The notes below the pieces were generated by a model. That model was not told where the DNA came from. It saw only the letters and a list, made by a program, of their open reading frames with translations, and made no database searches. A DNA stretch of 64,000 bases. Source: Paludibacter sp. (GTDB lineage: Bacteria > Bacteroidota > Bacteroidia > Bacteroidales > Paludibacteraceae). The stretch lies in assembly GCA_013426815.1 (NCBI GenBank), contig JACDZH010000001.1:14934-78933 (forward strand). The letters run 5' to 3'. Shown one piece after another: positions 1 through 64,000 of the stretch. The position numbers and the translations under genes were made by a program. Each line of letters begins with the position of its first letter. Positions within the stretch are counted from its first letter, which is position 1.

Positions 1-1
1 T

Positions 2-280
2 CTTTGGGAACGTGTTGTGCCAGTTTCGTGGTCTGGAGTTTTACAATACAATGGCACACATGGTGACGGTTTAATAGATGGTGTGGGTAATCCCAATGCT
101 GCCACTTGGCTATATACACCAACTCCATCCTATACTATGCTTAGCTTCCGTGGTGGTGGAATTGCATATGATAATCAATATTTGAGAGTTTCAGATAGAT
201 ATTGGGCATGTGCTTACTCATGTGATTATGGTCGTTCCAATTGGAATGGTGGACGTGGCGTTCGTACAGCACCATTATGA
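2..280 (+). CDS. FGE/SUMF1-fold secreted protein, paralogue 1 (C-terminal part; 5' end lies outside the window)
   Basis: The frame is open from base 2 (LWERVVPVSWSG...GTHGDG...FRGGG...RVSDR...NGGRGVRTAPL*) and matches the C-termini of the three downstream paralogues. Confidence 0.88.
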   Translation, partial: LWERVVPVSWSGVLQYNGTHGDGLIDGVGNPNAATWLYTPTPSYTMLSFRGGGIAYDNQYLRVSDRYWACAYSCDYGRSNWNGGRGVRTAPL

Positions 281-384
281 AATTTTTCAACCCCAAGATT
301 GAAATAGACAAAGAAATTGATTACAATAGCTCGATAGATATTGGGTATATGATCCAAAAAATAATTCGTATATATTATAAATAG
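277..384 (+). other. 35-aa ORF coupled to paralogue 1 by an ATGA overlap; possible four-helix-bundle gene remnant
   Basis: MKFFNPKIEIDKEIDYNSSIDIGYMIQKIIRIYYK* fills the spacer and ends 7 nt before the next ATG. The resemblance to four-helix-bundle C-termini is by eye only. Confidence 0.25.
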
Positions 385-391
385 TTATATT

Positions 392-2044
392 ATGAAAAGA
401 AATTTATTAAAAATCGCAGGTGGCTTACAAAGCGGTATTTTTGTAATCGCTACATTCCTTTGCTTACTGTTAAGCACCGGAGTTTATGCCAATAACATTG
501 CCGTAACCAATGTAAGCCTCACCAGCCCGGGTGTGGGATATACAATGGTTCAGTTTGACATAAGTTGGGAAAACTCCTTCAGGGTAAGTCATGGTCCTAG
601 CAACTGGGATGCTGCCTGGGTGTTTGTTAAATACCGCATCAAATCAAGTTATGGTGGTGATGGTACATGGAAACATGCCTGGCTGAACGAGAACGGACAT
701 ACCGCACCAGTAGGCAGTACCCTGGATGTAGGTTTGTTAGATCCTAAAACAGCCTTTAACAATACCACCAACCCCGCTATTGGTGCATTTTTGTATCGGA
801 GTGACGATGGTGTAGGCACTTTTACCAAAACTGGTGTGCAACTTAGATGGAACTATGCCCAAAACTATAAAACCGGTACAACTCCTATTGGAAGCACCGA
901 TGTAATGGATGTACAGGTATATGCCATCGAAATGATATATGTACCCCAAGCTGCTTTCTATTTGGGTTCTGGGGGTAATGAATTGGGAGCTTTTTTCACT
1001 TATCCTAACGTTACTACTCCGTATCAGGTTACCAGCGAAGCTGCCATAACAGTAGGAACTACCCCCGGTAATCTTTATTACGATAACAGTCTTAGTACAG
1101 GTCAAATTACCAGTCAAATTGGTGACAGAGGTACTCCTATCCCTGCTACTTACCCCAAAGGATATACAGCTTTTTATTGTATGAAATACGAAGTAAGCCA
1201 ACAGGGATATGTCGATTTTTTAAATACTTTAACCCGTATACAGCAAGGTGCTCGTGTAGGAACTAATATATCCGTTGGAACAACCACAGTAACCAATCGT
1301 TATGTTATAATTGAACAAAATTATCCACTTTATCGCCATAATATTCGTTGTGATGCCACCATAGATGCCAATAATCCCATTACCTTTTATTGCGATGCCA
1401 ATGGCAATGGTATAGGAGGAGAATTCAACGATGGAAAAGATGTAGCACTGAATTCAAGTCAAGTTGATTTATTCGCTTATCTAGATTGGAGTGGTTTACG
1501 TCCTATGACCGAAATGGAATTTGAAAAAGCCTGTAGAGGCAATCAAACTCCGGTACCTAACGAATTTGCATGGGGTTCAACCAGTATTGTTTCTGCAACA
1601 AATTATATCAATAGTGGAGCTAATAACGAAGTAGCCAGCAATATTGCAGTCGGAGCCAATTGTCATGGTGGTATAAATGCCTGGGCGGGACCTATCCGGG
1701 TTGGTTCATTTGCCAGTGCGGCATCATCGCGCCAGTCAGCAGGTGCCACCTATTATGGCATTACCGATATGAGTGGGAATATGATGGAAACAACAGTCAC
1801 ATCCGGTAACACTACCGGAAGAGCATTTACCGGTACACATGGAAATGGTATTTTAAGTGTTACCGGTAATGGTGATCAAACTACATGGACTACTTCAGTT
1901 AATGGCTGGAGAGGCGGTTGCGGCTATCTTTCTGGATATAATTCTGATATCTTATACGTTTCCTATAGAGGATGGTCAGTATATAATTATACTAGTAATC
2001 GAGACTATATATCCGGTGGTCGTGGAGTAAGGACAATGCCTTAA
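392..2044 (+). CDS. FGE/SUMF1-fold secreted protein, paralogue 2 (550 aa)
   Basis: Sec signal ending GVYA/NNI; SWENSFR..NWDAAWVFVKY N-domain; FYCMKYEVSQ..YVDFLN; YLDWSGLRPMTEMEFEKACRG; DMSGNMME; terminal GGRGVRTMP. Confidence 0.88.
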   Translation: MKRNLLKIAGGLQSGIFVIATFLCLLLSTGVYANNIAVTNVSLTSPGVGYTMVQFDISWENSFRVSHGPSNWDAAWVFVKYRIKSSYGGDGTWKHAWLNENGHTAPVGSTLDVGLLDPKTAFNNTTNPAIGAFLYRSDDGVGTFTKTGVQLRWNYAQNYKTGTTPIGSTDVMDVQVYAIEMIYVPQAAFYLGSGGNELGAFFTYPNVTTPYQVTSEAAITVGTTPGNLYYDNSLSTGQITSQIGDRGTPIPATYPKGYTAFYCMKYEVSQQGYVDFLNTLTRIQQGARVGTNISVGTTTVTNRYVIIEQNYPLYRHNIRCDATIDANNPITFYCDANGNGIGGEFNDGKDVALNSSQVDLFAYLDWSGLRPMTEMEFEKACRGNQTPVPNEFAWGSTSIVSATNYINSGANNEVASNIAVGANCHGGINAWAGPIRVGSFASAASSRQSAGATYYGITDMSGNMMETTVTSGNTTGRAFTGTHGNGILSVTGNGDQTTWTTSVNGWRGGCGYLSGYNSDILYVSYRGWSVYNYTSNRDYISGGRGVRTMP

Positions 2045-2072
2045 TAATGAATAATGAATAATGAATAATGTA
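2045..2072. repeat. Heptamer tandem repeat (TAATGAA)x4, last copy degenerate
   Basis: Read directly after the paralogue 2 stop codon. Confidence 0.85.
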
Positions 2073-2081
2073 TAATTAAGA

Positions 2082-2099
2082 TCCCGATAGCTATTGGGA
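2082..2099. repeat. REP-like palindrome TCCCGATAGCTATTGGGA (one mismatch)
   Basis: Near-perfect 18-bp palindrome; a perfect copy lies at 5601-5618. Confidence 0.75.
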
Positions 2100-2197
2100 G
2101 AATTAAGAATTCTTATTCGTGTTAATTTGTTAAATTAGTGGTTCAATTATAATAAAAAATGACAGAAACAGAAATAACGTTTAAAAAATAAATAAAT

Positions 2198-3829
2198 ATG
2201 AAAAAAAACCATTCAAAACCCGTACACAGCTTGCAAAGTATCGTCTTTGTGTTGGCTGTATTCGTATGCTTTTTATTTAGCACAGGTGCTTACGCCAATA
2301 ACATTGTTGTATCAGGTACAACAGTTTACGGGCACAATACAACCTTTAAAACCACAATGGTGAAGTTTAACTTACAATGGGAAAACTCATTTAGGGTGGA
2401 TCGGGGTCCTGCCAACTGGGATGCCGCATGGGTATTTGTAAAATACCGTGTTCCTACTAACTATGGCGGTGATGGTGTTTGGCGACGTGCCTCAATAACT
2501 AATACAGACTTTGTAGCGCCGGCAGGTAGCACTGTGGCATTGGGTTTGCTTTCACCGGGTATTGCCTACAATGCTACTACAAATCCGGTAATTGGCGGGT
2601 TTGTTCATCGTAGTGTAAATGGAGTTGGTACTATTAACGCCACTGGTGTAGAGTTAAAATGGAACTACGGAAACGATATAAAAACCGGTAGCACACTGGT
2701 TGGTGATAATGATGTAGTAGATATACAGGTGTACGCCATCGAAATGGTGTATATACCCACCGCTAGTTTTTATTTAGGAAGCGGAGGTACCGAAAATAAT
2801 GCTTTTTACAAAGCCCCCAATACTTCCGATCCGTATTTGGTTACAAGTGAAGCACAAATTACTGTAAATGCGAGTTCACCAAATCTTTACTATCCAACAG
2901 GTACTTATGGCGGCGATCAGGCTGGTCCCATCGTGGCTGCATACCCCAAAGGATACAATGGATTTTATTGTATGAAGTACGAAGTGAGTCAGCAAGGATA
3001 TGTCGATTTTCTGAATAGTTTAGTACGTGTACAACAGGCTAACCATGTAGCTACTTCGGTAGGTGTTGGAGCTACATCTGTTACCAATCGTTATGTGATG
3101 TATAATTCTGCTTCGCTTGGTTTTAGAAATGGAATACGCTGCGATGCTGCTATCAATGCCAATGACCCCATTACTTTTTATTGCGACTTAAATGGCAATG
3201 GTACCGGCAGCGAAGCAGCAGATGGTAAAGATATTGCCTGCAATTATTTAAATTGGGCTGATTTAGCTGCGTATCTCGATTGGAGTGGCTTACGCCCTAT
3301 GACTGAGTTGGAATATGAAAAAGCTTGTAGAGGCACTAAGTTGCCGATACCCAACGAATATGCCTGGGGCACGGTAAATCTTACCCAGAACACAGGAATA
3401 AGCAATGCTGGGCTTACCAACGAAGTAAGTGCTAATGGCGGTAACGCAACTTATGCTAATAATGCCGGTGTGCAAGGACCTATGCGTGTAGGTGCTTTGG
3501 CATTAAATCCTTCGTCGCGCGAGCGTTCGGGTGCCAGCTTTTATGGCATTATGGAATTAAGTGGTAATCTGTGGGAACGCGCAGTAACTATAGGTAATAC
3601 CGCCGGCAGGGGTTTTACAGGCACACATGGCGATTGTGTATTGGATGGAAACGGCTATGCAAATGCAGCTACTTGGCCCGTCATTGCAGGAGCGGGAGTC
3701 GGCATTCGCGGTGGAGATTGGTTTAATCTTGCTACTTATATGACGGTTTCTGATGCTTATTTTAGATCCTATACATATAGTCTCCGATACCAAAATTTTG
3801 GTGGTCGTGGTGTTCGGTTGGCTCCTTGA
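2198..3829 (+). CDS. FGE/SUMF1-fold secreted protein, paralogue 3 (543 aa)
   Basis: Same architecture: GAYA/NNI, NWDAAWVFVKY, MKYEVSQ, LRPMTELEYEKACRG, ELSGNLWER, RGGDW...VSD...GGRGVRLAP. Confidence 0.88.
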   Translation: MKKNHSKPVHSLQSIVFVLAVFVCFLFSTGAYANNIVVSGTTVYGHNTTFKTTMVKFNLQWENSFRVDRGPANWDAAWVFVKYRVPTNYGGDGVWRRASITNTDFVAPAGSTVALGLLSPGIAYNATTNPVIGGFVHRSVNGVGTINATGVELKWNYGNDIKTGSTLVGDNDVVDIQVYAIEMVYIPTASFYLGSGGTENNAFYKAPNTSDPYLVTSEAQITVNASSPNLYYPTGTYGGDQAGPIVAAYPKGYNGFYCMKYEVSQQGYVDFLNSLVRVQQANHVATSVGVGATSVTNRYVMYNSASLGFRNGIRCDAAINANDPITFYCDLNGNGTGSEAADGKDIACNYLNWADLAAYLDWSGLRPMTELEYEKACRGTKLPIPNEYAWGTVNLTQNTGISNAGLTNEVSANGGNATYANNAGVQGPMRVGALALNPSSRERSGASFYGIMELSGNLWERAVTIGNTAGRGFTGTHGDCVLDGNGYANAATWPVIAGAGVGIRGGDWFNLATYMTVSDAYFRSYTYSLRYQNFGGRGVRLAP

Positions 3830-3832
3830 TAG

Positions 3833-3953
3833 TAGAATGTAGAATGTAGAATGTAGAATGTAGTTTTTATATTCTCAATTCTCAATTCAAAAATAATTCT
3901 CAATTCTCAATCAAAAATAATTCTCAATTCAAAAATAATTCTCAATTCAAAAA
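3833..3953. repeat. Spacer repeat block: (TAGAATG)x4 followed by four ~18-bp AATTCTCAATTCAAAAAT units
   Basis: Heptamers at 3833-3860; 18-mers at about 3877-3894, 3902-3918, 3919-3936 and 3937-3953. Confidence 0.85.
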
Positions 3954-4023
3954 GGGATTTACAATTCCAAAATAATTCGATTAAATAGAAAAAAATGATA
4001 AATAATTTTTAATAATAAAAAAT

Positions 4024-5586
4024 ATGAAAAGAAACCATTCAAAACCCGCATTCAGCTTGCAAAGTAAAACCTTTGCGCTAGCTGCTTTATTTTGTATTTT
4101 ATTTGGCACCGGCGCTTATGCAAATAATATTGCTATCGCCAACGTAACTCCCATTGGGCAATCTACATCAGGTGCTGCCAATACGCACTATACTATGGTG
4201 CAGTTCGACATTTCGTGGGCTAATTCATTTCGTGTAAGTACAGGTCCTTCTAACTGGGATGCTGCATGGATGTTTGTAAAATATCGAGTTTCGGTAGCCA
4301 ATGGCGGTGATGGACTTTGGAGACATGCCACCCTTAATACTTCTGGTTTCACAGCACCTACCGGTAGCTCCATTACTGCAGCTACCGATGGTACAGGCGC
4401 ATTTATCTATATGTCGGCTGATGGTCGTGCCGATTTTAATAAATTAGGCGTACAACTACGCTGGAACTACGGACTAAATACCAAAGATGGAGTTACAGGT
4501 ATTGGAGATAACGATTTAGTGGATATTCAGGTTTTTGCTATCGAAATGCTTTGGGTACCACAGGGAGCTTTTGCAATTGGTACCGGTGGAACCGAGACCA
4601 GCGCATTTACTCTTACCACCATTAATACCGGTTCTGCTACTTTGACCCCTGCAGGCGTTGGAACACTTGGTGGACAAGCAGGTGGATATCCAACAGGAGC
4701 AACATTACCTACTTCTTCAACTTTTTCTAATGGATTCAATGGATTTTATTGTATGAAGTACGAAGTAAGTCAAAAGGGGTATGTCGATTTTTTGAATACA
4801 TTAACCTATACCCAACAAGCAGGTCGTGTTAGCATTGCACCAAGTTCTTCTGTTGGTACTTATATTAATGGTATAGATAATAAACGAAACAAAATTAAAA
4901 TTGGAACTCCCGGAACAGCTTCTACAGTTCCTGCCGTTTTTACTGCCGAATTTACCGATGTAGCTTGTAACTGGCTAAGTTGGGGCGATTTAGCTGCTTA
5001 TCTCGATTGGAGTGGCTTACGCCCAATGACAGAATTGGAATACGAAAAAGCATGTCGTGGTACTTTAGCACCTGTTGCAAATGAATATATTTGGGGTGGA
5101 ACAACCATTGCTACAGCCGAATATACTATTTCTAGCGGTGGTAGTCCTAGTGAAGTTATCAATGATAATTATAGCACAACCTTGGGAAATGCCGCTTATG
5201 CAACCACTGATTTAGTAACAGGTATTAACGGTCCTGTTCGTGTTGGTATTTTTGCCGGAACTTCTGGAAACAATGGTAGAAGAACTGCAGGTGCAACCTA
5301 CAATGTAATTATGGAAATGGGTGGTAATGTGTCAGAACGTGTTGTGGCATTAGATGCAACAGGTAAAGCTTTTACAGGAGTACATGGCGATGGAAGGCTT
5401 GACGCTAATGGTGATGCAGTAGTTACCAACTGGCCTGATGTAATGACTGCCGCTGGTATTGGTTTCCGTGGCGGTAACTGGCAAAGTTCTGCTGATTTTT
5501 TACGTATTTCTGACCGTGCTGATATAGCAACAGTTGATGCAACTCGTACTGCTTTAACCGGTGGACGTGGTGTTAGAATACCGTAG
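4024..5586 (+). CDS. FGE/SUMF1-fold secreted protein, paralogue 4 (520 aa)
   Basis: GAYA/NNI, NWDAAWMFVKY, MKYEVSQ, LRPMTELEYEKACRG, EMGGNVSER, FRGGNW...ISDR...GGRGVRIP. Confidence 0.88.
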   Translation: MKRNHSKPAFSLQSKTFALAALFCILFGTGAYANNIAIANVTPIGQSTSGAANTHYTMVQFDISWANSFRVSTGPSNWDAAWMFVKYRVSVANGGDGLWRHATLNTSGFTAPTGSSITAATDGTGAFIYMSADGRADFNKLGVQLRWNYGLNTKDGVTGIGDNDLVDIQVFAIEMLWVPQGAFAIGTGGTETSAFTLTTINTGSATLTPAGVGTLGGQAGGYPTGATLPTSSTFSNGFNGFYCMKYEVSQKGYVDFLNTLTYTQQAGRVSIAPSSSVGTYINGIDNKRNKIKIGTPGTASTVPAVFTAEFTDVACNWLSWGDLAAYLDWSGLRPMTELEYEKACRGTLAPVANEYIWGGTTIATAEYTISSGGSPSEVINDNYSTTLGNAAYATTDLVTGINGPVRVGIFAGTSGNNGRRTAGATYNVIMEMGGNVSERVVALDATGKAFTGVHGDGRLDANGDAVVTNWPDVMTAAGIGFRGGNWQSSADFLRISDRADIATVDATRTALTGGRGVRIP

Positions 5587-5600
5587 GTAATTGATAATTT

Positions 5601-5618
5601 TCCCGATAGCTATCGGGA
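5601..5618. repeat. REP-like perfect palindrome TCCCGATAGCTATCGGGA
   Basis: 18-bp palindrome 15 nt after the paralogue 4 stop, flanked by TTGATAA-type heptamers. Confidence 0.8.
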
Positions 5619-6139
5619 TGATAATTGATAATTGAAAAAATTATACTTTTCCAAGTTTTCTTTTGACTTTTTCTTTTAACTTTTCCAAAGTTTCATTTGA
5701 CTTTGGAAAAGTTAGAATAAAAAAAAATTAGAATTGTATAACAATTTTCAATTATCTACACTTTCAAAAGGGTGAATCGGATATTCCGCCCTTCTGGGGT
5801 GCTTCAATTACATAAAAATGCACTTTAGCAAAACCTAGATTATCGGAAGAATAATTTTATGTTATTGTAATAATTGCTTTTTTAAACTTCTCACAATTTA
5901 TATCTGGTTTTGTAATATCATAATCAGGAAATTGAGGGTAATTATGTGATATGCACGGATGATACAACACATTAAATATTAAATGGAATGTATTTGTTTA
6001 TCATCTTCAAATAAACCACTGCCGGTTAGCTGCCTCGAATAAATCGATTCAGATAATAATCAACATTTTATGAGATGGGCAGTTATTTTCATTTCAAAAT
6101 CAAGCTCTTGTAATAGGGAGTAAGCGGTTAAATGTTACC

Positions 6140-6244
6140 AACTTCCGTGGTAACTATTGGAACAATAATCCAACGAAAATGCAAGTTTCCGACCAAAAGA
6201 ACCCGGCGAACTGCCACTATAATTGTATGTTCAATTATGGTGGT
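6140..6244 (+). other. Non-genic copy of the FGE paralogue C-terminal segment; decayed DGR template-repeat-like sequence
   Basis: Translates as NFRGNYWNNNPTKMQVSDQKNPANCHYNCMFNYGG. The RG-x12-SD-x15-GG spacing equals that of paralogues 3 and 4. 9 of 35 codons are AAC/AAT. No upstream FGE body in this frame (TGA at 6071-6073). Confidence 0.5.
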
Positions 6245-6336
6245 GTGAGTCGTGTGCTCTATGTTCATTGCTTTCGTTTGTACACTGATCTTTTGACCAT
6301 TGACCAGCACCAATTGGCAATGCAAATTTAACAATT

Positions 6337-9300
6337 ATGAAAAGACTATCTTTATATTTTATCTTGTTGGCAGCCCTCCCCATAGGTTTGTTGGCTCAAA
6401 ACGAACGGTACTATGGAGGTGCAGGACGTGGAGATAAAGTGCTAAAGATAAATAATATAGTGTTAAGTGATATAGCTTCACCAGCCGACTATATTTATTT
6501 GGGAGGTATTGGTAGAGGTGATATTGCATTAACCGAAGTTGATAATTATCTGAAATCTGTTGATGGTGTTTATGTGGGTGGAAATGGACGTGGCAATAGC
6601 CTTGAGCTTTCAAGTATTAACTTTCTTAGCGAAGGTGAAGTAAGTGTATTGGACTTAATTTGTCAAGGGGGTTTTGGAAGCGGTGATATAGCCGTAACCG
6701 AAACAAGTTATGCTTTGTATGGTTTTCAAACTGTATACAAAGGAGGTATTGGACGTGGTGATAAGAATGCTGTAATAAATGATGCCACTGCCGATGGTGG
6801 GAATGTGTATGATTTAATTTATGTAGGTGGTATTGGTCGTGGTGATGTGAACATCGCAGATGCGGGTCTATCGTTGAATGGTGTAGATGCAGCTTATGCA
6901 GGTGGTAATGGTCGTGGCGACATATTAGATACGCAATACAGTTTAGCAATTAATGATCTTGGAATTTTCGAATCGGTTTATTTAGGTGGTATTGGGCGAG
7001 GTGATATAGTGCGTACGGAAAACAATTTCTTGTTGGGCGGTTATGGTGCGCGTTTTGTAGGCGGTAATGGTCGTGGTGATATCTCCATTGTAAGTTCAGA
7101 ATTAAGCATAGGAAGTAGATCTATTTACGATATTTTATATTTTGGAGGAGTAGGACGTGGAGATATTTCAAAAACAGAGAATGCCTATTCACTTGGTGGT
7201 ATAGAAGTGGTGTACGTGGGTGGCAACGGACGTGGTGATAATGTTAATACCAAATACATCAATTCCATCAACGAAGGTAATCTTACTGACATCATCTACT
7301 CGGGTGGTGGGGGACGTGGTGATATATCGGTAATTGAAACCAATTATGCATTGTCCGGTGTTGGTGCTGTTTACTTTGGCGGCAATGGTCGCGGTGATAT
7401 CTTATTAGGATTATACGATTCAACCGTTAGTGGAAATAACGATGGAATATTTATGGGCGGTGTTGGTCGTGGAGATATATCCTTAACAGAAAGCAATTTC
7501 TCATTGGGAGGTCTCGACGGACTGTTCGTGGGTGGAAATGGTCGTGGAGATAAACTTCAGGGCTTATATTTTATTTCAATAAGCGGCTTTAATATATATG
7601 CCGGCGGTGTGGGTCGTGGTGATATTTCTCGTACCGAAACCAATTATCTATTAAGTGGTTTAGGAGGTCGTTTTGCCGGTGGTATTGGTCGTGGAGATAT
7701 TATAATTAAAATACCTAATACTGGCATTGGTGGTGGTTCTATTATTGATATGCTCTACAGTGGTGGAATTGGACGTGGAGATGTTTCAATCAGAGAAACC
7801 GAATATTATTTATCCGGATTAGATTTTGTTTATTATGGCGGTAATGGACGTGGTGATATTATTGAAGCAAAATACACTAACTTTATCAATGAAGTTGATA
7901 TTACCGATGTCATCTACTCGGGTGGAATAGGCCGTGGTGATAATTCTAATATAGAAACCAGTTATCCATTATCGGGAGTAGGCGGCGTTTACTTTGGTGG
8001 AATAGGGCGTGGAGATAATTTATTGAGTATTTATGATGTTTCTACCGGTGGTGGAATTGATATTATTTACACTGGTGGTATAGGTCGTGGAGATGTATCT
8101 CAGACAGAAAATAATTATACATTGGGTGGTTTCGATGGACTATTTGTGGGCGGTAATGGACGTGGAGATAGGCTCGAAACTTTGTACAGCGCTCAGGTCG
8201 CAGTTATTAATTTATATGCCGGTGGCTTGGGTCGTGGCGATATATCGCATACCGAAACAAATAATTTATTAAGTGGTTTTGGTGGTCGTTACTTTGGAGG
8301 TATTGGTCGCGGTGATATTAGCATAACTTCGTTTGGCAGTTCAAATCTCGAATTATTGTATGCCGGTGGTGTGGGTCGCGGTGATATGGGTACAGCAGAT
8401 TCTAATTTATTACTTGCCGGATATGATGCCGTTTATGTGGGAGGTAATGGTCGTGGTGATAAATTGGATGTTTTAGCTGAACTTCCACTTGGCAATAGTA
8501 CAATTTACACCGGTGGTGTTGGACGTGGTGATATTTCGGTTACCGAAACTAGTTTCTCATTGTCAGGAGTTGGCGGAGTTTACTTTGGTGGCATTGGTCG
8601 TGGTGATATTTTATTTAGCATTTTCGATAAATTGGTTACTGGTGATGATATAATTTCAAACATTTATTACGGTGGTATTGGTCGTGGTGATTTTGGAATT
8701 GTTGAAACTAGTTCATCACTGTCAGGACCGGATGCACTTTATGTGGGTGGCAATGGACGTGGTGATATGTCTCAATTATTGGCAACTATTGGTACAGTTA
8801 ATATTTATACTGGCGGTGTAGGTCGCGGTGATTTTAACCGTACAGAAATTGGCTTTTTACTAAATGGTGTTGGTGCCCGTTATTTAGGTGGTGTCGGTCG
8901 TGGTGATATCAGTGTAAAGGTTATACAAGTAATAGATCCAGATTTGATTTACACAGGTGGTATAGGTCGTGGTGATGTTAGCTTAGTTAATATCAATTTG
9001 TTATTGGGCGGTCCAGATGGACTTTTTGTGGGAGGCAATGGTCGAGGTGATAACAGGCATCAAGCCAATTCTATTCCAATAAATGAAATTCCACTCTTTG
9101 ATATTATCTACAATGGTGGAGATGGTCGTGGTGATTATAACTATTTAAGTCATGATTCCTATCTTGACGGTACTTATCGTGGTGGAGATCGTTACCGAGG
9201 CGGTTCTGGTCGTGGAGATATCATCTCTAATACAACTCATTCCTTGCTCGATGGTACTACCAACTTTAATGCTATCATTTATGGAGGTGGTATTGGTCGG

Positions 9301-12021
9301 GGTGATATTTCAATACTTATTGATAGTTATCCATTAGCAGGTTCTGATAATCTTTATAATGGTGGTGATGGACGTGGTGACATTGAAAATCAATTGGACA
9401 ATGTATATATCAATGAAACTGGTGTACCCATAGATTTATTATATGTTGGAGGTATGGGACGTGGTGATGCATCACACACTGAATTTGATTTTACATTAAG
9501 AGGTTTGGGTGTTTACTTTGGTGGCGATGGACGGGGTGATGTATTATATGGTATTGAAGATAAATTAACGAACGGAGAAGATATTTACTCAGTAGTTTAT
9601 GTGGGTGGTTTAGGACGTGGTGATATAGCCACTGGAGGAAACGATTATCCACTTAGTGGTACTGATGGAGTTTATGTAGGGGGTTCCGGTCGTGGTGATA
9701 AGTTGGATTATGTAAAAACTCTAGGTATTAATGCGGCTATTTGGTTGGGAACACTTAATAACGATTGGGCGAATGCAGGTAACTGGGGTGGAAACATATT
9801 GCCAGCTGAGGATGGTGATATAATATTTGGTTACAATCCTATAAATGATTTATACATGGATGCCGATCATTTGCTACGTAGAATTACCAATGCCAGTGCT
9901 ACACGTCGATTGGTAACCAATGGTCATATATTGAAAGTATCGAATGACTTTGTATTCACTAACGGAGCTCAAATAGATGCATCCGCAATTGGTTCTGCCA
10001 TTGAGATGGATGGTATTGTTACCCAAATAATCCCTGCCGGTTTGTTTGTTTCAAATAACGTCTATAACTTAATCATAAATAATGCGCCGAATGTAAGGTT
10101 GAGCGGTACAATCAATATTATGAATGAATTGACAACTCTTGCAGGTAAGTTAGATGTAACTACTAATTTAGCGACAGTTAATTTTGTAGGTACTTCTGCT
10201 CAAACCATTGGAGATGTGTTCTTGAATAACAGGGTTTACAACTTAACTATAGATAATCCTGCAGGTGTAACCATCAATAATTCTGCCAATACTACCTTGG
10301 TTGGAACCTTGACATTGAAAAATACGTTAACAGTATCAGGTGCAGGACGTTTAGATGCAGATTCGATTACATTAAATCCAGCAGTAATATATTCGGGTGT
10401 GACTGCTCAATCCATTGATGATGATCTTTATCTTCTCAACAGAGCGCATAATCTAATCATCAACAATACAGCAGGTGTTACCCTCAATACTGACTTTGCA
10501 GTAGATAATGTATTGACTATCAATCCAGGTAAAAAAATGACAATACCTACCGAAAAGTATATGTATGTTGATAAAACATTCACAAACAATGCAGGAATAT
10601 CCGGTTTGTTAATCAAAGCCAGTGTAGATGGGTCTGTTGCAAATGGTTCGTTGGTATTCAATAATGTTAGAAATAATCCGGTGTCAGCCACTGTAGAAAT
10701 GTACGATAAAGCATCTGGTCCGGCTGGAAATACCTTGGCAAGTAAGTTTAAATGGCAATACTTTGGTATACCGTTCAGAAGCTTAACACATGGCGGTATA
10801 TTCAATAGAGGGGATGGAAATGGTTCGTATGTACGTCGTTGGAATCATAGTGATTCGAAATGGTATTTACAGAAAGGTGATTCAATACTGACATCGTTCA
10901 CAGGTTATGAAATTGCACAACCAAATCCTAAAGTAATTACCTTTACAGGCGTGCTGGAAAATGGTAACTTTACTAAAACATTGGATTATAACGGTGTTGG
11001 AACAAATAAAGGACAGTATTTATTTGCTAATCCTTATACAGCAGCCATTGATATTACTAAACTTGAATTTACTGATGGAGTTGAAAAGTCGGTTTATTTA
11101 TTCAATACTGGCTCTACGGCTGACTGGACTGCCAATGGTGGTGTGCTTACACCAGGCAATAATCCTGGACAATATGTAGTGGCACCAAAACAAACTGCAG
11201 GTACTGGAGGAATTCCATCTCAAATACCATCAATGCAAGGCTTCTTGGTGAACGATATCGAGGATTTGGACCGTGATAGTGTTCATATATTTAGTATACC
11301 TTATTCAGCTGTGGTAACTAAAAACACAGCACCACTAAGAACTAGATCAAATGATAATGTAGCCAAATCTGATAAAGTATATAGTATTATTGATGTGAAG
11401 GGTAGTCGTTTTGGTGACCGTATGTGGTTGTTCACCGATTCTACTTGCAACCATGACTTTAACAATGGATGGGACGGACGGAAAGTATTCGGTACTGTTC
11501 TTACACCTCAGCTATATGCAGTTGAATCGGATGGTGATTATCAAATTAATGCTGTGAATGATATTAACAACACAGATTTGGCATTCCAGGCTGGTGAAGA
11601 CACAAAATATAAGCTCACATTCTCACACACCAATACTGAAACGCATTATGCAGCTATCTATTTGGTTGATATGTTAGAAAATGTTACTACTGATATTACA
11701 TTATCTGGTTCGGAATATGCATTCGAAGCTGCTTCAACTGAAAAGCCGGTGAAACGATTTAAAATTATTACCGTTTCGGCAACTGCAACTAGTACTAGTC
11801 TGACTAAGGTATTCAGTGCTGACAAAACAATTTTTGTACAGAATTTCAGTCATGTAATTGGTGATTTGTATCTATACGATATTGCAGGAAGATTTATTCA
11901 AAAATCACCATTTGGAGGAAGTGGATTAACAGCAATACCAGTGAATTTACCTGTAGGACCGTATGTAGTAAAAGCTGTTACAAAATTAGATGTAACAACT
12001 TCAAGTTTGATAATTAAATAA
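6337..12021 (+). CDS. Giant T9SS-secreted protein with 43 GGxGRGD-type repeats (1894 aa); putative adhesin or scaffold
   Basis: Signal peptide; repeat region 6409-9699; WLGTLNNDWANAGNW module; repeated VYNLxIxN beta-helix-like units; WQYFGIPF domain; T9SS-type tail (LYLYDIAGR...LPVGPYVVK...LIIK). Confidence 0.9.
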   Translation: MKRLSLYFILLAALPIGLLAQNERYYGGAGRGDKVLKINNIVLSDIASPADYIYLGGIGRGDIALTEVDNYLKSVDGVYVGGNGRGNSLELSSINFLSEGEVSVLDLICQGGFGSGDIAVTETSYALYGFQTVYKGGIGRGDKNAVINDATADGGNVYDLIYVGGIGRGDVNIADAGLSLNGVDAAYAGGNGRGDILDTQYSLAINDLGIFESVYLGGIGRGDIVRTENNFLLGGYGARFVGGNGRGDISIVSSELSIGSRSIYDILYFGGVGRGDISKTENAYSLGGIEVVYVGGNGRGDNVNTKYINSINEGNLTDIIYSGGGGRGDISVIETNYALSGVGAVYFGGNGRGDILLGLYDSTVSGNNDGIFMGGVGRGDISLTESNFSLGGLDGLFVGGNGRGDKLQGLYFISISGFNIYAGGVGRGDISRTETNYLLSGLGGRFAGGIGRGDIIIKIPNTGIGGGSIIDMLYSGGIGRGDVSIRETEYYLSGLDFVYYGGNGRGDIIEAKYTNFINEVDITDVIYSGGIGRGDNSNIETSYPLSGVGGVYFGGIGRGDNLLSIYDVSTGGGIDIIYTGGIGRGDVSQTENNYTLGGFDGLFVGGNGRGDRLETLYSAQVAVINLYAGGLGRGDISHTETNNLLSGFGGRYFGGIGRGDISITSFGSSNLELLYAGGVGRGDMGTADSNLLLAGYDAVYVGGNGRGDKLDVLAELPLGNSTIYTGGVGRGDISVTETSFSLSGVGGVYFGGIGRGDILFSIFDKLVTGDDIISNIYYGGIGRGDFGIVETSSSLSGPDALYVGGNGRGDMSQLLATIGTVNIYTGGVGRGDFNRTEIGFLLNGVGARYLGGVGRGDISVKVIQVIDPDLIYTGGIGRGDVSLVNINLLLGGPDGLFVGGNGRGDNRHQANSIPINEIPLFDIIYNGGDGRGDYNYLSHDSYLDGTYRGGDRYRGGSGRGDIISNTTHSLLDGTTNFNAIIYGGGIGRGDISILIDSYPLAGSDNLYNGGDGRGDIENQLDNVYINETGVPIDLLYVGGMGRGDASHTEFDFTLRGLGVYFGGDGRGDVLYGIEDKLTNGEDIYSVVYVGGLGRGDIATGGNDYPLSGTDGVYVGGSGRGDKLDYVKTLGINAAIWLGTLNNDWANAGNWGGNILPAEDGDIIFGYNPINDLYMDADHLLRRITNASATRRLVTNGHILKVSNDFVFTNGAQIDASAIGSAIEMDGIVTQIIPAGLFVSNNVYNLIINNAPNVRLSGTINIMNELTTLAGKLDVTTNLATVNFVGTSAQTIGDVFLNNRVYNLTIDNPAGVTINNSANTTLVGTLTLKNTLTVSGAGRLDADSITLNPAVIYSGVTAQSIDDDLYLLNRAHNLIINNTAGVTLNTDFAVDNVLTINPGKKMTIPTEKYMYVDKTFTNNAGISGLLIKASVDGSVANGSLVFNNVRNNPVSATVEMYDKASGPAGNTLASKFKWQYFGIPFRSLTHGGIFNRGDGNGSYVRRWNHSDSKWYLQKGDSILTSFTGYEIAQPNPKVITFTGVLENGNFTKTLDYNGVGTNKGQYLFANPYTAAIDITKLEFTDGVEKSVYLFNTGSTADWTANGGVLTPGNNPGQYVVAPKQTAGTGGIPSQIPSMQGFLVNDIEDLDRDSVHIFSIPYSAVVTKNTAPLRTRSNDNVAKSDKVYSIIDVKGSRFGDRMWLFTDSTCNHDFNNGWDGRKVFGTVLTPQLYAVESDGDYQINAVNDINNTDLAFQAGEDTKYKLTFSHTNTETHYAAIYLVDMLENVTTDITLSGSEYAFEAASTEKPVKRFKIITVSATATSTSLTKVFSADKTIFVQNFSHVIGDLYLYDIAGRFIQKSPFGGSGLTAIPVNLPVGPYVVKAVTKLDVTTSSLIIK
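6409..9699 (+). repeat. Intragenic repeat array: 41 GRGD plus 2 variants (GRGN, GSGD), units of 22-30 aa
   Basis: Counted from the translation; mostly 25-aa units alternate with variable 22-30-aa units. Confidence 0.92.
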
Positions 12022-12025
12022 TAAA

Positions 12026-12802
12026 ATGGGTAACATAAGTAAAATAACAATTGGACTATTTGTCTTTGTATTACTAGGGGTTTCATTAATCCTAGTGCTA
12101 CGTTATTTTCCTATGAGTACACCTGAAAACTATACCGTAAGACCTCATCTTAATTTTAAACAAGGAGCTGTTTTTAATCAAAATGTGAAATATATTTCAA
12201 TTAATAATGCCGATAAAAAACTAAAGAAAGGATTGCAATTTAACTTAAAAGTTGAAAATGAACCCATTTCACCTTCCAATAGCAAACAATTACAAGGTGT
12301 GAATTTTGGCACTAGAATTATGAATACTTCTAAGTCAAATACACAGTTTGTCGACGAAAATCCTTTTGAAACCATGCATAATCATGAAATTGGTTTATTG
12401 AGAACAAGAAGTAGTGTTGGAAGGAATGTTGTGTTATCACAATATATGGTCGGTGAAACAAGCCAACACGCCAGTTATAAGATAGAAAATAACAGGGTTA
12501 ATTCTATGCCTACAAGCTCAATGGGTACATATATTTCAAGTAATAATGCTACTAGCAATAATTCCAAAAATCAACCACAAAGTAACTATTCGTTCTCTAC
12601 TGATTTGAAATCACTTCAAACATTGCTTTTATCGAAACAAGATAATCCATCGTTTGGTCCCGATCCTGGTGGTCCAGGTGATACGGGAGATGATATGGGC
12701 GAACCTGTAGCTCCTGTTCCAGATGGTTTCTGGTTCTTAATGTTGTTGGGAGCAATGTATGCCGGACGGAAATTCTATAAATATTTTCAACTTATCAAGT
12801 GA
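12026..12802 (+). CDS. Hypothetical membrane/surface protein with a C-terminal PEP/PID-CTERM-like sorting signal
   Basis: N-terminal hydrophobic helix, S/N-rich middle, then GPDPGGPG linker, PVAPVPDG, a hydrophobic stretch and basic RKFYK; starts 4 nt after the repeat-protein stop. Confidence 0.65.
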   Translation: MGNISKITIGLFVFVLLGVSLILVLRYFPMSTPENYTVRPHLNFKQGAVFNQNVKYISINNADKKLKKGLQFNLKVENEPISPSNSKQLQGVNFGTRIMNTSKSNTQFVDENPFETMHNHEIGLLRTRSSVGRNVVLSQYMVGETSQHASYKIENNRVNSMPTSSMGTYISSNNATSNNSKNQPQSNYSFSTDLKSLQTLLLSKQDNPSFGPDPGGPGDTGDDMGEPVAPVPDGFWFLMLLGAMYAGRKFYKYFQLIK

Positions 12803-12856
12803 TAGTCTGACTTCAAGTCAGGCAAGTGATTGTCTGACTTGAAGTCAGACTATCAC
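12799..12856. repeat. Long hairpin of two REP-like palindromes (23-bp perfect arms); may also act as a terminator between convergent genes
   Basis: GTGATAGTCTGACTTCAAGTCAG (12799-12821) is the exact reverse complement of 12834-12856; a partial third copy is at 12861-12877. Confidence 0.85.
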
Positions 12857-12987
12857 TCTGTTCAAGTCAGGCTATCAATACGTTCAAATAATAAAAGCGT
12901 TTGCCGGAAATATCCCATGCAAACGCTTTTAATTCTAAACTTCAAATCCAACACAGTAGCTTTGAGTATTTATTTACTTCCTACTAC

Positions 12988-14487
12988 CTACTTATAATCT
13001 TCCCAATTGGTATCCAACATACTTCCGGTTTTCATAAATTGAGTATGCATCCCGAAACAAGCATGCAAATCGGTTGGAGTATGACAAGGACCAGACAATG
13101 CCAAATAATCAGTAAGTATTTGTTTATATTGAGGATCCACACAGTTTTCAATAATTTCTTCGGCACGTTGAATTGGAGATTTACCACGTAAATCGGCAAC
13201 GCCGTGTTCGGTAATTAGAATGTTTACCGAATGTTCATTTTGGTCAACATGCGATACCATAGGAACTATTGAACTGATAAGTCCTTTTTTTGCAGTTGAT
13301 GGAGTAGTAAATATTGATATGTATGCACTTCGTGTAAAATCTGCTGAACCACCAATACCATTCATCATTTTTGAACCTAAAACATGTGTGCTGTTTATAT
13401 TTCCAAAAATATCAGCCTCGAGTGCTGTATTAATTGTAATCAATCCCAATCGACGTGCTAGTTCAGGGCTATTGGACATTTCCTGAGGACGCAGAACAAT
13501 TTTATCGCGGAAGAACTCTAAATCTTCATATAATTTTTCTAAAACCGGAGTAGTAATGGTTAACGAACAACCACTTGCAAATTTAATTTTTCCATTACGC
13601 AATAATTCAATAACAGAATCTTGAATTACCTCAGTATACATTTCGAATACAGGAATATCAGGATTATTGCCTAAAGATGCCATCACTGCATTGGCAATAT
13701 TTCCAACACCCGATTGAATAGGTAAAAATTCTTTCGGAATTCGACCTGATTTAATTTCATTAGCCAAAAAACCGGCTACATTTTGTCCAATTTTATCAGT
13801 AACTACATCGGTAGGAGTAAATCCGCCAACTTCGTCATTCCTGTATGTTTCTACTATACACAAAATTTTAGAAGGGTCAACTTTTACATATGGAACTCCC
13901 ATTCTATCCGATGGTGTCAACAATGTCATGGGCAAGCGATGTGGTGGATCCAGAGGTTCAAAAATATCATGAAAACCACGCAATTCTTTTGGATGTTTAT
14001 GATTCCATTCCACAATTATATGATCAGCCAAATGGGCAATTGTTGGTGAAATTCCAACTCCGGTGGTCAATATCAACTCACCATCAGCCGTAATATCACA
14101 AACTTCGATGATGGCAAACTTAGGTTTTGGCATAAATCCGAAGCGTAAATGTGGAGCTATTGACGATAAGTGCATATCGAAGTATGGTGCCCGTTCACTG
14201 TTTAAAGCACCACGTAAATCCTTGTTCGATTGATATGGTGTCCGAAATAAAATAGCATTAGCTCGTGCCAAAGCTCCATCCAAAGAGTCACCAGTGGAAG
14301 CACCAGTATAAACACCGATTTTAAATTCTTTACCAACGGCATGAAAAGCTTCTGCGCGTTTTGCAATTGCAGTTGGTATTTCTTTTGGACATCCTGCAGG
14401 AGTAAATCCACTGAATCCTACGATGTCGCCATCGATTACATAGCTAGCTGCCTCCTCGGCGCTTACGAATTTATAAGTTTGTTGCAT
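12988..14487 (-). CDS. scpC: Succinate/acetyl-CoA transferase (acetyl-CoA hydrolase/transferase family, YgfH/ScpC-like)
   Basis: 499 aa; GFSGFTPAGCPK, LPIQSGVGNIANA, YTEVIQD, NTALEADIFGNINS, GIGGSADFTRSA motifs. Confidence 0.85.
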   Translation of the reverse strand: MQQTYKFVSAEEAASYVIDGDIVGFSGFTPAGCPKEIPTAIAKRAEAFHAVGKEFKIGVYTGASTGDSLDGALARANAILFRTPYQSNKDLRGALNSERAPYFDMHLSSIAPHLRFGFMPKPKFAIIEVCDITADGELILTTGVGISPTIAHLADHIIVEWNHKHPKELRGFHDIFEPLDPPHRLPMTLLTPSDRMGVPYVKVDPSKILCIVETYRNDEVGGFTPTDVVTDKIGQNVAGFLANEIKSGRIPKEFLPIQSGVGNIANAVMASLGNNPDIPVFEMYTEVIQDSVIELLRNGKIKFASGCSLTITTPVLEKLYEDLEFFRDKIVLRPQEMSNSPELARRLGLITINTALEADIFGNINSTHVLGSKMMNGIGGSADFTRSAYISIFTTPSTAKKGLISSIVPMVSHVDQNEHSVNILITEHGVADLRGKSPIQRAEEIIENCVDPQYKQILTDYLALSGPCHTPTDLHACFGMHTQFMKTGSMLDTNWEDYK

Positions 14488-14601
14488 ACTTTTTAATTTA
14501 CAATTGAGAATTTTAAACTTTACAATTGACTGTATTTGAATGTATTAATATAAAATGGGAAGAGAATATCTTTAGCAGAAGATAAGGTATTAATTCGACC
14601 G

Positions 14602-14609
14602 CAAAATTA
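14602..14609 (-). promoter_or_regulatory. Bacteroidetes sigma-ABfr-type -7 box (TAATTTTG) for the CoA-transferase gene
   Basis: Matches TAnnTTTG on the minus strand about 115 nt upstream of the ATG. Confidence 0.5.
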
Positions 14610-15034
14610 CCAATTTTATTTTGAATGACATTATAATTTAATGACTAATTACAGATAAATTTCATAAATGAAAAATCTATTGTTTTTTATATTTATGCTA
14701 CCCTAAAAATGAACTTTAAGTAAGTGTGCTAATATAATGTCGTATTTAGAACGCTAAGTCGCTAAACTTGTCCCGCAATACGGGAGTCGCAAATACGCTA
14801 AAAAATACTTGATTTACAATAATTTATATTAGTTGCGACTTTGTGTCTTTGCATCTTTGCGTTCAAAAAAATCTTTTTAAATAGTACATTATATTTTGCC
14901 AATTACTTATATCCCAATATTTGAAAAAAACTTATCCAAAAAACTGTTCATCTCAAAATAAATGTGGATATTTGCAATTGATATTTCACATTATGAAAAT
15001 TAACAAATTATCAATCATCAATTAACAAAATAAT

Positions 15035-16498
15035 ATGACATCAAACGACATTCGCCAATTGGAGCCCAAAGCACTTTGGCAAAACTTTTATTCTCTAACA
15101 CAAGTTCCACGCCCTTCGCACAAAAAAGAAGAAATTGGCGCGTTTCTCGAAAACTTTGGAAAATCACTTGGATTGGAAACTTTGCGGGACGAAATTGGTA
15201 ACGTCCTGGTTCGTAAGCCAGCAACAGATGGGATGGAAAATCGCAAATCTGTGGTTTTGCAAGCCCACATGGACATGGTTCCACAAAAAAACAGTAATGT
15301 GTCACATGATTTTCAGACCGATCCAATTAATGCCTATATCGATGGCGAATGGGTTACAGCTATGGATACTACCTTGGGTGCCGATAACGGAATTGGTTTA
15401 GCCGCCGCTATGTCAATTCTTCAATCTTCCGGAATTCCACATCCCGCCATCGAAATGTTTATTACCGTTGACGAAGAAACAGGAATGTTTGGTGCATTTG
15501 GACTTCAACCTAATTTTCTGAAAGGTGACATTCTAATTAATATGGACTCGGAAGACGAAGGTGAATTGTATGTAGGTTGTGCAGGTGGGATTGACGGCGA
15601 TATCACTTTCAAATACAAAGAAGTTGATGTTGACGATGGTGATTTAGCACTAAAAGTTTCATTGACTGGTCTTAAAGGCGGACACTCAGGTGTTGATATT
15701 CACTTACAACGTGCCAATGCCAATAAACTCATGTTCCGATTTCTGAAAGAAGCCGTTTCGGATTATGAAGCTCGATTAGCAAGTATCGATGGCGGAAGTT
15801 TACGAAATGCTATTCCACGCGAAGCTTTTGCAATTATTACAGTACCGGCAGATGGTGTGGACGATTTGGTGGAATTTGTACAAGAATGCAAAGATTTATT
15901 TATCGAAGAATACAAAGGCGTGGAAGATAAGATTTCGTTCAGTGTAGAACAAGTTGAATTACCCTCGGGTCTGATTCCCGAAGAAGTACAGGACGATTTG
16001 ATAAATGGTGTAACTGCTTGTCCGAATGGTGTTATGCGCTTTATGCAGGAATTACCAACTGTGGTAGAAACCTCAAACAATTTAGCTATCATCAAATCTG
16101 ATGGAAGTTCAATTATTTTGCGGTCGCTTATGCGGAGTTCTGTCGAATCACGCAAAGAAGAATTGGCATCGATGGTTCAAAGTGTATTTCAATTAGCCGG
16201 TGCCAAAGTCGAATTAGTCGGCGGCTATCCGGGTTGGAAACCAAATCTTGAATCACCAATCTTGCGTGAAATGACCAAAGTGTACGAAAACAAATTTGGC
16301 AAAACCCCTAAAGTTATGATTATTCACGCAGGTTTGGAATGTGGAATTTTAGGTACACATTACCCCCAAATGGATATGATTTCATTTGGTCCAACCATTC
16401 GTTTTCCACATTCGCCCGACGAAAAAGTAAATATTGCAACCGTACAAAAATTCTGGGATTTCCTATTGGCTACATTAGAAAATATACCGATAAAATAA
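15035..16498 (+). CDS. pepD: Aminoacyl-histidine dipeptidase (M20 family)
   Basis: 487 aa; VPRPSHKKE, LQAHMDMV, TLGADNGIG, TVDEETGM, NMDSED, GGHSG, IHAGLECG, HSPDE motifs. Confidence 0.95.
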   Translation: MTSNDIRQLEPKALWQNFYSLTQVPRPSHKKEEIGAFLENFGKSLGLETLRDEIGNVLVRKPATDGMENRKSVVLQAHMDMVPQKNSNVSHDFQTDPINAYIDGEWVTAMDTTLGADNGIGLAAAMSILQSSGIPHPAIEMFITVDEETGMFGAFGLQPNFLKGDILINMDSEDEGELYVGCAGGIDGDITFKYKEVDVDDGDLALKVSLTGLKGGHSGVDIHLQRANANKLMFRFLKEAVSDYEARLASIDGGSLRNAIPREAFAIITVPADGVDDLVEFVQECKDLFIEEYKGVEDKISFSVEQVELPSGLIPEEVQDDLINGVTACPNGVMRFMQELPTVVETSNNLAIIKSDGSSIILRSLMRSSVESRKEELASMVQSVFQLAGAKVELVGGYPGWKPNLESPILREMTKVYENKFGKTPKVMIIHAGLECGILGTHYPQMDMISFGPTIRFPHSPDEKVNIATVQKFWDFLLATLENIPIK

Positions 16499-16519
16499 AT
16501 CTAACATCTATCTGAAATC

Positions 16520-16578
16520 AAATAATAAACTCATTTACATATTATTATTGATGTGCTAGTGAGTTTATTATTGTTTTT
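16520..16578 (+). terminator. Probable intrinsic terminator after pepD
   Basis: AATAATAAACTCA...TGAGTTTATTATT 13-bp inverted repeat followed by a T run. Confidence 0.5.
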
Positions 16579-16625
16579 AAAGTATGATTTCTTTAAAAAA
16601 ATATTATTCAAAAACAATGCTTTAA

Positions 16626-19600
16626 ATGTCAAAACTTCTCATAAACGAATACTATCAAAATCTCGATAGAACTTTGCAATATGGTAAAAGTAGTAACGAA
16701 CAGAGTATCAGAAATCATTTCTGGCATTTACTGAACGATTATGCCCGTAAACTGAATTATGAAGTGATACCAGAAGTATCTGTTATGGGCACTAGAGGTA
16801 AAAAAGTGTACCCCGATGGAACAGTGAAAAATCTTTGGGGACTTGATATTGGTTTATGGGAAAGTAAGGACGAAAAGGATGACATTGAAGCCGAAATTGA
16901 TGCCAAAATTGTAAAAGGGTATCCACTTACAAACATACTTTTTGAAGACAGCAACCTTGCTGTTCTATTTCAGCGTGGCATAGAGGTTATGCGTGTGAAA
17001 GTGCGCGATGTCGATAGTTTCGACAAAATTCTGACCATGTTTATTGGTTTTAAAAGCGAATCTGTTTATCAGTTTGAAGAGGCGATAGAAAAATTTAAAG
17101 CAGATATTCCTATAATTGTAGAAACGCTGCGAACCAAAATTATGGAGGATAGGGCTAATAATGCCCAATTTATTGCAGAACAGAACACGTTTTTTGAATT
17201 GTGTAAAGTGGAGATAAACCCCAGCATCACATTGGATGATATTCGCGAAATGATGATACAACACATTCTGACAAGCGATATTTTCAATAAAATTTTCGAT
17301 GACCCCGATTTTCATCATCATAATACCATTGCTTCGGAATTAGAAAAGCTCACGGCTACACTTTTTACATACCCCGAACGACGTAACCTGCTCAACAGCA
17401 TTGAACATTATTACCAAGCCATCAATTCCACTGCTGCCGGAATTACCGACCACCACGAGAAACAAAAGTTCCTAAAAGTATTATACCAAAACTTTTACAA
17501 GGTATATAATCCAAAAGCTGCCGACCGATTGGGAGTTATTTATACACCAAACGAAATTGTATCATTTATGGTAAAAAGCACCAACTACCTGCTTCACAAG
17601 TATTTTGGGCGTACTTTGGCTGACCATAACGTGGAAATTCTCGACCCAGCCACTGGTACCGGAACGTTTATTTGCGAAATAATTGAAAACGCCATTCCCA
17701 AACAAAACCTCGATTACAAATTCAAAAACGAACTACATGCCAACGAAGTAGCCATATTGCCCTATTATATTGCTAATCTGAATATTGAGTACACTTTTAA
17801 GCAAAAAATGCAATATTACGCCGAGTTCCCTAACCTATGTTTTGTAGATACCATCGACAATACTGGAGGATTGGTATTTGAAGGAAAGCAACACGATTTG
17901 TTTGGATTGAGTAGTGAAAATTCAGAACGCATTAAACGTCAAAACCGCAAGAAAATATCCGTTATCATTGGCAATCCGCCTTATAACGCCAACCAACTGA
18001 ACGAAAACGAGAACAACAAAAACCGCGAATATCCTTTTATCGATAAACGCATTAAAGATACTTTCATAAAGCACAGCACGGCTCAAAAAACAAAAGTCTA
18101 TGATATGTATGCCCGATTTTACCGCTGGGCAATGGACAGGATAGAGCAAAACGGCGTATTGGCAATGATTACCAACCGAAGTTTTATTGACAGCCGTACC
18201 TTCGATGGTTTCCGAAAATGTATTCAGTCAGAATTTTCTCATTGTTATATCATTGATACACTAAGCGATGTGCGTGCAAATCCTAAAATTGCCGGAACCA
18301 CACACAATGTTTTTGGCATTCAAACTGGAGTTGCCATCATGTTTTTGATAAAAAAAGATAAACAAGCCGGAAATTGTATGATTGAATATGTAAGTATGGA
18401 CGATTACTGGCGAAAAGAAGAAAAACTTGACTGGCTGAAAAACAATCAGATAGAAAATATTCACTTCCAAACCATACACCCCGACAAAAATAACAATTGG
18501 ATTAATTTGAGTGAAGAAAATGATTGGGAAAATTTGATTCCAGTGGCTGATAAAGATGTAAAACTGGGTAGAAGTAAAAAAGCTATTTTTGAATTGTTTT
18601 TTACTGGTGTACCTACAAATAGGGATGGATGGGTTTACGACTTAAATAAAAATAACCTTATAAATAAAATGAATTTTTTCTCAGAGACATTTAATAAAAA
18701 TTTGGGGAAAAATGAATTTGATAATCGATTGAAATGGAGTCGAGATTTAAAAAACGAACTTCTCAGAGGAAATAAGTCTTCATTTAATTCAAAATATATT
18801 GTTCAAGCAGTTTATCGTCCTTTTATTAAACAGTTTCAATATACAGAAAAAATTCTTAATGATGTTTTAACACAAAATCATTATGACGTTTTTGGAAGTA
18901 ATTTAAACGAGGTGAATAAAATAATTTGTATTCCTGGAGTAGGGATTGATAGACCATATCATTGTATATCAGTAAAATATTTACCACATTTACAAATTAC
19001 ACCTAATGGTCAATGTTTACCAGCAAAACGCTATAATAAAGCAAATCAATATGTTGACAATATAACCGACTGGGGTTTAGAGCAATTTTTTACTCATTAC
19101 GATGACGAAACCATCACGAAAGAAGATATTTTTCATTACACCTACGCTGTTTTGCATAATCCGGTTTACCGCGAAAAATACAAATTGAACCTTAAACGAG
19201 AGTTTCCACGTTTGCCTTTTTATAACGATTTCAAAAAATGGGCTGCATGGGGCAAATCTTTGATGGAACTTCATATTAATTACGAAACCGCCAAACCATA
19301 CAATTTGGAAGTGCTGACATTTGAAACTAAAACCGAAGCAAAAGCAGAAGTGAAACGCCAAAAGGAAATGTTTATAGTGGTAAGCGAACCTGATGAATTG
19401 TTCATAAGAATTCCAAAAATTAAACCACGTTTAAAAGCCATTAAAAATATTGGGATTATCGAAATTGATGATTTGACATTTCTAAAAGGAGTTCCATCAA
19501 TTGCTTGGGAATATAAATTAGGTAACCGTTCAGCCATCGAATGGATTTTGGATCAATATAAAGAAAAGAAACCAACCGATCCCACTATCGCCGATCAGTT

Positions 19601-19724
19601 TAATACCTACCGTTTTGCCGATTACAAAGACAAGGTTATTGAATTGATTCAGCGTGTATGTACTGTCAGTGTGGAAACCATGAAAATTACCGAAGAAATG
19701 AAATTAGAGTTCAAGATTCAATAA
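16626..19724 (+). CDS. Single-chain restriction-modification enzyme: N6-adenine methyltransferase with an N-terminal PD-(D/E)xK-like region and a type ISP-like C-terminal specificity domain; no helicase
   Basis: YPDG...WESKD (nuclease-like), GVIYTP, LDPATGTGTF (motif I), IIGNPPY (motif IV), YRPF, EFPRLPF, YKLGNRSAIEWILDQY; no DEAD/helicase motifs in 1032 aa. Confidence 0.85.
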   Translation: MSKLLINEYYQNLDRTLQYGKSSNEQSIRNHFWHLLNDYARKLNYEVIPEVSVMGTRGKKVYPDGTVKNLWGLDIGLWESKDEKDDIEAEIDAKIVKGYPLTNILFEDSNLAVLFQRGIEVMRVKVRDVDSFDKILTMFIGFKSESVYQFEEAIEKFKADIPIIVETLRTKIMEDRANNAQFIAEQNTFFELCKVEINPSITLDDIREMMIQHILTSDIFNKIFDDPDFHHHNTIASELEKLTATLFTYPERRNLLNSIEHYYQAINSTAAGITDHHEKQKFLKVLYQNFYKVYNPKAADRLGVIYTPNEIVSFMVKSTNYLLHKYFGRTLADHNVEILDPATGTGTFICEIIENAIPKQNLDYKFKNELHANEVAILPYYIANLNIEYTFKQKMQYYAEFPNLCFVDTIDNTGGLVFEGKQHDLFGLSSENSERIKRQNRKKISVIIGNPPYNANQLNENENNKNREYPFIDKRIKDTFIKHSTAQKTKVYDMYARFYRWAMDRIEQNGVLAMITNRSFIDSRTFDGFRKCIQSEFSHCYIIDTLSDVRANPKIAGTTHNVFGIQTGVAIMFLIKKDKQAGNCMIEYVSMDDYWRKEEKLDWLKNNQIENIHFQTIHPDKNNNWINLSEENDWENLIPVADKDVKLGRSKKAIFELFFTGVPTNRDGWVYDLNKNNLINKMNFFSETFNKNLGKNEFDNRLKWSRDLKNELLRGNKSSFNSKYIVQAVYRPFIKQFQYTEKILNDVLTQNHYDVFGSNLNEVNKIICIPGVGIDRPYHCISVKYLPHLQITPNGQCLPAKRYNKANQYVDNITDWGLEQFFTHYDDETITKEDIFHYTYAVLHNPVYREKYKLNLKREFPRLPFYNDFKKWAAWGKSLMELHINYETAKPYNLEVLTFETKTEAKAEVKRQKEMFIVVSEPDELFIRIPKIKPRLKAIKNIGIIEIDDLTFLKGVPSIAWEYKLGNRSAIEWILDQYKEKKPTDPTIADQFNTYRFADYKDKVIELIQRVCTVSVETMKITEEMKLEFKIQ

Positions 19725-19751
19725 AGTGAAATTGTTAAATATATAATATTT

Positions 19752-22637
19752 ATGAAAAAAAATCAATTACTATTTTTATTCGCATTAATTTTCATTCATT
19801 ATGTTTTCGCCCAAACCACTAATCCACTAGCCGTTAAGGAGTATAAACTCAGCAATGGTCTTAGTGTTTGGCTGAACGAAGATCATTCTCAACCAAAAGT
19901 TTTTGGTGCCATTGTTGTAAAAGCCGGTGCAAAAGATTGTCCTAACACCGGTATAGCGCATTATTTTGAGCATATCATGTTTAAAGGTACCGATAAAATT
20001 GGAACTATAAATTATATTGCCGAAAAAGTACTATTGGATTCTATTGCAATAAAATACGATGAATTGGCAATGCAAAAGGATAAGGTAAAACGGTTGCAAA
20101 TTCAAAAAGAAATTAATGCTTTAAGTATTCGATCTGCCGTCTATGCCATACCCAACGAATTTGACCGACTAATTTCGCGCTATGGCGGTAGTAAATTAAA
20201 TGCCGGAACTTCTTATGATTTTACCGTTTACTACAATGAATTTTCGCCTCAATACATTAATCAGTGGTCAGAAATAAACAGCGAACGCCTATTGAATCCT
20301 GTATTTAGGCTCTTTCAAAGTGAATTGGAAACTGTTTACGAAGAAAAAAATATGTACAATGACCGTATGGGTGCTCAGGCTTTTGAAAAAATACTCGAAC
20401 GGTTTTTCACACCGCATCCCTATTCATATCCGGTGATTGGAAGTACCGAAAATCTGAAAAATCCAAGTCTATCGGAGATGAAAAAGTTTTTTGATGCATA
20501 TTATGTGGCAGGAAATATGGGATTAATTCTCAGTGGCGATTTTCAAACCATTGATCTTTTGCCGATTTTAGAAAAAACATTTGCGCGGTTGCGAAGCGGA
20601 AATGCTCCCAATAAGGACATTATTCAACCTAAAGCTTTCAATGGTAAGGAAAGTTTTCAGATTAAACTTTCAATACCACTAGTCAAAATAATGGCTATCG
20701 GATGGAGAGGAGTACCCGTAAACCATCCCGACGAAGTAGCAATAGGCATAATTTCAGGCTTATTGAATAATCAAAACACAACCGGATATTTAGACAAATT
20801 GTCGGTTGACGGAAAAGTAATGCAGGCGCAGTCTATCAGCCAAAGTATGACCGAAGCAGGTTTGATTGGGGTTCTTATAATTCCAAAATTATTCTTTCAG
20901 TCTTACGATAAAGCAAAAAAAATCGTTATGCACGAAGTGGAAAGAGTAAAAACTGGTGATTTTTCGGATGAGATTTTTAATAGCTTAAAAATGGAACAAA
21001 AGCAAAAATATGAAAAAGAACTGGAAAATATTGACTCCCGTGCTCAAAAAATGCTATTACTTTTGGCCGAAGGGAAAAGCTGGAACGATTATTTGAATGA
21101 AGTGAAAGAGATTGACGCTATCACCAAAGAAGATGTAATAAGAGTAGCCAATAAATACCTCACTGAAAACTATCTCGAAATTACTAAGAAAACAGGAAAT
21201 TATCCCAAAGATAATCTTAAAAAACCCGGATTTGCACCTATCATTCCTAAAAACCCGGAGGCAAAATCAGAATATGCCAAAAATCTGGAACAAGTAAAAT
21301 CGTTGGAGGCACATCCTCGTTTTCTCGATTTTGAAAAGGATGTGCAAACTACTAAAATTGCATCTAAAGTGGTTCTCTATACAACTCCTAATCCGCTAAA
21401 TGATATCTTCACACTGACATTGTGTTATGGAAAAGGGACATTAGAATCAAAACTACTTGCGCCGACAACCACCTATATCAATTTGTTAGGATCTGACTCT
21501 CTTACTTTCGATCAATTTAAAAATAAACTGCAAGTAATTGGAAGCACTTTAACCTTTTCAGTAGAAAAAGATAAATTTGAAGCTAATATTTCAGGTTTCG
21601 ATAAGAATTTTAATTCAACACTTACTTTGGTGGGCGATTTTATGAAAAACATAAAAGCCGATGCTAAAAAAATGAAACAGGTCGTTGATGAAGTAAAAGT
21701 TAACAATAAAGCGGAACTGAAATCTCCCGATGATATTGCTGCTGCTTTGCTCGATAAGATTCGTTATGGTAATCAATCGGAATTTTTAAATCGGTTATCA
21801 TTGTCTGAAATTAAAAAACTGAAAGGCGAAGACTTGATTGCTGAATTCAAATCTGTCACCAAAGTAGAATGTGACGTACATTATTGTGGCAATTTATCTG
21901 CCGGAAAAGTTATAGCCGAAATGAATAAAAATTTTGATTTATCTCAAATTACTGTGCCATCTCAAACCCCATTGTATCGTGAATTGCAGCCAGTAAAAAC
22001 TCCTCTAGTTTATTTTATTGACGATCCAGCATCATCTCAAAGCATTGTGTCTGCATATTTGGTTGGTGGAATTAATAAAGATCCGGCAACTCGTTCTGCC
22101 GGAGCACTTTTTAATAATTATTTTGGTGGAAGTATGAGTTCGTTGGTTTTCCAGCAAATACGCGAGTTTCGTTCGTTGGCATATAGGGCAAATGCAAAAT
22201 ATAAACTTTCAACCTATAAACATAAAGATAAAAATGGTCAATTTATAGCCATGCTTTCCACGCAGTGTGACAAAACAACTGATGCGATGAATGTACTCGA
22301 TTCGTTGATAAAGCAGATGCCGGCAAAAGCAGAAAGAGTAGAAACTTCGCAACAAGACCTGGTGAACGATGCCTATAATCAATATCCAACTTTTCGTGAC
22401 CTTTCTTCCACCATTTCTGGATTAAAAAAAGAAGGATACGTGAATGATCCAAACAAGGAATTAATTGATAACGTTACAGTTGTGAATATAAATAACATAG
22501 TGGAATTTTACAACGAAAACATTAAAGGTCGAAACATTGCATACATTGTGGTTGGTAATTCCAAAAAGATAAAAATGGACAAACTGTCCAATTTCGGGGA
22601 AATCGTTAAAGTTAATCCCAAAGAAGTTTTCAAATAA
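19752..22637 (+). CDS. M16 family (insulinase-like) zinc peptidase
   Basis: Signal peptide; GIAHYFEHIMFKG (HxxEH), NAGTSYDFTVY, QQIREFRSLAY; 961 aa. Confidence 0.92.
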   Translation: MKKNQLLFLFALIFIHYVFAQTTNPLAVKEYKLSNGLSVWLNEDHSQPKVFGAIVVKAGAKDCPNTGIAHYFEHIMFKGTDKIGTINYIAEKVLLDSIAIKYDELAMQKDKVKRLQIQKEINALSIRSAVYAIPNEFDRLISRYGGSKLNAGTSYDFTVYYNEFSPQYINQWSEINSERLLNPVFRLFQSELETVYEEKNMYNDRMGAQAFEKILERFFTPHPYSYPVIGSTENLKNPSLSEMKKFFDAYYVAGNMGLILSGDFQTIDLLPILEKTFARLRSGNAPNKDIIQPKAFNGKESFQIKLSIPLVKIMAIGWRGVPVNHPDEVAIGIISGLLNNQNTTGYLDKLSVDGKVMQAQSISQSMTEAGLIGVLIIPKLFFQSYDKAKKIVMHEVERVKTGDFSDEIFNSLKMEQKQKYEKELENIDSRAQKMLLLLAEGKSWNDYLNEVKEIDAITKEDVIRVANKYLTENYLEITKKTGNYPKDNLKKPGFAPIIPKNPEAKSEYAKNLEQVKSLEAHPRFLDFEKDVQTTKIASKVVLYTTPNPLNDIFTLTLCYGKGTLESKLLAPTTTYINLLGSDSLTFDQFKNKLQVIGSTLTFSVEKDKFEANISGFDKNFNSTLTLVGDFMKNIKADAKKMKQVVDEVKVNNKAELKSPDDIAAALLDKIRYGNQSEFLNRLSLSEIKKLKGEDLIAEFKSVTKVECDVHYCGNLSAGKVIAEMNKNFDLSQITVPSQTPLYRELQPVKTPLVYFIDDPASSQSIVSAYLVGGINKDPATRSAGALFNNYFGGSMSSLVFQQIREFRSLAYRANAKYKLSTYKHKDKNGQFIAMLSTQCDKTTDAMNVLDSLIKQMPAKAERVETSQQDLVNDAYNQYPTFRDLSSTISGLKKEGYVNDPNKELIDNVTVVNINNIVEFYNENIKGRNIAYIVVGNSKKIKMDKLSNFGEIVKVNPKEVFK

Positions 22638-22690
22638 ATAACACAGGATCTAAAATACAGTTACAAATTGAACATTAAAATCAATATTCA

Positions 22691-23881
22691 ATGATAAAAA
22701 AAATGCTTGTATTAGGAACAGTTATTTTGAGCAGCTTTTCTGCAATAGCTCAGGATTCTACCGCAGTTGACAGTTTCAAATTTACAGTACTGAAGCAAAA
22801 TAAAATTTCAACGGTTAAAAATCAAGCGAGTTCAGGTACATGTTGGAGTTTTTCTACTTTGGGATTTTTAGAGGCAGAATTGTTGCGCATGGGTAAACCG
22901 GAAGTCGATTTGTCCGAAATGTTTGTCGTGCATCATTCGTATACCGACAAAGCCGATAAATACGTTCGCATGAATGGCACCATCAATTTTGCATGTGGTG
23001 GTTCATTTTCGGATGTTATTTATGTGCTTAAGAATTACGGAATTGTGCCCGAATCTGCCATGAGCGGCCTCAATTATGGTGAAGACTAGCATCGTCACGG
23101 CGAATTGGATGCACTTATCGCTGCATATACCAAAGTAATAGTTTCAAATCCAAACAAAAAACTTTCTACTGCATGGAAAGCCGGTTTTGAAGGGGTTCTA
23201 GATGCTTATTTAGGCTCTTGTCCTAAAGAATTTACCATGGATGGAAAGAAATATTCACCAACCACTTATGAACAATCTTTGGGATTAAATCTCGACGATT
23301 ATGTTTCATTGACATCATTTACGCATCATCCTTTTTATATGAAATTTATTATCGAAATACCCGATAACTGGCGTTGGGAAGAATCTTATAATTTGCCACT
23401 CGATGAGTTTAAAAGTATAATAGATAATGCGATAGATAAAGGATATTGTATAGCTTGGGGTTCGGATGTGAGCGAAAAAGGGTTTTCAAAAAAAGGCATT
23501 GCCGTAAATCCCGAAATCAAAGTTGAAAACATGCAAGGAACAAATCAGGCACGTTGGTTAGGCATTTCCGATAAAGACAGGGAAGAAAAAATATACAAGA
23601 ATTTGAAACCTCAACCCGAAGTGAAAGTTACACAGGAAATTCGTCAGGCGGCATTCGATAACTATCAAACTACCGACGACCACGGAATGGTAATATTTGG
23701 TACTGCAAAAGATCAAAACGGAACAAAGTATTATTTGGTAAAAAACTCTTGGGGAACCGATTCAAAATACAAAGGAATTTGGTACGCCAGTGAATCATTC
23801 GTTTTACACAAAACCATCAATATTCTTGTACATAAAAATGCAATTCCAAAAGAAATTCAAAAGAAATTAGGATACAAATAA
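22691..23881 (+). pseudogene. C1 family cysteine aminopeptidase (aminopeptidase C/bleomycin-hydrolase-like) split by a single in-frame TAG at 23087-23089
   Basis: The two ORFs are in the same frame and read NYGED*HRHGELDAL. Catalytic elements are intact: QASSGTCWSF, DDHGM, KNSWG. Confidence 0.8.
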
Positions 23882-23968
23882 TCGTTTAAACTGCTTATTC
23901 CATCTCGTTGGTCGGGATTATCGCATTGGTTCATCGATTTTGTTTTGTTTTATGCACCTGAATACCTG

Positions 23969-23976
23969 TATCTTTG
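23969..23976 (+). promoter_or_regulatory. Bacteroidetes -7 box TATCTTTG, with a TTTG -33 element at 23944-23947
   Basis: Consensus match, 21-nt spacing, 28 nt upstream of the ATG at 24005. Confidence 0.6.
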
Positions 23977-24004
23977 CCCTATAAATTTTTAAAAAATAAT
24001 TTTT

Positions 24005-24790
24005 ATGGAAAATGAAGAAAAAAATACGTTCAGTTCGGGTTATTCCAAAAGTCTTGGTTTTGGATTAGTTTTAATGTTTATTGGCATTGTATTTCTTGGG
24101 TTTAATTTTGGTTTGATCCCTTATGCAATGAAAAGTGTAATTATTTCATGGCAAATGTTGCTTATTTTAATAGGTGTTATACACTTATTTAAACAACGAT
24201 TTATTTCGGGTACGGTATTAATTTTTGTGGGTGGTTTTTTTATTATTCCAAAAATTATACCGGGACTAGATGTTAACTTTGTTCACGTCTTTTGGCCACT
24301 TTTGCTTATTGGCGCGGGAATTGTAATTTTATTGCAACGGCTTTTCGGTGCTAATTGGAGTCACGAAACATGGACAAGAGATTGGCAAACACGTGGTCAT
24401 AGGATGCGACACAAACATTACCGTTATTATTCTAATTCCAATGTGAAAGGTAATACCGAAGGATTTTCGAAAAACAGTGTTTTTGCCAGTGGCGATCATA
24501 TTGTGCTCGATCCCGAATTCAAAGGTGGCGAACTCAATGCAGTTTTTGGCGGTCTTTCGTTAGATTTACGCAGAACAAATCTTCCCGTTGGTGAAACCCG
24601 ATTGGATGTGAATGCTGTTTTTGGTGGAATTACCATTTTTGTACCTGCCGATTGGTATATCGAAACGCATTTAGATGCTGTTTTTGGAGGTTTTAAAGAT
24701 AACAGAATGCCTAAAGAACCGCTTGACACAACTAAAAAACTGATTATCACCGGCTCGTGTGTGTTTGGTGGTGGTGAAATTAGAAATTAA
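24005..24790 (+). CDS. LiaF-like membrane protein (N-terminal TM bundle plus C-terminal DUF2154-like beta repeat)
   Basis: Four hydrophobic segments ending WPLLLIGAG, then NAVFGG/LDLRR/DVNAVFGGITIFVP/CVFGGGEIRN repeats. Confidence 0.8.
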   Translation: MENEEKNTFSSGYSKSLGFGLVLMFIGIVFLGFNFGLIPYAMKSVIISWQMLLILIGVIHLFKQRFISGTVLIFVGGFFIIPKIIPGLDVNFVHVFWPLLLIGAGIVILLQRLFGANWSHETWTRDWQTRGHRMRHKHYRYYSNSNVKGNTEGFSKNSVFASGDHIVLDPEFKGGELNAVFGGLSLDLRRTNLPVGETRLDVNAVFGGITIFVPADWYIETHLDAVFGGFKDNRMPKEPLDTTKKLIITGSCVFGGGEIRN

Positions 24791-24898
24791 TGAATTTGAA
24801 GGGTTTGATTCAGCGCAAACCATTCAAAACTCTCAAATGGTAGCGAAGCGGACATCACGCTTTTGCGGGACTCTTCAAACCTTCAAACCCTTTAACCT

Positions 24899-25723
24899 TT
24901 GAATATGTTTTCATTTCTTGAAGATACATCTAAAACAGTTCAGTATATACTACTTTGGTTAGCTTTTGCAATAATACTAACCATCGTTTTTTATTCAATT
25001 GTGGCACTACCGGTTTGGATGATACTAATTGACAGTGTGATGCATGCCTTGATTTTTGGGCTACTTGGATTGTTACTTTGGAATGTAGTAAAATATGGTA
25101 ATTTTCATGCACTCACAGTCTATCAACGAATGGTAAATCATGTTGCATTAGCATTTTTAAGTATTGCTATTTGGTTGAGTGGTGGTTACGGTTTATTCTT
25201 ATTGATTTTTGGAGCTGATTCTGCCTCTCAATTCATTCCGTTTTTACCCATCCGTGGTTTTATTGGATTACTGGTTTATTTGCTTATAGTGCAACATTTT
25301 AGATTTTTATTGAATGACTTAGATTCTAATGTAATAACATCTGATTTGTTACAAGTTGTAGAAACTGAGAAACAAAAGACGCAAAATACCGAAGTATTGG
25401 AACGAATAGCGGTAAAATCAGGGGCGAAAATTCACGTAGTTTTGGTTACTGATATATTTTTTTTACAGGCTGATGGCGATTATGTACAAATATTTACTGT
25501 ACAGGGAAAATACCTGAAAGAACAAACCATGAAATTTTTCGAAGAACATTTACCCGAAAATCAATTTGTACGGGTACATCGGTCAGTAATTGTAAATGTT
25601 GAAATGATTTCACGAATTGAACTATACGAAAAGCAAAACCAACTGCTTACACTCAAAAATGGACAGCAAATTAAAACCAGTTCTTCAGGATACAAAGCAC
25701 TCAGAATGGCGTTAAATTTGTAA
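24899..25723 (+). CDS. Membrane-anchored LytTR-family transcriptional regulator
   Basis: Four TM helices, no receiver domain; C-terminal RIAVKSG..IHVV...LQADGDYV...FVRVHRSVIVN LytTR motifs. Confidence 0.85.
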   Translation: MNMFSFLEDTSKTVQYILLWLAFAIILTIVFYSIVALPVWMILIDSVMHALIFGLLGLLLWNVVKYGNFHALTVYQRMVNHVALAFLSIAIWLSGGYGLFLLIFGADSASQFIPFLPIRGFIGLLVYLLIVQHFRFLLNDLDSNVITSDLLQVVETEKQKTQNTEVLERIAVKSGAKIHVVLVTDIFFLQADGDYVQIFTVQGKYLKEQTMKFFEEHLPENQFVRVHRSVIVNVEMISRIELYEKQNQLLTLKNGQQIKTSSSGYKALRMALNL

Positions 25724-25944
25724 GTTATATAATAATTTTAACCCATTTTGAAGCATAATAGTACCAAAATGGTGAAATTCGGTCTGTTTTAAATCTTAAA
25801 TTGAACATCTAAGAAAGGTATGCTGAAATACTATAATATTGTTGATATTCAATAGAATAGTGTTATATTTTTTATTTATATGCAAACTTTTTGAAAATTA
25901 ATGTTCGTTTTCCTTGCACTACATTATCCTTTTGCAACCAAATA

Positions 25945-26170
25945 ATCCTGAAAGGATTTAATGTGAGCCAACAGTCGGCGCAGCCAATAAGCGATTGTAA
26001 AACAGTCGGACTAGAATAGTACTAAGAGTAAGTGCACTGAAAAAGGGTTCATTAAAAATATATTAAGATATTATTCAACCCACTTCGGGGCTGATATTTT
26101 GGGTTATTAAAAATCCCTACGTATCGCTGTGCTCACTTGGGGTTAATCACATTTAGCCACTTTGTGGCAA
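25945..26170. repeat. Possible degenerate MITE/REP-like repeat element
   Basis: GC-richer palindromic fragments (CAACCCACTTCGGGGCTG, CCCTACGTATCGCTGTGCTCACTTGGGGTT, GCCACTTTGTGGC) in non-coding DNA; family resemblance from memory only. Confidence 0.3.
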
Positions 26171-26369
26171 TTAGGATTTTTTCAGCAATCTAATTATACA
26201 ACAATCTTTAAAATTATCAGATGCTTTTAGCACAACAACATTTTCGTCTTTAACCAACACTGTGTAAAATGTGTGTATGTCTCGTAATATGCTGAAGATT
26301 TCCATTTAAACACATAAATTTCCTCATCGCTCTTTCAGATAAGTTAACCATGCATAACTTGAGAATATT

Positions 26370-26832
26370 ACTTTCTGATTGGTTTTATAAAAAAGCTGAA
26401 TTCATAATCCTGATACTTTAAACGATATTCACTTTGAGCAATTGCCCCCCCCCAACTATTTTCGCAAGCCAGCCCATTTGCATTTTATGAATACAAAAAT
26501 TTGTCAGATTTGCTTCCGGAACTTCCTGTGAGTGACGATAGTGTTTAAAATCGCCATCATCCAACGATTGTATGGTATAATGTAAAGCGGAAGCCGAAAA
26601 TGGGGTGACAGCATCAAATTCTAACCCTTTTCCTTGTGAATTCAATAGTTTCCACTAACGAATGTCCGTTTTTGTGCCCGTTTCCTGTGGTCTAACGTAG
26701 GGATAGAATTGTTCTGCAACTGTTTGATTATAAAGCCCCAAAAACTGTGAGTTGTTGCCATTCCACTTTTTGGGCAAATACAAATGAATGAGATACAAAA
26801 AAAAGAATTGCAAATAAGAAATACTTTTTCAT
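26370..26832 (-). pseudogene. Internally deleted GH2 beta-galactosidase (LacZ-type) relic
   Basis: Signal peptide MKKYFLFAILFFVSHSFVFAQKVEWQ joined out of frame to the LacZ small-chain C-terminus GLYNQTVAEQFYPYVRPQETGTKTDIR*W...FSASALHY...MQMG/LACENSWG...YRLKYQDYEFSF, with a TAG and a frameshift. Confidence 0.8.
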
Positions 26833-26926
26833 GTGTTTAAAATTTATTTTTTAAGGTCATATTGAACTCGCACATAAACAGATACATGAGTATCAAAATT
26901 TATTAGTTGTGCATGTTTCATGAAAT

Positions 26927-29164
26927 TTATTTTAGTTTTAATTTATCTTCCAAATAAGAATTGTCATTTCCCATTTTTTCAATTTCAAACAATCTACTAT
27001 CGTATTTCTTATTCAATTTTACTATGAAACCTTTTTCAAGCAAATCCTTGCCTGACATTTGTGCAATTTTCTTATGAATTGGAGCTTCTTTTATGGTGTA
27101 TATTGCTGTTGGATTTAACCCTTGCACAGAGATAGTTCGTTCAGAATCCAGCGATCCCTGTTTAAAAACGCCAACAATTCCACCTTGTTTAGTATCGGTA
27201 TTTATTCTCGACCAACCATCCCAGTTGCTTTCGGCAGGTTCACCAAAGCCCGACAAATCCTGTCGGTATAAATCATAGTCATATTTCTTTTGCATCAATT
27301 TCATCCAATTTGTCCAAGTTTTTATTTCGGCACGTTTAGCCGGACTAAGTTTGGTTGGGTCGCCCAAAATTATAGGGAAAGAACCAATTAGGGCTTTCAA
27401 TTCTTGAATAAACTCTGGACTATCGATACATAAATTACCAATTAACATTGTTGAAGCAGGAATAACAGGCGATTTCCACCAGGTAAGATTGCGAAGCCTG
27501 AAAGCTCCAACCGGAAACGGTTCTTCTACATTGGTAAGCCAGTTACCTTCGGCATGTTGACAAAAAGCATAATCGATTAATTGCATTTTTCCGGTTACTT
27601 CAAATGTGCAATCGATATACAAATCGGGGAATTTTTCGTGCAATGAATCAAACACCTCAAAAAGTCGTTCGTAAATTACGATAAATGATTCTTGTTTGTC
27701 CTTGTGGTACGGATGATTGGTGGCACAACAACCCGAATGACTAATGGAATTAACATAAGCACTTGTAAGTACTGCAAGATCAAGTTTAACATATTTGAGG
27801 TTCCCTTCTCTGATAATTTCTGAGATTTTATTATCAATATGATCCTTCCAATCGGTTCCAAAACACATGGTGGCCAAATCGGCTTTACCGGAATGCATGT
27901 TTGCCGATTCACCTTTCACATTTCTTACTGTCCATTCGGGATGGTCGAAATACACTTTGGCAATTTCTTTTGAAACAGTACCAACACTAATCCACAATCC
28001 GGTATTCAGACCCATTTTTTTGTATTCAGTAGCCATTGTACCGAGACCTTTTGGAAATTTAAATTTATCCACTATCCAGTCTCCCATGTTGGCAAGTCCA
28101 TTCCATGCAGGTTCCTGAGGTTTGCCACCTTCGGCAACTGAATACCAGCCCACATCAATAGTAAATAGCTGAAAACCACATTCAGCAGCAGCTTTACCCA
28201 CTCTAATAGCCATTGTATCGCTTACTACAGCACGAAAAGGCACCCAGGTATTTGAAACTACAAGAGGTCGGTTCTTAAACTCATTTATGCGAAGTCCCAA
28301 ATGCCGGCGAACGAAATCAGCCAGCGTAGTATTCATAATTTTCCAGGGATCAGAGTTGTTGCTGTATGGTATAACAAATGCTTTCGGACTTGCCCACTTT
28401 TCGCCGGCTTTGATGTATTTTCGAAACGGATAAAGATCGTTGGTATGAGTTAAACCAATATTGACGTCGTTCTGAATGGTGTTGTAAGCTATACGTTTCA
28501 ACACACCTGGAGACTCATTACCTGCAATAATCCCTGCATTGTATTGATACGAGTGTACAGCAAGAATAGGATCATCCCAGTTGCCAATGTAAGTTCCTAA
28601 ATGCTTTTGGCGACCATAACTTGCATAACATACCGATTCGATATAATTGAAGTTCATAATCAGCTTCTCAACATCCAATTCTTCCAACATTATTTCTTTT
28701 TCGGAAGTATTGTAAATAGTTATTTGCTTGCGTATTACAGGTAAATTGTGGTAAAGCAAATAAGTTACATCCAGTTGAACACCACTAAAGTCGTTGATTC
28801 CTTCTAACCTTAACGTAGCACCATTCCCCTGATATTTATCAGATGCTTCTGTTATTGAAATGAGTTTCCAACCTGCTAAGCCCGAAAATTTCTTTCCATT
28901 TATGTTGAAAGAAAACTCTTCTGATCTTCCATTAAAGTTCAAATCTGAAGTTTTAATTTTCAATGATTTAGTAAGCACTTTACCACTTAAAACACTGATT
29001 TGACGATTAATAAGCCCATTATCGAGCGTAAGTTCATTGGCTGTCCACTTTGCATAAGTATCCGCACAGGAACTTGTGATCGACATCAAGAAAAAAAATA
29101 TTGTAAACCCTAGTTTCAAAAAACCTGAACCATGAAATTGAAAAAAATTGATATTGTTTGTCAT
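26927..29164 (-). CDS. GH36-like alpha-galactosidase (melibiase family)
   Basis: NTWVPF, FTIDVGWY, GDWIVDKFKFPKGL, GLWIS, YVKLDL, DLYIDC motifs. The ATG at 29164 is preferred over the TTG at 29197. Confidence 0.78.
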   Translation of the reverse strand: MTNNINFFQFHGSGFLKLGFTIFFFLMSITSSCADTYAKWTANELTLDNGLINRQISVLSGKVLTKSLKIKTSDLNFNGRSEEFSFNINGKKFSGLAGWKLISITEASDKYQGNGATLRLEGINDFSGVQLDVTYLLYHNLPVIRKQITIYNTSEKEIMLEELDVEKLIMNFNYIESVCYASYGRQKHLGTYIGNWDDPILAVHSYQYNAGIIAGNESPGVLKRIAYNTIQNDVNIGLTHTNDLYPFRKYIKAGEKWASPKAFVIPYSNNSDPWKIMNTTLADFVRRHLGLRINEFKNRPLVVSNTWVPFRAVVSDTMAIRVGKAAAECGFQLFTIDVGWYSVAEGGKPQEPAWNGLANMGDWIVDKFKFPKGLGTMATEYKKMGLNTGLWISVGTVSKEIAKVYFDHPEWTVRNVKGESANMHSGKADLATMCFGTDWKDHIDNKISEIIREGNLKYVKLDLAVLTSAYVNSISHSGCCATNHPYHKDKQESFIVIYERLFEVFDSLHEKFPDLYIDCTFEVTGKMQLIDYAFCQHAEGNWLTNVEEPFPVGAFRLRNLTWWKSPVIPASTMLIGNLCIDSPEFIQELKALIGSFPIILGDPTKLSPAKRAEIKTWTNWMKLMQKKYDYDLYRQDLSGFGEPAESNWDGWSRINTDTKQGGIVGVFKQGSLDSERTISVQGLNPTAIYTIKEAPIHKKIAQMSGKDLLEKGFIVKLNKKYDSRLFEIEKMGNDNSYLEDKLKLK

Positions 29165-29236
29165 TTTTATTAATTTTAAATTGAATTTTGGTGTCAAATT
29201 ACCTTATTACATTTTCGCATTTCTTCAAATTTTATA

Positions 29237-31621
29237 TTAAATGTTGGTTGTGTTTTCAGCAGATTCTATTAATATTTTCACAATTTTTTCTACGAAATTT
29301 TGTCCAAAAGTCCTGACATGAACAAAATATAAACCTTTTTCAAGTTGATTAATAGCCAATTGATAGTTATTCATCTGTTTCATCAAACTTTTTCCTGCCA
29401 TATCAAAAATCTCCACTTCCCATTCGTTATCAATATCTTTCATACTAATATTAAGAATATCAGTAACAGGGTTAGGGAATATTGGGTTAAAAGCCTTCTC
29501 TTTAAAAGATTTGATTGAAGTCAATGGTGAGTCGGAAAAAATCAAAGATGATAGCCGCCATTTTGAGAGTATCCATGAATAAGTTTCGGCTCCCTGAACT
29601 TGTGAACTTGAAACGAGCGTTTTTCCATTATAAACATTCATGTATTTTATACCTGCACCTGGTATTTTGACCTTTATTGTAGTAGGGAAATCTAAGGTAT
29701 CCACTGCAAAAATCCCGATATTTCCTGCATCGTCCTGCCAGGTATTGTGTAAAGCTCCCGGAGCCGATTGTACAGCCGGCTTTAGCAAACTTCCATAAAG
29801 TAAGAAGTCTTTTCCATGGGTTTTCATCACATCGTAATAATCTTTCAACACATCAACCGAAATCTGATCTGTAATACTTGTTGTAGGTGACGAAGCGTAG
29901 GTATTCCAAAACGCAATACTTGGAACCTGTCCATACACAATTAATGCCGCCAATTGTGTATTTCTTTTGGCATTAGCAGTTACTAATCCAAAAATTGCTG
30001 GAATATAGTTGTGATAGATATACAAGAAAAGCGGGAGTATATTTTTCCTACTTGAAATGATATGGAAATTTCGGGTTTGATAGCCCGTCAGTATCATGTT
30101 TTGAATTTCGGAGCCATTTTCTCTCGACAGAATAAAATCCTTGTTTCCCCTTCGTACTGCTTCTGCCTTGATTTCGCTGAAAACTGAATTCATAGTTTGA
30201 GCTTCCCAATTGCCATAAGCAATAGTATGTCCATGTGCAGGATTGTAACAAGGACCACCCAATCCAATCATGTGGTCGGCATCATTATGGATATGAGTTA
30301 CACCCATATCGAATAGTTTATTTGATAACGATTGAAAGTAAGACTTCCCAAAATCTGTTCCACGGCAAAGGAATGATGTTAATCTGGTTTGGTTCGTTTG
30401 TTCCCAGACTTTTCCGTCGATTTGAGTACGACAAAGATCTGAACCATTGTTAGTTTCATAATAATCAGAAAGAGCATTATTAACTTGTGTCGACTCATTG
30501 GTAAGACCTTTTACCCAGTGATATGGTTCTGGAAATCCAGCAACAGTTATTCCAGCATCTTTGAGGTCAGCATTGATTTTTACAAACTGTTCGTCACCAA
30601 TCTTTGTTGGAAAATAATCAGAACCCACCCAATTTCCATATTTTTCCCACCCAAGAGGGCGATAAATAACAGGACATTCAAATTTGGTAGCCCAGTCCTT
30701 TAATGTCGAAACTAAAGTGTTCAGATTTTCTTTATCTACCTGAGTACTGATTACTAAAGGAGGACTGTGTAAAAGAGTGGATACATCTTTACGGTCTTTC
30801 AACTTGGTGGCACACCAAAATTGTTTGCTTGCCCAATTGCGGTAAACCTCTGCCCCATCCTGCCAATCTTTTCCATGTAATGTAATTTTGGTAGCATAAG
30901 TTGCGTTCCAATTGCTGTAATTTAAAGGGAGGAAATGGCGAACAGCAAAGTTTGCTGAACCATTTCCGGTCAAGTACCCGAATGATTTCGCATTTCCCTG
31001 AGTGTCATCGCACCACATGGAAAAACCAGCAATAGGAAATGTAACTATCCCTATCTGAACCGTTTGGCTACCCGGGTAAACTCTCCAATATTGAATGGCT
31101 TGCGAAAGCAATCGCGTATGACCTTCGACACATGGTTCCAAAAATTGCTTGACAGTATCGTTGTATTGCTGAGGAGTTCTGAATCGTGGAAAATCAACCT
31201 GACTGAGCAAATAACCTGAATTTTTTAATTCAACATTTATTGTCCATGAAAATTCAGCATCTGAAGCTCCAAGTGATACACCTACAAAAGCTTTTACAGT
31301 ATTATTCTCTAAGCTAAAATCAGCATGTGTTTCTGATGAATTCAACACCGATACTTTCAGTATATTAGCATTGATAACAACTGGATCACCCAATGTTGAA
31401 GCATTCAAATAAGTTGCCCCGAATATTCCATTAGCTGAAATAAAATCAGGAGAAATGTGTTCAAGATTTCTTACTTTGTCGTACAAAGATGAAATATGTT
31501 TACCATCGGTAATCATTTTCACTTTTTCGTTTTCCAAGGTAATATTTTGGGAATTTGCAATATCCGTTATAAATAGTGCTAAAACTACCAAAATAAACAT
31601 CATTTCCCACCTGATTTTCAT
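29237..31621 (-). CDS. T9SS-secreted putative glycoside hydrolase of unknown family (DUF6259-like)
   Basis: Signal peptide; WQDGAEVYRNWA, GWEKYG, YFP, SRENGSE, LPLFLYIYH; CTD IFPNPVTD...IFDMAGK...KGLYFV. Confidence 0.55.
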   Translation of the reverse strand: MKIRWEMMFILVVLALFITDIANSQNITLENEKVKMITDGKHISSLYDKVRNLEHISPDFISANGIFGATYLNASTLGDPVVINANILKVSVLNSSETHADFSLENNTVKAFVGVSLGASDAEFSWTINVELKNSGYLLSQVDFPRFRTPQQYNDTVKQFLEPCVEGHTRLLSQAIQYWRVYPGSQTVQIGIVTFPIAGFSMWCDDTQGNAKSFGYLTGNGSANFAVRHFLPLNYSNWNATYATKITLHGKDWQDGAEVYRNWASKQFWCATKLKDRKDVSTLLHSPPLVISTQVDKENLNTLVSTLKDWATKFECPVIYRPLGWEKYGNWVGSDYFPTKIGDEQFVKINADLKDAGITVAGFPEPYHWVKGLTNESTQVNNALSDYYETNNGSDLCRTQIDGKVWEQTNQTRLTSFLCRGTDFGKSYFQSLSNKLFDMGVTHIHNDADHMIGLGGPCYNPAHGHTIAYGNWEAQTMNSVFSEIKAEAVRRGNKDFILSRENGSEIQNMILTGYQTRNFHIISSRKNILPLFLYIYHNYIPAIFGLVTANAKRNTQLAALIVYGQVPSIAFWNTYASSPTTSITDQISVDVLKDYYDVMKTHGKDFLLYGSLLKPAVQSAPGALHNTWQDDAGNIGIFAVDTLDFPTTIKVKIPGAGIKYMNVYNGKTLVSSSQVQGAETYSWILSKWRLSSLIFSDSPLTSIKSFKEKAFNPIFPNPVTDILNISMKDIDNEWEVEIFDMAGKSLMKQMNNYQLAINQLEKGLYFVHVRTFGQNFVEKIVKILIESAENTTNI

Positions 31622-31678
31622 GGATATAAATATTTAAAAATTATTTAATTCATCTTTTTAACAATATTTAGGTTTTAA

Positions 31679-34075
31679 TTATTTTCTTCCAGCTAAATAT
31701 CCCCAAACAAAAGAGGTTGACTGCATGGTTTGATGTACAGTAAATTCGTTCATAGGCGGATATATAAATACATCGTAATACGACTCTGTAGCAGGCCATA
31801 TTTTGCCCTCAGGATAAAGTCGTTGCATTATTTTTTTAGAATTTGTGTGTTTTGGATGAAGTGGATCAATCGGTCCTCCTACAGTGATTCCCTCGTAAAC
31901 TTTCTGATTGGAGTTGTAAGCATCTTCGTGCAAAGGATGTTGTGGATAATTGCTACCCACACCGGTTACATAACACATATTCACAGGATTTGCACCAGCT
32001 CCGGTTAAAGCCGAATTCACTATTGCCGCAAGATATTCTTTCTTTCCGGTCAGGTAATGAGCACGGCACAGTACATGCGACCCTGGTGAACTAAGTGCAC
32101 TCCACCACAATTCACGCATTTTGCCTCCTGAATAATGGAAATCGGATTCCGCGCATTTTTCTATATCCTGATCTGCACTCCGAATGAGTGAGTTCATAAT
32201 ATTCTGTTGAATTTCTTTGTTTACTCCTGCATGTTTGGTTAGTAAATATGTCCATCCTGCTTCGCCTCCCGGATCAGCATTTGCACCAGAATGACTTGTA
32301 TAGAAAATGGCATCGGGTTTGGAGAATCGGGTATTGGCAATAAAAATGGTGTTGAATTTTTCATCGCCGGTAAGTCTGTACAATTCAGCAGCAGCAAGCC
32401 CGCGATTAATTCCCATTCTTTCATCAACTGCTGGCCCGATGCCTTTCTCTGCCCATTCAAAGGCTTTCAGGGCAGATTCCATATATCCTTTAGAAATTTC
32501 AGGCGATTGATTATTTTTAAACCAAAGAGCTGCACGGGCACTAATTGCAGTATAATGATATGCTACCTCTCTTGTTCTGCCAAATACCATGATTGGTAGG
32601 GACTCCTGCCAGCTACACTCACCCCTGCGAGGATGTTCTCCGGAATTAATTCCTCCATAAACGCTTCCATCGGCTTGTTGTAATCGTCGTAGAAAGTCCA
32701 CTTCCCAAAGTGCTTCATTGACCAAATCAGGAATATTATCCTTCGATTCTGGAATGTTGAAATTCCATTTTGAATAAGTAGCAGGGAACATCTCGGCTAA
32801 GTCGAACAAAAACATCGGCAACAAGGCATGATCAGGTCTCCGGTCAAAATCTCCGGCATCCATATAACCGCCCCAGGCATTTGGTAAAATCTGGTTAGTA
32901 AGGTTCTTTTGCAGGTTTTGAAATCCGCCTCTGCTTGGTTTATATGTGAGTAATACAGCCTTCTGTTCAGGTGTTAGTATCCTAATGGAAGGATCTTCAC
33001 CAGGCTTTACAGGTTCCGAAATATAGACTTTTACTCCATCTGCAGGATGGAACGAACGCGGACGAATAAAATTGGTATAGGGTGGACCTAATTCAATACC
33101 ACTTCGTTGGCAATAAAGACCACGCATTGATTTAACAAAAGCATTTTTCCATGCATCATCACTAATTTCGAAAGGATAAGAGCAACCCACACCTTCGACA
33201 CTTACGCGGTAATTTCCTTTTGTAGTGAAACCTGAAAAATCAAGTTCGAAAATGTCGGCTTTAGTTTTATTGCCATCGTAGTTAGCGTTTTTAAGTAGTC
33301 TTGTTTTTCCTGAAAAAGCTACATTACCTGTTTTAACATCAATCAAACTAAAAGTTTTATCAGCAGGATAGCTTAAATTACCACCATCGCCCATCCAAAA
33401 CGAGAGGAAAGCCAATTTTGAAGGATCATCACCCCTAAATCCAACCTGATTTATGTGAACAGCTTCGCTGAAAAGTTTTTTTGAGTCGAAAGTAAAAGTG
33501 CTCTCAATTTGAGAAAGAAGTTTTTCTTTAAATGAAACTGTGTAAGTTTTGCCTGTTTCCAATGGCTTGCTCAATTTTAGTATCAGATGGTGTTCCATCT
33601 GAAAGCCTTCCAATCCGGGAGCACGTACGCAATCAACGGGTTTTGATTTGCGATAAACTTGTTGAATTTCAATACGTTTTTCAGTATCTTTTTCTTTTAC
33701 GGTGTAGCTGTCTTTTTTCATTGCTACTAAAATATCCAATGTATCACCAACCAATTTATCGGGAGTGAACATAATTTTGCCCTCACTTCCAACAAGTGCT
33801 CCAATCGTCTTACCATTGCGTTTGATAAAGCGATGCATGATTTGGATGGAGATTTCATCACCAGCTTGCTTTTCATAAGGTACCTGTTTACCATGTTCTA
33901 CCCACTGGGATTGAACGGTGAAAACCAGGACATCAGGTGCAGCCATACTTACCTGATGTAATTGGGGTTTTGATTGATTGCTTTCAGGCAGATTTAATGC
34001 TTTGGCATTTAAAATACCGATTACAAGAAGTATTGCAATAAATGATAAATAAATTTTGGTTTTAATTGGTTTCAT
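31679..34075 (-). CDS. GH9 endoglucanase with an N-terminal Ig-like (CelD_N) domain
   Basis: HINQVGF, GGYMDAGDFDRR, EALWEVDFL, GANPVNMCYVTGVG..PQHPLH, YYD...NEFTV. Confidence 0.88.
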   Translation of the reverse strand: MKPIKTKIYLSFIAILLVIGILNAKALNLPESNQSKPQLHQVSMAAPDVLVFTVQSQWVEHGKQVPYEKQAGDEISIQIMHRFIKRNGKTIGALVGSEGKIMFTPDKLVGDTLDILVAMKKDSYTVKEKDTEKRIEIQQVYRKSKPVDCVRAPGLEGFQMEHHLILKLSKPLETGKTYTVSFKEKLLSQIESTFTFDSKKLFSEAVHINQVGFRGDDPSKLAFLSFWMGDGGNLSYPADKTFSLIDVKTGNVAFSGKTRLLKNANYDGNKTKADIFELDFSGFTTKGNYRVSVEGVGCSYPFEISDDAWKNAFVKSMRGLYCQRSGIELGPPYTNFIRPRSFHPADGVKVYISEPVKPGEDPSIRILTPEQKAVLLTYKPSRGGFQNLQKNLTNQILPNAWGGYMDAGDFDRRPDHALLPMFLFDLAEMFPATYSKWNFNIPESKDNIPDLVNEALWEVDFLRRLQQADGSVYGGINSGEHPRRGECSWQESLPIMVFGRTREVAYHYTAISARAALWFKNNQSPEISKGYMESALKAFEWAEKGIGPAVDERMGINRGLAAAELYRLTGDEKFNTIFIANTRFSKPDAIFYTSHSGANADPGGEAGWTYLLTKHAGVNKEIQQNIMNSLIRSADQDIEKCAESDFHYSGGKMRELWWSALSSPGSHVLCRAHYLTGKKEYLAAIVNSALTGAGANPVNMCYVTGVGSNYPQHPLHEDAYNSNQKVYEGITVGGPIDPLHPKHTNSKKIMQRLYPEGKIWPATESYYDVFIYPPMNEFTVHQTMQSTSFVWGYLAGRK

Positions 34076-34155
34076 TTAAATTATTTTATTTAAAAAATAC
34101 ATTTGATAATTCATTGATAAATAAGTATTTAATTAATAATTAAATTATGTTTTAT

Positions 34156-36378
34156 TTATTCAAGCTTCAATTCCCTGATGCTTTGCACCTTTTCGTTTTG
34201 ATAAATGATTTCGCCAACTACTGAGTATTGACCTTTTTCTTCCGGAAATTTCACTTCAAAATTGTAGGTTTCTTTCCCAAGGTCGGGCAAATTAACCGAC
34301 ACTTTCTGAACATTTACAGCAATACCTTTTTCGTTGATTATACTTAATTGAAGTTCGCCTTTCCAAAGGTTATAAGTGTCATTAATCAAATTAACAGGTA
34401 TGCTTACAGTGCTTCCAAACGGTAATTTTTCATCCCAAAAATTGAGCATGATTCCAACAGGGTTAAATGCAGGACGTAGGTATTTATAAAAATAAGGTTC
34501 AAAAACAAGATTTTTCACATCTTTGAAATTATCAGATGTTATTCCTTTTAGAGCAAGTGCCCTTGAATACGATAAAGCTGAAAAATATTGAACCCCTGCA
34601 AATAACCGATGCGAACGCCAATACTCTGTTTCCATTCCAAGTACCTGAGCAAAAGCCTTAAACCTTTTTTCATGCGTTTTGGCTTCAGGAAACAAGTTTT
34701 TATAAATCGATTCGGAAACTGTGGTGGGCGAACCATCGCGGTTAAGCCACATCCAGGTATATTCGTTCATGATAACCGGATTTGGATAGCTATAGCCTTT
34801 AGGAACCTTGTTCATATACGGACCGCTTTGTCCCACTGGATTTTTAAATATATCCTTTAGCAATCCTTCCTTAATTGCAACCGGCTTGTTGTTTTTGAAT
34901 CCCGAATAATAGGGATAGAAAAAGTATTTATGACCTTCCATTATATCTGATTCCGATGCAGGTTTTGCCCAACCATTATCCCAAGGGCGGTTCGATAAAT
35001 CTAATCCTCTTACTTTATTGATAGCAATAGCAGTAGTATCGTAAACCGATTCATTCTGTCCGTCCCAAACTACGATACTGGCATGATTCCATTTTTCGCG
35101 CATCCAAGCTTCGTATTCTTTGGCTAATGACTCCGAAGTTACCCCATCAGGTTTCGGCACATGACTTTTCCAAATAGGATATTCATCCTGAATCAGGAAT
35201 CCGATACTATCGGCAAGGTCATACCAAAGCTCTGGAGGAGGTCCAATGGTGTAACGCATACTGTTCCAATGCATATCCTTATACAACAACAAGAGTTTTT
35301 TTGCCCACTCACGATTCCAGGGAAGCATTCCCCGTTCAGCATCTTCAAAAAAACGAAACATACAAATATTGGTGCCGCGTAAATAATAAGTCTTATCATT
35401 CAAGCCAACAGTTCCACCTTTTTGAGCAGCAAAATTTCGCATTCCAAAGGTGGTTTTTTTGTTGTCGTTACCTGTTGAAAGATTCAAATCGTACAGAAAT
35501 GGATTTTCGGGCGACCACATTTTAAAGTCGGGCATAGGAATTGTGAAATCAACTTTGTACATTTCGCCATTTTTCGGCTTTAATTTTGACAAAACATTGC
35601 CGGTTATTTTTTTCCCTGAAATATGTTCTGTTACAGTATAAGTCAGGTTAAATCGTTTACCTTTGTGCTGAATTACTTCTGCATCTACCCGAAGTTTCCC
35701 ATTTGCGATATCGGGAGCGGTCTGAATATTTTGAAGATAAGGTTTCCCCGATAGTATAATATTTACATCATCATAGATGCCTGGCGTGAAAAAATACTTC
35801 TCAAAATCATCGCCTCTGATAACTGTATTAGGTAAATTGTTGCGGCATCCCACAGAAATTATCAATTCGTTTTCTTGGTTAATCGGTTTCAGATATGGTA
35901 AAATATTAATTAGTGTAGGTGTAAAGTTATAATAGTTTTCGCCAATAAATTTACCATTCAAATAAACCCTTGTGTGATACATTGCTTTATTTATTTTTAG
36001 CAAAGCGACATCCCTAATTGGTTCATTGATAGTAAAACTACGTTTGTACCAATAAACAGCATCGTTGTAATACCAACTTTCATCTGTGGGTACGGATTGA
36101 ACAGCTTTATCTGTGGATGCGTGAGCCTGGTCTGTAGCGGCTACTGCCAATTCAAGCGATTGCCATGCAAAATCAGGAATTTGATCGATAGCCGGATTTG
36201 CCAAATCAACCAAACCCGGAACACAAATTTTTGATTTAAATTCTGTTGGAACATTGGAAGCTGTATCTGTTTTTACAATTTTCCATATTCCGTTTAAACT
36301 AATTTCTTTTCGTTGAGCAAACACAATTTGTGAGCTTATAAAAAGTAACACAATCGTAATTGTTTTAGTAATTCTCAT
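34156..36378 (-). CDS. GH2 family glycoside hydrolase
   Basis: ISLNGIW, VPGLVD, VYWYKRSF, GIYDDV, ENPFLY, FGMRNF, YLRGTN, IQDEYP, WDGQNES. Confidence 0.85.
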   Translation of the reverse strand: MRITKTITIVLLFISSQIVFAQRKEISLNGIWKIVKTDTASNVPTEFKSKICVPGLVDLANPAIDQIPDFAWQSLELAVAATDQAHASTDKAVQSVPTDESWYYNDAVYWYKRSFTINEPIRDVALLKINKAMYHTRVYLNGKFIGENYYNFTPTLINILPYLKPINQENELIISVGCRNNLPNTVIRGDDFEKYFFTPGIYDDVNIILSGKPYLQNIQTAPDIANGKLRVDAEVIQHKGKRFNLTYTVTEHISGKKITGNVLSKLKPKNGEMYKVDFTIPMPDFKMWSPENPFLYDLNLSTGNDNKKTTFGMRNFAAQKGGTVGLNDKTYYLRGTNICMFRFFEDAERGMLPWNREWAKKLLLLYKDMHWNSMRYTIGPPPELWYDLADSIGFLIQDEYPIWKSHVPKPDGVTSESLAKEYEAWMREKWNHASIVVWDGQNESVYDTTAIAINKVRGLDLSNRPWDNGWAKPASESDIMEGHKYFFYPYYSGFKNNKPVAIKEGLLKDIFKNPVGQSGPYMNKVPKGYSYPNPVIMNEYTWMWLNRDGSPTTVSESIYKNLFPEAKTHEKRFKAFAQVLGMETEYWRSHRLFAGVQYFSALSYSRALALKGITSDNFKDVKNLVFEPYFYKYLRPAFNPVGIMLNFWDEKLPFGSTVSIPVNLINDTYNLWKGELQLSIINEKGIAVNVQKVSVNLPDLGKETYNFEVKFPEEKGQYSVVGEIIYQNEKVQSIRELKLE

Positions 36379-36454
36379 AAATTTATTTTTAATCTTTATT
36401 TAATATCTTTCTGATTATATCTTTTTGGTATTAAAAATCATTTTCATTTTGTTC

Positions 36455-38269
36455 CTACTTTTCAACCTTTTGTAATAAAATTGATTTCAATTCACAGATT
36501 GGACTAACCTTATTGGTGAGAGCCTGAATTGATACTCGTTGGTTACCTTTTTTAAGGTATAGTTTGCCAAGTGACTGGTTTTTGAATGTTTGCGTATACC
36601 AAACAGTATTTTCTCTACGGGGACGCATCAGTGGCTCAGGATTATAAGAGTTCATTAAATTACTTTCTGTAACTGACTTTCCTGCTTTCACTTGTAATTT
36701 AGTACCAACCGCTGCATCCGAGCAAGTATAATCAATAGAAACATTGTAATAACCCGATTTAACCACATTGATGTTCCACCAGATTAAATCATCTTTTGAT
36801 TTCCAGCCTGTTAACCAGTCATAGGCAAAGCCATATTTGTTATACCAACTTATACCTTTTGTGAAAAAAGCCTCTGGTGCAGGCAACTCAACGTCAGGAT
36901 GCCCCTTGTATCCTACAGGAATGAGTGGTCGGGAAATTGGTTTCTTGGTTACATCAACAAACCATTCATCATACGCATTACTTAGCTTACTCAAAGTATC
37001 GGGAAAGGTTTTAGCTAAATCTTTGGACTCAGACCGGTCATTTTGCATGTCATAGAGCTGCCAACCTTTTCCCTCGTTTACAGCACGCCATCTTTGCGTT
37101 CTCACTGTTCCACCATAAGGCTCAATATTGGTGATTAAGGAATCTTTGTATTCAACCATTTTTTTCCAACCTGCCGAACGGGCAAATATCAGTCTATCAG
37201 GCCAATTAGGTTCAGATCCATCAAATAACGGGACTAAACTACGACCGTCCAAAGGTAGCGTTTTCAGTTTTTTAATACCACATAGTTCGGCAATAGTGGG
37301 AAGCAAATCAACATGAGCTCCTATACGGTCAACCGTTTTCGGCTTTATTTTTCCAGGCCAACGGATAAAAAAGGGAACACGCATTCCGCCTTCATGTACG
37401 CTTCCTTTCATACCACGCATTCCCGCGTTATATCGACTGCCAACATCTCCTTCCGCACCATTATCAGTTAAAAAAATCACTATGGTATTTTCTGAAAGTG
37501 AGAGCTCATCGAGTTTTGCTAATAGACGACCAATATTTTCATCCACATTTTCAACCATACCATATATTGAAGCATTTCTGCCATCCAGCCCCATTGCAGT
37601 GTACTTGTCGAAGTAACGATCCGGCACTTGAAATGGTGAATGAGGTGCATTAAAAGGAACATAACAGAAAAATGGTTCTGATTGGTGCTTCTCAATGAAT
37701 GAAAGTGTGGAATCGGTCAGTATATCTGTTATAAAGCCTTTGGTTTGAACCTGTTTGCCATTATGATTCAATTGAGGATCGAAATAAAAGTTGGCATGCC
37801 CCTGTGGTATGCCAAAAAATTCATCAAAGCCTTGTCCGTTCGGAGTGCTGGGAAAATGTTCGCCTATATGCCATTTTCCAAAACAACCGGTTGCATAGTC
37901 TGCCTTTTTGAGAACTTCTGCAATTGTTACTTCTTCGGGACGAGCAAACTCGAGCCCCCGAGTTACCGACAACACACCTGTTCTTAGTGGGTATCGCCCT
38001 GTCAGCAAACTTGCACGACTAAAGCTACTATAGGGACAGACCATAAATCGATCAAATCTTAGAGATTGAGAAGCTAGTTTATCAAGTACAGGAGTGCTGA
38101 CTTTTTCATTTCCATGACATCTGAGGTCACCATAACCCTGATCGTCAGTCAAAATAAGAAGAATATTAGGTCGCTTTTCCTGTTGTTCGCGAGATAATGC
38201 CGGAAAAGAATTCTGCACTATAATACTTGAAGAAAACAGGAGTTTTAATACTGTAGATGGGTGGTTCAT
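36455..38269 (-). CDS. Arylsulfatase (S1 family) with a non-canonical signature S-S-F-S-R
   Basis: RPNILLILTDDQGYGD, SRASLLTGRYP, GKWHIG, NAPHSP, FLTDNG, KGSVHEGGMRVP, VDLLPT, DGRSL. Confidence 0.9.
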   Translation of the reverse strand: MNHPSTVLKLLFSSSIIVQNSFPALSREQQEKRPNILLILTDDQGYGDLRCHGNEKVSTPVLDKLASQSLRFDRFMVCPYSSFSRASLLTGRYPLRTGVLSVTRGLEFARPEEVTIAEVLKKADYATGCFGKWHIGEHFPSTPNGQGFDEFFGIPQGHANFYFDPQLNHNGKQVQTKGFITDILTDSTLSFIEKHQSEPFFCYVPFNAPHSPFQVPDRYFDKYTAMGLDGRNASIYGMVENVDENIGRLLAKLDELSLSENTIVIFLTDNGAEGDVGSRYNAGMRGMKGSVHEGGMRVPFFIRWPGKIKPKTVDRIGAHVDLLPTIAELCGIKKLKTLPLDGRSLVPLFDGSEPNWPDRLIFARSAGWKKMVEYKDSLITNIEPYGGTVRTQRWRAVNEGKGWQLYDMQNDRSESKDLAKTFPDTLSKLSNAYDEWFVDVTKKPISRPLIPVGYKGHPDVELPAPEAFFTKGISWYNKYGFAYDWLTGWKSKDDLIWWNINVVKSGYYNVSIDYTCSDAAVGTKLQVKAGKSVTESNLMNSYNPEPLMRPRRENTVWYTQTFKNQSLGKLYLKKGNQRVSIQALTNKVSPICELKSILLQKVEK

Positions 38270-38427
38270 GATTTATATTTAAATTAATTATTAAAAACTG
38301 AATTACGTAGTTACAAGTATTTAGTTACGCGTTACAAGACTGTTTAGATGGTCATTAATTACATAAAACATATCAATAATTAGTTCATATTACTTATCAC
38401 TCTATATGAACACTAAACTTTGGGTTA

Positions 38428-41400
38428 TTATTGGTCAATTTTTGTAAAATAGGGATGCAATGGAGCAACTTTTTTACCAAATTTAATTTCAATATCATTT
38501 GTTTCAACACCTTTCAGATAGATTTCTAACCATCCGTTTTTAGAATCGTATTTGAAAGAATCAGCATTTTTTACATTATTTATTTTAAGTTCATCGGGTT
38601 GATATTGTGAGTAGATACGAACAGTATATTTTTCGTTGAGAGCCGACCTGAAAGAAAGCTTCATAATTTGTATTTCAGCATTGTAATTGCCGTCAAGAAG
38701 TTCGGCAGGTGCCCATTCCGAAAGGAATAGCGGTATATCACCCACACATAAAATGGCTAAATCATACAAGCTGGTTGATTCCTGCCATCTTGGAACTTTA
38801 TTATAATCAATAATCCGGTTTTTATTAAGGATATTGGCAGATATACTATCAATATTCCAACCCAGGAAAAGCCGTTGAGTTACATCGGGACCAGCTGACC
38901 GAGCAGGACGATTGCAACCACCTGCCAACGCAATTTGCTCATTATTCATTCGTTGCCCCGACCACATTTTATAGGCAAGTGCCAATTCATGATATGTTCC
39001 TTTGGAAGTATCGAGCATACCAATGCTGCCCATCTTATTTTTGGAGAGTTGTAATCCGCTTTCGCTGAAATGATAGAAACCTTTGAAACCCCGCCATGCA
39101 TCACCTTCGCGGCTTATTGAAGTGAGGTAGTTTTGTAGGTCGAACCGGGCTACGGTTGGTATAAGACTCCTTACACCTAATACTTTTCCCAAAACAACAT
39201 CTTTTTGATTGCCTGTAAGCTCAGCCGAATAAGCGTAAGCTAAACTCCCGAATGTTTCACTATTAAGCATGTCTAATCCTGATGTAGCCCAATATTCATT
39301 CGAACCGGAAGACATTACCGCCCAATCGTTGTATTTAGAAAGCGGATCGTGCATGTAACGGAGTAAATTCCAGTTTGCTTTCAGGGTTGTCCAATCACCA
39401 TAATAACGAGCATAATTTGCTAAACAATAAGCATTATGACCCGCGGCTTCGTTGGCATCGTTAAAATTTCTGAATCCAAACTGAGTTTGAGTAGGCCAAA
39501 CAAATGTGATTGGGTATTCAACAAGGGTATAGGGTTCCCGCTTTTGTGCAACAAATGATTTATGCGAATAAAAGTTTAATGTTTCGAGATACCTTGTCCG
39601 ATGGTAATTGTCCATGACTTGTCTGGCCGAATCGCCATACACCTGACGTACCTGAGTGGCATTGAAGGTATACCACCATTTGTACAAATCAATACTGGGA
39701 GCTTCGTAATAAGGTACTGCGCGCGACAAATCATAAGGTATCAAATCGGCTTGCAAGCTACCAGGGCCTTCGTTACGGACACTGTTATCCGAATATTGAA
39801 GGCTTTTCGGATATAATCCGGATATTAAATGATCTATTTCTTTTTGAACTTTCATCCTGCCATCGACCGGAACAATAGCCCTGTGGTCGGTAAGCGGAAC
39901 AGGAATTTTTGTTAAAGAGGAAGAACCATTTAAGGCAAACAATGGCCCATATTTGGTATTACAATTCATTTCAATGAGTCCTTCGGGCAATTTCACAGGA
40001 GCACCTGCATTTTTTGCCAGAAAAAATACCGGCGGCAAACATATCATTTCTTTTGCTTTCGTTTTCCATTCAGAATTAAATTTTTTGAAACTAAAGCGAT
40101 CGGCTAATAAAACATTTTCGCCTTCGACCCATCCAATTTCATCACAATTTACCGGATAGTTGAGAAAAACCTGACTCCACCTTCTGGCATCGGTTATTGC
40201 TTTCTCCGGAAATGTAGCAAGCCAATTTGTAGTTTCGCCTGCTTTCTCCGGAAATGTAGCAAGCCAATTTGTAGTTTCGCCTGGCGAAAGTCGTTGAATA
40301 CCCCAAATACGACTTGAAAATAAAGCACCAAAACCTTCGTTGCCGAATGTAAATTCGATGCCCTGATTCAATCCGATTGTTTTTGGTTTACGCGTGAACA
40401 CCACTAACAATGGCATATCCTGTACTTCTTTGTTTGTGTTGAAAACTAAAACCCAATTTTCTTTCATTTCATCAGGTTGGAGGATATCGCCTTTTGCAAT
40501 TACTTTTATTCCTTTACCTGAAATAAAAGAAACATGTGTATAATTATTAATATTCAACGATATATCTTTTAATTTACCTTCCCACAATATGGCTGGAGAT
40601 CCTACCGAAACTGTCGAAGTAATAATATTATCCATCGGATATTTCCATTCAATGGTTTTGGAAAACCAGTTTTGAGAAATATTTCCAGAAATCGGTTCAG
40701 CACTTGTTTTTGTAGGTTTTATGTTATAAACCAACTGACGCTCCATTTGTAAGGTGGCACCTCCTCTTATTTTCCAATCACGTGTACCCAAGGGCGATAC
40801 CGTACCATTTTCGCTCATATTATCTATCAATAAACCTTCGTCAACTGTCCAACCAAACCGACCGGTATTATTATTATTAACAACAACAAAATCATTGGGT
40901 TTCTTTACTTTCATATCAGACAATACCAAATCACGCGTTATAATTTCCGCAGCATCCTTTTCCGATTGAATTAATTTTGCCTGATTCATCATGGATAAAA
41001 CCAGATTTTCACCACCAATTTCATTTAAAAGTAGCCTGAGAGCTAGTTCATCAATTCCGTCCATAGACGTATTATGCTGCCACACCTGACCTGAACCTGT
41101 ACCAACATAAATAACTTTTCCTTTACCATAAGTGCCCTTTACAACAGCAGGCGTCCCTTTTTTGTCGGGAAATAAAGGGTCAAACCATTCGGCTAATACC
41201 TTTGAATTTGGTTTGGCTACTACTTTCATACCGTAATGTAAAGGACCGTTTTGCGGATAAAAATTTTGCCACGGACCTTCTGATAATGTTTTAAGGGTTT
41301 GAGGGTTTTCAAAGTATTTCAATCGATCATTCACATAATTTGACCCTGGTGAAGTTACAGGAAGCATAGCAGAAAGCACCGGTGCCGGCTGTCCGAAAAT

Positions 41401-42072
41401 TATCATAACTCCACCCTCCCTGACATAATTTTGAAGTTTTGTCAATCTTGGATTAAACGCATCCAGCGCTTCGGCTATAACCACAACTGCATCGGCATCT
41501 TTTGGGTTTTCAGGAAAGTCGTGACGAATATCGGCATATTTTGCCAATGAACCCATCATCATTCTTACCCAACCTTCCGAATCCATATTTTCGATAAACG
41601 AAACCAAACGGATATTCAGATTTTCATGCTTCTGTGGTTTTCGATAATCGAAATGAAATGAAATAGCACGTGCAAACGCTTTGTGTTTGGCATTAATAAT
41701 AATTTTGTAGGCGCCATCATTCATTTCGGCAGGAACTTCAATCGGAAGTGAAACAGTTTGTCCGGGATTTATTACCAAAGTCGATTCACCCGATGTGAGT
41801 TTAGTGCCGGTATAGGTTTGAAGTGACCAGTTTAAGGGCAGATTGGTTGGACTATCCTGATTATTCCTAAACTGAATAAACACCTGTTCGGAAGGATTAA
41901 GTGTAAAACCAATTGTTTCATAATTCCATCCTAAAAACTCAAGTTCTTTAACAGGACTAACTGGAGTTGGAGCAAAACCTTCTTCGTTTTGAGTTTGTGC
42001 AAAAGCCATTGTTGCGAAAGAAACATACATCACAAAAAAAAATACATTTTTTAATAAATTTGATTTTTTCAT
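38428..42072 (-). CDS. Large secreted hypothetical protein (1214 aa) with a class I glutamine-amidotransferase-like domain; possible helical-barrel carbohydrate-active C-terminus
   Basis: Signal peptide; YVREGGVMIIFG and PAVVKGTYGKGKVIYVG; the C-terminal fold is inferred only; no T9SS tail. Confidence 0.55.
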   Translation of the reverse strand: MKKSNLLKNVFFFVMYVSFATMAFAQTQNEEGFAPTPVSPVKELEFLGWNYETIGFTLNPSEQVFIQFRNNQDSPTNLPLNWSLQTYTGTKLTSGESTLVINPGQTVSLPIEVPAEMNDGAYKIIINAKHKAFARAISFHFDYRKPQKHENLNIRLVSFIENMDSEGWVRMMMGSLAKYADIRHDFPENPKDADAVVVIAEALDAFNPRLTKLQNYVREGGVMIIFGQPAPVLSAMLPVTSPGSNYVNDRLKYFENPQTLKTLSEGPWQNFYPQNGPLHYGMKVVAKPNSKVLAEWFDPLFPDKKGTPAVVKGTYGKGKVIYVGTGSGQVWQHNTSMDGIDELALRLLLNEIGGENLVLSMMNQAKLIQSEKDAAEIITRDLVLSDMKVKKPNDFVVVNNNNTGRFGWTVDEGLLIDNMSENGTVSPLGTRDWKIRGGATLQMERQLVYNIKPTKTSAEPISGNISQNWFSKTIEWKYPMDNIITSTVSVGSPAILWEGKLKDISLNINNYTHVSFISGKGIKVIAKGDILQPDEMKENWVLVFNTNKEVQDMPLLVVFTRKPKTIGLNQGIEFTFGNEGFGALFSSRIWGIQRLSPGETTNWLATFPEKAGETTNWLATFPEKAITDARRWSQVFLNYPVNCDEIGWVEGENVLLADRFSFKKFNSEWKTKAKEMICLPPVFFLAKNAGAPVKLPEGLIEMNCNTKYGPLFALNGSSSLTKIPVPLTDHRAIVPVDGRMKVQKEIDHLISGLYPKSLQYSDNSVRNEGPGSLQADLIPYDLSRAVPYYEAPSIDLYKWWYTFNATQVRQVYGDSARQVMDNYHRTRYLETLNFYSHKSFVAQKREPYTLVEYPITFVWPTQTQFGFRNFNDANEAAGHNAYCLANYARYYGDWTTLKANWNLLRYMHDPLSKYNDWAVMSSGSNEYWATSGLDMLNSETFGSLAYAYSAELTGNQKDVVLGKVLGVRSLIPTVARFDLQNYLTSISREGDAWRGFKGFYHFSESGLQLSKNKMGSIGMLDTSKGTYHELALAYKMWSGQRMNNEQIALAGGCNRPARSAGPDVTQRLFLGWNIDSISANILNKNRIIDYNKVPRWQESTSLYDLAILCVGDIPLFLSEWAPAELLDGNYNAEIQIMKLSFRSALNEKYTVRIYSQYQPDELKINNVKNADSFKYDSKNGWLEIYLKGVETNDIEIKFGKKVAPLHPYFTKIDQ
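40199..40282. repeat. Perfect 42-bp in-frame tandem duplication (GETTNWLATFPEKA x2)
   Basis: 40199-40240 is identical to 40241-40282. Confidence 0.95.
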
Positions 42073-42078
42073 AAACTG

Positions 42079-44721
42079 TTAATTATTAATATACAATTTA
42101 GTTGTCTGTATATCTGTTTTATCCATAACTTTCAAAATATAAATTCCTGACTTTAACCCCTTAATAGAAATTGAATTTGAAATCCTTTTTGATAATGGTA
42201 ACATTGTCACAATCCGCCCCTGAAGATCAAATAAGCTTGCTGTAGCATCTGAATTAAAAGAACCAATGATAATAATTTCGTTATTTTCTATAAAGTATGA
42301 AAATGCCTGATTTAATTCTGTTATTCCTGTGCAATGATTTAATGAAGCCACAACAAACAATCTTTCGACACTTTCGATACTGCCTATAGTTTGGCTTGCA
42401 AAATAATATTTTCCCGAAACGAGAGCAGTTGTAGATGTAATTGTATCGCCTCCAACGGCATTTTCATACCATTTAATTTTGCTACCATTGGCAACTAAAT
42501 TAGCTATTGTGGGTAAAGTTTCTTTGCAAAACGATTGAGATGAATTACCAGATGGAGCAGGTACACTGCTTGCATTTCTGTAAAACAGACCCAGATTTTT
42601 AGCAGCCGAAGTTGTTTTAGTTACTGAGTTAAATATCTCTTTAACAATATAATAGGTATCAATATCTTTTACATTTTTGACACAGGTAGCCAAAATATTG
42701 TTGCAATTTCCTTCCACCCTTATTATAGCCATACCTGCTTTCAAATCAATTTTTCCAGCCATGCAATAAAGTCTGATATTATTAGAGTTATTAATGAGTA
42801 ATGGTGAGCTTGACTCATCTCCAACCGTTGCTTCCGATTTAAAATAGTGAAATTCAACATTCGAAGAGTTGCGTATCTCAACCTGAACGCCACTCGAAAT
42901 CCTTTCGGTATTGAGCCCATAAAACCGAAGCGGTTGAGTGGTATTTTCAACCAAGATTTCTCTATATGCCGGATTCTCGGTTATTCCTGTTAATAAACCG
43001 TTTTCCGAAGCAAAAGCATAGATTCGTCCTCCTGTAGTTGGGCCTGAAAATTTTAATATCTGATGATCAAGACTCGAGGAGCCTGCTCTTTCCGATGCGC
43101 CTACAAAAAGATCTCTAATCATTGAATTGGAACCACATTGCCATGTAATTCTAACCATATCCTTGTGAATAAGTGGATTGGTTTGAAGTCCAATAAATGA
43201 TAAATTGGTTGTGGCATTTATATCATCATTCGTTTTAATTAATGTCTTTGGAGAAGAAGTCTTCCAGGTATTCATTGGTTGAATAATCGAGAAAACTTTA
43301 CCTGATCCAATTAATTGAGTTTTACTCCTAAGAAAAAGCGTTGAATCAATCTGATATGTTCCTGTTGGAACGAATACCTTATTGTAATGATCGATTGCCC
43401 ATTGCAATGCTTTGGTATCGTTTGTTGTTCCATCTCCTTTGGCTATTCCCGGTGCTCCGGTCATTTTATCAGGATCTTTAACATTCACAAAATCAGCATC
43501 ATTACGCATCCCTACCGACAGGAATAATTCAGAGTCCCAAGTGTGTTTCCTGATTAGCTCAATGGGTGTAGGAGTTTCCCCTGATCCTAATTCCATTTTT
43601 GTGGAAACGGCTGTTGATAATTCGCCATTTATTAAACTCTCACTCGAATTACCTAAATATTTTAACTCCTTGATTTCATTCCATTTATTAGGTGTTAATG
43701 CAGTAGCTGTATTGTCTAATATAACTTTTTCACAATTTCGTAAGTAAACATTTTTCATGTAAAGATTTAAACCCGGCACAGGCAATACATTAGCGACCGG
43801 AAGTGCCCTGATATTGTCAATCATACCATCAATCATTGTAATTCCACCTCTGGTAGGGAACTTGTTGATAATAGGTATATTATTCAACTCGAGGTGAAAT
43901 CCAGAAATCAAAATAGGGGAAGCACATTGCCCATTTCTTATTACTGAAATTTCCTGATCTTTGCATTTAATACCTGCCAAAATAACGTAAGCAGCATCAT
44001 AAGTATCATTGAAGTACCAGGCATATTTTCCTCCTTCCACTTCAATATTGTAGTTTCCCCCACCCTGCCCTACACAATTAAAAAAGCCGGCGTAGGCATG
44101 TTTAGCATTTACTTTAATATCCTCAATAGTGCAACATTGTGCCCCTGCAAAGCGTATTGCAACAGCTCCCGGATTTTCACTCAAGTCAAAATTAAGACCT
44201 CTTATCACCATATTAAAGTTGATATTGGACTGGTCCATTTCGGGATTTGTACTTCCGGCATTGGCTCCATCTCTCATTTGTCCCCAAAGCCAAAAAATTG
44301 GTTTAATCTTTCCGTTTTCGTAGCCGGTAGCGCCCGCAACCAATTTAATAACCGGTCTGGGATTTTCAGCTCCAACTATATGTACAGCTTTACGTCTTTC
44401 GCTTAACCAGTTTTGTCCACTTTGATATACAGGTATTTTTGCTGTTATGGTATCATCCACAAGGTAAGTGCCTGATGGAAAATAACATGCTAATTTGTAT
44501 TTTTGTGAAGCAAGTAAAGCATTCCTGATATTATTAGTACATACCGTTGTTCCTGTATTATCGGCACCAAAAAGTCGTACATCCAAATAACCAAGTTTGA
44601 AATACGGATCATCTGCCGGAACTTCAGGTGGACGATTTTGGGAAAAAACAGTTGAAAATATAAAAATAGCAATAGTCAATGTGATAATTCTTCGTATTTG
44701 CTTCGAATTTATTGTTAACAT
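42079..44721 (-). CDS. T9SS-secreted tandem beta-helix protein (Pectate_lyase_3/GH55-like) with an Ig-like module
   Basis: Two beta-helix starts (YLDVRLFGADNTG...YFPSGTYLV; AKGDGTTNDTKALQWAID..VFVPTGTYQI), PAPSG..QSFC...IKWY Ig module, CTD (LFDLQGR...GIYILK). Confidence 0.8.
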   Translation of the reverse strand: MLTINSKQIRRIITLTIAIFIFSTVFSQNRPPEVPADDPYFKLGYLDVRLFGADNTGTTVCTNNIRNALLASQKYKLACYFPSGTYLVDDTITAKIPVYQSGQNWLSERRKAVHIVGAENPRPVIKLVAGATGYENGKIKPIFWLWGQMRDGANAGSTNPEMDQSNINFNMVIRGLNFDLSENPGAVAIRFAGAQCCTIEDIKVNAKHAYAGFFNCVGQGGGNYNIEVEGGKYAWYFNDTYDAAYVILAGIKCKDQEISVIRNGQCASPILISGFHLELNNIPIINKFPTRGGITMIDGMIDNIRALPVANVLPVPGLNLYMKNVYLRNCEKVILDNTATALTPNKWNEIKELKYLGNSSESLINGELSTAVSTKMELGSGETPTPIELIRKHTWDSELFLSVGMRNDADFVNVKDPDKMTGAPGIAKGDGTTNDTKALQWAIDHYNKVFVPTGTYQIDSTLFLRSKTQLIGSGKVFSIIQPMNTWKTSSPKTLIKTNDDINATTNLSFIGLQTNPLIHKDMVRITWQCGSNSMIRDLFVGASERAGSSSLDHQILKFSGPTTGGRIYAFASENGLLTGITENPAYREILVENTTQPLRFYGLNTERISSGVQVEIRNSSNVEFHYFKSEATVGDESSSPLLINNSNNIRLYCMAGKIDLKAGMAIIRVEGNCNNILATCVKNVKDIDTYYIVKEIFNSVTKTTSAAKNLGLFYRNASSVPAPSGNSSQSFCKETLPTIANLVANGSKIKWYENAVGGDTITSTTALVSGKYYFASQTIGSIESVERLFVVASLNHCTGITELNQAFSYFIENNEIIIIGSFNSDATASLFDLQGRIVTMLPLSKRISNSISIKGLKSGIYILKVMDKTDIQTTKLYINN

Positions 44722-44762
44722 AATGGTATTTATTTTATATATTAGTACTACTAAAATTAAAT

Positions 44763-46928
44763 CTATTTGGTTTTGGGATTACCTTTACCAGATGCATTAA
44801 TCAAAAACAAACCATCATGAGCCGGAATAGTAACTTCGGTAACAGTTTGTCCATTATTCGCTGAAGTATCAAGATTTCCTTGAATACGTTGGTAACTCTT
44901 TTCTAATTTAATTGTTTGAGGTGTAGCACTTGCATTGGCAAGAATAATTCCGTTTTCGAAATCGCGTCGAAACATATCGGCTGTTCCAGCAAACAAATAC
45001 AATTGATCCACACTGATTTTTGTTAATTCTCCACCAATTTCGAAGGTAATTTCAGGATTTCCACCCGATTTCTCTTTCCAGTTTAATACATGTTTACTCC
45101 AACCTGGTGTGGCAAATATCTTCTGTGAAAAGGAACCCAATTTAACTTTAATAATGCGTTCGGGATTTTTATTCTGAACACTGAAACACAAAGTGTACTC
45201 CTGATTTGCTTTTAACTCAACCGAAGGACCTGAAACCGAAGCTCCTTCTAAATGGAATTGATTGTTAGGTATTTGAGGTTCGATTAAAAGCGAATATTTG
45301 CCTTCGTATTTAATATCAGAAACCTGCTTTGCTGTAGCCTTTTCACTTTTCCACGAAGTACCAATTGATGCTTCAAAATTTCCATTAGGAATTAAATTTT
45401 TATCCGAAGTAAAATTAGCTCTATCGTATATGCGTTTATACTGACCTAAAGCTTTTCCCAACCATTTATTATTTGCTAGAATATCTTTAGTATTTGCTTT
45501 AAGTACTGATTTTCCGTAATTTTCACCTTGTTGGGTATAAACAGCATCTTCGTCGAAATAATGGAAGGCATCATCAAATCCATTTTGATTACTAAACCAT
45601 GCACCATCAAACATCATGGTCATAGCATACGAAAATCGAACAGGAGAATTACGTTTTTCACCAGATTTGCCCGGATAAATGGCACTTGCTTCTTTTCCCT
45701 GAACATCAGTAACCCTTGGTACGATAACACCATGTCCGGTTTGAGCTTTCATACCACTTATATAAAATCCTTTGTAATTATAATTTTGAGCTTTTACACC
45801 ATTTTCGCCAAATTGATGCGACCAAGCTGCTTCCATTTGTGTTCCATTGTTCGAAAGAACCCCATAAGATTCTGCAACACCACCCAATATAACAGCATTT
45901 GTCAAACCACGTTTATCAAGTCCTTTACGCACATTACTGTAAAACAATTCCAATCCTTTACCCCAATGATTATTACCCAGCTCGTCATAACCCCAATCGG
46001 GAGTTCCGTCATTATCAAGGTCAGCGTTTCTTGTTTTAATGCTACCTCCATCAATAAATGCAAATGGATCAGCATCGTAAAGTATACCATCTACATCGAT
46101 AGTTGATTGTTTCCCGAATTCATCTTTGTCGAAATTAACCGACAACCAATCAGAGAATGCCTCGTGCGCTCTTTTTCCGTTTTTATCTTTTGGAGCCTTA
46201 GTAGAATGGTTATAAACCCAGTTCAAATTTCCGGTGCCATTTCCGAGTTGATGTTGGGCAATGATTGAGCCCGATGGCCATGAACGTGCTTCGCTCTTAT
46301 ACCCTCGCATTGTAATGGTGATAATTGAACCTGCTTTTGTAATCTTTACATGTTCAGCATTTTCCCACGAATCTACAGGTCTGATTACACAATAGGATTC
46401 ACCGTCTAAAATATTAGCTTTGTTTTCCACATTTATTACTATATTTTCTTCGACACCAATTCCGTTAGTCAGTTTTGTATATGCCTTATAAGCCCAATGT
46501 CCTGCAAAAATCTGATTATTGGCAGTTGCCGGACCCGTGGTATTAAATGGATACCCGTTACCCTGCATATTAGGAGTATCGCTGGCACCCTGATAAGCTT
46601 GCGGACTAAATTCTCGCAGATAGCTGAGGTTGGGATTGAAAGCCCGCGCACTTTCCACTTTTTTGGCAACAAATAGTTTTGCACAAACAATATCGAAACA
46701 AGCCATTGCATCTGGTGAAAGGCTCGAGTTCTTTAAAGTGCCAATGCTGCGTCTTGGGTAAGTTTGATTAGCCGAGAGCTTATTTTTTTCGACCCTGGTA
46801 ACAGAATTTACAGGAGGCTGGTCTTCCAACCAATCTAATTTTTGAGCTGAAACAAAAATGATGGAAATAAATATTCCAATAATAAGTAAAATAAATGATT
46901 TTAGATTTTGATAATGCATTGATTTCAT
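44763..46928 (-). CDS. Uncharacterised putative glycoside hydrolase with a CBM4/9-like domain, paralogue A (721 aa, no T9SS tail)
   Basis: Family motifs shared with 50837, 58675 and 60856: LDWLEDQP, DGILYD, ADLDNDG..DWGY, GTQMEAAW, FHYFDEDAVY, NGNFE, FRRDFENG. Confidence 0.7.
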   Translation of the reverse strand: MKSMHYQNLKSFILLIIGIFISIIFVSAQKLDWLEDQPPVNSVTRVEKNKLSANQTYPRRSIGTLKNSSLSPDAMACFDIVCAKLFVAKKVESARAFNPNLSYLREFSPQAYQGASDTPNMQGNGYPFNTTGPATANNQIFAGHWAYKAYTKLTNGIGVEENIVINVENKANILDGESYCVIRPVDSWENAEHVKITKAGSIITITMRGYKSEARSWPSGSIIAQHQLGNGTGNLNWVYNHSTKAPKDKNGKRAHEAFSDWLSVNFDKDEFGKQSTIDVDGILYDADPFAFIDGGSIKTRNADLDNDGTPDWGYDELGNNHWGKGLELFYSNVRKGLDKRGLTNAVILGGVAESYGVLSNNGTQMEAAWSHQFGENGVKAQNYNYKGFYISGMKAQTGHGVIVPRVTDVQGKEASAIYPGKSGEKRNSPVRFSYAMTMMFDGAWFSNQNGFDDAFHYFDEDAVYTQQGENYGKSVLKANTKDILANNKWLGKALGQYKRIYDRANFTSDKNLIPNGNFEASIGTSWKSEKATAKQVSDIKYEGKYSLLIEPQIPNNQFHLEGASVSGPSVELKANQEYTLCFSVQNKNPERIIKVKLGSFSQKIFATPGWSKHVLNWKEKSGGNPEITFEIGGELTKISVDQLYLFAGTADMFRRDFENGIILANASATPQTIKLEKSYQRIQGNLDTSANNGQTVTEVTIPAHDGLFLINASGKGNPKTK

Positions 46929-46959
46929 GTTAAGTTAATGTTTTTTCAAAAAAATATAC

Positions 46960-48228
46960 TTAATTAATTGATTGATAAACAAGATTATAAAACAAGTTAT
47001 AATAATTTACACCTGTTTGATTAGGCATCATATTTGCATAAACAAGTAAAATCATATTTTCCTTCGGGTCGATAATATAATCGGTTCCAAACATGCCTCC
47101 CCAATGCAAAGCGCCCTCCGAAATCATGGTTCGATAACTATATTCTTTACGATATATTTCAAATGCTAATCCAAATCCTGCTTCACCTCGCTTATCGCCT
47201 ACCTGATTTTTATGTAACATTTCTATCGTCTTTCTACTTAAAATCCGATGTCCGTTAAATTCACCACCATTAAGTATCATTTGTAGAAACTTAGCATAAT
47301 CCTGAATAGTGCCACATAAACCACCACCAGTACTGAAAAATGTTTGTGCACCTGCATACGAATAACTTTGAAATGTTCTATTAGGATTTACTTTTAAATT
47401 CAAATCTTGATCATTTTGATATAAAGTTACCATACGATTCATTTTTTGTTGATTCAGTACAAACCGTGTTTCATTCATTCCAAGCGGATTAAATATTCTT
47501 TCTTTGAGTACTTTATCTATTGTTTTGCCTGAAATAATTTCGGTGAGATAACCAATAACATCGATACCCATTCCGTAAGTAAATTTCTCACCTGGGTCAA
47601 ATTCCAGAGGGCATTTAGCTAAAAGTTTAACAACTTCTCCAAGCGTTTTGGGCTCATTGGTTAATAACGACCCTGTCGGTATACCTATTTTTTCGTAAAA
47701 TTTACGCGAATTTGCGTTTCCATAAGTGATTCCGGAAGTATGTGTAAGTAATTGCCGGATTGTAATATCAGATTTTGCAAGGTGAGTTACAAAGGTCGTG
47801 TCTGCAGCATTAAATGAAACTACAACCTGAGGATTTCCAAATTCAGGAATATATTTTTTTACAGGTTCGTCGAGCAAAAATTTTCCTTCTTCAAAATAGG
47901 TCATTAAGGCAGCAACTGCAATTGCTTTGGTTTGCGAAGCCATTCTGAAAATATCCGATGTTGTACATGCTGTCTTATTTTCAATGTTCCTCCAACCATA
48001 GGCTTTGTTATGAATAACTTTTCCATCATTAGCAATAAACGTTACAGTATGAGGAAGTACACCCGTGTCCACTAATTTTTTGAATACTGTATCGATTCGG
48101 TTTAATCGTTGAGCATCAAACTTTTTCGGAATTTTATTTGAGAAAACAAAATGTTGGGGTATTAGTTGTGAATACGCTTTATTACAAATAAATAATACCA
48201 AAAAAATATATATAATTACTATTCTCAT
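46960..48228 (-). CDS. Serine hydrolase, beta-lactamase/esterase-like family
   Basis: Signal peptide; FRMASQTK (SxxK), LLTHTSG, FDPGEKFTYG, STGGGL, WGGMFGT. Confidence 0.88.
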   Translation of the reverse strand: MRIVIIYIFLVLFICNKAYSQLIPQHFVFSNKIPKKFDAQRLNRIDTVFKKLVDTGVLPHTVTFIANDGKVIHNKAYGWRNIENKTACTTSDIFRMASQTKAIAVAALMTYFEEGKFLLDEPVKKYIPEFGNPQVVVSFNAADTTFVTHLAKSDITIRQLLTHTSGITYGNANSRKFYEKIGIPTGSLLTNEPKTLGEVVKLLAKCPLEFDPGEKFTYGMGIDVIGYLTEIISGKTIDKVLKERIFNPLGMNETRFVLNQQKMNRMVTLYQNDQDLNLKVNPNRTFQSYSYAGAQTFFSTGGGLCGTIQDYAKFLQMILNGGEFNGHRILSRKTIEMLHKNQVGDKRGEAGFGLAFEIYRKEYSYRTMISEGALHWGGMFGTDYIIDPKENMILLVYANMMPNQTGVNYYNLFYNLVYQSIN

Positions 48229-48248
48229 TTTTATCTATCAATTTTAAT

Positions 48249-48303
48249 TTGTAAGTAATATTATATACAATTTGTGGACAGAAAAAAATGTGTTATACAA
48301 CAT
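48249..48303. promoter_or_regulatory. 55-bp conserved upstream motif, copy 1
   Basis: 47/55 identical to 53301-53355; both copies lie just upstream of minus-strand transcription units. Confidence 0.6.
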
Positions 48304-48425
48304 AAATACTCCCTCGCTCGCCATCGCTTACAACTTCGCAATGCAAACTGAGCGTAAGTCTACATCCTACGCTCGGTCAAGATGAATTTTGTAGTTATTT
48401 TGGAATAAAAACCAAAAAATGATTG

Positions 48426-48433
48426 TATATTTG
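48426..48433 (+). promoter_or_regulatory. Bacteroidetes -7 box TATATTTG for the toxin-antitoxin operon
   Basis: Consensus match 45 nt upstream of the antitoxin ATG. Confidence 0.5.
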
Positions 48434-48478
48434 CAACTCTGAATTTATAATTAATAATTTAACAAAAATAGCTTTATC

Positions 48479-48697
48479 ATGGCACGAATAGCAGGCATTA
48501 CAATAGAAAAGGACGAACGCGGCAACGCACGATTTGCCCGTATTGATTTGCGTAAACATGGCGAATTATTTAATCCAATTTTAAAGGGAGTTGGAGTTGA
48601 TGTAAATAACATAAAACTTACATCCAAACTGAAACGTAGTATTGATGAAGCTAAATCAGGTAATTATACTCGTGGTAATTTAGAAAATTTTTGGTAA
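48479..48697 (+). CDS. Putative antitoxin (72 aa; not obviously Phd/YefM at the N-terminus)
   Basis: Small ORF upstream of the toxin with a TAATG overlap; C-terminal LKRSIDEAKSG resembles YefM-type toxin-binding helices. Confidence 0.65.
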   Translation: MARIAGITIEKDERGNARFARIDLRKHGELFNPILKGVGVDVNNIKLTSKLKRSIDEAKSGNYTRGNLENFW

Positions 48698-48996
48698 TGG
48701 AATATTTCGAAACGCGCACAGCATTAAAGGATAAACAAAAAATTAAATCAATGGACGGTTCTACTAAAAAACGATTAAAGGATATAGTAGAAAGTATCAT
48801 TGAAAGTCAGCTTGATTTAGATGCTATTGGAAAGCCTGAACAATTAAAGTATTCCGATATTGATTTATGGTCAAGAGAATTAACAAAAAAAGATCGTATT
48901 GTTTATGCTATTGAACCTGGATATTTATATGATATGAGCAATGAAGCTGAAATAATAGTATTTTATCAATATTTAGGACATTATACCGACAAATAA
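48697..48996 (+). CDS. yoeB: Txe/YoeB family mRNA interferase toxin
   Basis: IGKPEQLKY...WSRELTKKDRIVY matches the YoeB GKPEPLK..WSRRI..HRLVY pattern; ATG at 48697. Confidence 0.8.
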   Translation: MEYFETRTALKDKQKIKSMDGSTKKRLKDIVESIIESQLDLDAIGKPEQLKYSDIDLWSRELTKKDRIVYAIEPGYLYDMSNEAEIIVFYQYLGHYTDK

Positions 48997-49119
48997 CCAC
49001 CCACTCGCCATAGTAAAAAAAAATCTCGAACTACACACTGAACCCATGGCTCAACCTACTTTTAATATTTATTACATTCAAATATGCAAGCTAGGAGACT
49101 TGCTACCTACCTGACGAAG

Positions 49120-49203
49120 TCAAAGAGTATTCGCCCAACGGTTCATTTCCGTCAAACCTTCACCTCCATCGGTTAGCGAAATATTAAAAATCTGTATCTG
49201 CAT
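49120..49203 (-). pseudogene. 5' stub of an HRDC-type DGR accessory-like gene
   Basis: MQIQIFNISLTDGGEGLTEMNR then divergence and a stop; resembles the MQIKxFxIP..D.GE..EE(L/M)NRFL N-terminus of DGR-linked HRDC proteins (recognised from memory); same strand, about 240 nt downstream of the FGE gene. Confidence 0.45.
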
Positions 49204-49253
49204 TTTTCTGAAAAATAAAAATCGACCGCTTCGCGGTTAAATAATAATTCTTT

Positions 49254-49288
49254 AAGTGATAGCCTCACTTTTAGTGAGACTATCACTT
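49254..49288. repeat. REP-like palindrome AAGTGATAGCCTCACTTTTAGTGAGACTATCACTT
   Basis: 15-bp arms with one mismatch; same GTGATAG...CTATCAC family as 12799-12856. Confidence 0.75.
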
Positions 49289-49445
49289 ATATTAAAAACC
49301 CCTTGCGCTTGCTTCGGTCGTCTCTCTCAGCTTCGCTCGAGAACCGCCTCCCTCGCAGGCGAATGGTTTTTCCTTTTCCCCTCTCCTCAAGGAGATGGGT
49401 GAGGGGTGAGGTTTTTTTCTTTTTTTTAGCTCAAAGCCCTGTGAA

Positions 49446-50408
49446 CTATGGGACGAACACCACCCGGAACCCTAAAGTGAAGCCGTTGCTGATCGGGGTG
49501 TTGTCAGTGCGAATAGCTCAGCGGCAATACCGAGCGTATTCGTTCCAACTGCCACCACGAATCACGCGGTACGAGCCCGTTGTAGCACCTGTAGGGTTGT
49601 TCTGAGCAGTGGTAGGATAAGTGCCGTAACAGTCGGCGCACCATTCCCACACATTCCCGTGCATATCGTAAAGACCGTAGGCATTGGCAGGATTAGTACC
49701 TACCGTTTGGGTTTTGCTTAATGGTGTAGTAATTGTATTGGTACAAGTGCAGTAAGGTGACGACCACCTATAATTGGCTTGCAAATTCGTTAAGCAGTTA
49801 CCGGTACTAAAGGGCGTGGTAGTACCTGCTCGGCAGGCATATTCCCATTGGGCTTCGTTAGGCAAAGTACCACCTACGTTAGTAGCAAACTCAGTTGCGC
49901 CATACCAAGTTACTCTATTCACCGGAGCATTTTCGTAACCTACTACTGGTACCCATTGGCTGCCACTGTAATGTAAACCAAAGTCGTAAGTATCACTTCT
50001 GGCATAAATCAAAACCTGCGTTGGATATGCACCTGCTGCATACTTACCATCGCTACCAATACTTTTGGCATTCAAAAAGGCGGCATACTGCGCATTCGTT
50101 ATCTCGTACTTACTCATACGGAAGCTACTAAGAGTAACGGCAAACTGAGTTTCGTTGGTTTCTCGGTTTACTTCGGTTACAGGGCTGCCCATTATAAACA
50201 TGCCACCCATAATATGCGCAGTCTGAATATCGGCACCCGGAGTAGCTATTACCGGTTTGTAAAAGATAATGCTGTCCACACCGGTTTTCTTAATTGATTG
50301 TTTGTTGATTATCACACCACCTTTCATTACATACATGGTGTCGGTTTGCGCTTGAAGCAGGGCTGCGGGAAAAATGAAAGCTGCTAATGTTAGAAATATT
50401 TTTTTCAT
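49446..50408 (-). pseudogene. Secreted FGE/SUMF1-domain protein with a DGR variable-region-like C-terminus and an in-frame TGA at 49518-49520
   Basis: Signal peptide; GGMFIMGSP, KYEITNAQY, LPNEAQWEYACRAG, YDMHGNVWEWC, RVIRGGSW; the frame continues past TGA as AIRTDNTPISNGFTLGFRVVFVP*. Confidence 0.8.
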
Positions 50409-50434
50409 GATTGTATAATATTTTATGGTTGCAC

Positions 50435-50462
50435 GTAAAGGCGGGGCGCGCCCCGTCTCTAC
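50435..50462. repeat. GTAG-type REP palindrome (minus strand GTAGAGACGGGGCGCGCCCCGCCTTTAC)
   Basis: GC-rich 28-bp imperfect palindrome directly upstream of the FGE gene. Confidence 0.75.
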
Positions 50463-50836
50463 ATTGTGCCATTGTTAATTTTTTAAAGAATTTGATGGTT
50501 TGTATTTCTGTTCCGTTATTTATGCGGCAAAGATTAATGCCTTGCCCAAATTGTGATACGAGTATCTGGTGCTTGTTTACATCCGTAAAATGTGCATGGT
50601 AAAGCATTTTGCCATCAATCGAAAATAAAAGGATATCAGGGCTACGCCCCTCAATATCATTTTTACATTCTTTGTTCTACAAAGATATCGCAGCTATGCT
50701 GCTTAATAACTCTGACAATGGGTGTTAGCCCTAATATCATTGTCAATTTGTGAACCATTTTCAACAAACAAATTTGCGTTGGCAAAATAATAAAAATATT
50801 TATATTACTCAACACACTAAGGCGAGCATGGGGACA

Positions 50837-53245
50837 TTATTTTTTAATAATTTTCTTCTGATAGTTTATATGATTACCTGATAATTTCAAAATATAAGCA
50901 CCTGACTGTTTGTCTGACAGATCTACTGTAATGTTTTTCTGATTTGATAAATTAAATTGATAAATTGCTTTACCCATCAAATCAAATATTTTTAATTCAT
51001 TAACACCTTCAGGAATGTTCAACGAAAGCATATCAGTAATCGGGTTTGGCGAAACTGAAATTTGAAATTCTTTCGTTTTTTCAATATCCGTAGCAGCTGT
51101 TTTAATTAAAAAAAGTCCATCATGTGCCGGAATAGTAACTTCGGTAACAACCTGCCCATTATTTACTGTTGCATCCAAATTCCCCAAAATACGTTGATAA
51201 GGTTTCTCTAATATAAATGTTTTTGGAGAAAAACTTGCATTGGCCAAAATAATTCCATTATCGAAATCGCGACGAAATAGATCGGCAGAACCAGCAAACA
51301 GGCCAAGTTGGTCAATCCATACTTTGGTAAGTTCAGATCCAACTTCAAATTTGACTTTCAAGCTACCTCCACTTAATTCCTTCCAACCCAAAACATGTTT
51401 GCTCCAACCCGGGGAAAGAAATATTTTTGAAGTAAGTGAACCCATCGACACTCGAATAATTCGGCTAGGACCTTCGCTATAAGCTGCAAAACACAAAGTA
51501 TATTCCTGATTCGATGCAATTGAAACAGAAGGTGTTGATATAGCTGAACCGGATATTTGCAAATTTGCATTAGGTATAGTTGGGGTAATTAGTAACGATG
51601 CAGTTCCTTCGAATTGTTTATCGGTAACTCTTGAAACGAAAGCTGCAGTTTGAGTCCATCCACTCACTGCCGTTTCAAAATTTCCATTCGAAATTAAATT
51701 CCTATCAGAAGCATAAGTGTTAGCATCATAAATTCGTTGGTATTGACCTTTTGCATTTCCTAGCCATTTGTTGTTTTTACAAATGTCTGAAGTATTAGTA
51801 ACTAAAGCTGATTTTCCATAATTAACTCCTTGTGTATAAACTGCATCTTCATCGAAATAATGAAAACCACCGCCAAATCCATTTTGATTCGAAAACCAGG
51901 CTCCATCAAACATCATAGTCATGGAATATGAAAATCGAACTGCATTATTGTTCGCAGGAACTGCTGTACCATGATAAATCAGACTAGCTTCTTTGCTTTG
52001 TAAATCGGTAACACGGGGTCCAATAATTCCATGACCTGTTTGAGCTTTCATACCACTGATATAAAATGGGAAAAAACTGTATATATTATTAGCTCCTACA
52101 ACAGCCCCATCTTCATCAAAAGTATGTGTCCAGGCTGCTTCCATTTGAGTACCATTGTTTGACAATATGCCATACGATTCGGCAACACCACCCAAAATAA
52201 CCACATTGATATGTCCTCTGGCATCAATTCCATCTCTTACTCCTTTGTAAAATAATTCCAGCCCTTCACCCCAAAAATTGTTTCCTTCTTTATCATAACC
52301 CCAATCGGATGCTCCATCGTTGTCCAAATCTGCATCACGACTATCAATACCACCACCATCAACATACGAAATTGGGTCGGCATCGTAGAGTATTCCACCA
52401 ATCTGAGCAGCATCAGGATTTCCATTACCATCTTTATCATAATGGGCAGCCAACCAAATTGAAAGAGCTTCGTGCATTTTCTTTCCATTAGCATCCAGAG
52501 GACATTTTGTGGAATGATTGTAAACCCATAATTCTTTTGCAGTTCCGTTTCCGGTTGTATGCTGTGCAATAACAGAACCAGCAGGCCATGCCTTTGCAGT
52601 GCTTTTATATCCACGGGTAGTGAGAGTTAATGTCGAACCAATTCTGGTAATATATAGATGTTCGGCATCTGTCCAATCGTAAGCCGATGGACGAATAACA
52701 TAATAGTAAGCACCACTTTGAATTTTTGAAATATCACTTACTGTCAATGTAATTCCAGACTCAGCAGTTATTGTAGCATTTAGAGTTGTATAAGGCTGGT
52801 AAGCCCAATGTCCGGCAAAAACTGAAATACCTGTTGTAGCAGTCCCAGATGTAGTAAAAGGTAATCCGCTCACTTCACTACCAGCTGCATCTGCAAAACC
52901 CTGATAAGCCTGCGGACTACATTCCCTTATCCAAGTCAAGTTAGGATTCAAACGCTGAGCATCCAGTATCGAGGTCTGATTATATGGTTTCTTGCAAACA
53001 AGATCAAAACAAGCTAATTGCTCTGCTGTTATTGATGCAGATTTAAGCGTACCAGTACTTCTGCGCGGAAAACCTGTAAGATTAGTAAACTTATTTGTTT
53101 GAACACGAGTAACCCTGTTGGTAGGTGGTTGATCTTCGAGCCAATCCAGTTTTTGAGCTGTAACTGTTACATTCAAAAACATAAAAAAAGCAAGTACAAA
53201 TAAGGCAATGCGATTGATTACTGATTCAGGGTAAAGTACTTTCAT
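50837..53245 (-). CDS. Uncharacterised putative glycoside hydrolase with a CBM4/9-like domain, paralogue B (802 aa, T9SS tail)
   Basis: Family motifs as for 44763; CTD ISVSPNPITD...IFDLMGK...GAYILK...KKIIKK. Confidence 0.7.
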   Translation of the reverse strand: MKVLYPESVINRIALFVLAFFMFLNVTVTAQKLDWLEDQPPTNRVTRVQTNKFTNLTGFPRRSTGTLKSASITAEQLACFDLVCKKPYNQTSILDAQRLNPNLTWIRECSPQAYQGFADAAGSEVSGLPFTTSGTATTGISVFAGHWAYQPYTTLNATITAESGITLTVSDISKIQSGAYYYVIRPSAYDWTDAEHLYITRIGSTLTLTTRGYKSTAKAWPAGSVIAQHTTGNGTAKELWVYNHSTKCPLDANGKKMHEALSIWLAAHYDKDGNGNPDAAQIGGILYDADPISYVDGGGIDSRDADLDNDGASDWGYDKEGNNFWGEGLELFYKGVRDGIDARGHINVVILGGVAESYGILSNNGTQMEAAWTHTFDEDGAVVGANNIYSFFPFYISGMKAQTGHGIIGPRVTDLQSKEASLIYHGTAVPANNNAVRFSYSMTMMFDGAWFSNQNGFGGGFHYFDEDAVYTQGVNYGKSALVTNTSDICKNNKWLGNAKGQYQRIYDANTYASDRNLISNGNFETAVSGWTQTAAFVSRVTDKQFEGTASLLITPTIPNANLQISGSAISTPSVSIASNQEYTLCFAAYSEGPSRIIRVSMGSLTSKIFLSPGWSKHVLGWKELSGGSLKVKFEVGSELTKVWIDQLGLFAGSADLFRRDFDNGIILANASFSPKTFILEKPYQRILGNLDATVNNGQVVTEVTIPAHDGLFLIKTAATDIEKTKEFQISVSPNPITDMLSLNIPEGVNELKIFDLMGKAIYQFNLSNQKNITVDLSDKQSGAYILKLSGNHINYQKKIIKK

Positions 53246-53300
53246 TTGAGGTATTTATTTGTGAAACAACAAATTAAATGACAAATTCATTAAAGATAAA

Positions 53301-53355
53301 TTGTAAGTCATAATTATTACGATTTGTGGACAGATAAAAATGTGTTATAAAACAT
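53301..53355. promoter_or_regulatory. 55-bp conserved upstream motif, copy 2 (divergent region between paralogue B and the carrageenase-like gene)
   Basis: 47/55 identical to 48249-48303. Confidence 0.6.
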
Positions 53356-53432
53356 TTTTTTTGTTGTCAACAGATTCAATGTCAATAGACTTATAGAGTT
53401 GTAACTTTCAAATTTTATTAAACAGAAAACAA

Positions 53433-56400
53433 ATGAAAAAAACGCAATCACGCCGTGAATTCCTACGTACAAGTGTCTTTGCTGCGTCACTCGTAATTCT
53501 TCCCGATGGAATTTCAAGGCTTTTAGGTAATAATCTGCAAAAAAGAATAACAGAAATATCCTTAGATTCAACTTCATGGTTTACATGTGGTGGAGAAACC
53601 ATATATCATCTTAAAGCTGGAAAAACCAGATCTGATATTCCCCGATCAATTTTTGCTGCTGCATTTTCTGGGAAAATTCTATGTTACGATTTTTCAGGCA
53701 ATAAATTGTGGGAGCAAAAATGCAGTTCTTTTTTTCCTTTTTCAATGGATGTGGCTGATATTGATGGCGATGGCTTCGACGAATGTGTTATTGCTTCGGC
53801 TGATGGTTCCTTGTATATTATTGATAATGATGGCAGTTTAATTGCCAAATTATTTAGTGGAAAAACGCCACTTTATGCAGTTAAGGTAGTGAGTGATTCA
53901 TTGGGTAATCAAGCTATTTATTGTGGTGGTCCTGAGCGAATTTTATATAAAGTGTCGCCAAGAGGAGTTGTTTTAAACCAAATAACTACAACTTATGCCA
54001 TAACAACTATTAATTCCGGTATTTTTACACTTACTTCGGGAAAAGGATTGGTGGTGGGTTTACAGGCTAATTATGCGAAAAACTATCTCATTTTCTACAA
54101 TTTATCAACTTTTACAATCGTAGGAAATCCAATCAATACCAGAGAAACTTACCAATATACTGTGGCGGTTTCAGATATGGACTCAGATAATTCTGACAGA
54201 ATTGCTTTTGGTGGAAATAAAGAAGGGTCTGTATTTGATGCTTCTGGTACAAAATTACTTACACTTGAAGAAAAAACAACCGGAAGAGGACAAGATACTT
54301 ATGCACTCCAAATGCTGGAATCAATTCCGGCTGCTTCTGGTACAGGAAGGCAATTGATTGGACTGACAGCCAATTCTCTGAGATTTTACGATGCAGCCGG
54401 TCAAATTCAAAAAGATGTTTCGTTCGACATTGCTCCTGCCGGATTATTTTATGACGATGTTACTGAAACACTTCTGTTGGGTAGCGATATTTCAGGTGGA
54501 GATACTATTTACTGTGTAAGACTAAAAGAGACAGGCTGGGAAAACGCCCTAAAATCTATTGGTTATAAAGGAAAACTAGCAACAATAGTTGCAAACATAA
54601 ATACACTTAATGAGCAAGTGAATAATTTTACAGCTCCTGTTTATCAACCAGTTGAAAACACTGAACAAACCTATGTTTTCACATACAATCCTTATAATCC
54701 GGGTACCTTAAACGAAATTGATATAAATTATTCACTTAAACCGATATTGAATGTTTATAGTAACGAATTCAAATACTCCCATATTCATTTTTCCGGAAAT
54801 CAGTGGCTAAGCGAAAGCAGTGAAAGCTTCAATAGGTCGGCTCTACCTTATGGCTGGGATACCAAACGGGATACACGTATGCCATATAAATTAACTTCAA
54901 CGCAAATTATTGATTATGCAAGAACGTTAGAGCAAAATGGATTATCCTTTACATGGACAATAGGGCATGGCAATGATCCGTTTTTCTTAAGTCTTACAAC
55001 TGTAGAGGGTATTTTGATCGCAGCTCCCACCAAATGCGATGGTTTTATTTTTCCTGAAATGGAAGCAGGAGATACTCCGGCTTTCCACTATGCTATTGAA
55101 AATCACATTATTCCAATCTGTAATCTGTGTGTGAAATATGGAAACAGAAAAGTAATTTTACGTTCAAAATTTCTATTTTGGGCCGCAGATATATACACCG
55201 ATTTGTGGAGTTGGGCATTGAAAGATAAAAAATATAAAGACGTAATTGTTCCGGCAATGGAAGAAACCTACGAGCGATTATGCGACCTTTCAATTTCAGG
55301 ACGGGTTGGACTAAAACAAGGTGGATGGTTTAATGATTGGGCAGGTAGGGCTGTTCACGACAATCCTTTGTACGACAGACAACATCAATGGTCAGCAACT
55401 ACAATTGGTAGCCACTTTTTAAGGGCAATGGTTTATCAATCCGAAATGGGAGCACGAATTAATCTGATACAACTTTCGGAAGTAACACCTACCGGTTTTC
55501 GTGGTCATTCCCTTATTGTTAAGCCTTTTACACACATGCTCGGAAAGGGAATTCTCCGTTGTCCGCAAAACACTTCAGATATGTTATCATTATCTCCAGT
55601 AGTTATTGGAATGAAACCTGCATCGGAAACATTTATTGAGGCTTCTCATAATTCTCATAAAATAGCTATTTATGCAGATGATCCCAAATGGGTATTCAGC
55701 AGGCTCGAATGTTTTTGGGGTCAAGCTGCAACTCCGGAACATGATTTTGGTTATTTTGGTACCGGTAGAAGAAAGCAGGCAATGAACTTTATACCAAAAA
55801 ATCCGTATGGAATGGTAACTTTTCACCCCAACGATGGATCTGCATTGACACAAACCGGTGTGGAAAAAGTAATTGTTACCGATGGAGAAAGTTGGTACGA
55901 CGAAAATGGTGCGAAACAAAGTGCAATAGCCTATGCTTCTGCAATCGAAAACACATTGAAATCGTATGCCGAAGAAATGATGATAAAAGTAGTTGGTGAT
56001 GTTGCGTGGACTGCTACACAACTCGATTTAAACCATTTACGTATTGTGATTATTGATTCGGGCTATTTAGATCCTGACAATCGAGAAGCACAAATAACAA
56101 TTGCTGTTGATGTAATTTCGGCAACCGATATCCTTACTAAACAGGCTATAGCTGTCAACAACAACAGCTTTCGGGTAACAGTTCCTATGGGTATTCTTAG
56201 TATTATCGACATCGAATATAATCAACAAACATCTGTGAAAAAACCCTCAAAAGTGCAAAATATCAAAATTTATCCAAACCCTATTTCCGATTCAATAAAT
56301 ATAAAATTGAGTAATGAAAATGTGGATTGGGATGTTGAAGTTTTTGATATGTTGGGGAAACTCTTAATCAAAGAGCAAAATAAAATCAAAGTTTATACCC

Positions 56401-56480
56401 ATTCACTCGAAAAAGGAATGTACATGGTCAATGTACAATCTGGAGGAGATGTTTTATCTCAAATGATTATAAAAATATAA
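53433..56480 (+). CDS. cglA: Lambda-carrageenase family protein (CglA/GH150-like) with a Tat motif and a T9SS tail
   Basis: FG-GAP-like DIDGDGFDE..IASADG; GHGNDP, IFPEME, VPAMEET, DNPLYDR, LSLSPV, VFSRL, NFIPK, DSGYLDP are collinear with Pseudoalteromonas CglA as recalled; N-terminal SRREFLR; CTD IYPNP...VFDMLGK...KGMYMV. The symbol is family-level. Confidence 0.8.
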   Translation: MKKTQSRREFLRTSVFAASLVILPDGISRLLGNNLQKRITEISLDSTSWFTCGGETIYHLKAGKTRSDIPRSIFAAAFSGKILCYDFSGNKLWEQKCSSFFPFSMDVADIDGDGFDECVIASADGSLYIIDNDGSLIAKLFSGKTPLYAVKVVSDSLGNQAIYCGGPERILYKVSPRGVVLNQITTTYAITTINSGIFTLTSGKGLVVGLQANYAKNYLIFYNLSTFTIVGNPINTRETYQYTVAVSDMDSDNSDRIAFGGNKEGSVFDASGTKLLTLEEKTTGRGQDTYALQMLESIPAASGTGRQLIGLTANSLRFYDAAGQIQKDVSFDIAPAGLFYDDVTETLLLGSDISGGDTIYCVRLKETGWENALKSIGYKGKLATIVANINTLNEQVNNFTAPVYQPVENTEQTYVFTYNPYNPGTLNEIDINYSLKPILNVYSNEFKYSHIHFSGNQWLSESSESFNRSALPYGWDTKRDTRMPYKLTSTQIIDYARTLEQNGLSFTWTIGHGNDPFFLSLTTVEGILIAAPTKCDGFIFPEMEAGDTPAFHYAIENHIIPICNLCVKYGNRKVILRSKFLFWAADIYTDLWSWALKDKKYKDVIVPAMEETYERLCDLSISGRVGLKQGGWFNDWAGRAVHDNPLYDRQHQWSATTIGSHFLRAMVYQSEMGARINLIQLSEVTPTGFRGHSLIVKPFTHMLGKGILRCPQNTSDMLSLSPVVIGMKPASETFIEASHNSHKIAIYADDPKWVFSRLECFWGQAATPEHDFGYFGTGRRKQAMNFIPKNPYGMVTFHPNDGSALTQTGVEKVIVTDGESWYDENGAKQSAIAYASAIENTLKSYAEEMMIKVVGDVAWTATQLDLNHLRIVIIDSGYLDPDNREAQITIAVDVISATDILTKQAIAVNNNSFRVTVPMGILSIIDIEYNQQTSVKKPSKVQNIKIYPNPISDSINIKLSNENVDWDVEVFDMLGKLLIKEQNKIKVYTHSLEKGMYMVNVQSGGDVLSQMIIKI

Positions 56481-56553
56481 ATTATTTGCTACTTATTCAA
56501 TTTCTAAAGTAGAGTTTATAGAAGTTAAGTAATTAATATTGTTAATGTGACAA

Positions 56554-57859
56554 TACTGCTGTTGCGTTAATACTTAACATTCAAATAATTTTAGTTGCTC
56601 TTTGACATTTTGATATAATTGATGTTGTTCGCATTATAACTCACGTATTGGTGTTTTGTCTCGTACAGAAATACCAAGTATTTGCATTATTTCATAAACA
56701 TTATAATTGCTTTTGAGTTCATACTTGATGTGTGCTACTATTAAGTATGTGCAAATAGCTATCCAAAGGTATTTTTTTACTGCATTTACAGAGTATCCCC
56801 ACAGCTTTTTAATAATAAGGTTTTTGTTTTATCCATTTGAAAAATACTTCGATTTGCCAACGATTTTTATACAAGTTGGCAATTTCTAAAGCTGATACTT
56901 CAAAATTATTTGTCAGAAAAACAAGTAATTCATCGTTTTGATTGTCGTAATACTCAACCAAACGTAGTTTTTCGGGATAAAGCACTTTTGATTTTTGTAT
57001 TCTTAACATCACTGTTTTATCTGTTCTCAACCCTGTAGTTTGGTACATATTGAAATTTTGTTCAACAACTTCATAATTCATCGGTTTTTTAGCTCTTTTT
57101 GCAAAAAATGCATCTACTTGATTTATACGGTATAATGATTCAAAGTCAACATATTCTTTATCCATTAAATAAATAGCATTTCTTTGAGGAACAATTTCGT
57201 CCATAGCATTACTGTCGTGATATTTCCGGGTCAGTTATAAGTATAAATTCGGGTATACTGCCCCTTAAGTTGAGCAAAGTGTGCATTTTCACAGCTCCAC
57301 GCGAATACTTACATTCTGCCCAAGTGCAAAGATTGATTCTGACCGAAATAGTGTTGAGTCCAACGCATATACTTCATTGTCAATATCAAGATTGGAAATG
57401 GAGCAAATTGCATACAATGGACGAACCTTCGAAATTAGATAATAACCGAAATCGGCTAATTTCCGCCAGTCTCAGTTTTCACTGGCTCTTGACAGGGTAG
57501 AAACTACGACATATTGTTTAATACCCAAGTGATATTGCTTGCCTTTGTGAGCCATTAAGCACAAAAATTGTTGTGCAGTGAATTCGGCGAGATCAATTGT
57601 CCGAAGAATAGTTGAACAAACTGATTCCAACAATTCAAATCACGTACACGATAATTACCAAAGTATCGTTTTACGTACTTATTAAATTCATACAGATCCA
57701 CGAAATCCAAAACCTGTGAGAATACATATTTACCCTAATACATAATTTGCTTTTCGAGCAAATGTACGTCAATTCAAGTCAAAAAATCAAAGAACGAGTC
57801 TATATGACTGTATTACAACAAGATACACGCAAATGTTAAAAGTTAACTCAAAACTACTA
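56554..57859 (-). mobile_element. Degenerate IS4-family insertion sequence (DUF4372 + DDE transposase pseudogene)
   Basis: Relic start at 57743 reads MY*GKYVFSQ; YHLG, STLSRA, YALDST, KMHTLL, YKNRWQIEVFFKWIKQ occur across stops and frameshifts; imperfect 17-bp terminal inverted repeats (12/17) at 56554-56570 and 57843-57859. Confidence 0.85.
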
Positions 57860-58244
57860 ATCTTTGATTGTAAAATATTGATTTACTATCAGTTAAATCA
57901 CACAAACTTTTATTATGTTGAAAAGAGGTGAGGAGACTTTAGCTTCCAATGAAGAGTACAGTCAATTATAACTTCCAATTCTGTATTCTTAAAATTGAAC
58001 TAATCCATTTTGATACAGCATCTGCAGTTCCTTTTTCTTTGACCCAAAACCAACCTGAAAGGAAGAGATAATTAATTCTGCTGCCAAGAAACTGAATAAC
58101 TGAAACTTAAGTTTTTTTTTGTAGTTAAATTTTCAGATTAATCATACTTGATATTAATTTATAAATCAGCAAGTTAAATTAAAGATAAAAGTATAAAGAT
58201 ATTTACAGAATAAAAAAATTGTTTTTTCAATTCTAAAAACCTTC

Positions 58245-58673
58245 TGATTTAGATTTACGCGGTAAACACTCGTATTTTTTTGTTGAAAACCAAGACCCAG
58301 ATATAGTTTGTTGGCAATGGTTCTTTCCGGATTTGAGGTAAGCATAGAGTATCAGCATTTTGCTCTTTAGCATATTGTATTGCAAAATCCATTAAAAACA
58401 TTCCAACACCTTGACCTTTTTACAACTTATCTACAACTACATCTTCAATCCTGGCTTTCTTTCTGGTAGGAGAACAGTATAATCCAATAGAAAACATTCC
58501 CATATATTCACCAATATCATTCATTGCAAAAAAGTGATGACTTTTTCTTCATTGATTATTGACTCAATAAGTAAGCTATCCAGCGTACTCTTTTTTGAAG
58601 TTAATTGAAAAACAAATTTTTCAATTAACTCAAATCGGATTGAATCTAACTTTTCAATCTCGATTATCGTCAT
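58245..58673 (-). pseudogene. GNAT acetyltransferase pseudogene
   Basis: ATG 1 nt after the stop of paralogue C; ARIEDVVVDKL*KGQGVG..LMDFAIQYAK and ANKLYLGLGF motifs broken by two frameshifts and a TAA. Confidence 0.75.
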
Positions 58674-58674
58674 A

Positions 58675-60840
58675 TTATTTTGGTTTTACTAAAAACAACC
58701 CTTCGTGTGGAGCCAAAGTAATTTCACTTACATTTTTTTCACCATTATTTACTACAGCATCCAGATTACCGGCAATGCGGCTCAATCCTTTTTCTAACTG
58801 AATAGTTTTGGGTAAGTTGCTCGCATTGGCAAGTATAACTCCGTTTTCGAAATCACGACGAAATACGTCAGCAGACCCTTCGAACAAATACAATTGATCT
58901 ACCCAAACATTTGTTAATTCACCTCCTACATCAAATCTTAAACTGGAATTTTCTGAGTTTTTTTCTTTCCATGTCAGTACTTGTTTGTTCCAACCGGGCG
59001 TAACAAATAGTTCCTGCGTAAAGGAACCTATTTTAACATCCACTTTGCGCGCCGGTCCTTCACTGTAAACAGCAAAACACAAGGTATATTCTTTATCAGC
59101 AATTAGTGAAATTGACGGACTGCTTACTGTTGCTGCACTCCAATCACTTACTATATTATTCGTTTTATCGGGCGTAATTTTCAAACACGCTTTTCCCTGA
59201 TATGGTTTGTTTTGCTCAATTGATGCTGCTGCTTTTATACCAGTCCATTCGGTTAATGGCTTTTCAAAATCTCCGTTAGGAAAAAGATTTTTCGACACAT
59301 CGAAAGCATAAGCATCGTAAACTCGTTTATAACCTCCAAGTGCCTTACCAAGCCATTTGCTGTTTTTGAGAATATCAGAAGTGTTGGATTTCAAAACCGA
59401 TTTACCAAAATTTTCTCCTTTTGCGGTGTAAACAGCATCTTCGTCGAAATAATGAAACGGATCACCAAAACCATTTTGATTGCTAAACCAAACACCGTCG
59501 AACATCATGGTCATAGCATACGAGAAACGCACATGCTTATTGGTAGTTTCTACTGTCTTACCATAATATAAGGCACTGATTTCTTTTCCCTGAACATCGG
59601 AAACCCTAGGATAAATCAGTCCATGTGCAGTTTGAGCTTTCATTGTACTCATGTAAAAACCTATATAATTATAAGCTGATGCTGGTGCTCCCGTTGCAAT
59701 AAATTGATGCGACCAAGCTGCTTCAACCTGTGTGCCATTATTTGGTAGTAATCCCCACGACTCTGCAACACCTCCTACAATAATTACATCTTTTCGACCT
59801 ATGGAATTTAATCCATCGCGTACACCTTTGTAAAACGTTTCCAAACCCTCGCTCCAAAAATTTGTACCATCTTGTGCATATCCCCAGTCGGCTACTCCGT
59901 CGTTATCCATATCAGCATTACGTCTTTTACGTCCACCACCATCAATAAATGCATACGCATCTGAGTCGTAAAGAATACCATCAACCATTGCTTTACATTG
60001 ATTTCCTTGCTCATCTTTATCGTAATTTTTCACAAGCCATTCTGCAAAAATATCGCAAGCGCGTTTTCCTTTTGCATCCTTTGGGCAGCGCGATGTCAAG
60101 TTGTAACACCAGTTTAAATTATCAGTTCCATTTCCTATTTGATGTTGTGCAATGATAGCACCTGCTTTCCAATCCTGTTTTTGACTTTTATAGCCACGCT
60201 TTACAACAGTAATTGTTGCTTCAGTGTCATTGACTTTCGAAACCTGCACGTGTTCAGCATTTTTCCACGAGTCAGCATTGCGGATAACGCAATATGAACC
60301 TTTTTGAATTGCCTGAGCGTTAGCCACTTTTAGTACCATAGTATCTTTTGTTCCCAAATCTTCGGACAAAGTAGTGTATGGTTTGTATGCAAAATGTCCA
60401 GCAAAAATCATATTATCTTCAGTGGCTTCAGCCGAAGTATTGAAAGGATGACCGTTTCCTTGTAAGTTTGGCTCATCCTGACCCCCTTGCCATTCCTGTG
60501 GACAATATATGCGCAACCAAGTCAGATTTGGGTTAAAAACCTGAGCCTCTAACACTTTTGTTCCACCACCAAAAGGCTTGGAACAATAAATATCATAGGT
60601 TGATAATTGCTCTGCTGTAATTGCATTGTTTTTTATTGATCCTGTGCTTTTACGGGGAAAAGCATCTTTGGTCGACAATTTATTTTTTTGTACATAAATT
60701 GCTTCTTTGGGAATTGGCTGATCGTTGAGCCAATCGTAGGAATTGCTTTTTGACACAGCCCAACAACTGTTTGTTATTGTATAAGCGCCTGTAAATATTA
60801 AAAATATCTTGAATATAGATATTTTTATCTGAATTTTCAT
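58675..60840 (-). CDS. Uncharacterised putative glycoside hydrolase with a CBM4/9-like domain, paralogue C (721 aa, no T9SS tail)
   Basis: YDWLNDQP, DGILYD, ADMDNDGVADWGY, GTQVEAAW, FHYFDEDAVY, FRRDFENG. Confidence 0.7.
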   Translation of the reverse strand: MKIQIKISIFKIFLIFTGAYTITNSCWAVSKSNSYDWLNDQPIPKEAIYVQKNKLSTKDAFPRKSTGSIKNNAITAEQLSTYDIYCSKPFGGGTKVLEAQVFNPNLTWLRIYCPQEWQGGQDEPNLQGNGHPFNTSAEATEDNMIFAGHFAYKPYTTLSEDLGTKDTMVLKVANAQAIQKGSYCVIRNADSWKNAEHVQVSKVNDTEATITVVKRGYKSQKQDWKAGAIIAQHQIGNGTDNLNWCYNLTSRCPKDAKGKRACDIFAEWLVKNYDKDEQGNQCKAMVDGILYDSDAYAFIDGGGRKRRNADMDNDGVADWGYAQDGTNFWSEGLETFYKGVRDGLNSIGRKDVIIVGGVAESWGLLPNNGTQVEAAWSHQFIATGAPASAYNYIGFYMSTMKAQTAHGLIYPRVSDVQGKEISALYYGKTVETTNKHVRFSYAMTMMFDGVWFSNQNGFGDPFHYFDEDAVYTAKGENFGKSVLKSNTSDILKNSKWLGKALGGYKRVYDAYAFDVSKNLFPNGDFEKPLTEWTGIKAAASIEQNKPYQGKACLKITPDKTNNIVSDWSAATVSSPSISLIADKEYTLCFAVYSEGPARKVDVKIGSFTQELFVTPGWNKQVLTWKEKNSENSSLRFDVGGELTNVWVDQLYLFEGSADVFRRDFENGVILANASNLPKTIQLEKGLSRIAGNLDAVVNNGEKNVSEITLAPHEGLFLVKPK

Positions 60841-60855
60841 TGTAGAATTTTTTAC

Positions 60856-63222
60856 TTATTTTTTAATAATTTTTTCCTGATAGTTTATCTTATTTCCAAT
60901 TAATTTTAAAATATAAGCTCCTGATTGCTTGCTTGATAAATCTACAAATTCACTTTTCTGATTTCGTACATCTTTGTGATATATATTTTTACCAGTTAAA
61001 TCGAATATGTCTAAAGCGCTAACTCCATCGGGCATATTAACTGTAAAATCGTACATAAATGGATTTGAAGAAATTGAAATTTTGCTATATAAATTTTCAG
61101 GTATTGATGAAGTCATTTGACGTACTAAAAACACGCCATCATTTTTAGGAACAGTTACTTCAGTCAGATTTTTAGCTCCGTTATTCACCACTTTATCTAA
61201 ATTACCATCGATGCGTTGAAAAGTTCCATTGAGTTGAATGGTTTTAGCATCAGGCATGGCATTGGCAATTATAATTCCATTTTCAAAATCCCGACGGAAT
61301 ATATCGGAAGCACCTTCGAAAACATATACCTGATCGAGCCATATTTTAGTAAGTTCGGCACCTACGCTTAAGGTAGGCTGAATATTGCCGCCTGTGCTTT
61401 CTTTCCAACTCATTACATGTTTATTCCATCCGGGAGTAATATATAAGGATTGATTCAAAGAACCTAATTGCACAGTCAAATGGCGTGCAGGACTTTCACT
61501 TAGAATTGCAAAACAAAGCGTATATTCTTTTCCGGCTGTAAGTGCCACTGCAGGACCTTTCAATTTTGCATCGGAAACCCTACTTCCCGGATTGGGAATA
61601 GTTGGAGTAATTAACAAGGCTCCTGACCCTTCGTAATGTTTATCAGTTACATGCGAAGCAGAAGACATTAAAGTTCCTGTCCATGCTATAGATGATGATT
61701 CAAAATCACCATTTGGCATTAAATTTTTTTCCTTTGCAAAAGTTGCACTATCGTATATTCGTTGGTATTGTCCTAATGCTTTCCCCAGCCATTTATTGTT
61801 GGCTCGTATATCGGTGGTATTTGTTATTGGAACCGATTTTCCATAATTTTCGCCTTGTAAATAAACTGCATCTTCATCAAAATAATGAAAAGCATCACCA
61901 TAACCATTCATGCTACTAAACCAGGTTCCATCGAAAAGCATCGACATGACATACGAAAAACGTACAGGAGCATTCCGAGTTTCGCCATTATCGGTATAAA
62001 GTGCACTTGCACATTTGCTTTGCACATCTGTTACCCGTGGTCCGATAACTCCATGTCCGGTTTGAGCCTTCATACTACTAAAATAGAAATTAATTTTATC
62101 ATAAGTTCCGGCCGCTTTCCCACCAACCGAAAATTGTCCATCCCAACCGGCTTCCATCTGCGTACCGTTGTTAGGCAAAACACCCCAACTTTCGGCGACA
62201 CCACCCAAGACAACTGCATTTGTACATCCACGTTTATCAAGGCCTTCTCTTACAGTTTGATAAAATGTTTCCAAACCATCGCCCCAAAAATTAGTACCAT
62301 CAGTCTCGAAACCCCAATCGGAAACTCCATTGTTATCAAAATCAGCATTTCGTGAATCAACTGAACCTCCCTCTGTAAAAGCAAAAGCGTCAGAATCGTA
62401 TAAAATGCCATCGCATACGGCATCGGCTGGTGTTCCATTTGCATTATTATCATAATTCAGGGGTAACCATTCACCAAAAGCATCGCAAGCTCTTTTTCCA
62501 TTGGCATCTTTCGGACAACGTGATGATAAATTGTAACACCAGTTGTCGTTGGTAGTTCCGTTTCCTAATTGGTGTACAGCTATTTTAGACCCTGAAGGCC
62601 ATTCTTTTGCTACACTTTTGTATCCTCTTTTAGTTATGGTAATTGAGGAGCCGTTTTTTTCAGTTACCAATACATGCTCTGCATTATCCCACGAATCAGC
62701 CGGATAAATTACGCAATACTGAGGCGTTTTAATTTTGGCTATTTCTGCTACGGCAACACTCGTTCCATCTGCGGTTAAGACACCTGTAAGTGTTGTAAAA
62801 GGTTTATAAGCAAAATGACCGGCAAAAATCTGATTATTTGCAGTTGCAGGCCCTGAAGTATTAAACGGGTATCCACTACCTTGTTTGTCAGGAGCTTCGG
62901 TGGCACCCTGCCATTCCTGTGGACAATAAATGCGCAACCAGGCCATATTGGGGTTAATAGCCTGAGCTGCTTTAACAGTACTTGTACTAAATGGTTTCCA
63001 GCAAATCATGTCGAAAAAAGCTAACTGCTGTGCCGATGGACTTTCCTTCAATGAACCTGAACTTCTTCGGGGATAACTGTCTATTACGGAGAGCTTATTT
63101 GTCTGCGTACGGGTTATTCTATCGGTAGGAGGCTGATCTTCCATCCAATCAAGTTTTTGAGCTGAAATTGTTGAAATAATAGACAATAACAGCAAAGAAA
63201 TAATTGCATGTTTGTAATTCAT
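60856..63222 (-). CDS. Uncharacterised putative glycoside hydrolase with a CBM4/9-like domain, paralogue D (788 aa, T9SS tail)
   Basis: Family motifs; CTD nearly the same as paralogue B (IFDLTGK...DLSSKQSGAYILKL.G..INYQ.KIIKK). Confidence 0.7.
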   Translation of the reverse strand: MNYKHAIISLLLLSIISTISAQKLDWMEDQPPTDRITRTQTNKLSVIDSYPRRSSGSLKESPSAQQLAFFDMICWKPFSTSTVKAAQAINPNMAWLRIYCPQEWQGATEAPDKQGSGYPFNTSGPATANNQIFAGHFAYKPFTTLTGVLTADGTSVAVAEIAKIKTPQYCVIYPADSWDNAEHVLVTEKNGSSITITKRGYKSVAKEWPSGSKIAVHQLGNGTTNDNWCYNLSSRCPKDANGKRACDAFGEWLPLNYDNNANGTPADAVCDGILYDSDAFAFTEGGSVDSRNADFDNNGVSDWGFETDGTNFWGDGLETFYQTVREGLDKRGCTNAVVLGGVAESWGVLPNNGTQMEAGWDGQFSVGGKAAGTYDKINFYFSSMKAQTGHGVIGPRVTDVQSKCASALYTDNGETRNAPVRFSYVMSMLFDGTWFSSMNGYGDAFHYFDEDAVYLQGENYGKSVPITNTTDIRANNKWLGKALGQYQRIYDSATFAKEKNLMPNGDFESSSIAWTGTLMSSASHVTDKHYEGSGALLITPTIPNPGSRVSDAKLKGPAVALTAGKEYTLCFAILSESPARHLTVQLGSLNQSLYITPGWNKHVMSWKESTGGNIQPTLSVGAELTKIWLDQVYVFEGASDIFRRDFENGIIIANAMPDAKTIQLNGTFQRIDGNLDKVVNNGAKNLTEVTVPKNDGVFLVRQMTSSIPENLYSKISISSNPFMYDFTVNMPDGVSALDIFDLTGKNIYHKDVRNQKSEFVDLSSKQSGAYILKLIGNKINYQEKIIKK

Positions 63223-63268
63223 AATATTTTATTTTTAGTTTTTACACCTTAAAAATTTAACAACTAAA

Positions 63269-64000
63269 TCAATTTTTATTAAAATGTACAACATATCCGC
63301 CCCTTTTTGCTAATCTTGCTTTCAACACATCCTTCATTTCCACTTTTACCACCGTTGAATCGGTATTCCTTGGGTTTGTGTCTGAATCAGAAGCATCCGA
63401 ACAAATTGTTGCATTGTAAGTCCCTTCTCCAAGAAAATACAGGGGAATATTAATTTTTCTTTCTGTATCGTTATTCATGGCACCAAGATACCAATCGCTG
63501 GAGTTTTGGCGGGCAATTATGATAAACTCCCCTGGATATCCATCAATTACCTTGGTCTTGTCCCAGGTAGTTGGAACAACTTTATAAAAATCAAGTCCTT
63601 CCTGACCTCTGTAGCTATCGGGTGCATCGCAGAAAATGGTTAATGCACTTTCGTAAACAACAGGCATGGCTAACTGAAAACAACGTGTACCTTGTACCAG
63701 CGGATTTTGAGCTGCCCATTTGCTTGGTATAAATTCACCGTAAGGTGCATGGTTAAAGCCTCCAGGAGTAAAGTCCATCATTCCTCCCAGCATTCGGGTA
63801 AATGGTAAATTTAGACAATGTTCTGGTGAAACTTTTTTAGAACCTTTATTAAATTCATTTCCCATTACCCCTTCGTAGGATAAAAAATTCGGATAAGTCC
63901 GGTCGAGACCGGTTGGCATGTGTGCACCGTGAAATACAACTCCGAGTTTATGTTCAGCAGCTTTATTAAGTAAGCGTTCATAAAAATTGACCATGTATTG
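63269..64000 (-). CDS. GH97 family glycoside hydrolase, C-terminal part (5' end beyond the window)
   Basis: VFHGAHMPTGLDRTYPNFLSYEGVMGNE, PFTRMLGGMMDFTPG, VPTTWDKT, WYLGAM; the frame is open to the window edge. Confidence 0.9.
   Translation of the reverse strand, partial: QYMVNFYERLLNKAAEHKLGVVFHGAHMPTGLDRTYPNFLSYEGVMGNEFNKGSKKVSPEHCLNLPFTRMLGGMMDFTPGGFNHAPYGEFIPSKWAAQNPLVQGTRCFQLAMPVVYESALTIFCDAPDSYRGQEGLDFYKVVPTTWDKTKVIDGYPGEFIIIARQNSSDWYLGAMNNDTERKINIPLYFLGEGTYNATICSDASDSDTNPRNTDSTVVKVEMKDVLKARLAKRGGYVVHFNKN

Follow-up and report, generated by a model that had tools for sequence, protein, structure and literature searches.

An FGE-lectin array paired with a 43-motif partner gene, and a putative fossil DGR template repeat, in Paludibacter sp.

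Organization of the locus

The window, that is, the whole 64,000-nt stretch of Paludibacter sp. DNA that was analyzed, begins with six co-oriented genes across nt 2-12802 (Table 1). Four of these are paralogues with an FGE-type C-type-lectin domain, P0 to P3, and they are followed by the gene of a long repeat protein, referred to here as the partner, and by a short ORF. The window holds only the end of P0, which is completed in L001, a Logan contig that extends the window 2.9 kb upstream; the full-length protein of 550 aa is encoded at L001:1525-3177. Since P0 is preceded there only by the gene of a DsbD_2 membrane protein, with no further paralogue, the array consists of exactly four members, where at least four co-oriented paralogues had originally been noted. 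A terminator and promoter scan returned nothing above shuffled expectation.

Table 1. Coordinates of the features of the locus in the window.
Feature	Position (nt)	Strand	Description
P0	2..280	+	C-terminal 92 codons of the first FGE-lectin paralogue; VR segment 146-265
P1	392..2044	+	FGE-lectin paralogue, 550 aa; signal peptide to about nt 490; VR segment 1907-2032, 32-aa core
P2	2198..3829	+	FGE-lectin paralogue, 543 aa; VR segment 3704-3817, 28-aa core
P3	4024..5586	+	FGE-lectin paralogue, 520 aa; VR segment 5464-5577, 28-aa core
Spacer from P3 to the TR relic	5587..6142	.	The equivalent interval in L043 holds avd and RT
Putative decayed DGR template repeat	6143..6244	+	Non-coding; family similarity spans 6134-6268
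Partner (repeat) protein	6337..12021	+	1894 aa; signal peptide ending ...GLLA, then Q; 43 motifs at nt 6415-9699; body of about 700 aa
258-aa ORFan	12026..12802	+	Starts 4 nt after the partner gene

P1 to P3 match the Pfam family FGE-sulfatase (PF03781) with E-values of 1e-8 to 2e-10; the P0 fragment alone gives no PF03781 match, and full-length P0 is listed with PF03781. No NCBIfam model of any kind, the T9SS tail models included, matched P1 to P3. A signal-peptide-like start is present in P1 to P3 and in full-length P0, ending in (T/V/A)YA and followed by NNI, a cleavage site that was read from the sequence and not predicted by a tool, and inspection by eye found no lipobox in the paralogues. 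The AF2 model of P2 (pLDDT 72.9, pTM 0.80) predicts an N-terminal beta-sandwich at aa 36-186 followed by an FGE fold, and the best PDB matches of this second domain are formylglycine-generating enzymes (Foldseek E 6e-5). The N-terminal domain is found in about 1,350 cluster representatives, and the family to which P0 to P3 belong, with conserved residues such as NWDAAWVFVKYR, occurs mainly in Bacteroidota and Ignavibacteriota. Longer family members carry added Fib_succ_major, Lcl_C, Laminin_G_3 or PKD domains. In a Rosetta-stone search, none of the ten long family forms was fused to a T9SS C-terminal domain, and other binding domains were found in its place.

The likeness to the FGE enzyme itself (SUMF1/FGE; PDB 6muj, 1y1e) comprises the fold of the P2 model, with a TM-score of 0.5 relative to the target at the Foldseek E-value given above, a profile match of E 1e-5 over the central helix region, and PF03781. 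Unlike the enzyme, however, P0 to P3 have an extra N-terminal domain and adjoin T9SS cargo genes instead of sulfatase genes. The catalytic cysteine pair of FGE presumably falls, judging from FGE structures, in the segment that corresponds to the hypervariable tip of the paralogues, and no conserved Cys pair was found in the family alignment. Identity as a catalytic FGE was rejected on this ground, and the FGE-type lectin domain of the paralogues appears, from the alignment, to be non-catalytic. The original prediction of an FGE/C-lectin fold with a variable C-terminal tip, behind a Sec signal at (A/V)YA/NNI and with no lipobox, no T9SS tail and no catalytic cysteine motif, is therefore upheld by the PF03781 matches, the AF2 and Foldseek results, and the searches for these signals, with Thr added to the residues seen at the cleavage site.

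Two further assignments were considered and set aside. GldK, GldJ or PorK membership was rejected, as P1 to P3 match no such NCBIfam family and no lipobox or other lipoprotein signal was seen by eye. A further FGE-domain gene in the window, at 49518-50408, was likewise rejected as a family member, its hhalign alignment with the family covering 28 columns only.

Pairing with a motif-bearing partner

A scan of one genome per species yielded 79 loci with family members (L002-L080). The last FGE-family gene is usually followed by one for a protein with a signal peptide that ends in AQ, directly ahead of (Y/F)-x-G-G-x-G-R-G-D or of a GGxxDGF variant. The mature N-terminus of these partners thus reads Q-(Y/F)-x-GG-x-G-R-G-D, an example of the motif peptide being QYSGGNGRGDVML, and Q-aromatic-x-GG stands straight after the signal peptide in 34 of the 41 intact partners listed, as counted by hand. 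No Pfam or NCBIfam model covers this N-terminal motif. The position of the glutamine fits the Q-rule that has been described for pyroglutamate N-termini in Bacteroidetes (PMC5837995).

The association was quantified with 588 control segments drawn from the same loci as the 76 that were tested. The strict motif GGxGRGD lies within 2 kb downstream at 33 of the 76 loci and in none of the 588 control segments, and a loose form of the motif is found downstream at 57 of 76 loci, compared with 69 of 588 controls; about a quarter of the loci have no motif downstream. The gap from the FGE gene to the partner gene is usually below 100 nt. In the reverse direction, four multi-repeat proteins were picked solely by similarity to the repeats of the window, and each proved to have one to three FGE-sulfatase genes upstream, at a distance of 6-450 nt. 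The pair is also kept in two IMG/VR loci. Judged by gene neighborhood, the pairing of FGE-lectin and motif protein across Bacteroidota and Ignavibacteriota is real and reciprocal, which bears out the proposal that FGE genes should co-occur with GGxG(R/D)G proteins.

A T9SS type A C-terminal domain (PF18962/TIGR04183) was detected in 24 of 39 partners at E <=1e-3, with a best value of 1e-15. The other 15, which lack the domain by Pfam, have BACON, SprB, Ig, fn3 or Laminin_G domains or are truncated. At 137-150 aa, the smallest partners consist of a signal peptide, the motif, a linker of about 35 aa and the T9SS domain only. The significant C-terminal domains and the signal peptides ending in AQ are features of T9SS type A cargo in general; what sets the partners apart from other such cargo is the N-terminal Q-(Y/F)xGGxGRGD motif and their position next to FGE-lectin genes.

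In most partners, the mature N-terminus carries a single motif or a small number of them. By its sequence, the 1894-aa protein of the window is an outlier, an extreme expansion of the partner type: it contains exactly 43 GGxG(R/S)G(D/N) motifs at an alternating spacing of 25 and 28 aa, arranged in blocks of about 206 aa (eight motifs) that are 49-56% identical to each other. Only 30 multi-repeat relatives were found among 5.8 billion proteins, all of them 233-669 aa long. The repeat region matched nothing in PDB profile and Pfam searches, and an AF2 prediction of an eight-motif segment, with the internal repeats as the alignment, reached a pLDDT of 49 and gave an unusable fold. With the RTX calcium repeats (GGxGxD) the window's repeats have in common a glycine-rich G-G-x-G-x-(G)-D core and a tandem array. 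They differ, however, in their period of 25/28 aa instead of 9 and in the additional residue of the motif (GGxGRGD); no RTX family was matched, and most partners are single-copy. RTX identity was rejected for the wrong period.

The original prediction had described this gene product as a 43-repeat T9SS protein. The repeat number is confirmed, but the protein's own T9SS tail remains below threshold (TIGR04183 E 0.054, 13.5 bits against a cut-off of 23), and no Pfam model matches it. Its C-terminal body aligns with the partners in L004, L057 and L028, and the L004 partner, the only one of those three tested, has a significant T9SS domain. Together, the tail score and these alignments make a T9SS type A C-terminal domain probable at about nt 11824-12018.

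Variable tips and a putative template-repeat relic

The hypervariable segment of the lectins lies between (F/W/I)RGG and GGRGVR and is 28-33 aa long. Among the paralogues, identity is 18-28% in this tip and 48-58% over the rest of the protein, in agreement with the strong divergence between RG(G) and GGRGVR that had been noted beforehand. Closer orthologues from other metagenomes (P0002 for P2, P0005 and P0003 for P1, and P0004 for P0) are 77-86% identical in the body and 36-56% in the tip. Since the tip diverges more than the body even among orthologues, the array appears to be old and the tip its fastest-evolving part.

Related loci suggest how this variability arose. In L043, the order is family gene, avd (bAvd, E 3e-14), RT (RVT_1, E 9e-21) and TR, the last being a 143-nt repeat of the 3' end of the target gene that reads GAGFRGGNWNNNATNLQVSDRNNAANTNNNRNNNYGGRGVRVAP. 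All 23 mismatches between this TR and its VR fall at TR adenines, and adenine-only TR/VR mismatch is the defining DGR signature. A metagenome scan with a degenerate TR pattern recovered two loci only, L086 and L087. L086 has the order family gene, degenerate avd, TR and partner gene, with 19 of 20 TR/VR mismatches at adenines and no RT on its 7.9-kb contig, and L087 is a target-avd-TR-RT cassette ending in IGFR, whose target could be assigned to no family. The family search matched the L043 target at 44% identity and the L086 target at 47%, and the VR core of P2, at 28 aa, equals the L043 TR core in length.

A corresponding footprint is seen across the family. When 29 distinct VRs of equal length from the family are compared, the TR-Asn positions show an entropy of 3.24 bits and the remaining positions 1.72 bits. 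Codons with a pyrimidine as the third base make up 81% of those at TR-Asn positions, 57% of those elsewhere in the VR and 60% of those in gene bodies, as predicted by the mutagenesis of AAY codons. In addition, PF03781, a variable segment at the extreme C-terminus, and homology to the L043 and L086 targets were all found when the family was examined as a class of DGR variable proteins. From these comparisons, we take the C-terminal 28-33-aa tip of the family to be a DGR variable region. The original prediction, which named the fold as a common DGR target, had read the tips as the specificities of interchangeable subunits, a view that gives way to that of a DGR variable region with a decayed TR kept in the window. 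Nevertheless, an RT in cis was found at only one of the 79 genome-scan loci, so that most family members may never have been DGR targets, and the family-wide variability footprint could partly reflect shared VR ancestry.

The FGE-sulfatase/CLec1 proteins are the largest class of DGR targets (Wu et al. 2018, PMC5758913). With this class (category b of Wu et al. 2018, prototype Treponema denticola TvpA), the family has in common a VR at the C-terminus of an FGE-type lectin domain, constant flanks of the RGG...GGRGVR type and a non-catalytic domain, and relatives of the window's genes keep intact target-avd-RT-TR cassettes with adenine-specific mutagenesis. The window itself differs from the class in that RT, avd and a cognate TR/VR pair are all missing and only the decayed TR remains. 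Moreover, P0 to P3 have an N-terminal beta-sandwich specific to the family, and their export signal is plain Sec, whereas TvpA is a lipoprotein. They are also paired with a gene for motif-bearing T9SS cargo, and no such pairing is described for TvpA-type targets in the open-access literature searched.

The putative TR relic lies within the 750 nt that separate P3 from the repeat gene, and its in-frame reading is FRGNYWNNNPTKMQVSDQKNPANCHYNCMFNYGG. It is identical to the L043 TR at 77 of 102 nt (75%), at the same length, has an adenine fraction of 33%, and places seven of its eight core Asn on TR Asn positions. Apart from the copy of the relic in L001, the only Asn-rich element outside long ORFs with a significant match to a TR peptide in the 79 loci is the L043 TR. 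The placement of the relic also corresponds to that of the L086 TR, some 70 nt ahead of the partner gene. Many of the template Asn codons are now Tyr, Lys, Gln, Cys, His, Met or Phe, and the 3' GGRGVR end is disrupted. Identity to the window's own VRs is only about 45%; if the relic is read as a TR, 34-35 of 68 non-adenine sites mismatch P2 and P3 (about 50%). This element had been absent from the original prediction.

The machinery itself was sought by several routes. A scan of the window ORFs with 150 aa or more found no RVT_1 domain, neither the L043 RT as a tblastn query nor a regular expression for RT motifs gave a match in the window, and no avd was detected there. Both RT and avd are also absent from the roughly 2.9 kb upstream in L001, and no remnant of either was found in 5587-6336, even at E-values up to 50. 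An adenine-to-N search of the window for a cognate VR matched the relic itself only. A complete active DGR in cis was rejected, there being no RT, no avd and no adenine-limited TR/VR pair. The window VRs are unequal in length (28, 28, 30 and 32) and normal in adenine content, by contrast with the L043 VR, in which the adenine fraction is 0.10. With no RT, avd or cognate VR, unequal VR lengths and no adenine depletion, the tips of P0 to P3 would therefore stem from mutagenic retrohoming in the past, frozen since then apart from drift.

We thus regard the relic, on comparative grounds, as a fossil DGR template repeat, and the most direct reading of the related loci is that the interval from the FGE genes to the partner gene formerly held an avd-RT-TR cassette, which later decayed. 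One homologous site would show this decay in three steps: an intact cassette in L043; a TR and cognate VR with a degenerate avd and no RT in cis in L086; and in the window the TR relic only. It appears that the cassette was lost in this lineage, and the series suggests that arrays of hypervariable receptors can outlast the loss of the retroelement.

Interpretation of the lectin-partner module

Together, these results lead us to lean, with modest confidence, toward the view of the locus as a conserved surface module of two genes from which a formerly resident DGR has been lost. In such a module, the T9SS would export the partner and anchor it at the surface, and the FGE-lectins, whose sole export or anchor signal is Sec, would be tethered by the N-terminal motif or motifs of the partner. 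The cell would then show lectins with differing tips; in this genome, four fixed specificities might be held on a 43-site scaffold at high avidity. Docking of the lectins onto the motif is plausible from the architecture of the two genes. The motif-only minimal partners, the fixed N-terminal motif, the ratio of one partner to one to four lectins and the binding-type fusions count in its favor, and the motif-free quarter of loci, the 15 of 39 partners without a T9SS domain and the sub-threshold C-terminal domain in the window count against it. Furthermore, we know of no route by which FGE-lectins cross the outer membrane, and co-export with T9SS cargo would to our knowledge be unprecedented.

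A more specific proposal, which we put forward only tentatively, is that of a two-component display system of the FCB group, in which a T9SS adaptor with one to dozens of (pyro)Gln-(Y/F)-x-GG-x-G-R-G-D motifs recruits Sec-exported FGE lectins, maybe via the T9SS, and the lectin tips are, or once were, rewritten by a DGR between the genes. This genome would represent an end state, with the retroelement lost, four specificities fixed and a scaffold grown to 43 sites. FGE/C-lectin-class DGR targets are common and already known; for their pairing with T9SS cargo, and for the motif, no description was found in the open-access literature searched. The present partner offers a testable route by which such targets might be displayed at the cell surface: for one large target family, it would be a dedicated and recognizable partner, marked by an N-terminal QYxGGxGRGD and usually by a T9SS domain. 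If the two are indeed a docking pair, the short motif and its adaptor could serve to tether proteins to Bacteroidota surfaces.

Physical or biochemical contact between the two products need not follow from their gene order. The FGE-lectins and motif proteins might be independent adhesins that are merely co-transcribed, and the bodies of the partners (BACON, SprB, Ig, fn3, Laminin_G) are diverse enough to act alone. Yet the partners share no conserved feature other than the short N-terminal motif, the minimal ones, with nothing beyond the motif and the T9SS domain, are hard to explain as independent adhesins, and the pairing is highly specific in both directions. We consider this explanation unlikely.

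A different kind of contact is also conceivable. Classically, the FGE fold belongs to an enzyme that acts on a short peptide motif, and a periplasmic FGE-family protein might target the glycine-rich motif of T9SS cargo before its export, as a modifying enzyme, a chaperone or a quality-control factor. The Sec signal as the only signal makes the periplasm the default location, and the fixed place of the motif at the mature N-terminus and the tight, operon-like gene spacing would suit such a role. However, the segment that holds the catalytic Cys in FGE presumably corresponds here to the hypervariable, DGR-targeted tip, and we know of no precedent for DGR diversification of an enzyme's active-site region. 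The C-terminal fusions of the family are binding modules throughout. TvpA, of the same target class, is non-catalytic and without FGE activity, and its lectin domain is thought to bind (PMC5758913). Periplasmic action on the motif is, in light of these points, decidedly unlikely.

The fossil status of the template repeat was weighed in the same manner. A still-active DGR, with 6143-6244 as a working TR, the RT elsewhere in the genome and a remote target, would have a parallel in the adenine-specific TR/VR pair of L086, on whose 7.9-kb contig there is no RT, and Treponema has DGR targets at remote sites (PMC5758913); the analysis covered only about 67 kb of this genome. The widely mutated template Asn codons and broken GGRGVR end of the relic, the lack of a cognate VR in the window, the 50% non-adenine mismatch to P2 and P3, and VRs that are neither equal in length nor adenine-depleted all argue against it, and continued activity is very improbable. 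Loss of the DGR from the two-gene module accordingly remains the preferred reading.

The last gene of the locus had been predicted to encode a CTERM-like sorting protein. We give hardly any credence to a three-part system of FGE subunits, repeat scaffold and CTERM-sorted protein acting together: the 258-aa gene does follow the partner gene by 4 nt, and one close relative has it in synteny, but the 55% identical protein of that relative is its one homologue in 5.8 billion proteins, none was found in the 79 genome-scan loci (L002-L080), no NCBIfam CTERM model matched at E <=0.1, and no exosortase was present among the window proteins scanned. The 258-aa protein is, on this distribution, best described as a lineage-specific ORFan and not as a conserved member of the module. 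The protein has an N-terminal hydrophobic segment and closes with PVPDGFWFLMLLGAMYAGRKFYKYFQLIK, a tail of PVPDG, a hydrophobic stretch and a basic end.

A possible stage of retroelement loss, and relatives in other lineages

The 7.9-kb metagenome contig L086 (Ga0105045_10011694) carries a member of the FGE family, the exported, non-catalytic lectin-fold proteins with a C-terminal variable region (VR), together with a degenerate avd, a template repeat (TR) and a GGxGRGD partner gene. Between its VR and TR there are 19 mismatches at adenines and one elsewhere, and the contig contains no reverse transcriptase. L086 represents either an intermediate step in the loss of the diversity-generating retroelement (DGR) or an element served by a reverse transcriptase working in trans. 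Locus L072 is possibly a further DGR-linked locus: an ORF downstream of its FGE-family gene matches the 23S rRNA-IVP/Avd family weakly, below the cut-off (E 5e-5), and the contig stops 1.2 kb past the FGE-family gene.

FGE-family members also occur in metagenome-assembled genomes labelled Brocadiaceae (L013), Bdellovibrionota (L061) and Alphaproteobacteria (L050). The L013 partner retains the N-terminal motif and, by eye, has a C-terminal sequence unlike the T9SS domain. The L050 partner is T9SS-type in appearance, and the genome carrying it may thus have been mis-binned.

Repeat array and paralogous proteins of the window

Within the window partner, the repeats have a higher-order period of eight motifs (about 206 aa), in blocks 49-56% identical to each other, and this periodicity suggests that the array grew via large-block duplication. 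Elsewhere, on the minus strand between 44763 and 63222, four paralogous proteins share the DNA-identity blocks designated repeat families D4-D9; they are surrounded by GH, sulfatase and lambda-carrageenase genes. The T9SS C-terminal domain is significant in two of the four, with no match in the others.

Coordinates of the features discussed
Feature	Location	Strand	Remarks
FGE-family gene, degenerate avd, TR, GGxGRGD partner	L086, 4129-7876 (reverse-complement coordinates)		
Avd-like ORF	L072, 6181-6759		
Eight-motif periodicity in partner repeat array	window 6802-9261		
Type ISP restriction-modification enzyme	window 16626-19724	+	Type_ISP_C E 7e-81
Paralogue, about 720-800 aa	window 44763-46928	-	60-80% DNA identity in blocks; no T9SS match
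Paralogue, as above	window 50837-53245	-	As above; T9SS significant
Paralogue, as above	window 58675-60840	-	As above; no T9SS match
Paralogue, as above	window 60856-63222	-	As above; T9SS significant
ORF, 72 aa	window 48479-48697	+	No Pfam match
YoeB-like toxin gene	window 48691-48996	+	Pfam E 3e-11
FGE-sulfatase-domain protein, 296 aa	window 49518-50408, frame continuing to about 49446	-	Pfam E 9e-44

A possibly interrupted FGE-domain gene and other window genes

The 296-aa FGE-sulfatase-domain protein is closed by an in-frame TGA, beyond which the same frame reads AIRTDNTPISNGFTLGFRVVFVP*, a stretch that resembles the usual C-terminus of such domains. This stop codon falls at what would be the counterpart of the VR, and has the appearance of either a nonsense mutation or an error in sequencing.

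The window also encodes a Type ISP restriction-modification enzyme and a YoeB-like toxin, whose gene overlaps the 72-aa ORF upstream of it, a probable antitoxin.

Follow-up and report, generated by a model that had tools for sequence, protein, structure and literature searches.

The segment at positions 6140-6244 of the window, by which we mean the whole 64,000-nucleotide stretch of Paludibacter sp. DNA analysed here, is by descent a template repeat (TR), as judged from sequence comparison, and not a variable repeat (VR) or a pseudogene. The comparisons point with high confidence to an origin in a B2-type diversity-generating retroelement (DGR), whose TR module it would be and whose target belonged to the FGE family of the adjoining gene array. 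The explanation that we favour is that the segment is probably the TR of a former B2-type DGR, which would have lost avd and the reverse transcriptase (RT) gene by deletion and whose homing would be extinct.

In a working DGR, the TR RNA is reverse-transcribed by a complex of RT and Avd that makes errors at adenines. The resulting cDNA replaces the VR at the 3' end of the target gene, and the codons templated by AAC or AAT are rewritten. The target of the intact systems considered here is an FGE-like surface protein with a C-type-lectin fold.

The segment and its surroundings

Read on the plus strand in the frame that starts at 6140, the segment translates as NFRGNYWNNNPTKMQVSDQKNPANCHYNCMFNYGG. 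An earlier note on this DNA had described it accurately: nine of its 35 codons are AAC or AAT (the chance of at least nine is 9e-5 given the base composition of the gap), its RG-x12-SD-x15-GG spacing is that of the paralogues at 2198-3829 and 4024-5586, and its start, AACTTCCGTGGT, differs by a single base from AGCTTCCGTGGT of the first paralogue. Adenines account for 36 of its 105 nucleotides. The note was also right that no FGE gene body lies upstream, since tblastn with all the paralogues and five family proteins against the gap (5587-6336) returned only noise of E>1 apart from the segment. Compared directly with the in-window paralogues, the segment gave no match by blastn and only E 2.6-6.3 by tblastn; what makes it significant is its homology to TRs verified at other loci and not any likeness to these neighbours. 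The coordinates of the features are collected in Table 1.

Table 1. Features of the window around the TR remnant and of the intact DGR at locus L039
Locus	Feature	Positions	Strand	Remarks
Window	Tail of first FGE-like paralogue	17-280	+	Start of the FGE array; complete on contig L001
Window	FGE-like paralogue	392-2044	+	Complete; PF03781
Window	FGE-like paralogue	2198-3829	+	Complete; PF03781
Window	FGE-sulfatase-like paralogue adjoining the remnant	4024-5586	+	PF03781; VR-equivalent ~5461-5565; possibly a former target, not one now
Window	Gap after the array	5587-6336		750 nt
Window	Filler at the expected place of avd and RT	5587-5954		AT-rich; palindrome 5601-5618; hairpin repeat 5668-5723 with 24-nt arms
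Window	Putative RT gene stub	5955-5975	+	Last six codons and stop; aligned to the L039 RT end
Window	RT-to-TR spacer	5976-6132	+	5' block to ~6095; linker 6096-6131; helix strands ~6016-6034 and ~6116-6129
Window	TR remnant	6133-6262	+	Core 6140-6244; 3' part 6245-6262 degenerate
Window	Stretch between TR remnant and next gene	6263-6336	+	Without homology to intact DGRs, which alignment A5 loses here
Window	Gene of 1894-aa protein	ATG at 6337	+	GGxGRGD-type repeats; no Pfam match
L039	FGE homologue	9980-11464		Variable repeat 11330-11472
L039	bAvd gene			PF22296; gene order target-avd-RT-TR
L039	RT	12077-13141		RVT_1, PF00078
L039	Template repeat	13295-13437		Non-coding, after the RT

The FGE array has four members, since contig L001, a Logan contig from the same organism, shows the first paralogue complete with a DsbD_2 gene ahead of it. 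The four paralogues (PF03781 by Pfam) are 52-57% identical overall, and in their C-termini a stretch of ~35 residues, flanked by RGG and GGRGVR, is hypervariable, with indels and non-A differences. With differences of this kind, the part of the earlier proposal by which the DGR diversified this array is not supported; at most the 4024-5586 paralogue would be a former target, and the three paralogues in 17-3829 are not templated by the remnant. The other proposal, that the segment templates a paralogue lying upstream of the window, does not hold: the array starts with the 17-280 paralogue, DsbD_2 precedes it and the VR of that paralogue does not match. The remaining genes of the window (restriction-modification, peptidases, glycoside hydrolases, a sulfatase with a bona fide FGE, and T9SS cargo) are ordinary chromosomal context.

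Several other elements of the gap were considered. The palindrome at 5601-5618 recurs at 2082-2099, at 329-346 and upstream of DsbD_2. Its sequence, TCCCGATAGCTATCGGGA, was rejected as a DGR target-recognition hairpin; as the element is also found, together with its flanks, upstream of DsbD_2 (L001 229-311), it is a dispersed intergenic repeat. The hairpin at 5668-5723 is multi-copy in metagenome run X2, at a depth of 130-180 vs 8. An Rfam scan of 5500-6450 found no known RNA family, with sub-threshold miRNA-like matches confined to that hairpin. A simple scan for consensus promoters of the sigma-70 type and for terminators stayed at chance level for these kinds of site. The stretch 6263-6336 may carry a promoter or leader belonging to the gene of the 1894-aa protein. 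Two small ORFs over the segment were discarded: the one at 6179-6331 (50 aa) carries about four silent and nine replacement changes relative to its counterpart in X2 (our own tally) and a premature stop at 6311, and a minus-strand ORF at 6128-6334 was rejected along with it. The CxYxC motif common to the segment and the first paralogue is taken to be a coincidence, the offsets being different and the codons incompatible.

Homology to the RT-spacer-TR module of intact DGRs

When genomes were scanned with the paralogues as queries, 79 loci from Bacteroidota and Ignavibacteriota MAGs were obtained, each of which was compared with itself for repeats with adenine mismatches. The single clean TR/VR case among them was locus L039 (CAINEZ010000472.1, uncultured Bacteroidetes), where all 23 of the 23 TR/VR mismatches fall at TR adenines. 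A metagenome scan with the L039 RT as query added 80 loci; A-specific TR/VR pairs are present in 39 of these 80, nearly always with the TR after the RT, and the targets of the closest DGR loci, L082-L091, are full-length members of the same FGE family. The order target-avd-RT-TR corresponds to architecture B2 in the classification text of Wu et al. (Wu et al., 2018; PMC5758913).

When the candidate was searched by nhmmer against 1.27 Mb of related loci, the best match other than itself was the L039 TR (E 1.1e-13), and the best of ~100 coding C-termini in the same search reached E 0.004. Blastn aligned window 6055-6244 with L039 13218-13405 (69.5% over 190 nt, E 3e-26) and window 5955-6001 with the RT stop region at L039 13118-13163 (E 0.005). 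The stub reads ACG GAT GAT ACA ACA CAT TAA, or TDDTTH*, next to an L039 RT end of TEDATLK*; it aligns to RT ends in alignments A4 and A5, and the nhmmer match to L082 begins where the RT match of that locus ends. With window 5950-6270 as query (321 nt), the L082 module was matched at E 1.5e-17 over query positions 8-308, and the modules of L083-L086 were matched as well (alignment A5). Window 5955-6262 is thus collinear with the RT 3' end, the ~155-nt spacer and the TR of intact DGRs, and the similarity reaches ~185 nt into the non-coding 5' flank, past the FGE coding homology.

The scoring of adenine against non-adenine positions that the earlier note had proposed as a check tells a TR apart from a VR or a pseudogene. 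The L039 TR and its own VR are 36% identical at adenines and 100% at non-A positions. The candidate agrees with the L039 TR at 78% of adenines (28/36) and 72% of non-A positions, and with the L039 VR at 28% of adenines (10/36) and again 72% of non-A positions. This test indicates that the segment is a TR by descent. Against the VRs of 2198-3829 and 4024-5586, the candidate scores 25-33% at adenines and 48-51% at non-A positions (48% for 4024-5586), a level of non-A identity that, as the note had cautioned, is too low for a current template of the adjoining paralogues; the foreign L039 TR scores 31-44% and 58-59% against the same two VRs. The TR frame, with Asn codons at the variable positions, is the same in the window and in the L039/L082-type DGRs. 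The note's central suggestion, an orphan DGR template repeat, is therefore supported by the module homology and by the adenines common to TRs.

The same features bear on the possibility that the segment is the C-terminal fragment of a fifth FGE paralogue, a plain pseudogene with accidental Asn richness. Its FRG, W, VSD and GG motifs do lie at the family spacing and it does stand at the end of a tandem array. However, it lacks an FGE body upstream, its nearest relatives are non-coding TRs and none of the ~100 coding C-termini, its adenines are those of TRs and not of VRs, and its homology runs 185 nt upstream into a DGR spacer and RT stop region that are foreign to FGE genes. The flank homology alone already refutes an FGE pseudogene fragment, which we regard as hardly credible.

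In the intact DGRs, a predicted long-range helix within the spacer encloses a domain of ~135 nt immediately ahead of the TR. Covariation supports this helix, as six of its 11 pairs show changes on both sides, and slid controls are 32-55% paired. In the window, five of the 11 pairs are in register by our own reading of alignment A6, and an interrupted alternative duplex of the spacer is predicted at -15 kcal/mol (-15.0).

Missing enzyme genes, erosion and slow divergence

The enzymes of the system are missing from the region. Tblastn with the L039 RT and Avd found no match in the window, and profile HMMs of 80 RT and 49 Avd homologues, run on the window and the 2.9 kb before it after translation in all six frames, gave best E values of 0.5 and 3.1, respectively. 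No RT lies within the 2.9 kb upstream of the array on L001, the ~5 kb past the window end hold only glycosidase genes and no RT, and 5587-5954 contains no remnant of RT, avd or FGE in any frame. The note's statement that the window has no RT thus stands, apart from the 21-nt stub, and the wider search that it proposed for a DGR RT and Avd came back empty over the ~72 kb of genome covered.

The search for a cognate VR was likewise negative, whether in the window, in the metagenome assembly to which it belongs or in the 120 best-scoring proteins of the family. The adenine-masked (A-to-N) TR pattern has no second match in the window at <=3 mismatches. In X1, the run of the window itself (word depth 140), the TR contig was the only one to lie on 6000-6400 at >=80% likeness; a VR less than 80% like, or unassembled, would escape this search, contigs being a better guide to presence than to absence. 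The 120 family proteins include none that fits the TR-fixed residues (the best has 17/24), and the masked pattern had no match in the metagenome_contigs and viral_contigs collections, where the TR itself is also absent.

The 4024-5586 paralogue may be a former DGR target. It is the closest of the four paralogues to the L039 DGR target (50%, 439 bits) and is 43-46% identical to its neighbours. Over the 35 residues of its VR stretch it differs at 5-6 positions from orthologues of 85-89% identity, so this VR is not being hypermutated. Since it is also unlike the TR, much time must have elapsed if the paralogue was once the target; otherwise the true target would have been deleted together with avd and the RT gene.

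Every paralogue of the array has orthologues, and those of the remnant-adjoining one are P0009 (89%) and P0012 (85%). On the P0012 contig, the gap to the next gene is 789 nt, and so contains neither avd nor RT. Freshwater sediment metagenome run X2 holds the contig of P0009, and a 1691-nt contig from that run covers window 5815-6698 with the same RT-less gap and the same stub. The orthologous loci, which the earlier note had proposed to check for an intact TR-RT, are therefore both RT-less. The N-terminus of the 1894-aa protein, used as a query for further orthologous gaps, gave no matches. Because the RT-less gap is common to the window, the X2 relative and P0012, the deletion would predate the split of the window's lineage from at least two related ones.

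Between the window and the X2 relative, the parts of the gap diverge at very different rates. The spacer 5' block (5955-6095) has 15 differences in 141 nt and one 1-nt insertion, at 6085, and the TR (6132-6275) has 16 in 144 without indels. The linker (6096-6131) differs at 13/36 positions, the stretch 5864-5954 at 14/91 with six indels in addition, and 5720-5815 is unalignable; downstream of the TR, 6276-6336 shows 6/61. For reference, fourfold sites of the adjacent gene differ at 80/252 (31.7%) and third positions of the downstream gene at 14/68. The spacer 5' block and TR together have 31/285 differences vs 80/252 at fourfold sites (11% vs 32%, Fisher 2e-9), that is, they diverge about 3x more slowly. 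In the TR core, third codon positions account for seven of 11 differences (P 0.04), a bias also seen between working TRs. As the slow and nearly indel-free divergence affects exactly the blocks that working DGRs conserve, the module would appear to have been under residual purifying selection since the loss of the RT.

At the same time, features that working TRs maintain are eroding in the window. Its copy departs at 14 of the 52 columns that are invariant in seven working TRs, which themselves are off at 0-8. Third codon positions hold 48-74% of the differences between working TRs vs 37-49% of those between the window and working TRs, and changes at codon positions 1-2 number 17-23 in the latter comparison against 6-13 in the former. 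A scaffold Arg codon that is CGN in all close-clade TRs is TGT in the window, SDR has become SDQ, RGG has become RGN and GGRGVR has become GGVSRV. At the 3' end, the working relatives have GGxCGTGGxGTxCG...GCGCCTTAGCCGGGGTT in common between TR and VR, whereas the window has GGTGGTGTGAGTCGTGTGCTCTATG, after which homology is lost; the terminal CCTTAGCCGGGGTT of working TRs is absent, and their last ~25-30 nt, which are common with VRs, have no counterpart.

Polarising the differences with the working DGRs as outgroup assigned 15 of 21 derived changes to the window copy and six to the X2 relative. The window-derived changes include the loss of A positions 6155 and 6228 and of the Asn codon at 6178, a G-to-A change at 6137, and changes at 6029 and 6119 that break helix pairs kept in the X2 relative (by our own placement). 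The TR of the X2 relative has 11 Asn codons, as we reconstruct it from the listed differences. The scaffold departures, namely the Cys codons and GGxSRV, are found in both copies and are hence old. The word decayed in the earlier note was therefore half right: working-TR features have eroded, yet from one RT-less lineage to the other the module evolves at about a third of the rate of fourfold sites.

Present role and relation to known systems

From the lack of RT, Avd and VR partner in the sequence covered, from the missing 3' homology and from the surplus of derived changes on the side of the window, we conclude that mutagenic homing from this TR is quite probably extinct. A deletion would have taken avd and all of the RT gene but its last 21 nt, possibly with the true target. 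Left over between the large repeat-protein gene and the last FGE paralogue would be the RT stub with the ~155-nt spacer and the TR behind it. The four adjoining paralogues would now hold a fixed, germline-encoded C-terminal variety, and the window copy would be eroding at sites where every working relative is conserved. The most economical reading of the residual constraint would be that the module is transcribed and serves the gene downstream as its promoter or leader.

That selection keeps a TR module devoid of RT and Avd, either as a template in trans or as a recruited regulatory leader or small RNA, is a tentative idea to which we give somewhat less than even weight. One form of it shares its origin with the explanation favoured above and differs on present function only: the spacer and TR would be under purifying selection as the promoter or 5' leader of the 1894-aa gene, or as a small RNA. 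The slow divergence with a single 1-nt insertion in 285 nt agrees with such a role, all the more as 5720-5815, 5864-5954, 6096-6131 and the spacer between paralogues 2 and 3 are unalignable, indel-rich or 36% divergent. The module also lies on the same strand as the 1894-aa gene and adjoins it, the gene starting 92 nt downstream, and conservation continues to the ATG at 6337 with only the six differences in 61 nt. However, the sigma-70-type scan stayed at chance level, the third-codon-position bias of the TR core is unexpected for a leader or promoter, the runs found to contain this sequence are all DNA runs, and derived changes number 15 in the window copy and six in its relative. We consider this role rather unlikely.

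A codon bias of that kind counts in favour of a satellite TR, one that would be transcribed and used in trans by a remote RT-Avd pair, for instance that of a second DGR in the clade, on a remote FGE-type gene whose VR has an unusual scaffold with two fixed cysteines (CxxxC). Conservation in the RT-less pair mirrors that in working DGRs, the 5' block and TR being kept and the linker free; the adenines and 9-11 Asn codons are retained; and the scaffold departures, common to both lineages, are old and stable. Moreover, according to statements in one survey of the systems (PMC5758913), some 10% of the genomes with a DGR have more than one, and co-transcription of TR and RT is not required. Against this, neither metagenome has a VR-like contig on the TR at >=80%, though the aligner did catch partial matches as short as one of 36 nt in another place, and no fit to the TR pattern was seen in the 120 top-scoring proteins of the family. 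The family-invariant GGRGVR and a homing-type 3' homology are absent, two derived window substitutions break pairs of the covariation-supported helix, and no RT lies within ~72 kb. We consider a satellite TR improbable, and the TR of a former B2-type DGR with extinct homing continues to be the explanation that we favour.

Read as the TR of a former DGR, the locus is a visible case of DGR loss, a relic beside a tandem array of hard-wired variant paralogues. RT-anchored surveys are blind to such relics, so that their counts of DGR loss are probably too low, and a TR of this kind may pass for a small ORF. A slowly evolving relic in two RT-less lineages also raises the question of whether TR RNAs can be served in trans, or put to another use, after the enzyme has been lost.

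The nearest known systems are the B2 DGRs at L039 and L082-L091, with which the window agrees in the RT 3' end, the ~155-nt spacer and the TR, collinear over 5955-6262, and in an FGE-sulfatase-like surface-protein target with a C-terminal VR. It differs from them in being without avd, without RT (bar the 21-nt stub) and without a VR partner, and in the altered 3' end of its TR. In the DGR of Bordetella phage BPP-1 (mtd-avd-TR-brt), adenine-specific mutagenic retrohoming proceeds from a non-coding TR, the VR belongs to a C-type-lectin fold and 3' homology guides integration. We assume the same mechanism for the ancestral element of the window. As far as its description allows a comparison, the BPP-1 system differs in having its TR before the RT, another target family and a complete element.

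FGE-type targets of the C-type-lectin class (TvpA) and B2 architectures are already described in PMC5758913, and a passage of the same paper holds that the single TR of the Treponema denticola TvpA DGR is thought to serve several scattered related targets (Wu et al., 2018). Compared by description, the TvpA DGR has its own RT, an accessory of architecture C and a TR that matches its VRs, whereas the window has neither enzyme nor matching VR. Each of the architectures A-E, as the text of PMC5758913 sets them out, includes an RT, and text searches of that paper and of Roux et al. (Roux et al., 2021; PMC8144416) found, within the text searched, no mention of RT-less or orphan TRs.

The comparison also delimits a DGR clade of freshwater Bacteroidota in which a spacer helix, supported by covariation, adjoins the TR; the RT-Avd complex may recognise this helix. 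The finding itself is a degenerate member of a known system, whose unusual property is that it is conserved without its enzyme.

Divergence of the variable C-termini

Relative to the orthologous proteins P0005, P0006 and P0007, the first two FGE paralogues (window 17-2044) are 76-82% identical overall, and their variable C-terminus diverges much more than the whole protein does, indels included. The paralogue that adjoins the template repeat (TR) remnant differs from its own orthologues at just 5-6 positions of a 35-residue stretch. This pattern suggests that the C-termini are products of ordinary diversifying evolution without a DGR.

A CxYxC motif is encoded both by the TR remnant (C-H-Y-N-C) and in the variable region of the first paralogue (C-A-Y-S-C). 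The two copies lie at different offsets from the SD and GG anchors and their codons are incompatible with templating; their common occurrence is probably a coincidence.

Structured and repeated DNA between genes

The hairpin in the table, with arms of 24 nt that are 92% complementary, is multi-copy: in the freshwater sediment run X2 it reaches a depth of 130-180, against about 8 for its flanks, and many different contigs of that run terminate inside it. Its appearance is that of a repeat of the MITE or REP type. Four copies of the palindrome TCCCGATAGCTATCGGGA share similar flanks: three lie 3' of FGE paralogues, and one precedes the DsbD_2 gene on L001, a contig of the same organism; this last location led us to reject it as a DGR-specific hairpin and to regard it as a dispersed intergenic repeat. 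The spacers separating the paralogues carry short tandem repeats with units AATAATG, TAGAATG and the 18-nt AATTCTCAATTCAAAAAT, each present about four times, and the par2-par3 spacer can be aligned with the X2 relative only over its final ~57 nt, next to the ATG.

In the DGR clade of L039 and L082, a long-range helix is conserved in the RT-to-TR spacer, where GCUGCC..UAUCC pairs with GGGUA-GGCAGU and closes a domain of ~135 nt immediately 5' of the TR. Compensatory changes affect 6 of its 11 pairs, and the helix is a candidate RNA element for RT-Avd recognition.

Coordinates of features in the window and in related contigs
Feature	Sequence	Positions
CxYxC, first paralogue	window	205-219
CxYxC, TR remnant	window	6212-6226
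Hairpin	window	5668-5723
Palindrome	window	329-346, 2082-2099, 5601-5618
Palindrome	L001	241-258
Spacer tandem repeats	window	2047-2071, 3833-3862, 3877-3966
Repeat protein, 1894 aa	window	6337-12021
Type ISP restriction-modification enzyme (coupler, Eco57I-type methylase, ISP C-terminal specificity domains)	window	16626-19724
C1 peptidase ORFs	window	22691-23089, 23105-23881
Sulfatase	window	36455-38269
Compact 296-aa protein	window	49518-50408
131-aa ORF	window	56809-57204
Spacer with helix	L039	13137-13300
Spacer with helix	L082	4227-4400
Spacer with helix	L083	2667-2833
Spacer with helix	L085	3329-3495
Spacer with helix	L087	1853-2066
Spacer with helix	L088	1114-1295

Other genes and the repeat protein

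The compact 296-aa protein has a strong FGE-sulfatase match (E 9e-44) and is probably the real formylglycine-generating enzyme, unlike the lectin-like proteins of the array, whose matches reach only E 1e-8 to 1e-10. Two adjoining ORFs, each with a partial match to a papain-like C1 peptidase, probably represent a single gene broken by a frameshift or stop. The 131-aa ORF matches the 200-position DDE_Tnp_1 transposase profile only from position 71 to 173 and resembles what is left of a truncated insertion sequence.

Downstream of the TR remnant, dozens of repeats of the GG(I/N/V)GRGD type make up the 1894-aa protein. No Pfam family matches it, and its first 470 residues retrieved nothing at E 1e-30 in a protein search. 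At the related locus L039, a T9SS-tailed protein with GGNDDGFS repeats, smaller than that of the window, lies ~0.9 kb downstream of the DGR.

Follow-up and report, generated by a model that had tools for sequence, protein, structure and literature searches.

A 43-unit glycine-rich RGD array in a Bacteroidota T9SS protein and its gene linkage to FGE-like proteins lacking catalytic cysteines: a candidate tag-and-partner module

A true FGE has a groove in which it grips a linear motif of its peptide substrate and, to our knowledge, T9SS cargo is thought to be recognised through its C-terminal domain only. PorK, GldK and GldJ, components of T9SS and gliding, use a non-catalytic FGE fold as a hub on which partner proteins dock (PMC12421860). 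The locus described here lies in a 64-kb window (the whole stretch of DNA analysed), originating from a pond metagenome, in which four FGE-like genes (positions 2-5586) are placed directly 5' of, and on the same strand as, a gene encoding an array of 43 short Gly-rich units. We propose that these genes represent a tag-and-partner module, the array being an amplified cargo tag on which the FGE-like protein would dock; the binding step is inferred from the evidence presented below, and this reading is considered about as probable as its contrary.

The tag-array gene (6337-12021, + strand) translates into an ORF of 1894 aa with four regions. A Sec signal peptide, read from the sequence as MKRLSLYFILLAALPIGLLA followed by Q, is predicted at 6337..6396 (residues 1-20), and precedes the array of 43 [YF]xGGxG(R)G(D) units (6397..9699, residues 21-1121), delimited by motif counts, unit comparison and an AF2 model. 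A conserved stalk module, recognised by homologue search and AF2, follows (9700..11790, residues 1122-1818), and the C-terminus is formed by a T9SS type A sorting domain of divergent sequence, identified through Foldseek and homologues (11791..12018, approximately residues 1819-1894). Cleavage is predicted between A20 and Q21 (QNERYYGGAGRGD), with unit 1 directly behind the signal peptide and Gln as first residue of the predicted mature protein, and this arrangement of AQ followed by [YF]xGG recurs in dozens of relatives. As a synthetic peptide, the tag would read pyroGlu-YMGGNGRGDVMLESL.

Recounting bore out the preliminary description of a protein of this length with 41 exact RGD motifs in its repeats: the ORF contains 42 exact RGD tripeptides, 41 of them in the array (residues 31-1121) plus an unrelated one at residue 1491, while approximately 1.0 would be expected from composition. 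The 43 units terminate in G[RS]G[DN], as GRGD in 41 cases, GRGN in unit 2 and GSGD in unit 3, and the Gly positions of the motif are as invariant as the RGD tripeptide embedded among them. The alternation of two unit types reported previously was also found, even units being 25 aa long in 19 of 21 cases (24 and 28 aa in the remaining two) and alternating with odd units of 22-30 aa. GGNG variants occupy units 2, 6, 8, 10, 12 and 14, and then 18, 22, 26, 30 and 34, a spacing of period 2 and later of period 4 that agrees with the earlier account, and inter-unit identity peaks at a lag of 4 double units. The O-glycosylation sequon of Bacteroidetes is D-(S/T)-(A/I/L/V/M/T); by eye, the residues after RGD in the array (D-I-S, D-V-S) do not fit it. 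Mean identity among array units is 40-58%, TRF detects no DNA tandem repeat in the array gene, and 42 of the 43 motif 21-mers are distinct, with mixed synonymous codons; the motif is therefore maintained by selection. As judged from these sequence comparisons, the units are old and not the product of recent duplication.

The repeat had not been recognised as a named family in the preliminary description, and this stands. The array matched no named repeat family when the whole protein was scanned with Pfam and NCBIfam, a double-unit profile searched against PDB sequences gave a chance match alone (E 0.36), and PF00353 (RTX / HemolysinCabind) did not match the protein at E<=1. It was an exhaustive profile search that exposed the repeat family: of 1.84 billion proteins, only 101 representatives matched the unit profile. 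When the whole protein served as query, a word-indexed homology search yielded P0002 as its sole match, because Gly-rich words displaced other candidates, and the same type of search with the unit alignment yielded zero matches. Literature searches found no description of either the repeat or the gene pair.

An AF2 model of units 11-26 (16 units, built on a 4-row self-alignment) is all-beta with moderate confidence (pLDDT 65, pTM 0.60). Each of the 16 units displays the pattern strand-GG-strand / RGD-turn / strand, all 16 RGDs falling in a 3-residue non-strand stretch with a strand on either side. Within the limits of this model, RGD looks like a turn, in line with the structural role that the preliminary description had considered. 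Foldseek with the 16-unit model retrieved no neighbour at E<0.3, and nearly all of the weak neighbours have beta-solenoid folds (tailspikes, HMW1, curli CsgA, autotransporter passengers and RTX). Such features might reflect a purely structural repeat, with units forming successive coils or hairpins in a beta-solenoid fibre rich in Gly and Asp, which Ca2+ might stabilise as in the RTX beta-roll and which would extend an adhesin head from the cell, and with the FGE-like genes as conserved neighbours without direct action. The strand/turn pattern of all modelled units and the solenoid character of their weak neighbours agree with this possibility, while the lack of any Pfam RTX match at E<=1 and of any structural match at E<0.3 speaks against it; its weight is further affected by the stalk homologues and by the gene linkage described below.

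A W..G....W....NW junction marks the start of the stalk, the rest of which is all-beta and multidomain. AF2 modelled the stalk together with the C-terminal domain (CTD) at a pLDDT of 85.4 and a pTM of 0.81, and weak whole-chain Foldseek matches of the stalk model are to S-layer, Bap and SdrD-type adhesins. With 209 homologues, the module recurs below unrelated N-terminal heads in more than 200 Paludibacter/Bacteroidota T9SS proteins, and none of the 121 homologues retrieved contains the tag array or RGD repeats. Paludibacter proteins described as T9SS type A sorting domain-containing are homologous in stalk and CTD (36-50% identical over ~500-750 aa), but they carry Ice_binding, Ig-like, NHL, YDG or other heads where the tag-array protein carries the array, so that the latter occupies the place of adhesin-like heads, as a structural repeat could be expected to do. 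Regarding the C-terminus itself, TIGR04183 scores 13.5 bits, below its cut-off of 23, and no Pfam model, including PF18962, matches it. Despite this direct HMM score below threshold, its assignment as a T9SS type A sorting domain holds on the basis of the structure model and homology: the last ~75 aa match the CTDs of RemA, RemZ and NucA in the SprA translocon with a Foldseek probability of 1.0 (TM 0.72-0.75 to the SprA-bound CTDs 8gl6_D, 8gl8_D and 8glk_D; TM 0.58 to the RgpB CTD), and PF18962 matches the aligned region in 18 out of 47 homologues found for the C-terminal module. The protein is, consequently, assigned to T9SS cargo, as initially proposed. PF18962 is also present above threshold in at least five further proteins of the window, and no T9SS core gene is present within its 64 kb.

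Upstream, on the + strand, the window comprises the 3' end of FGE-like paralogue 4, cut by the window edge and assigned by family clustering (2..280, ending in GGRGVRTAPL before the stop codon), followed by paralogue 1 (392..2044, 550 aa, PF03781 E 1.3e-8), paralogue 2 (2198..3829, 543 aa, E 2.2e-10) and paralogue 3 (4024..5586, 520 aa, E 6.2e-9). These PF03781 matches exceed the gathering score and place the proteins in the FGE-sulfatase fold. In paralogue 1, a signal peptide and a mature NNI start are followed by a beta-rich N-terminal domain and then by a divergent FGE-sulfatase fold; the mature start (A)NNI is common to all members of the family, which shows ~70 invariant residues and has at least 581 metagenomic matches. 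Along its entire length, paralogue 3 shares 37-40% identity with both genes upstream of P0002, a distant RGD-repeat protein. The tandem paralogues are ~47-48% identical to one another throughout, and no reverse transcriptase occurs among the annotated neighbours; a reading of these genes as DGR-diversified lectins was rejected on both grounds.

In these proteins the loop after RGGS[WY] (RGGNWQSSADFLR in paralogue 3) contains neither the catalytic Cys pair nor CxxxxC, and no Cys is conserved in family alignments of 15 and 27 sequences. No NCBIfam model, those of GldJ and GldK included, matches them at E<=0.1, and the family likewise gave no match to the PorK chains in the PDB. Against solved structures, the family profile finds FGE at E 4.5e-7, its nearest relatives by sequence being FGEs, CalU17 and EgtB. 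Lipobox Cys residues are absent, the signals being of SPase I type, and so are T9SS CTDs. The family looks, from its sequences, like a distinct, undescribed and predicted Sec-exported relative of FGE of non-enzymatic appearance. The alternative is that the FGE-like protein modifies peptides enzymatically in the periplasm, with [YF]xGGxGxGx as its recognition or modification motif, comparable to CxPxR, in which case the array would be a heavily modified surface polymer. That all the nearest solved relatives are enzymes favours this alternative, as do an invariant H454, a nearly invariant H101 and many invariant Asp and Glu residues; absence of the Cu-binding Cys pair of FGE, or of any other conserved Cys, and of the DinB-type iron domain of EgtB disfavours it, and where T9SS offers precedents for an FGE fold, these have a structural role (PMC12421860).

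The association between both genes was found in either direction. Among 25 RGD-repeat loci, 23 are immediately preceded on the same strand by 1-4 FGE-like genes, the two remaining ones having little or no upstream DNA. Reciprocally, when 63 loci were collected by the FGE-like profile alone, 42 of them showed a tag within 900 nt downstream (median 134 nt past the stop codon), located just behind a signal peptide and usually in single copy, while the motif appears elsewhere in only ~3 of 986 background ORFs. Approximately one third of the FGE-like loci have no strict downstream motif, some of them presenting near-variants of it, frameshifts or truncated contigs. These neighbourhoods share no further conserved gene family, and the pairing occurs in Flavobacteriales, Chitinophagaceae and Bacteroidales; WP_343785386.1 is an FGE-like protein of Wandonia. 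The window fits this layout, with its first tag at residues 21-33 and the FGE-like genes upstream. FGE-like copy number and tag number are only weakly and non-significantly related (rho 0.25, p 0.066).

Beyond being a structural repeat, the motif is commonly found once, at the N-terminus of T9SS cargo proteins that are otherwise unrelated. Minimal carriers of 137-142 aa comprise a signal peptide, one tag, a ~25-aa linker and PF18962 (E 1e-11), and their existence makes the tag a self-sufficient element; the mature part of some single-tag carriers amounts to ~38 aa. A lone N-terminal tag on unrelated domains, some of these mature parts being so short, cannot be a solenoid, and a purely structural repeat leaves the two-way gene linkage without explanation, so that it is considered a rather unlikely account of the locus. 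Conversely, maturase-substrate pairs typically show a conserved "machine" next to hypervariable proteins that carry a short motif, as is the case here, and the FGE-like protein and its cargo would both cross the periplasm before T9SS export, which again suits a modifying enzyme.

Tags of different flavours exist in the same gene context, namely GGNGDG[YFH], GGSYDGY, GGxGNGD, and KGD or RGE in the place of RGD. Across them, one motif position accepts R/K/D/N and another D/E/Y/F/H, with an acidic residue always retained at one of the two, in agreement with the structural possibility; RGD persists across very different architectures, even where GGxG decays (P0147). There is consequently no invariant modifiable side chain in the motif across flavours and, considering this together with the missing Cys residues, the enzymatic alternative is judged unlikely. 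A neighbour-joining tree of the FGE-like proteins groups them by tag flavour, a pattern that could be plain co-inheritance; comparison of the partners of RGD-type and DG[YFH]-type tags gave no clean specificity-determining column and no convincing charge switch.

These flavours also bear on the host-cell adhesin raised in the preliminary description, in which 41 integrin ligands would provide polyvalent attachment to animal cells. RGD is the canonical integrin motif and is joined by KGD in relatives, the modelled RGDs lie in turns and could be exposed, and a cultured carrier (at least one exists), Wandonia haliotis JCM 16083, originates from an abalone. On the contrary, sister proteins in the same gene context have DG[YFH], NGD, RGE or GGS instead of RGD, the tripeptide lies inside a longer motif with equally invariant Gly positions, and the relatives of this pond-derived protein come in their great majority from MAGs of environmental Bacteroidota (sludge, lake, sediment and other sources). 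Replacement of RGD in homologues had itself been named as refuting an integrin role, and the role is accordingly regarded as refuted and extremely improbable; host adhesion does not follow from the presence of 41 "RGD" motifs in a protein of bacterial origin.

One feature of the window counts against the tag-and-partner module. The last FGE-like gene and the tag-array gene are separated by an unusually long intergenic spacer of 750 nt (5587..6336), with inverted repeats near 5600-5720 and no coding potential in + frames, while the equivalent gap in other loci is mostly <120 nt; this suggests that both genes are transcribed separately. A 258-aa ORF (12026..12802, + strand) that begins 4 nt past the tag-array stop codon is probably co-transcribed with it. 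It begins with a membrane anchor, is rich in N and S in its middle part and ends in a hydrophobic basic tail (PVPDGFWFLMLLGAMYAGRKF), no family was found for it and tblastn gave no match in 25 related loci; its membership in the module is therefore doubtful, since it is not conserved in other loci. In addition, having neither T9SS CTD nor lipobox, the FGE-like protein is predicted to be periplasmic, with the tag outside, which counts against docking.

In the proposed tag-and-partner module, the array would represent the extreme amplification, to 43 copies, of a ~20-aa Gly-rich tag, [YF]xGGxG[RK]G[DE] followed by a short strand, which in most relatives is single and located at the mature N-terminus. 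The tag would act as the cis element of a two-gene module having as partner the conserved FGE-fold protein without catalytic Cys, and docking of this partner on the tag would be the most likely mechanism, whether in the periplasm or at the surface. The 43-unit array could then be a polyvalent docking fibre of elongated beta structure, with RGD as a tight turn in each unit; if the units were solenoid coils with an assumed rise of ~0.48 nm each, 43 of them would extend over ~20 nm. A bolder version, tentative and rather unlikely, envisages an unrecognised N-terminal docking-tag system of Bacteroidota in which a dedicated non-catalytic FGE-fold "receptor" binds the tag and is carried to, or anchored on, the surface by the cargo; the 137-142-aa proteins would be pure adaptors, and the 43-tag protein a scaffoldin-like fibre bearing dozens of FGE-fold subunits from four paralogues. 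If true, an N-terminal element with its own partner gene would constitute an undescribed layer of cargo handling (docking, piloting, hitch-hiking or modification), and would add a further case to the growing evidence that the FGE fold is reused by Bacteroidota for docking without enzymatic activity. Limited to two genes, with a smallest tagged cargo of 137-142 aa, the proposed module lends itself to direct tests.

Among known systems, scaffoldins (cohesin-dockerin) resemble the array in concept alone, by presenting many tandem docking sites on a surface-anchored fibre, and so do pertactin and FHA by displaying RGD on a beta-helical secreted protein. The docking element here would nonetheless be a 20-aa tag and not a folded cohesin domain, no sequence or fold relationship with any of these proteins was found, and an RGD-integrin function lacks a host context here. 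The RTX beta-roll (GGxGxDxUx) resembles the array in several respects, both repeats having a turn rich in Gly and Asp with a hydrophobic position next to it (GGxGRGD-I/V-x in the array), being arranged in tandem in secreted proteins and placing the motif in turns of a predicted beta structure. In contrast to RTX, the array has one motif per 22-30 aa and not per 9 aa, its Asp is at position 7, shifted by one, export is by T9SS and not T1SS, and the motif also works as a single copy.

Regarding the partner, PorK, GldK and GldJ share with the FGE-like family their occurrence in Bacteroidota, the link with T9SS and an FGE fold without catalytic Cys (PMC12421860; PMC12635249). The FGE-like proteins differ in not being lipoproteins, with SPase I-type signals and mature NNI, and in having a different N-terminal domain of ~170 aa, while their genes adjoin individual cargo genes, often as 2-4 in tandem, and are not in the gldKLMN/porKLMN operon. 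The pair formed by FGE and the CxPxR sulfatase motif follows the same logic, one FGE-fold protein serving many proteins with a short linear motif. The FGE-like system departs from it by having no Cys pair or CxxxxC loop and by using a Gly-rich motif without a Cys or Ser target, and its partners are T9SS cargo, while those of FGE are sulfatases.

The array gene (6337-12021, + strand) is an ORF of 1894 aa in which 42 exact RGD tripeptides are observed, compared with about 1.0 expected from composition. Forty-one of them lie within residues 31-1121, the number given in the preliminary description, while the remaining one, at residue 1491 (window 10807-10815, NRGDGNG), is unrelated, is placed outside the array and inside the stalk module (the conserved beta-rich region that precedes the C-terminal sorting domain, CTD), and shows no conservation in the consensus of 47 homologues. 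When units are delimited by cutting after G[RS]G[DN], the array contains 43 of them (41 GRGD, one GRGN and one GSGD), and, as first described, two types alternate, one of 25 aa (exactly so in 19 of 21) and one of 22-30 aa. GGNG is found in units 2, 6, 8, 10, 12 and 14, and then in units 18, 22, 26, 30 and 34, reproducing the period of 2 followed by one of 4 that had been noticed earlier. Unit-to-unit identity is highest at a lag of four double units, thus indicating an eight-unit super-repeat. Mean identity between units is 40-58%, Tandem Repeats Finder detected no tandem repeats in the array at the DNA level, and the 21-mers coding for the motif occur in 42 distinct versions among 43, with synonymous codons mixed; the duplications are old. 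In the alignment of double units, the invariant positions are the GGxG cores of both copies, G and D in the first RGD, and R and G in the second, the remaining R and D being conserved in at least 90% of rows. Since the units have diverged, their 21-mers are distinct and the motif positions are nearly invariant, the motif is under purifying selection and not a residue of recent amplification.

No Pfam or NCBIfam model matches the repeat at E<=1, nor does the unit profile match any PDB sequence, which bears out the initial impression that it belongs to no named family. An exhaustive search of 1.84 billion representative proteins with this profile gave only 101 matches at E<=1e-3, whose architectures differ greatly. 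Some combine an N-terminal domain, ~24-aa 'PP..ASI[FY]xGGxGRGD' units and a C-terminal domain ending in EQLP (e.g. P0002, the only close match in the first homology search with the window protein, from an unrelated MAG), others have the layout of the window protein (P0141 and P0148), another, 3372 aa long and with a type B CTD, keeps RGD invariant though its GGxG decays (P0147), and many are short proteins. The tripeptide following GGxG is predominantly RGD (254), with KGD (37) and RGE (27) behind it, and NGF, DG[YFS] or YGD are found in lower-scoring matches. In many members Q[YF]xGGxGRGD stands directly behind the signal peptide, forming the mature start; in the window protein, a standard signal peptide spans residues 1-20, and Gln21, the first mature residue, opens unit 1 (QNERYYGGAGRGD).

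Modelling units 11-26 in AlphaFold with a self-alignment of four rows gave an all-beta structure of only moderate confidence (pLDDT 65, pTM 0.60). In each of the 16 modelled units, a strand ([YF]xGG / xG) leads to a three-residue non-strand RGD and then to another strand, so the proposal that RGD is a structural turn is favored to the extent that such a model allows. A Foldseek search of the PDB with this model gave nothing significant (best E 0.37), its weak list consisting nearly entirely of beta-solenoids (tailspikes, HMW1, curli CsgA, autotransporter passengers and RTX). Considering the all-beta model, the non-strand RGD and these weak neighbors, an elongated beta-solenoid-like fiber with RGD as its turn is a reasonable, if unproven, picture.

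For the C-terminal 750 aa, more than 200 homologues were found, many of them Paludibacter and other Bacteroidota proteins that bear the name 'T9SS type A sorting domain-containing protein'. They bear quite different N-terminal heads, and the RGD array is absent from all 121 of those retrieved. The sorting domain of the window protein itself is divergent (TIGR04183 13.5 bits, cut-off 23) and has no Pfam match, while 18 of 47 aligned homologues of the C-terminal module match PF18962. The model of residues 1122-1894 with the 47-homologue alignment is confident (pLDDT 85.4, pTM 0.81), and its last ~75 residues superpose on CTDs in the SprA translocon (8gl6_D, 8gl8_D and 8glk_D; TM 0.72-0.75, probability 1.0) as well as on the RgpB CTD. 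PF18962 is also found above threshold in at least five other proteins of the window. Assignment of the protein to the T9SS is thus supported by its homologues, its modelled CTD fold and these other PF18962 proteins.

Regarding the rest of the window, large glycan-degradation clusters occupy 26927-48228 (- strand) and 50837-63994, encoding melibiase, GH9, GH2, sulfatase, pectate-lyase-like, GH97 and lambda-carrageenase-like proteins, with clear T9SS CTDs in at least five products (29237-31621, 42079-44721, 50837-53245, 53433-56480 and 60856-63222). A 130-aa DDE transposase fragment (PF01609) lies at 56809-57204 (- strand). On the + strand, 16626-19724 encodes a Type ISP restriction-modification enzyme (Type_ISP_C E 7e-81, plus coupler, Eco57I and N6_Mtase domains), and the adjacent ORFs 22691-23089 and 23105-23881 match, respectively, the N-terminal and C-terminal parts of a papain-like C1 peptidase, which may be a frameshifted or split gene. 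Only 4 nt past the stop codon of the array gene starts a 258-aa ORF (12026-12802, + strand) whose product has a membrane anchor at its N-terminus, a low-complexity N/S-rich middle and, at its C-terminus, a 'PVPDGFWFLMLLGAMYAGRKFYKYF' stretch resembling a sorting signal of motif, TM and basic tail; it matches no Pfam/NCBIfam family and has no counterpart in 25 related loci.

Upstream of the array gene lie three complete FGE-like genes (392-2044, 2198-3829 and, directly upstream, 4024-5586; PF03781) and the 3' end of another (2-280) that continues beyond the window edge. The complete proteins have 520-550 aa, and their C-terminal two-thirds adopt a divergent FGE-sulfatase fold (PF03781, E 1e-8 to 2e-10). 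The two genes preceding P0002 encode proteins 37-40% identical to them over the full length. Upon scanning one genome per species for RGD-repeat proteins, 24 loci were found, nearly all titled Bacteroidota (Flavobacteriales, Chitinophagaceae and Bacteroidales MAGs, and Wandonia haliotis), the exceptions being a MAG titled Pseudomonadota (L019) and another titled only 'bacterium' (L021). Including the P0002 locus, in 23 of 25 one to four FGE-like genes directly precede the repeat gene on its strand; of the contigs of the other two, one has no upstream DNA and one only 532 nt.

The reverse search, in which the FGE-like family profile was run against metagenome contigs and which is unbiased as to the motif, yielded at least 581 matching stretches, from which 80 loci were retained. 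Of the 63 loci that extend at least 300 nt downstream, 42 have a strict motif ([YFW]xG[GS]xx[RKDN]G[DEYFH], same strand, within 900 nt) after the FGE-like gene, at a median of 134 nt from the stop codon, that is, just behind the signal peptide of the next gene. Several of the 21 motif-negative loci show near-variants (GGNGGGS, GGVGCGD, GGDGDGC, GGSGGGY) or repeats deeper in the protein. In long loci the motif is found in 38 of 986 ORFs, all but ~3 being the gene just downstream of the FGE-like gene. In most other loci the two genes are separated by less than ~120 nt, whereas the window has a 750-nt non-coding spacer (5587-6336) with inverted repeats around 5600-5620 and 5668-5716, suggesting separate transcription or a lost small gene.

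No third conserved gene family was detected in these neighborhoods. The only other partly conserved neighbor is a ~970-990-aa protein (signal peptide, then ...AQNVGINETG...) downstream of the tag protein in eight Flavobacteriales-type loci (e.g. L001:11497-14457). At L022:5847-9743, L072:736-3447, L079:7989-12422 and L090:7866-10877 the FGE-like gene is within a longer ORF (903-1477 aa), reflecting either extra-domain fusions or read-through into the neighboring gene; the tag is still at the start of the gene that follows.

Apart from the tag, the downstream proteins are mutually unrelated, and include a BNR/Ycf48-like propeller, DUF285 repeats, window-like stalk modules and EQLP-type C-termini. 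The smallest carriers (137-142 aa) consist of a signal peptide, one tag, a ~25-residue linker and PF18962 (E 1e-11, above threshold), and since no solenoid can be formed by a mature part of ~38 aa, the tag is a short, self-contained element. In the window protein it is amplified to an extreme, with 43 copies compared with at most ~20 elsewhere. A purely structural solenoid, possibly Ca2+-binding and with no functional tie to the neighboring gene, would suit the modelled fiber, but single-copy tags and the two-way gene linkage make it rather unlikely. In the same gene context the tag comes as GGxGRGD/KGD/RGE, GGxGNGD, GGNGDG[YFH], GGN-A-DG[FH] or GGSYDGY, and RGD thus represents a single version of the broader [YF]xGGxGxGx motif. 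These non-RGD flavors, together with the environmental origin of the window (a pond metagenome) and of its relatives, run against the integrin role that the RGDs had first evoked, which we regard as refuted, leaving integrin binding very improbable.

Many Flavobacteriales-MAG tag proteins have, in place of the T9SS CTD, a recurrent ~230-aa C-terminal domain ending in EQ[LIV]P with two D[VI]NxDGxxxYxGxxND..IL repeats (dockerin or EF-hand-like). It was seen in L001, L003, L004, L006-L010, L015, L020, L098 and L084, and has no Pfam match.

The FGE-like family is far better conserved than its neighbors, with ~70 positions invariant across 15-27 sequences that come from different orders. Every member has an SPase I-type signal and begins its mature chain with an invariant NNI, none carries a lipobox or T9SS CTD, and the proteins terminate in GGRGVRxxP. 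Their alignments contain no conserved cysteine, and the loop that in true FGEs holds two Cu-binding cysteines reads RGGNWQSSADFLR. Enzymatic modification of the motif, as the fold might evoke, is unlikely, since this active site is missing and no modifiable residue is invariant across tag flavors. In a neighbor-joining tree the proteins cluster by flavor of the neighboring tag (one GGSYDGY clade, one GGN[AG]DG[FHY] clade and several RGD clades), but no clean specificity-determining column was found in the family, and thus the tree is accounted for equally well if the two genes were simply inherited together. The number of FGE-like copies shows only a weak increase with the number of tags (rho 0.25, p 0.066). 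Another FGE-sulfatase-domain protein, and a much closer one (49518-50408, - strand; 295 aa, PF03781 E 9e-44), encoded two genes away from a beta-lactamase-fold gene and ending ...RGGSWNEYARYCR, may also be non-catalytic as an FGE, since its CxxxxC pair is missing.

Thus, a two-gene module emerges, formed by a conserved Sec-exported FGE-fold protein without catalytic cysteines and a secreted cargo, T9SS or other, with one or more Gly-rich tags at its mature N-terminus. Recognition of the tag by the FGE-fold protein is the likeliest mechanism, held with middling confidence and proposed by analogy with the FGE peptide-binding groove and the docking role of the fold in the T9SS; on this view, the window protein would present docking sites as a polyvalent array on a surface fiber. 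The FGE-like protein is predicted to be periplasmic, whereas the tag ends up outside.

Regarding known systems, neither the repeat nor the tag/FGE-like gene pair was found described in the literature searched. In Wandonia haliotis, the one cultured carrier found, the two proteins are annotated, respectively, only as 'T9SS type A sorting domain-containing' and 'hypothetical / sulfatase-modifying factor enzyme-like domain-containing'. No NCBIfam model, GldJ/GldK included, matches the FGE-like proteins; among solved structures, FGEs are closest to them in sequence (E 4.5e-7), with CalU17 and EgtB next and PorK chains absent. According to recent work, the cysteine-less FGE fold of PorK, GldK and GldJ is a 'docking hub' of the T9SS ring and the gliding track (PMC12421860; PMC12635249). 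The N-terminal tag and its partner family are both undescribed, while T9SS cargo accompanied by an FGE-fold accessory protein is of a known kind.

Follow-up and report, generated by a model that had tools for sequence, protein, structure and literature searches.

The TvpA diversity-generating retroelement (DGR) of Treponema denticola (HRDC-type, 'Architecture C'; Wu et al. 2018, PMC5758913; Nimkulrat et al. 2016, PMC4891356) resembles the family of the locus analyzed here in several respects: its target has the FGE fold and carries the variable repeat (VR) at the C-terminus, an HRDC-domain accessory gene overlaps the gene of the reverse transcriptase (RT), and remote targets exist. T. denticola isolates that lack the RT and the template repeat (TR) keep target genes, which were interpreted as remnants (Nimkulrat et al., PMC4891356). 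DGR remnants are therefore an already known kind of locus. The gene order in Treponema is TR-HRDC-RT, in contrast to target-HRDC-RT-TR in the relatives of the present locus. Moreover, the host here belongs to the Bacteroidota, a small T9SS-tail gene precedes the target, and the copy analyzed lacks the RT, the TR and the HRDC domain itself.

Likewise, in the DGR of Bordetella phage BPP-1 (mtd-avd-TR-brt) a C-type-lectin-fold target carries the VR at its 3' end, the VR shows A-to-N mismatches relative to the TR, the conserved GC-rich end of the VR recurs in the TR, and a stem-loop follows the VR. This DGR differs in being phage-borne and in having Avd, not an HRDC protein, as accessory. In addition, the post-VR element of BPP-1 is only a self-contained GC hairpin, whereas that of the HRDC class is complementary to the sequence following the TR. 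The formylglycine-generating enzymes (SUMF1/FGE, PF03781) share the fold and the Pfam family of the target. Unlike SUMF1/FGE, DGR targets of this fold serve as a variable ligand-binding scaffold; TvpA is without FGE activity (PMC5758913), and a catalytic role would not be expected of the target described here.

We analyzed a locus in a 64-kb stretch of DNA, referred to as the window, from an uncultured Bacteroidota genome of a pond metagenome. The original prediction, made from the letters alone, had described an FGE-fold target with a VR-like end and an internal stop, followed by the stub of an HRDC accessory gene, and had read them as the fossil of a DGR cassette. The observation was confirmed and the interpretation supported: very probably, the locus is a decayed (fossil) DGR cassette of the HRDC type.

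Target gene and variable repeat

The following features make up the target gene and its 3' end:

49518 to 50408, minus strand: truncated DGR target ORF of 296 aa, from ATG at 50408 to TGA, with signal peptide and FGE-sulfatase (C-type-lectin-like) fold
49518 to 49520, minus strand: in-frame TGA at the Ser of CRSAxR; TCT, TCC or TCA in relatives and their TRs
49446 to 49517, minus strand: ancestral end of the ORF, the last 23 codons and TAG (49448-49446), now untranslated
49473 to 49577, minus strand: variable part of the VR, aligned without gaps to the TRs of L101, L092, L093, L094 and L096, with mismatches at TR adenines, mostly in AAC/AAT codons
49446 to 49472, minus strand: invariant, IMH-like 3' end of the VR (GGGTTCCGGGTGGTGTTCGTCCCATAG), 27/27 identical to the end of the L101 TR
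49427 to 49448, minus strand: 3'-flank element of the VR, TAGTTCACAGGGCTTTGAGCTA, with a 7-bp stem TAGTTCA/TGAGCTA starting from the stop codon; 22 nt, conserved after the VRs of relatives

The internal TGA was found where it had been predicted, at 49520-49518. Beyond it the target frame continues for 23 further codons (AIRTDNTPISNGFTLGFRVVFVP) to the TAG, giving a full frame of 320 codons (50408..49446), the translation of which begins with a signal-peptide-like N-terminus. The Pfam profile FGE-sulfatase (PF03781) matched this 320-aa read-through protein with E = 5.9e-49 (167.5 bits, gathering cut-off 23.3), covering profile positions 7-254 of 255. Since nearly the whole profile is matched, the TGA cuts the FGE domain, and the ORF ends 24 codons early, inside the fold. 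Among the target homologues found by database search, the best 120 of thousands were mostly 316-320 aa long and covered 100% of the read-through protein. At the position of the TGA, at least 90% of 40 aligned homologues have Ser. The stop is thus premature and lies within a conserved domain; once it is read through, the protein aligns with intact homologues over its full length. The ORF of the 296-aa 'FGE family protein' is therefore a DGR-target pseudogene.

Recoding of the TGA was considered and rejected, as TGA terminates 2 of 26 long ORFs in the source genome, an ordinary though rare stop, and long ORFs are uninterrupted under table 11. Conversion of TCT, TCC or TCA to TGA requires one or two changes, all of them at non-adenine template positions. 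The TGA is accordingly not a product of A-mutagenesis; it is an ordinary substitution or a non-canonical DGR error, a kind of error described by Wu et al. (PMC5758913). Note that the equivalent of the Ser codon in the TR of L096 is ACT.

In the alignment of the 40 homologues (~73% identity overall), the C-terminus follows the pattern GSxRVxRGGxWxxxAQxCRSAxRxxxxPxxxxxxIGFRVV, where x is hypervariable even among near-identical proteins. Hypervariability was confined to the VR positions. At the DNA level, the variable codons are NNC/NNT amid invariant blocks. We compared the VR of the window (49577..49439) with the TR of L101, which belongs to the nearest intact cassette and comes from another organism. 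The two differed at 22 of 139 positions, without gaps. Mismatches fell on 18 of the 42 TR adenines and on 4 of the 97 other positions (Fisher p = 6e-8), so that the VR-like end ascribed to the target was borne out. Two of the four non-adenine differences are in the stop codon (TCT to TGA), one is in a codon changed from AAC to GAA, and one is a T/C difference after the stop; at this last position, just past the stop, the VR flank and the TR flank differ in all cassettes. The A-biased match to a TR attests past, not present, membership in a DGR, the 64-kb window being without a TR partner.

The target thus has the makeup of a DGR target: a C-type-lectin/FGE fold whose 3' end is a VR, and variable codons derived from AAC/AAT, in an ORF now interrupted by the TGA. 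The conserved 3' end of the VR (27/27 nt with the L101 TR) is followed by the flank TAGTTCAC..TTTGAGCTA, which is common to the VRs of relatives. As homing overwrites the 3' end of the VR, the 27-nt segment is a cast of the lost TR, which must then have been L101-like. The VR scaffold has been preserved together with the IMH-like end and the flank stem, and the VR contains only three non-adenine changes, a number not exceeding that of some active VR/TR pairs. This suggests that freezing of the VR may be recent, or not complete.

Accessory-gene stub, breakpoint and flanking sequence

The sequence on either side of the target contains these features:

49135 to 49203, minus strand: codons 1-23 (MQIQIFNISLTDGGEGLTEMNRW) of an HRDC-type DGR accessory gene, homologous to the accessory of L087/L101
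49136 to 49137: breakpoint, where homology to all related cassettes ends
49137 to 49322, minus strand: intergenic region and accessory start, 93% identical to L101 113-299, with hairpins inside
49225 to 49237, minus strand: small terminator-like hairpin just ahead of the accessory start, a conserved structure
49253 to 49289, minus strand: hairpin with 17-nt arms, a conserved structure
49323 to 49411, minus strand: lineage-specific insertion of 89 nt, absent from L087/L101, between the VR flank and the conserved intergenic block
49378 to 49411, minus strand: REP-like palindrome CCTCACCCCTCACCCATCTCCTTGAGGAGAGGGG, holding the hairpin pointed out in the original prediction
50479 to 50676, minus strand: 3' remnant (last ~59 aa) of a small gene with a T9SS C-terminal sorting domain, which precedes the target in relatives
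50624 to 50828, minus strand: non-coding 206 nt upstream of the T9SS-tail gene, 94% identical to L087 800-1004

The short ORF downstream of the target starts with ATG at 49203, encodes MQIQIFNISLTDGGEGLTEMNRW and then has four unrelated codons (ANTL) before the stop codon 49122-49120. Downstream of the closest target homologue (P0004, loci L087/L088) lies MQIQLFNISITDGGEGLAEMNRF, and this L087 copy shares 19/23 residues with the stub (83% with L101; tblastn E = 3e-9). Over its first 35 residues, the L087 copy does not differ from the N-terminus of the 170-aa accessory of L101. A DGR from Cytophagia (L013) has an accessory of 153 aa starting with MQIKIFTIPVGDSGAVLDEMNRF, 13/23 identical to the stub (tblastn E = 0.007 at window scale). 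In the full-length accessories of L101, L094 and L013, the Pfam HRDC domain (PF00570) was detected at residues ~77-149 with E = 1.6e-11 to 4e-14, and the gene after the HRDC accessory of relatives matched RVT_1. The stub conforms to the accessory N-terminus (MQIxxFxIPxxDxGxxxxEMNRFL...); the HRDC domain is absent from it, only codons 1-23 being left. The 27-aa ORF is thus a gene stub, and its assignment to the start of an HRDC accessory gene held.

Sequence identity to the relatives extends from 49322 to 49137, at 93% to L101 113-299 and to L087 2823-3009 (187 nt). Between 49136 and the convergent YoeB-like toxin gene (48691-48996), which belongs to a toxin-antitoxin pair, no match to any cassette examined was found. 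The genes of two paralogues, of 721 aa (44763-46928) and 802 aa (50837-53245), enclose the whole region. By comparison with L101, the missing portion amounts to at least 1.6 kb and comprises accessory codons 24-170, the RT and the TR.

Searches for the missing parts covered ~72 kb of the genome, the 64-kb window plus ~8 kb of flank. When the VR was compared by blastn with the whole window, only the VR itself was recovered; tblastn with a cassette RT gave no match in the window, and neither RT nor HRDC remnants were detected past the breakpoint. RVT_1 was detected neither among the neighbor genes nor in the extra flanks obtained from Logan contigs (2.9 kb and 5.1 kb). No DGR-clade RT, as a functional cassette would have, lies in or near the locus. 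With cassette homology ending at 49137 and no RT or TR remnant, these results fit the predicted deletion of both.

A TCTCC-TTGA-GGAGA hairpin past the true stop had also been pointed out. The hairpin is present ~50 nt past the TAG, with arms at 49378-49387 and 49390-49399, but a role as a DGR element was rejected. It lies in the 89-nt segment that L087 and L101 lack. A copy of the REP-like sequence is found upstream of the L002 gene, where it is translated in the N-terminal extension of P0002, and in the sequencing run SRR11932628 (pond metagenome) the sequence showed raised depth and a fold-back joint. A search of the window with Rfam gave nothing at gathering thresholds, and only one chance-level match in 48900-50900.

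Upstream of the target, the T9SS-tail gene is truncated as well. The protein that precedes the target in relatives has ~170 aa; relative to L087, 551 nt are deleted here, with the junction at 50624.

Related cassettes and decay of the locus

A scan of JGI and other metagenomes with the accessory-gene alignment yielded the intact cassettes L092, L093, L094/L095 and L101, the last of which continues contig L088. A scan of a genome collection with the target alignment gave, among the matches listed, mostly distant FGE targets; it provided the reference DGRs L013 and L017. The targets of L092, L093, L094/L095 and L088+L101 are 68-77% identical to the window target at the protein level, and a more distant intact cassette, L099, has a target ~41% identical. 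In all five, the homologous target belongs to a complete cassette having an RT and an A-mismatched TR, and the original prediction, which had staked itself on such neighborhoods, stood. The gene order it gave, target-HRDC-TR-RT, did not: the order in the intact relatives is target(VR)-HRDC accessory-RT-TR.

The four closer cassettes share the VR flank and the accessory N-terminus with the window; the intergenic region is common to the window and L101, and partly to L093. Unlike the window, they have uninterrupted targets and have kept the TR, the RT (RVT_1) and an HRDC accessory of 165-170 aa. In VR/TR pairs from the same contig, 11-22 of 12-26 mismatches were located at TR adenines. Several other close homologues of the target stand alone, with neither RT nor TR nor accessory gene in their vicinity.

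Some relatives were themselves decayed. L087 has kept ~37 accessory codons, followed by unrelated DNA, and L089 has kept 33. In L090/91, a frameshift in a T-run is followed by truncation. L174-176 consist of a target, a 44-codon stub (TGG to TAG at codon 45, plus a deletion) and a second target; all 2,548 nt, including both VRs, were identical in contigs from three samples, indicating that these VRs are frozen. We make no claim of a clustering of stub lengths at 33-37 codons, as the profile matched only short or partial proteins, probably owing to word-index bias. In L085/86, a TR-type flank directly follows the target stop, as would be expected of the product of a VR x TR recombination that deletes the accessory gene and the RT. 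The relatives show that decay is recurrent in the HRDC-type family and has taken at least two routes, internal deletion leaving an accessory stub and VR x TR recombination. An RT located beside P0032 (L085/86) was rejected as a cognate DGR RT: it is on the opposite strand, matches GIIM and has no TR, and we took it to be group-II-intron-like. A phage origin was likewise rejected, with no relative of the accessory found in IMG/VR.

The decay of the window locus can be pictured as follows. The ancestral cassette would have consisted of the small T9SS-tail gene, a secreted FGE-fold target with C-terminal VR, the HRDC accessory, the RT and the TR; TR RNA would have been reverse-transcribed with adenine errors and the cDNA would have overwritten the VR. 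A deletion or rearrangement at 49136/49137 presumably took the RT and the TR together with the remainder of the accessory gene, and the 551-nt deletion truncated the T9SS-tail gene upstream. The TGA at the conserved Ser of the VR now ends the target early. What the window keeps is the target with one frozen VR variant, the 3'-flank element of the VR, the intergenic region and accessory codons 1-23. The locus is most likely non-functional. We infer the order of the decay events, and also that no trans-acting DGR still services the VR.

The last point bears on another reading, in which only the adjoining cassette is dead and the VR continues to be served, as a live remote target, by an L101-like DGR located at another site in the genome, the TGA being transient and overwritten by the next homing. 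Remote targets are documented for HRDC-type DGRs, seven of them in T. denticola (PMC5758913), and the close homologues far from any RT are in line with such an arrangement, as are the 27-nt TR-identical VR end and the flank stem preserved in the window. Coverage of only ~72 kb of the genome also leaves room for a DGR at a distance. However, a Logan contig of SRR11932628 (pond metagenome; 16,350 nt, depth ~150), probably derived from the same reads as the window assembly, was identical to the window over 48900-50500, TGA included. This single contig was uniform at ~150x through the VR; Logan contigs lose rare variants, and low-level VR heterogeneity would escape. Alignment of the SRR11932628 contigs to the VR and to L101 returned no TR- or RT-bearing contig, a negative that carries no weight, since the search also missed, at L101:100-345, the window's own contig, which is 93% identical there. 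Furthermore, the target gene is broken and its neighbor truncated, the ~72 kb hold no RT or TR, and the VRs of the analogous fossil L174-176 are the same in contigs of three samples. We therefore consider a live remote target unlikely.

That the TGA is an assembly or sequencing error in an intact target is highly improbable. Apart from the stop, the ORF aligns with homologues throughout and without a frameshift, as an intact gene would, but the Logan assembly had the same base at a depth of ~150 and two adjacent bases differ from the TCT of relatives. Finally, the chance that an ordinary FGE-family gene merely resembles a DGR target, beside a meaningless short ORF, is negligible: the window does lack an RT and a TR, but the mismatches to the TRs of relatives are A-biased (p = 6e-8), the 187 nt that include the stub agree at 93% with the beginning of a genuine HRDC accessory gene, and the VR flank element is conserved.

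Read as a fossil cassette, the locus is a textbook case of the death of a DGR cassette, by deletion of accessory gene, RT and TR and subsequent drift of the target once frozen. Its use is in annotating the target pseudogene and the stub; in itself it is of modest interest.

Complementarity of the VR and TR flanks

Comparison of the intact HRDC-type cassettes revealed a further relationship: the ~25-35 nt past the VR stop and the sequence that immediately follows the TR are reverse complements of each other. The L094 cassette has TAGTTCACTGTTGAAGGCTTTGAGCTA as its VR flank and TAGCTCAAAGCC[TCCGATGGATTTCGGA]AACAGTGAAC as its TR flank. An L101-like TR would have, for example, the core GGCAGTTGGAACAACAACGCTCAGAATTGCCGC, followed by the flank TAGCTCAAAGCC. 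The energy of the flank-flank duplex was more than 3 sd below that of dinucleotide shuffles in 27 of 48 non-redundant VR/TR pairs (-37 to -56 kcal/mol). The same-sense control gave 2 of 48, and none of the Avd-type cassettes passed the test. When VR flank, linker and TR flank of 17 loci were analyzed with RNAalifold, 19 pairs were predicted, 13 of them with compensatory double changes.

We found no description of this complementarity in the searchable open literature. According to a 2026 study, integration of the cDNA is incompletely understood; the study favors a mechanism in which the cDNA anneals to target DNA that is transiently single-stranded (PMC12875486). The 3' flank of the TR RNA, still linked to the nascent cDNA, might pair with the sense strand of the single-stranded VR flank. 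Such pairing would put the 5' end of the cDNA beside the 3' end of the VR. We propose only tentatively, and with more doubt than conviction, that HRDC-type DGRs recognize their targets by base-pairing of the TR-RNA 3' flank with the VR flank. If so, relics such as the present one would still be within reach of any matching DGR that the cell contains, and the TGA would perhaps be a reversible off-state. The complementarity offers a testable handle on how the cDNA of HRDC-class DGRs finds and enters its target, and is worth following up.

In cassettes with several targets (L129, L171), the element is kept by most of the targets. The flank of the window (TAGTTCACAGGGCTTTGAGCTA) could still pair over 12 + 6 bp with a TR flank of the L101 type.

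Complementarity between VR and TR flanks

In the intact HRDC-type DGR loci of relatives (L092-L171), the stretch directly past the stop codon of the variable repeat (VR) reads as the reverse complement of the one immediately following the template repeat (TR). The window retains the VR-side element:

49427-49448, VR 3'-flank element

Flank complementarity reached z < -3 in 27 of the 48 VR/TR pairs, and compensatory changes were present in 13 of 19 predicted base pairs. No such complementarity was found in Avd-type cassettes. The complementary flanks may provide an RNA-guided docking site for homing.

Decayed and divergent cassettes among relatives

Three sites in related contigs are relevant:

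L085 7225-7310 (and L086), end of target P0032 with TR-type flank
L174 6876-9273 (also L175, L176), fossil cassette of target, 44-codon accessory stub and second target
L087 3055 versus L101 343, divergence point

A TR-type flank (TAGCTCAAAGCCTCCGATGGATTTC...) lies directly 3' of the P0032 stop codon in L085 and L086. Recombination between VR and TR that deleted the accessory gene and the RT would be expected to leave such an arrangement. Near this target, a group-II-intron-like RT (RVT_1 and GIIM) is encoded on the opposite strand. L174, like L175 and L176, is another fossil. Its accessory stub carries a TGG to TAG change, followed by a deletion running into the TR flank, and contigs of three samples share 2,548 nt, both VRs included, without differences.

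Two samples of the same study yielded the contigs L087, with the closest target homologue, and L101, with the nearest intact cassette. They are 99% identical as far as accessory codon ~37, beyond which one runs on through the complete cassette and the other passes into genes unrelated to it, representing either a population deletion variant or an assembly chimera. Negative results of cross-locus queries on Logan contigs are unreliable, since a 246-nt query missed the window's own 16-kb contig despite 93% identity over 187 nt.

Surroundings of the relic in the window

The following features accompany the locus:

392-5586 (and L172 1525-3177), tandem array of four paralogues (520-550 aa) carrying FGE-sulfatase domains
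48479-48996 (+), toxin-antitoxin-like two-gene pair
50439-50464, GC-rich palindrome (GGCGGGGCGCGCCCCGTC) between T9SS-tail remnant and target start
44763-46928, 50837-53245, 53433-56480 and 58675-60840, large secreted paralogues with a common N-terminal KLDWLEDQPP motif, plus a lambda-carrageenase-like protein
56809-57204, DDE transposase fragment

The FGE-sulfatase paralogues have similar N-termini and end in ...GGRGVR(T/L/I)xP; they showed neither an AAC-type VR pattern nor DNA similarity to the VR of the studied locus.

Starting about 140 nt past the breakpoint and convergent with the accessory stub, the toxin-antitoxin-like pair consists of two overlapping ORFs, one of 72 aa and one of 101 aa that encodes a YoeB-like toxin (Pfam E = 3e-11). 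The pair may have come in with the rearrangement.

A 206-nt non-coding stretch (50624-50828) is 94% identical to L087/L088, a higher conservation than that of the target gene (about 80%), possibly representing the promoter or leader of a T9SS-tail/target operon. A 25-mer of the palindrome recurs inverted in the accessory gene of L101, within its 3' end (L101 688-712).

The relic lies within a polysaccharide-degradation gene cluster. Some of the KLDWLEDQPP-motif paralogues carry T9SS tails, and a lambda-carrageenase-like protein is encoded among these genes.
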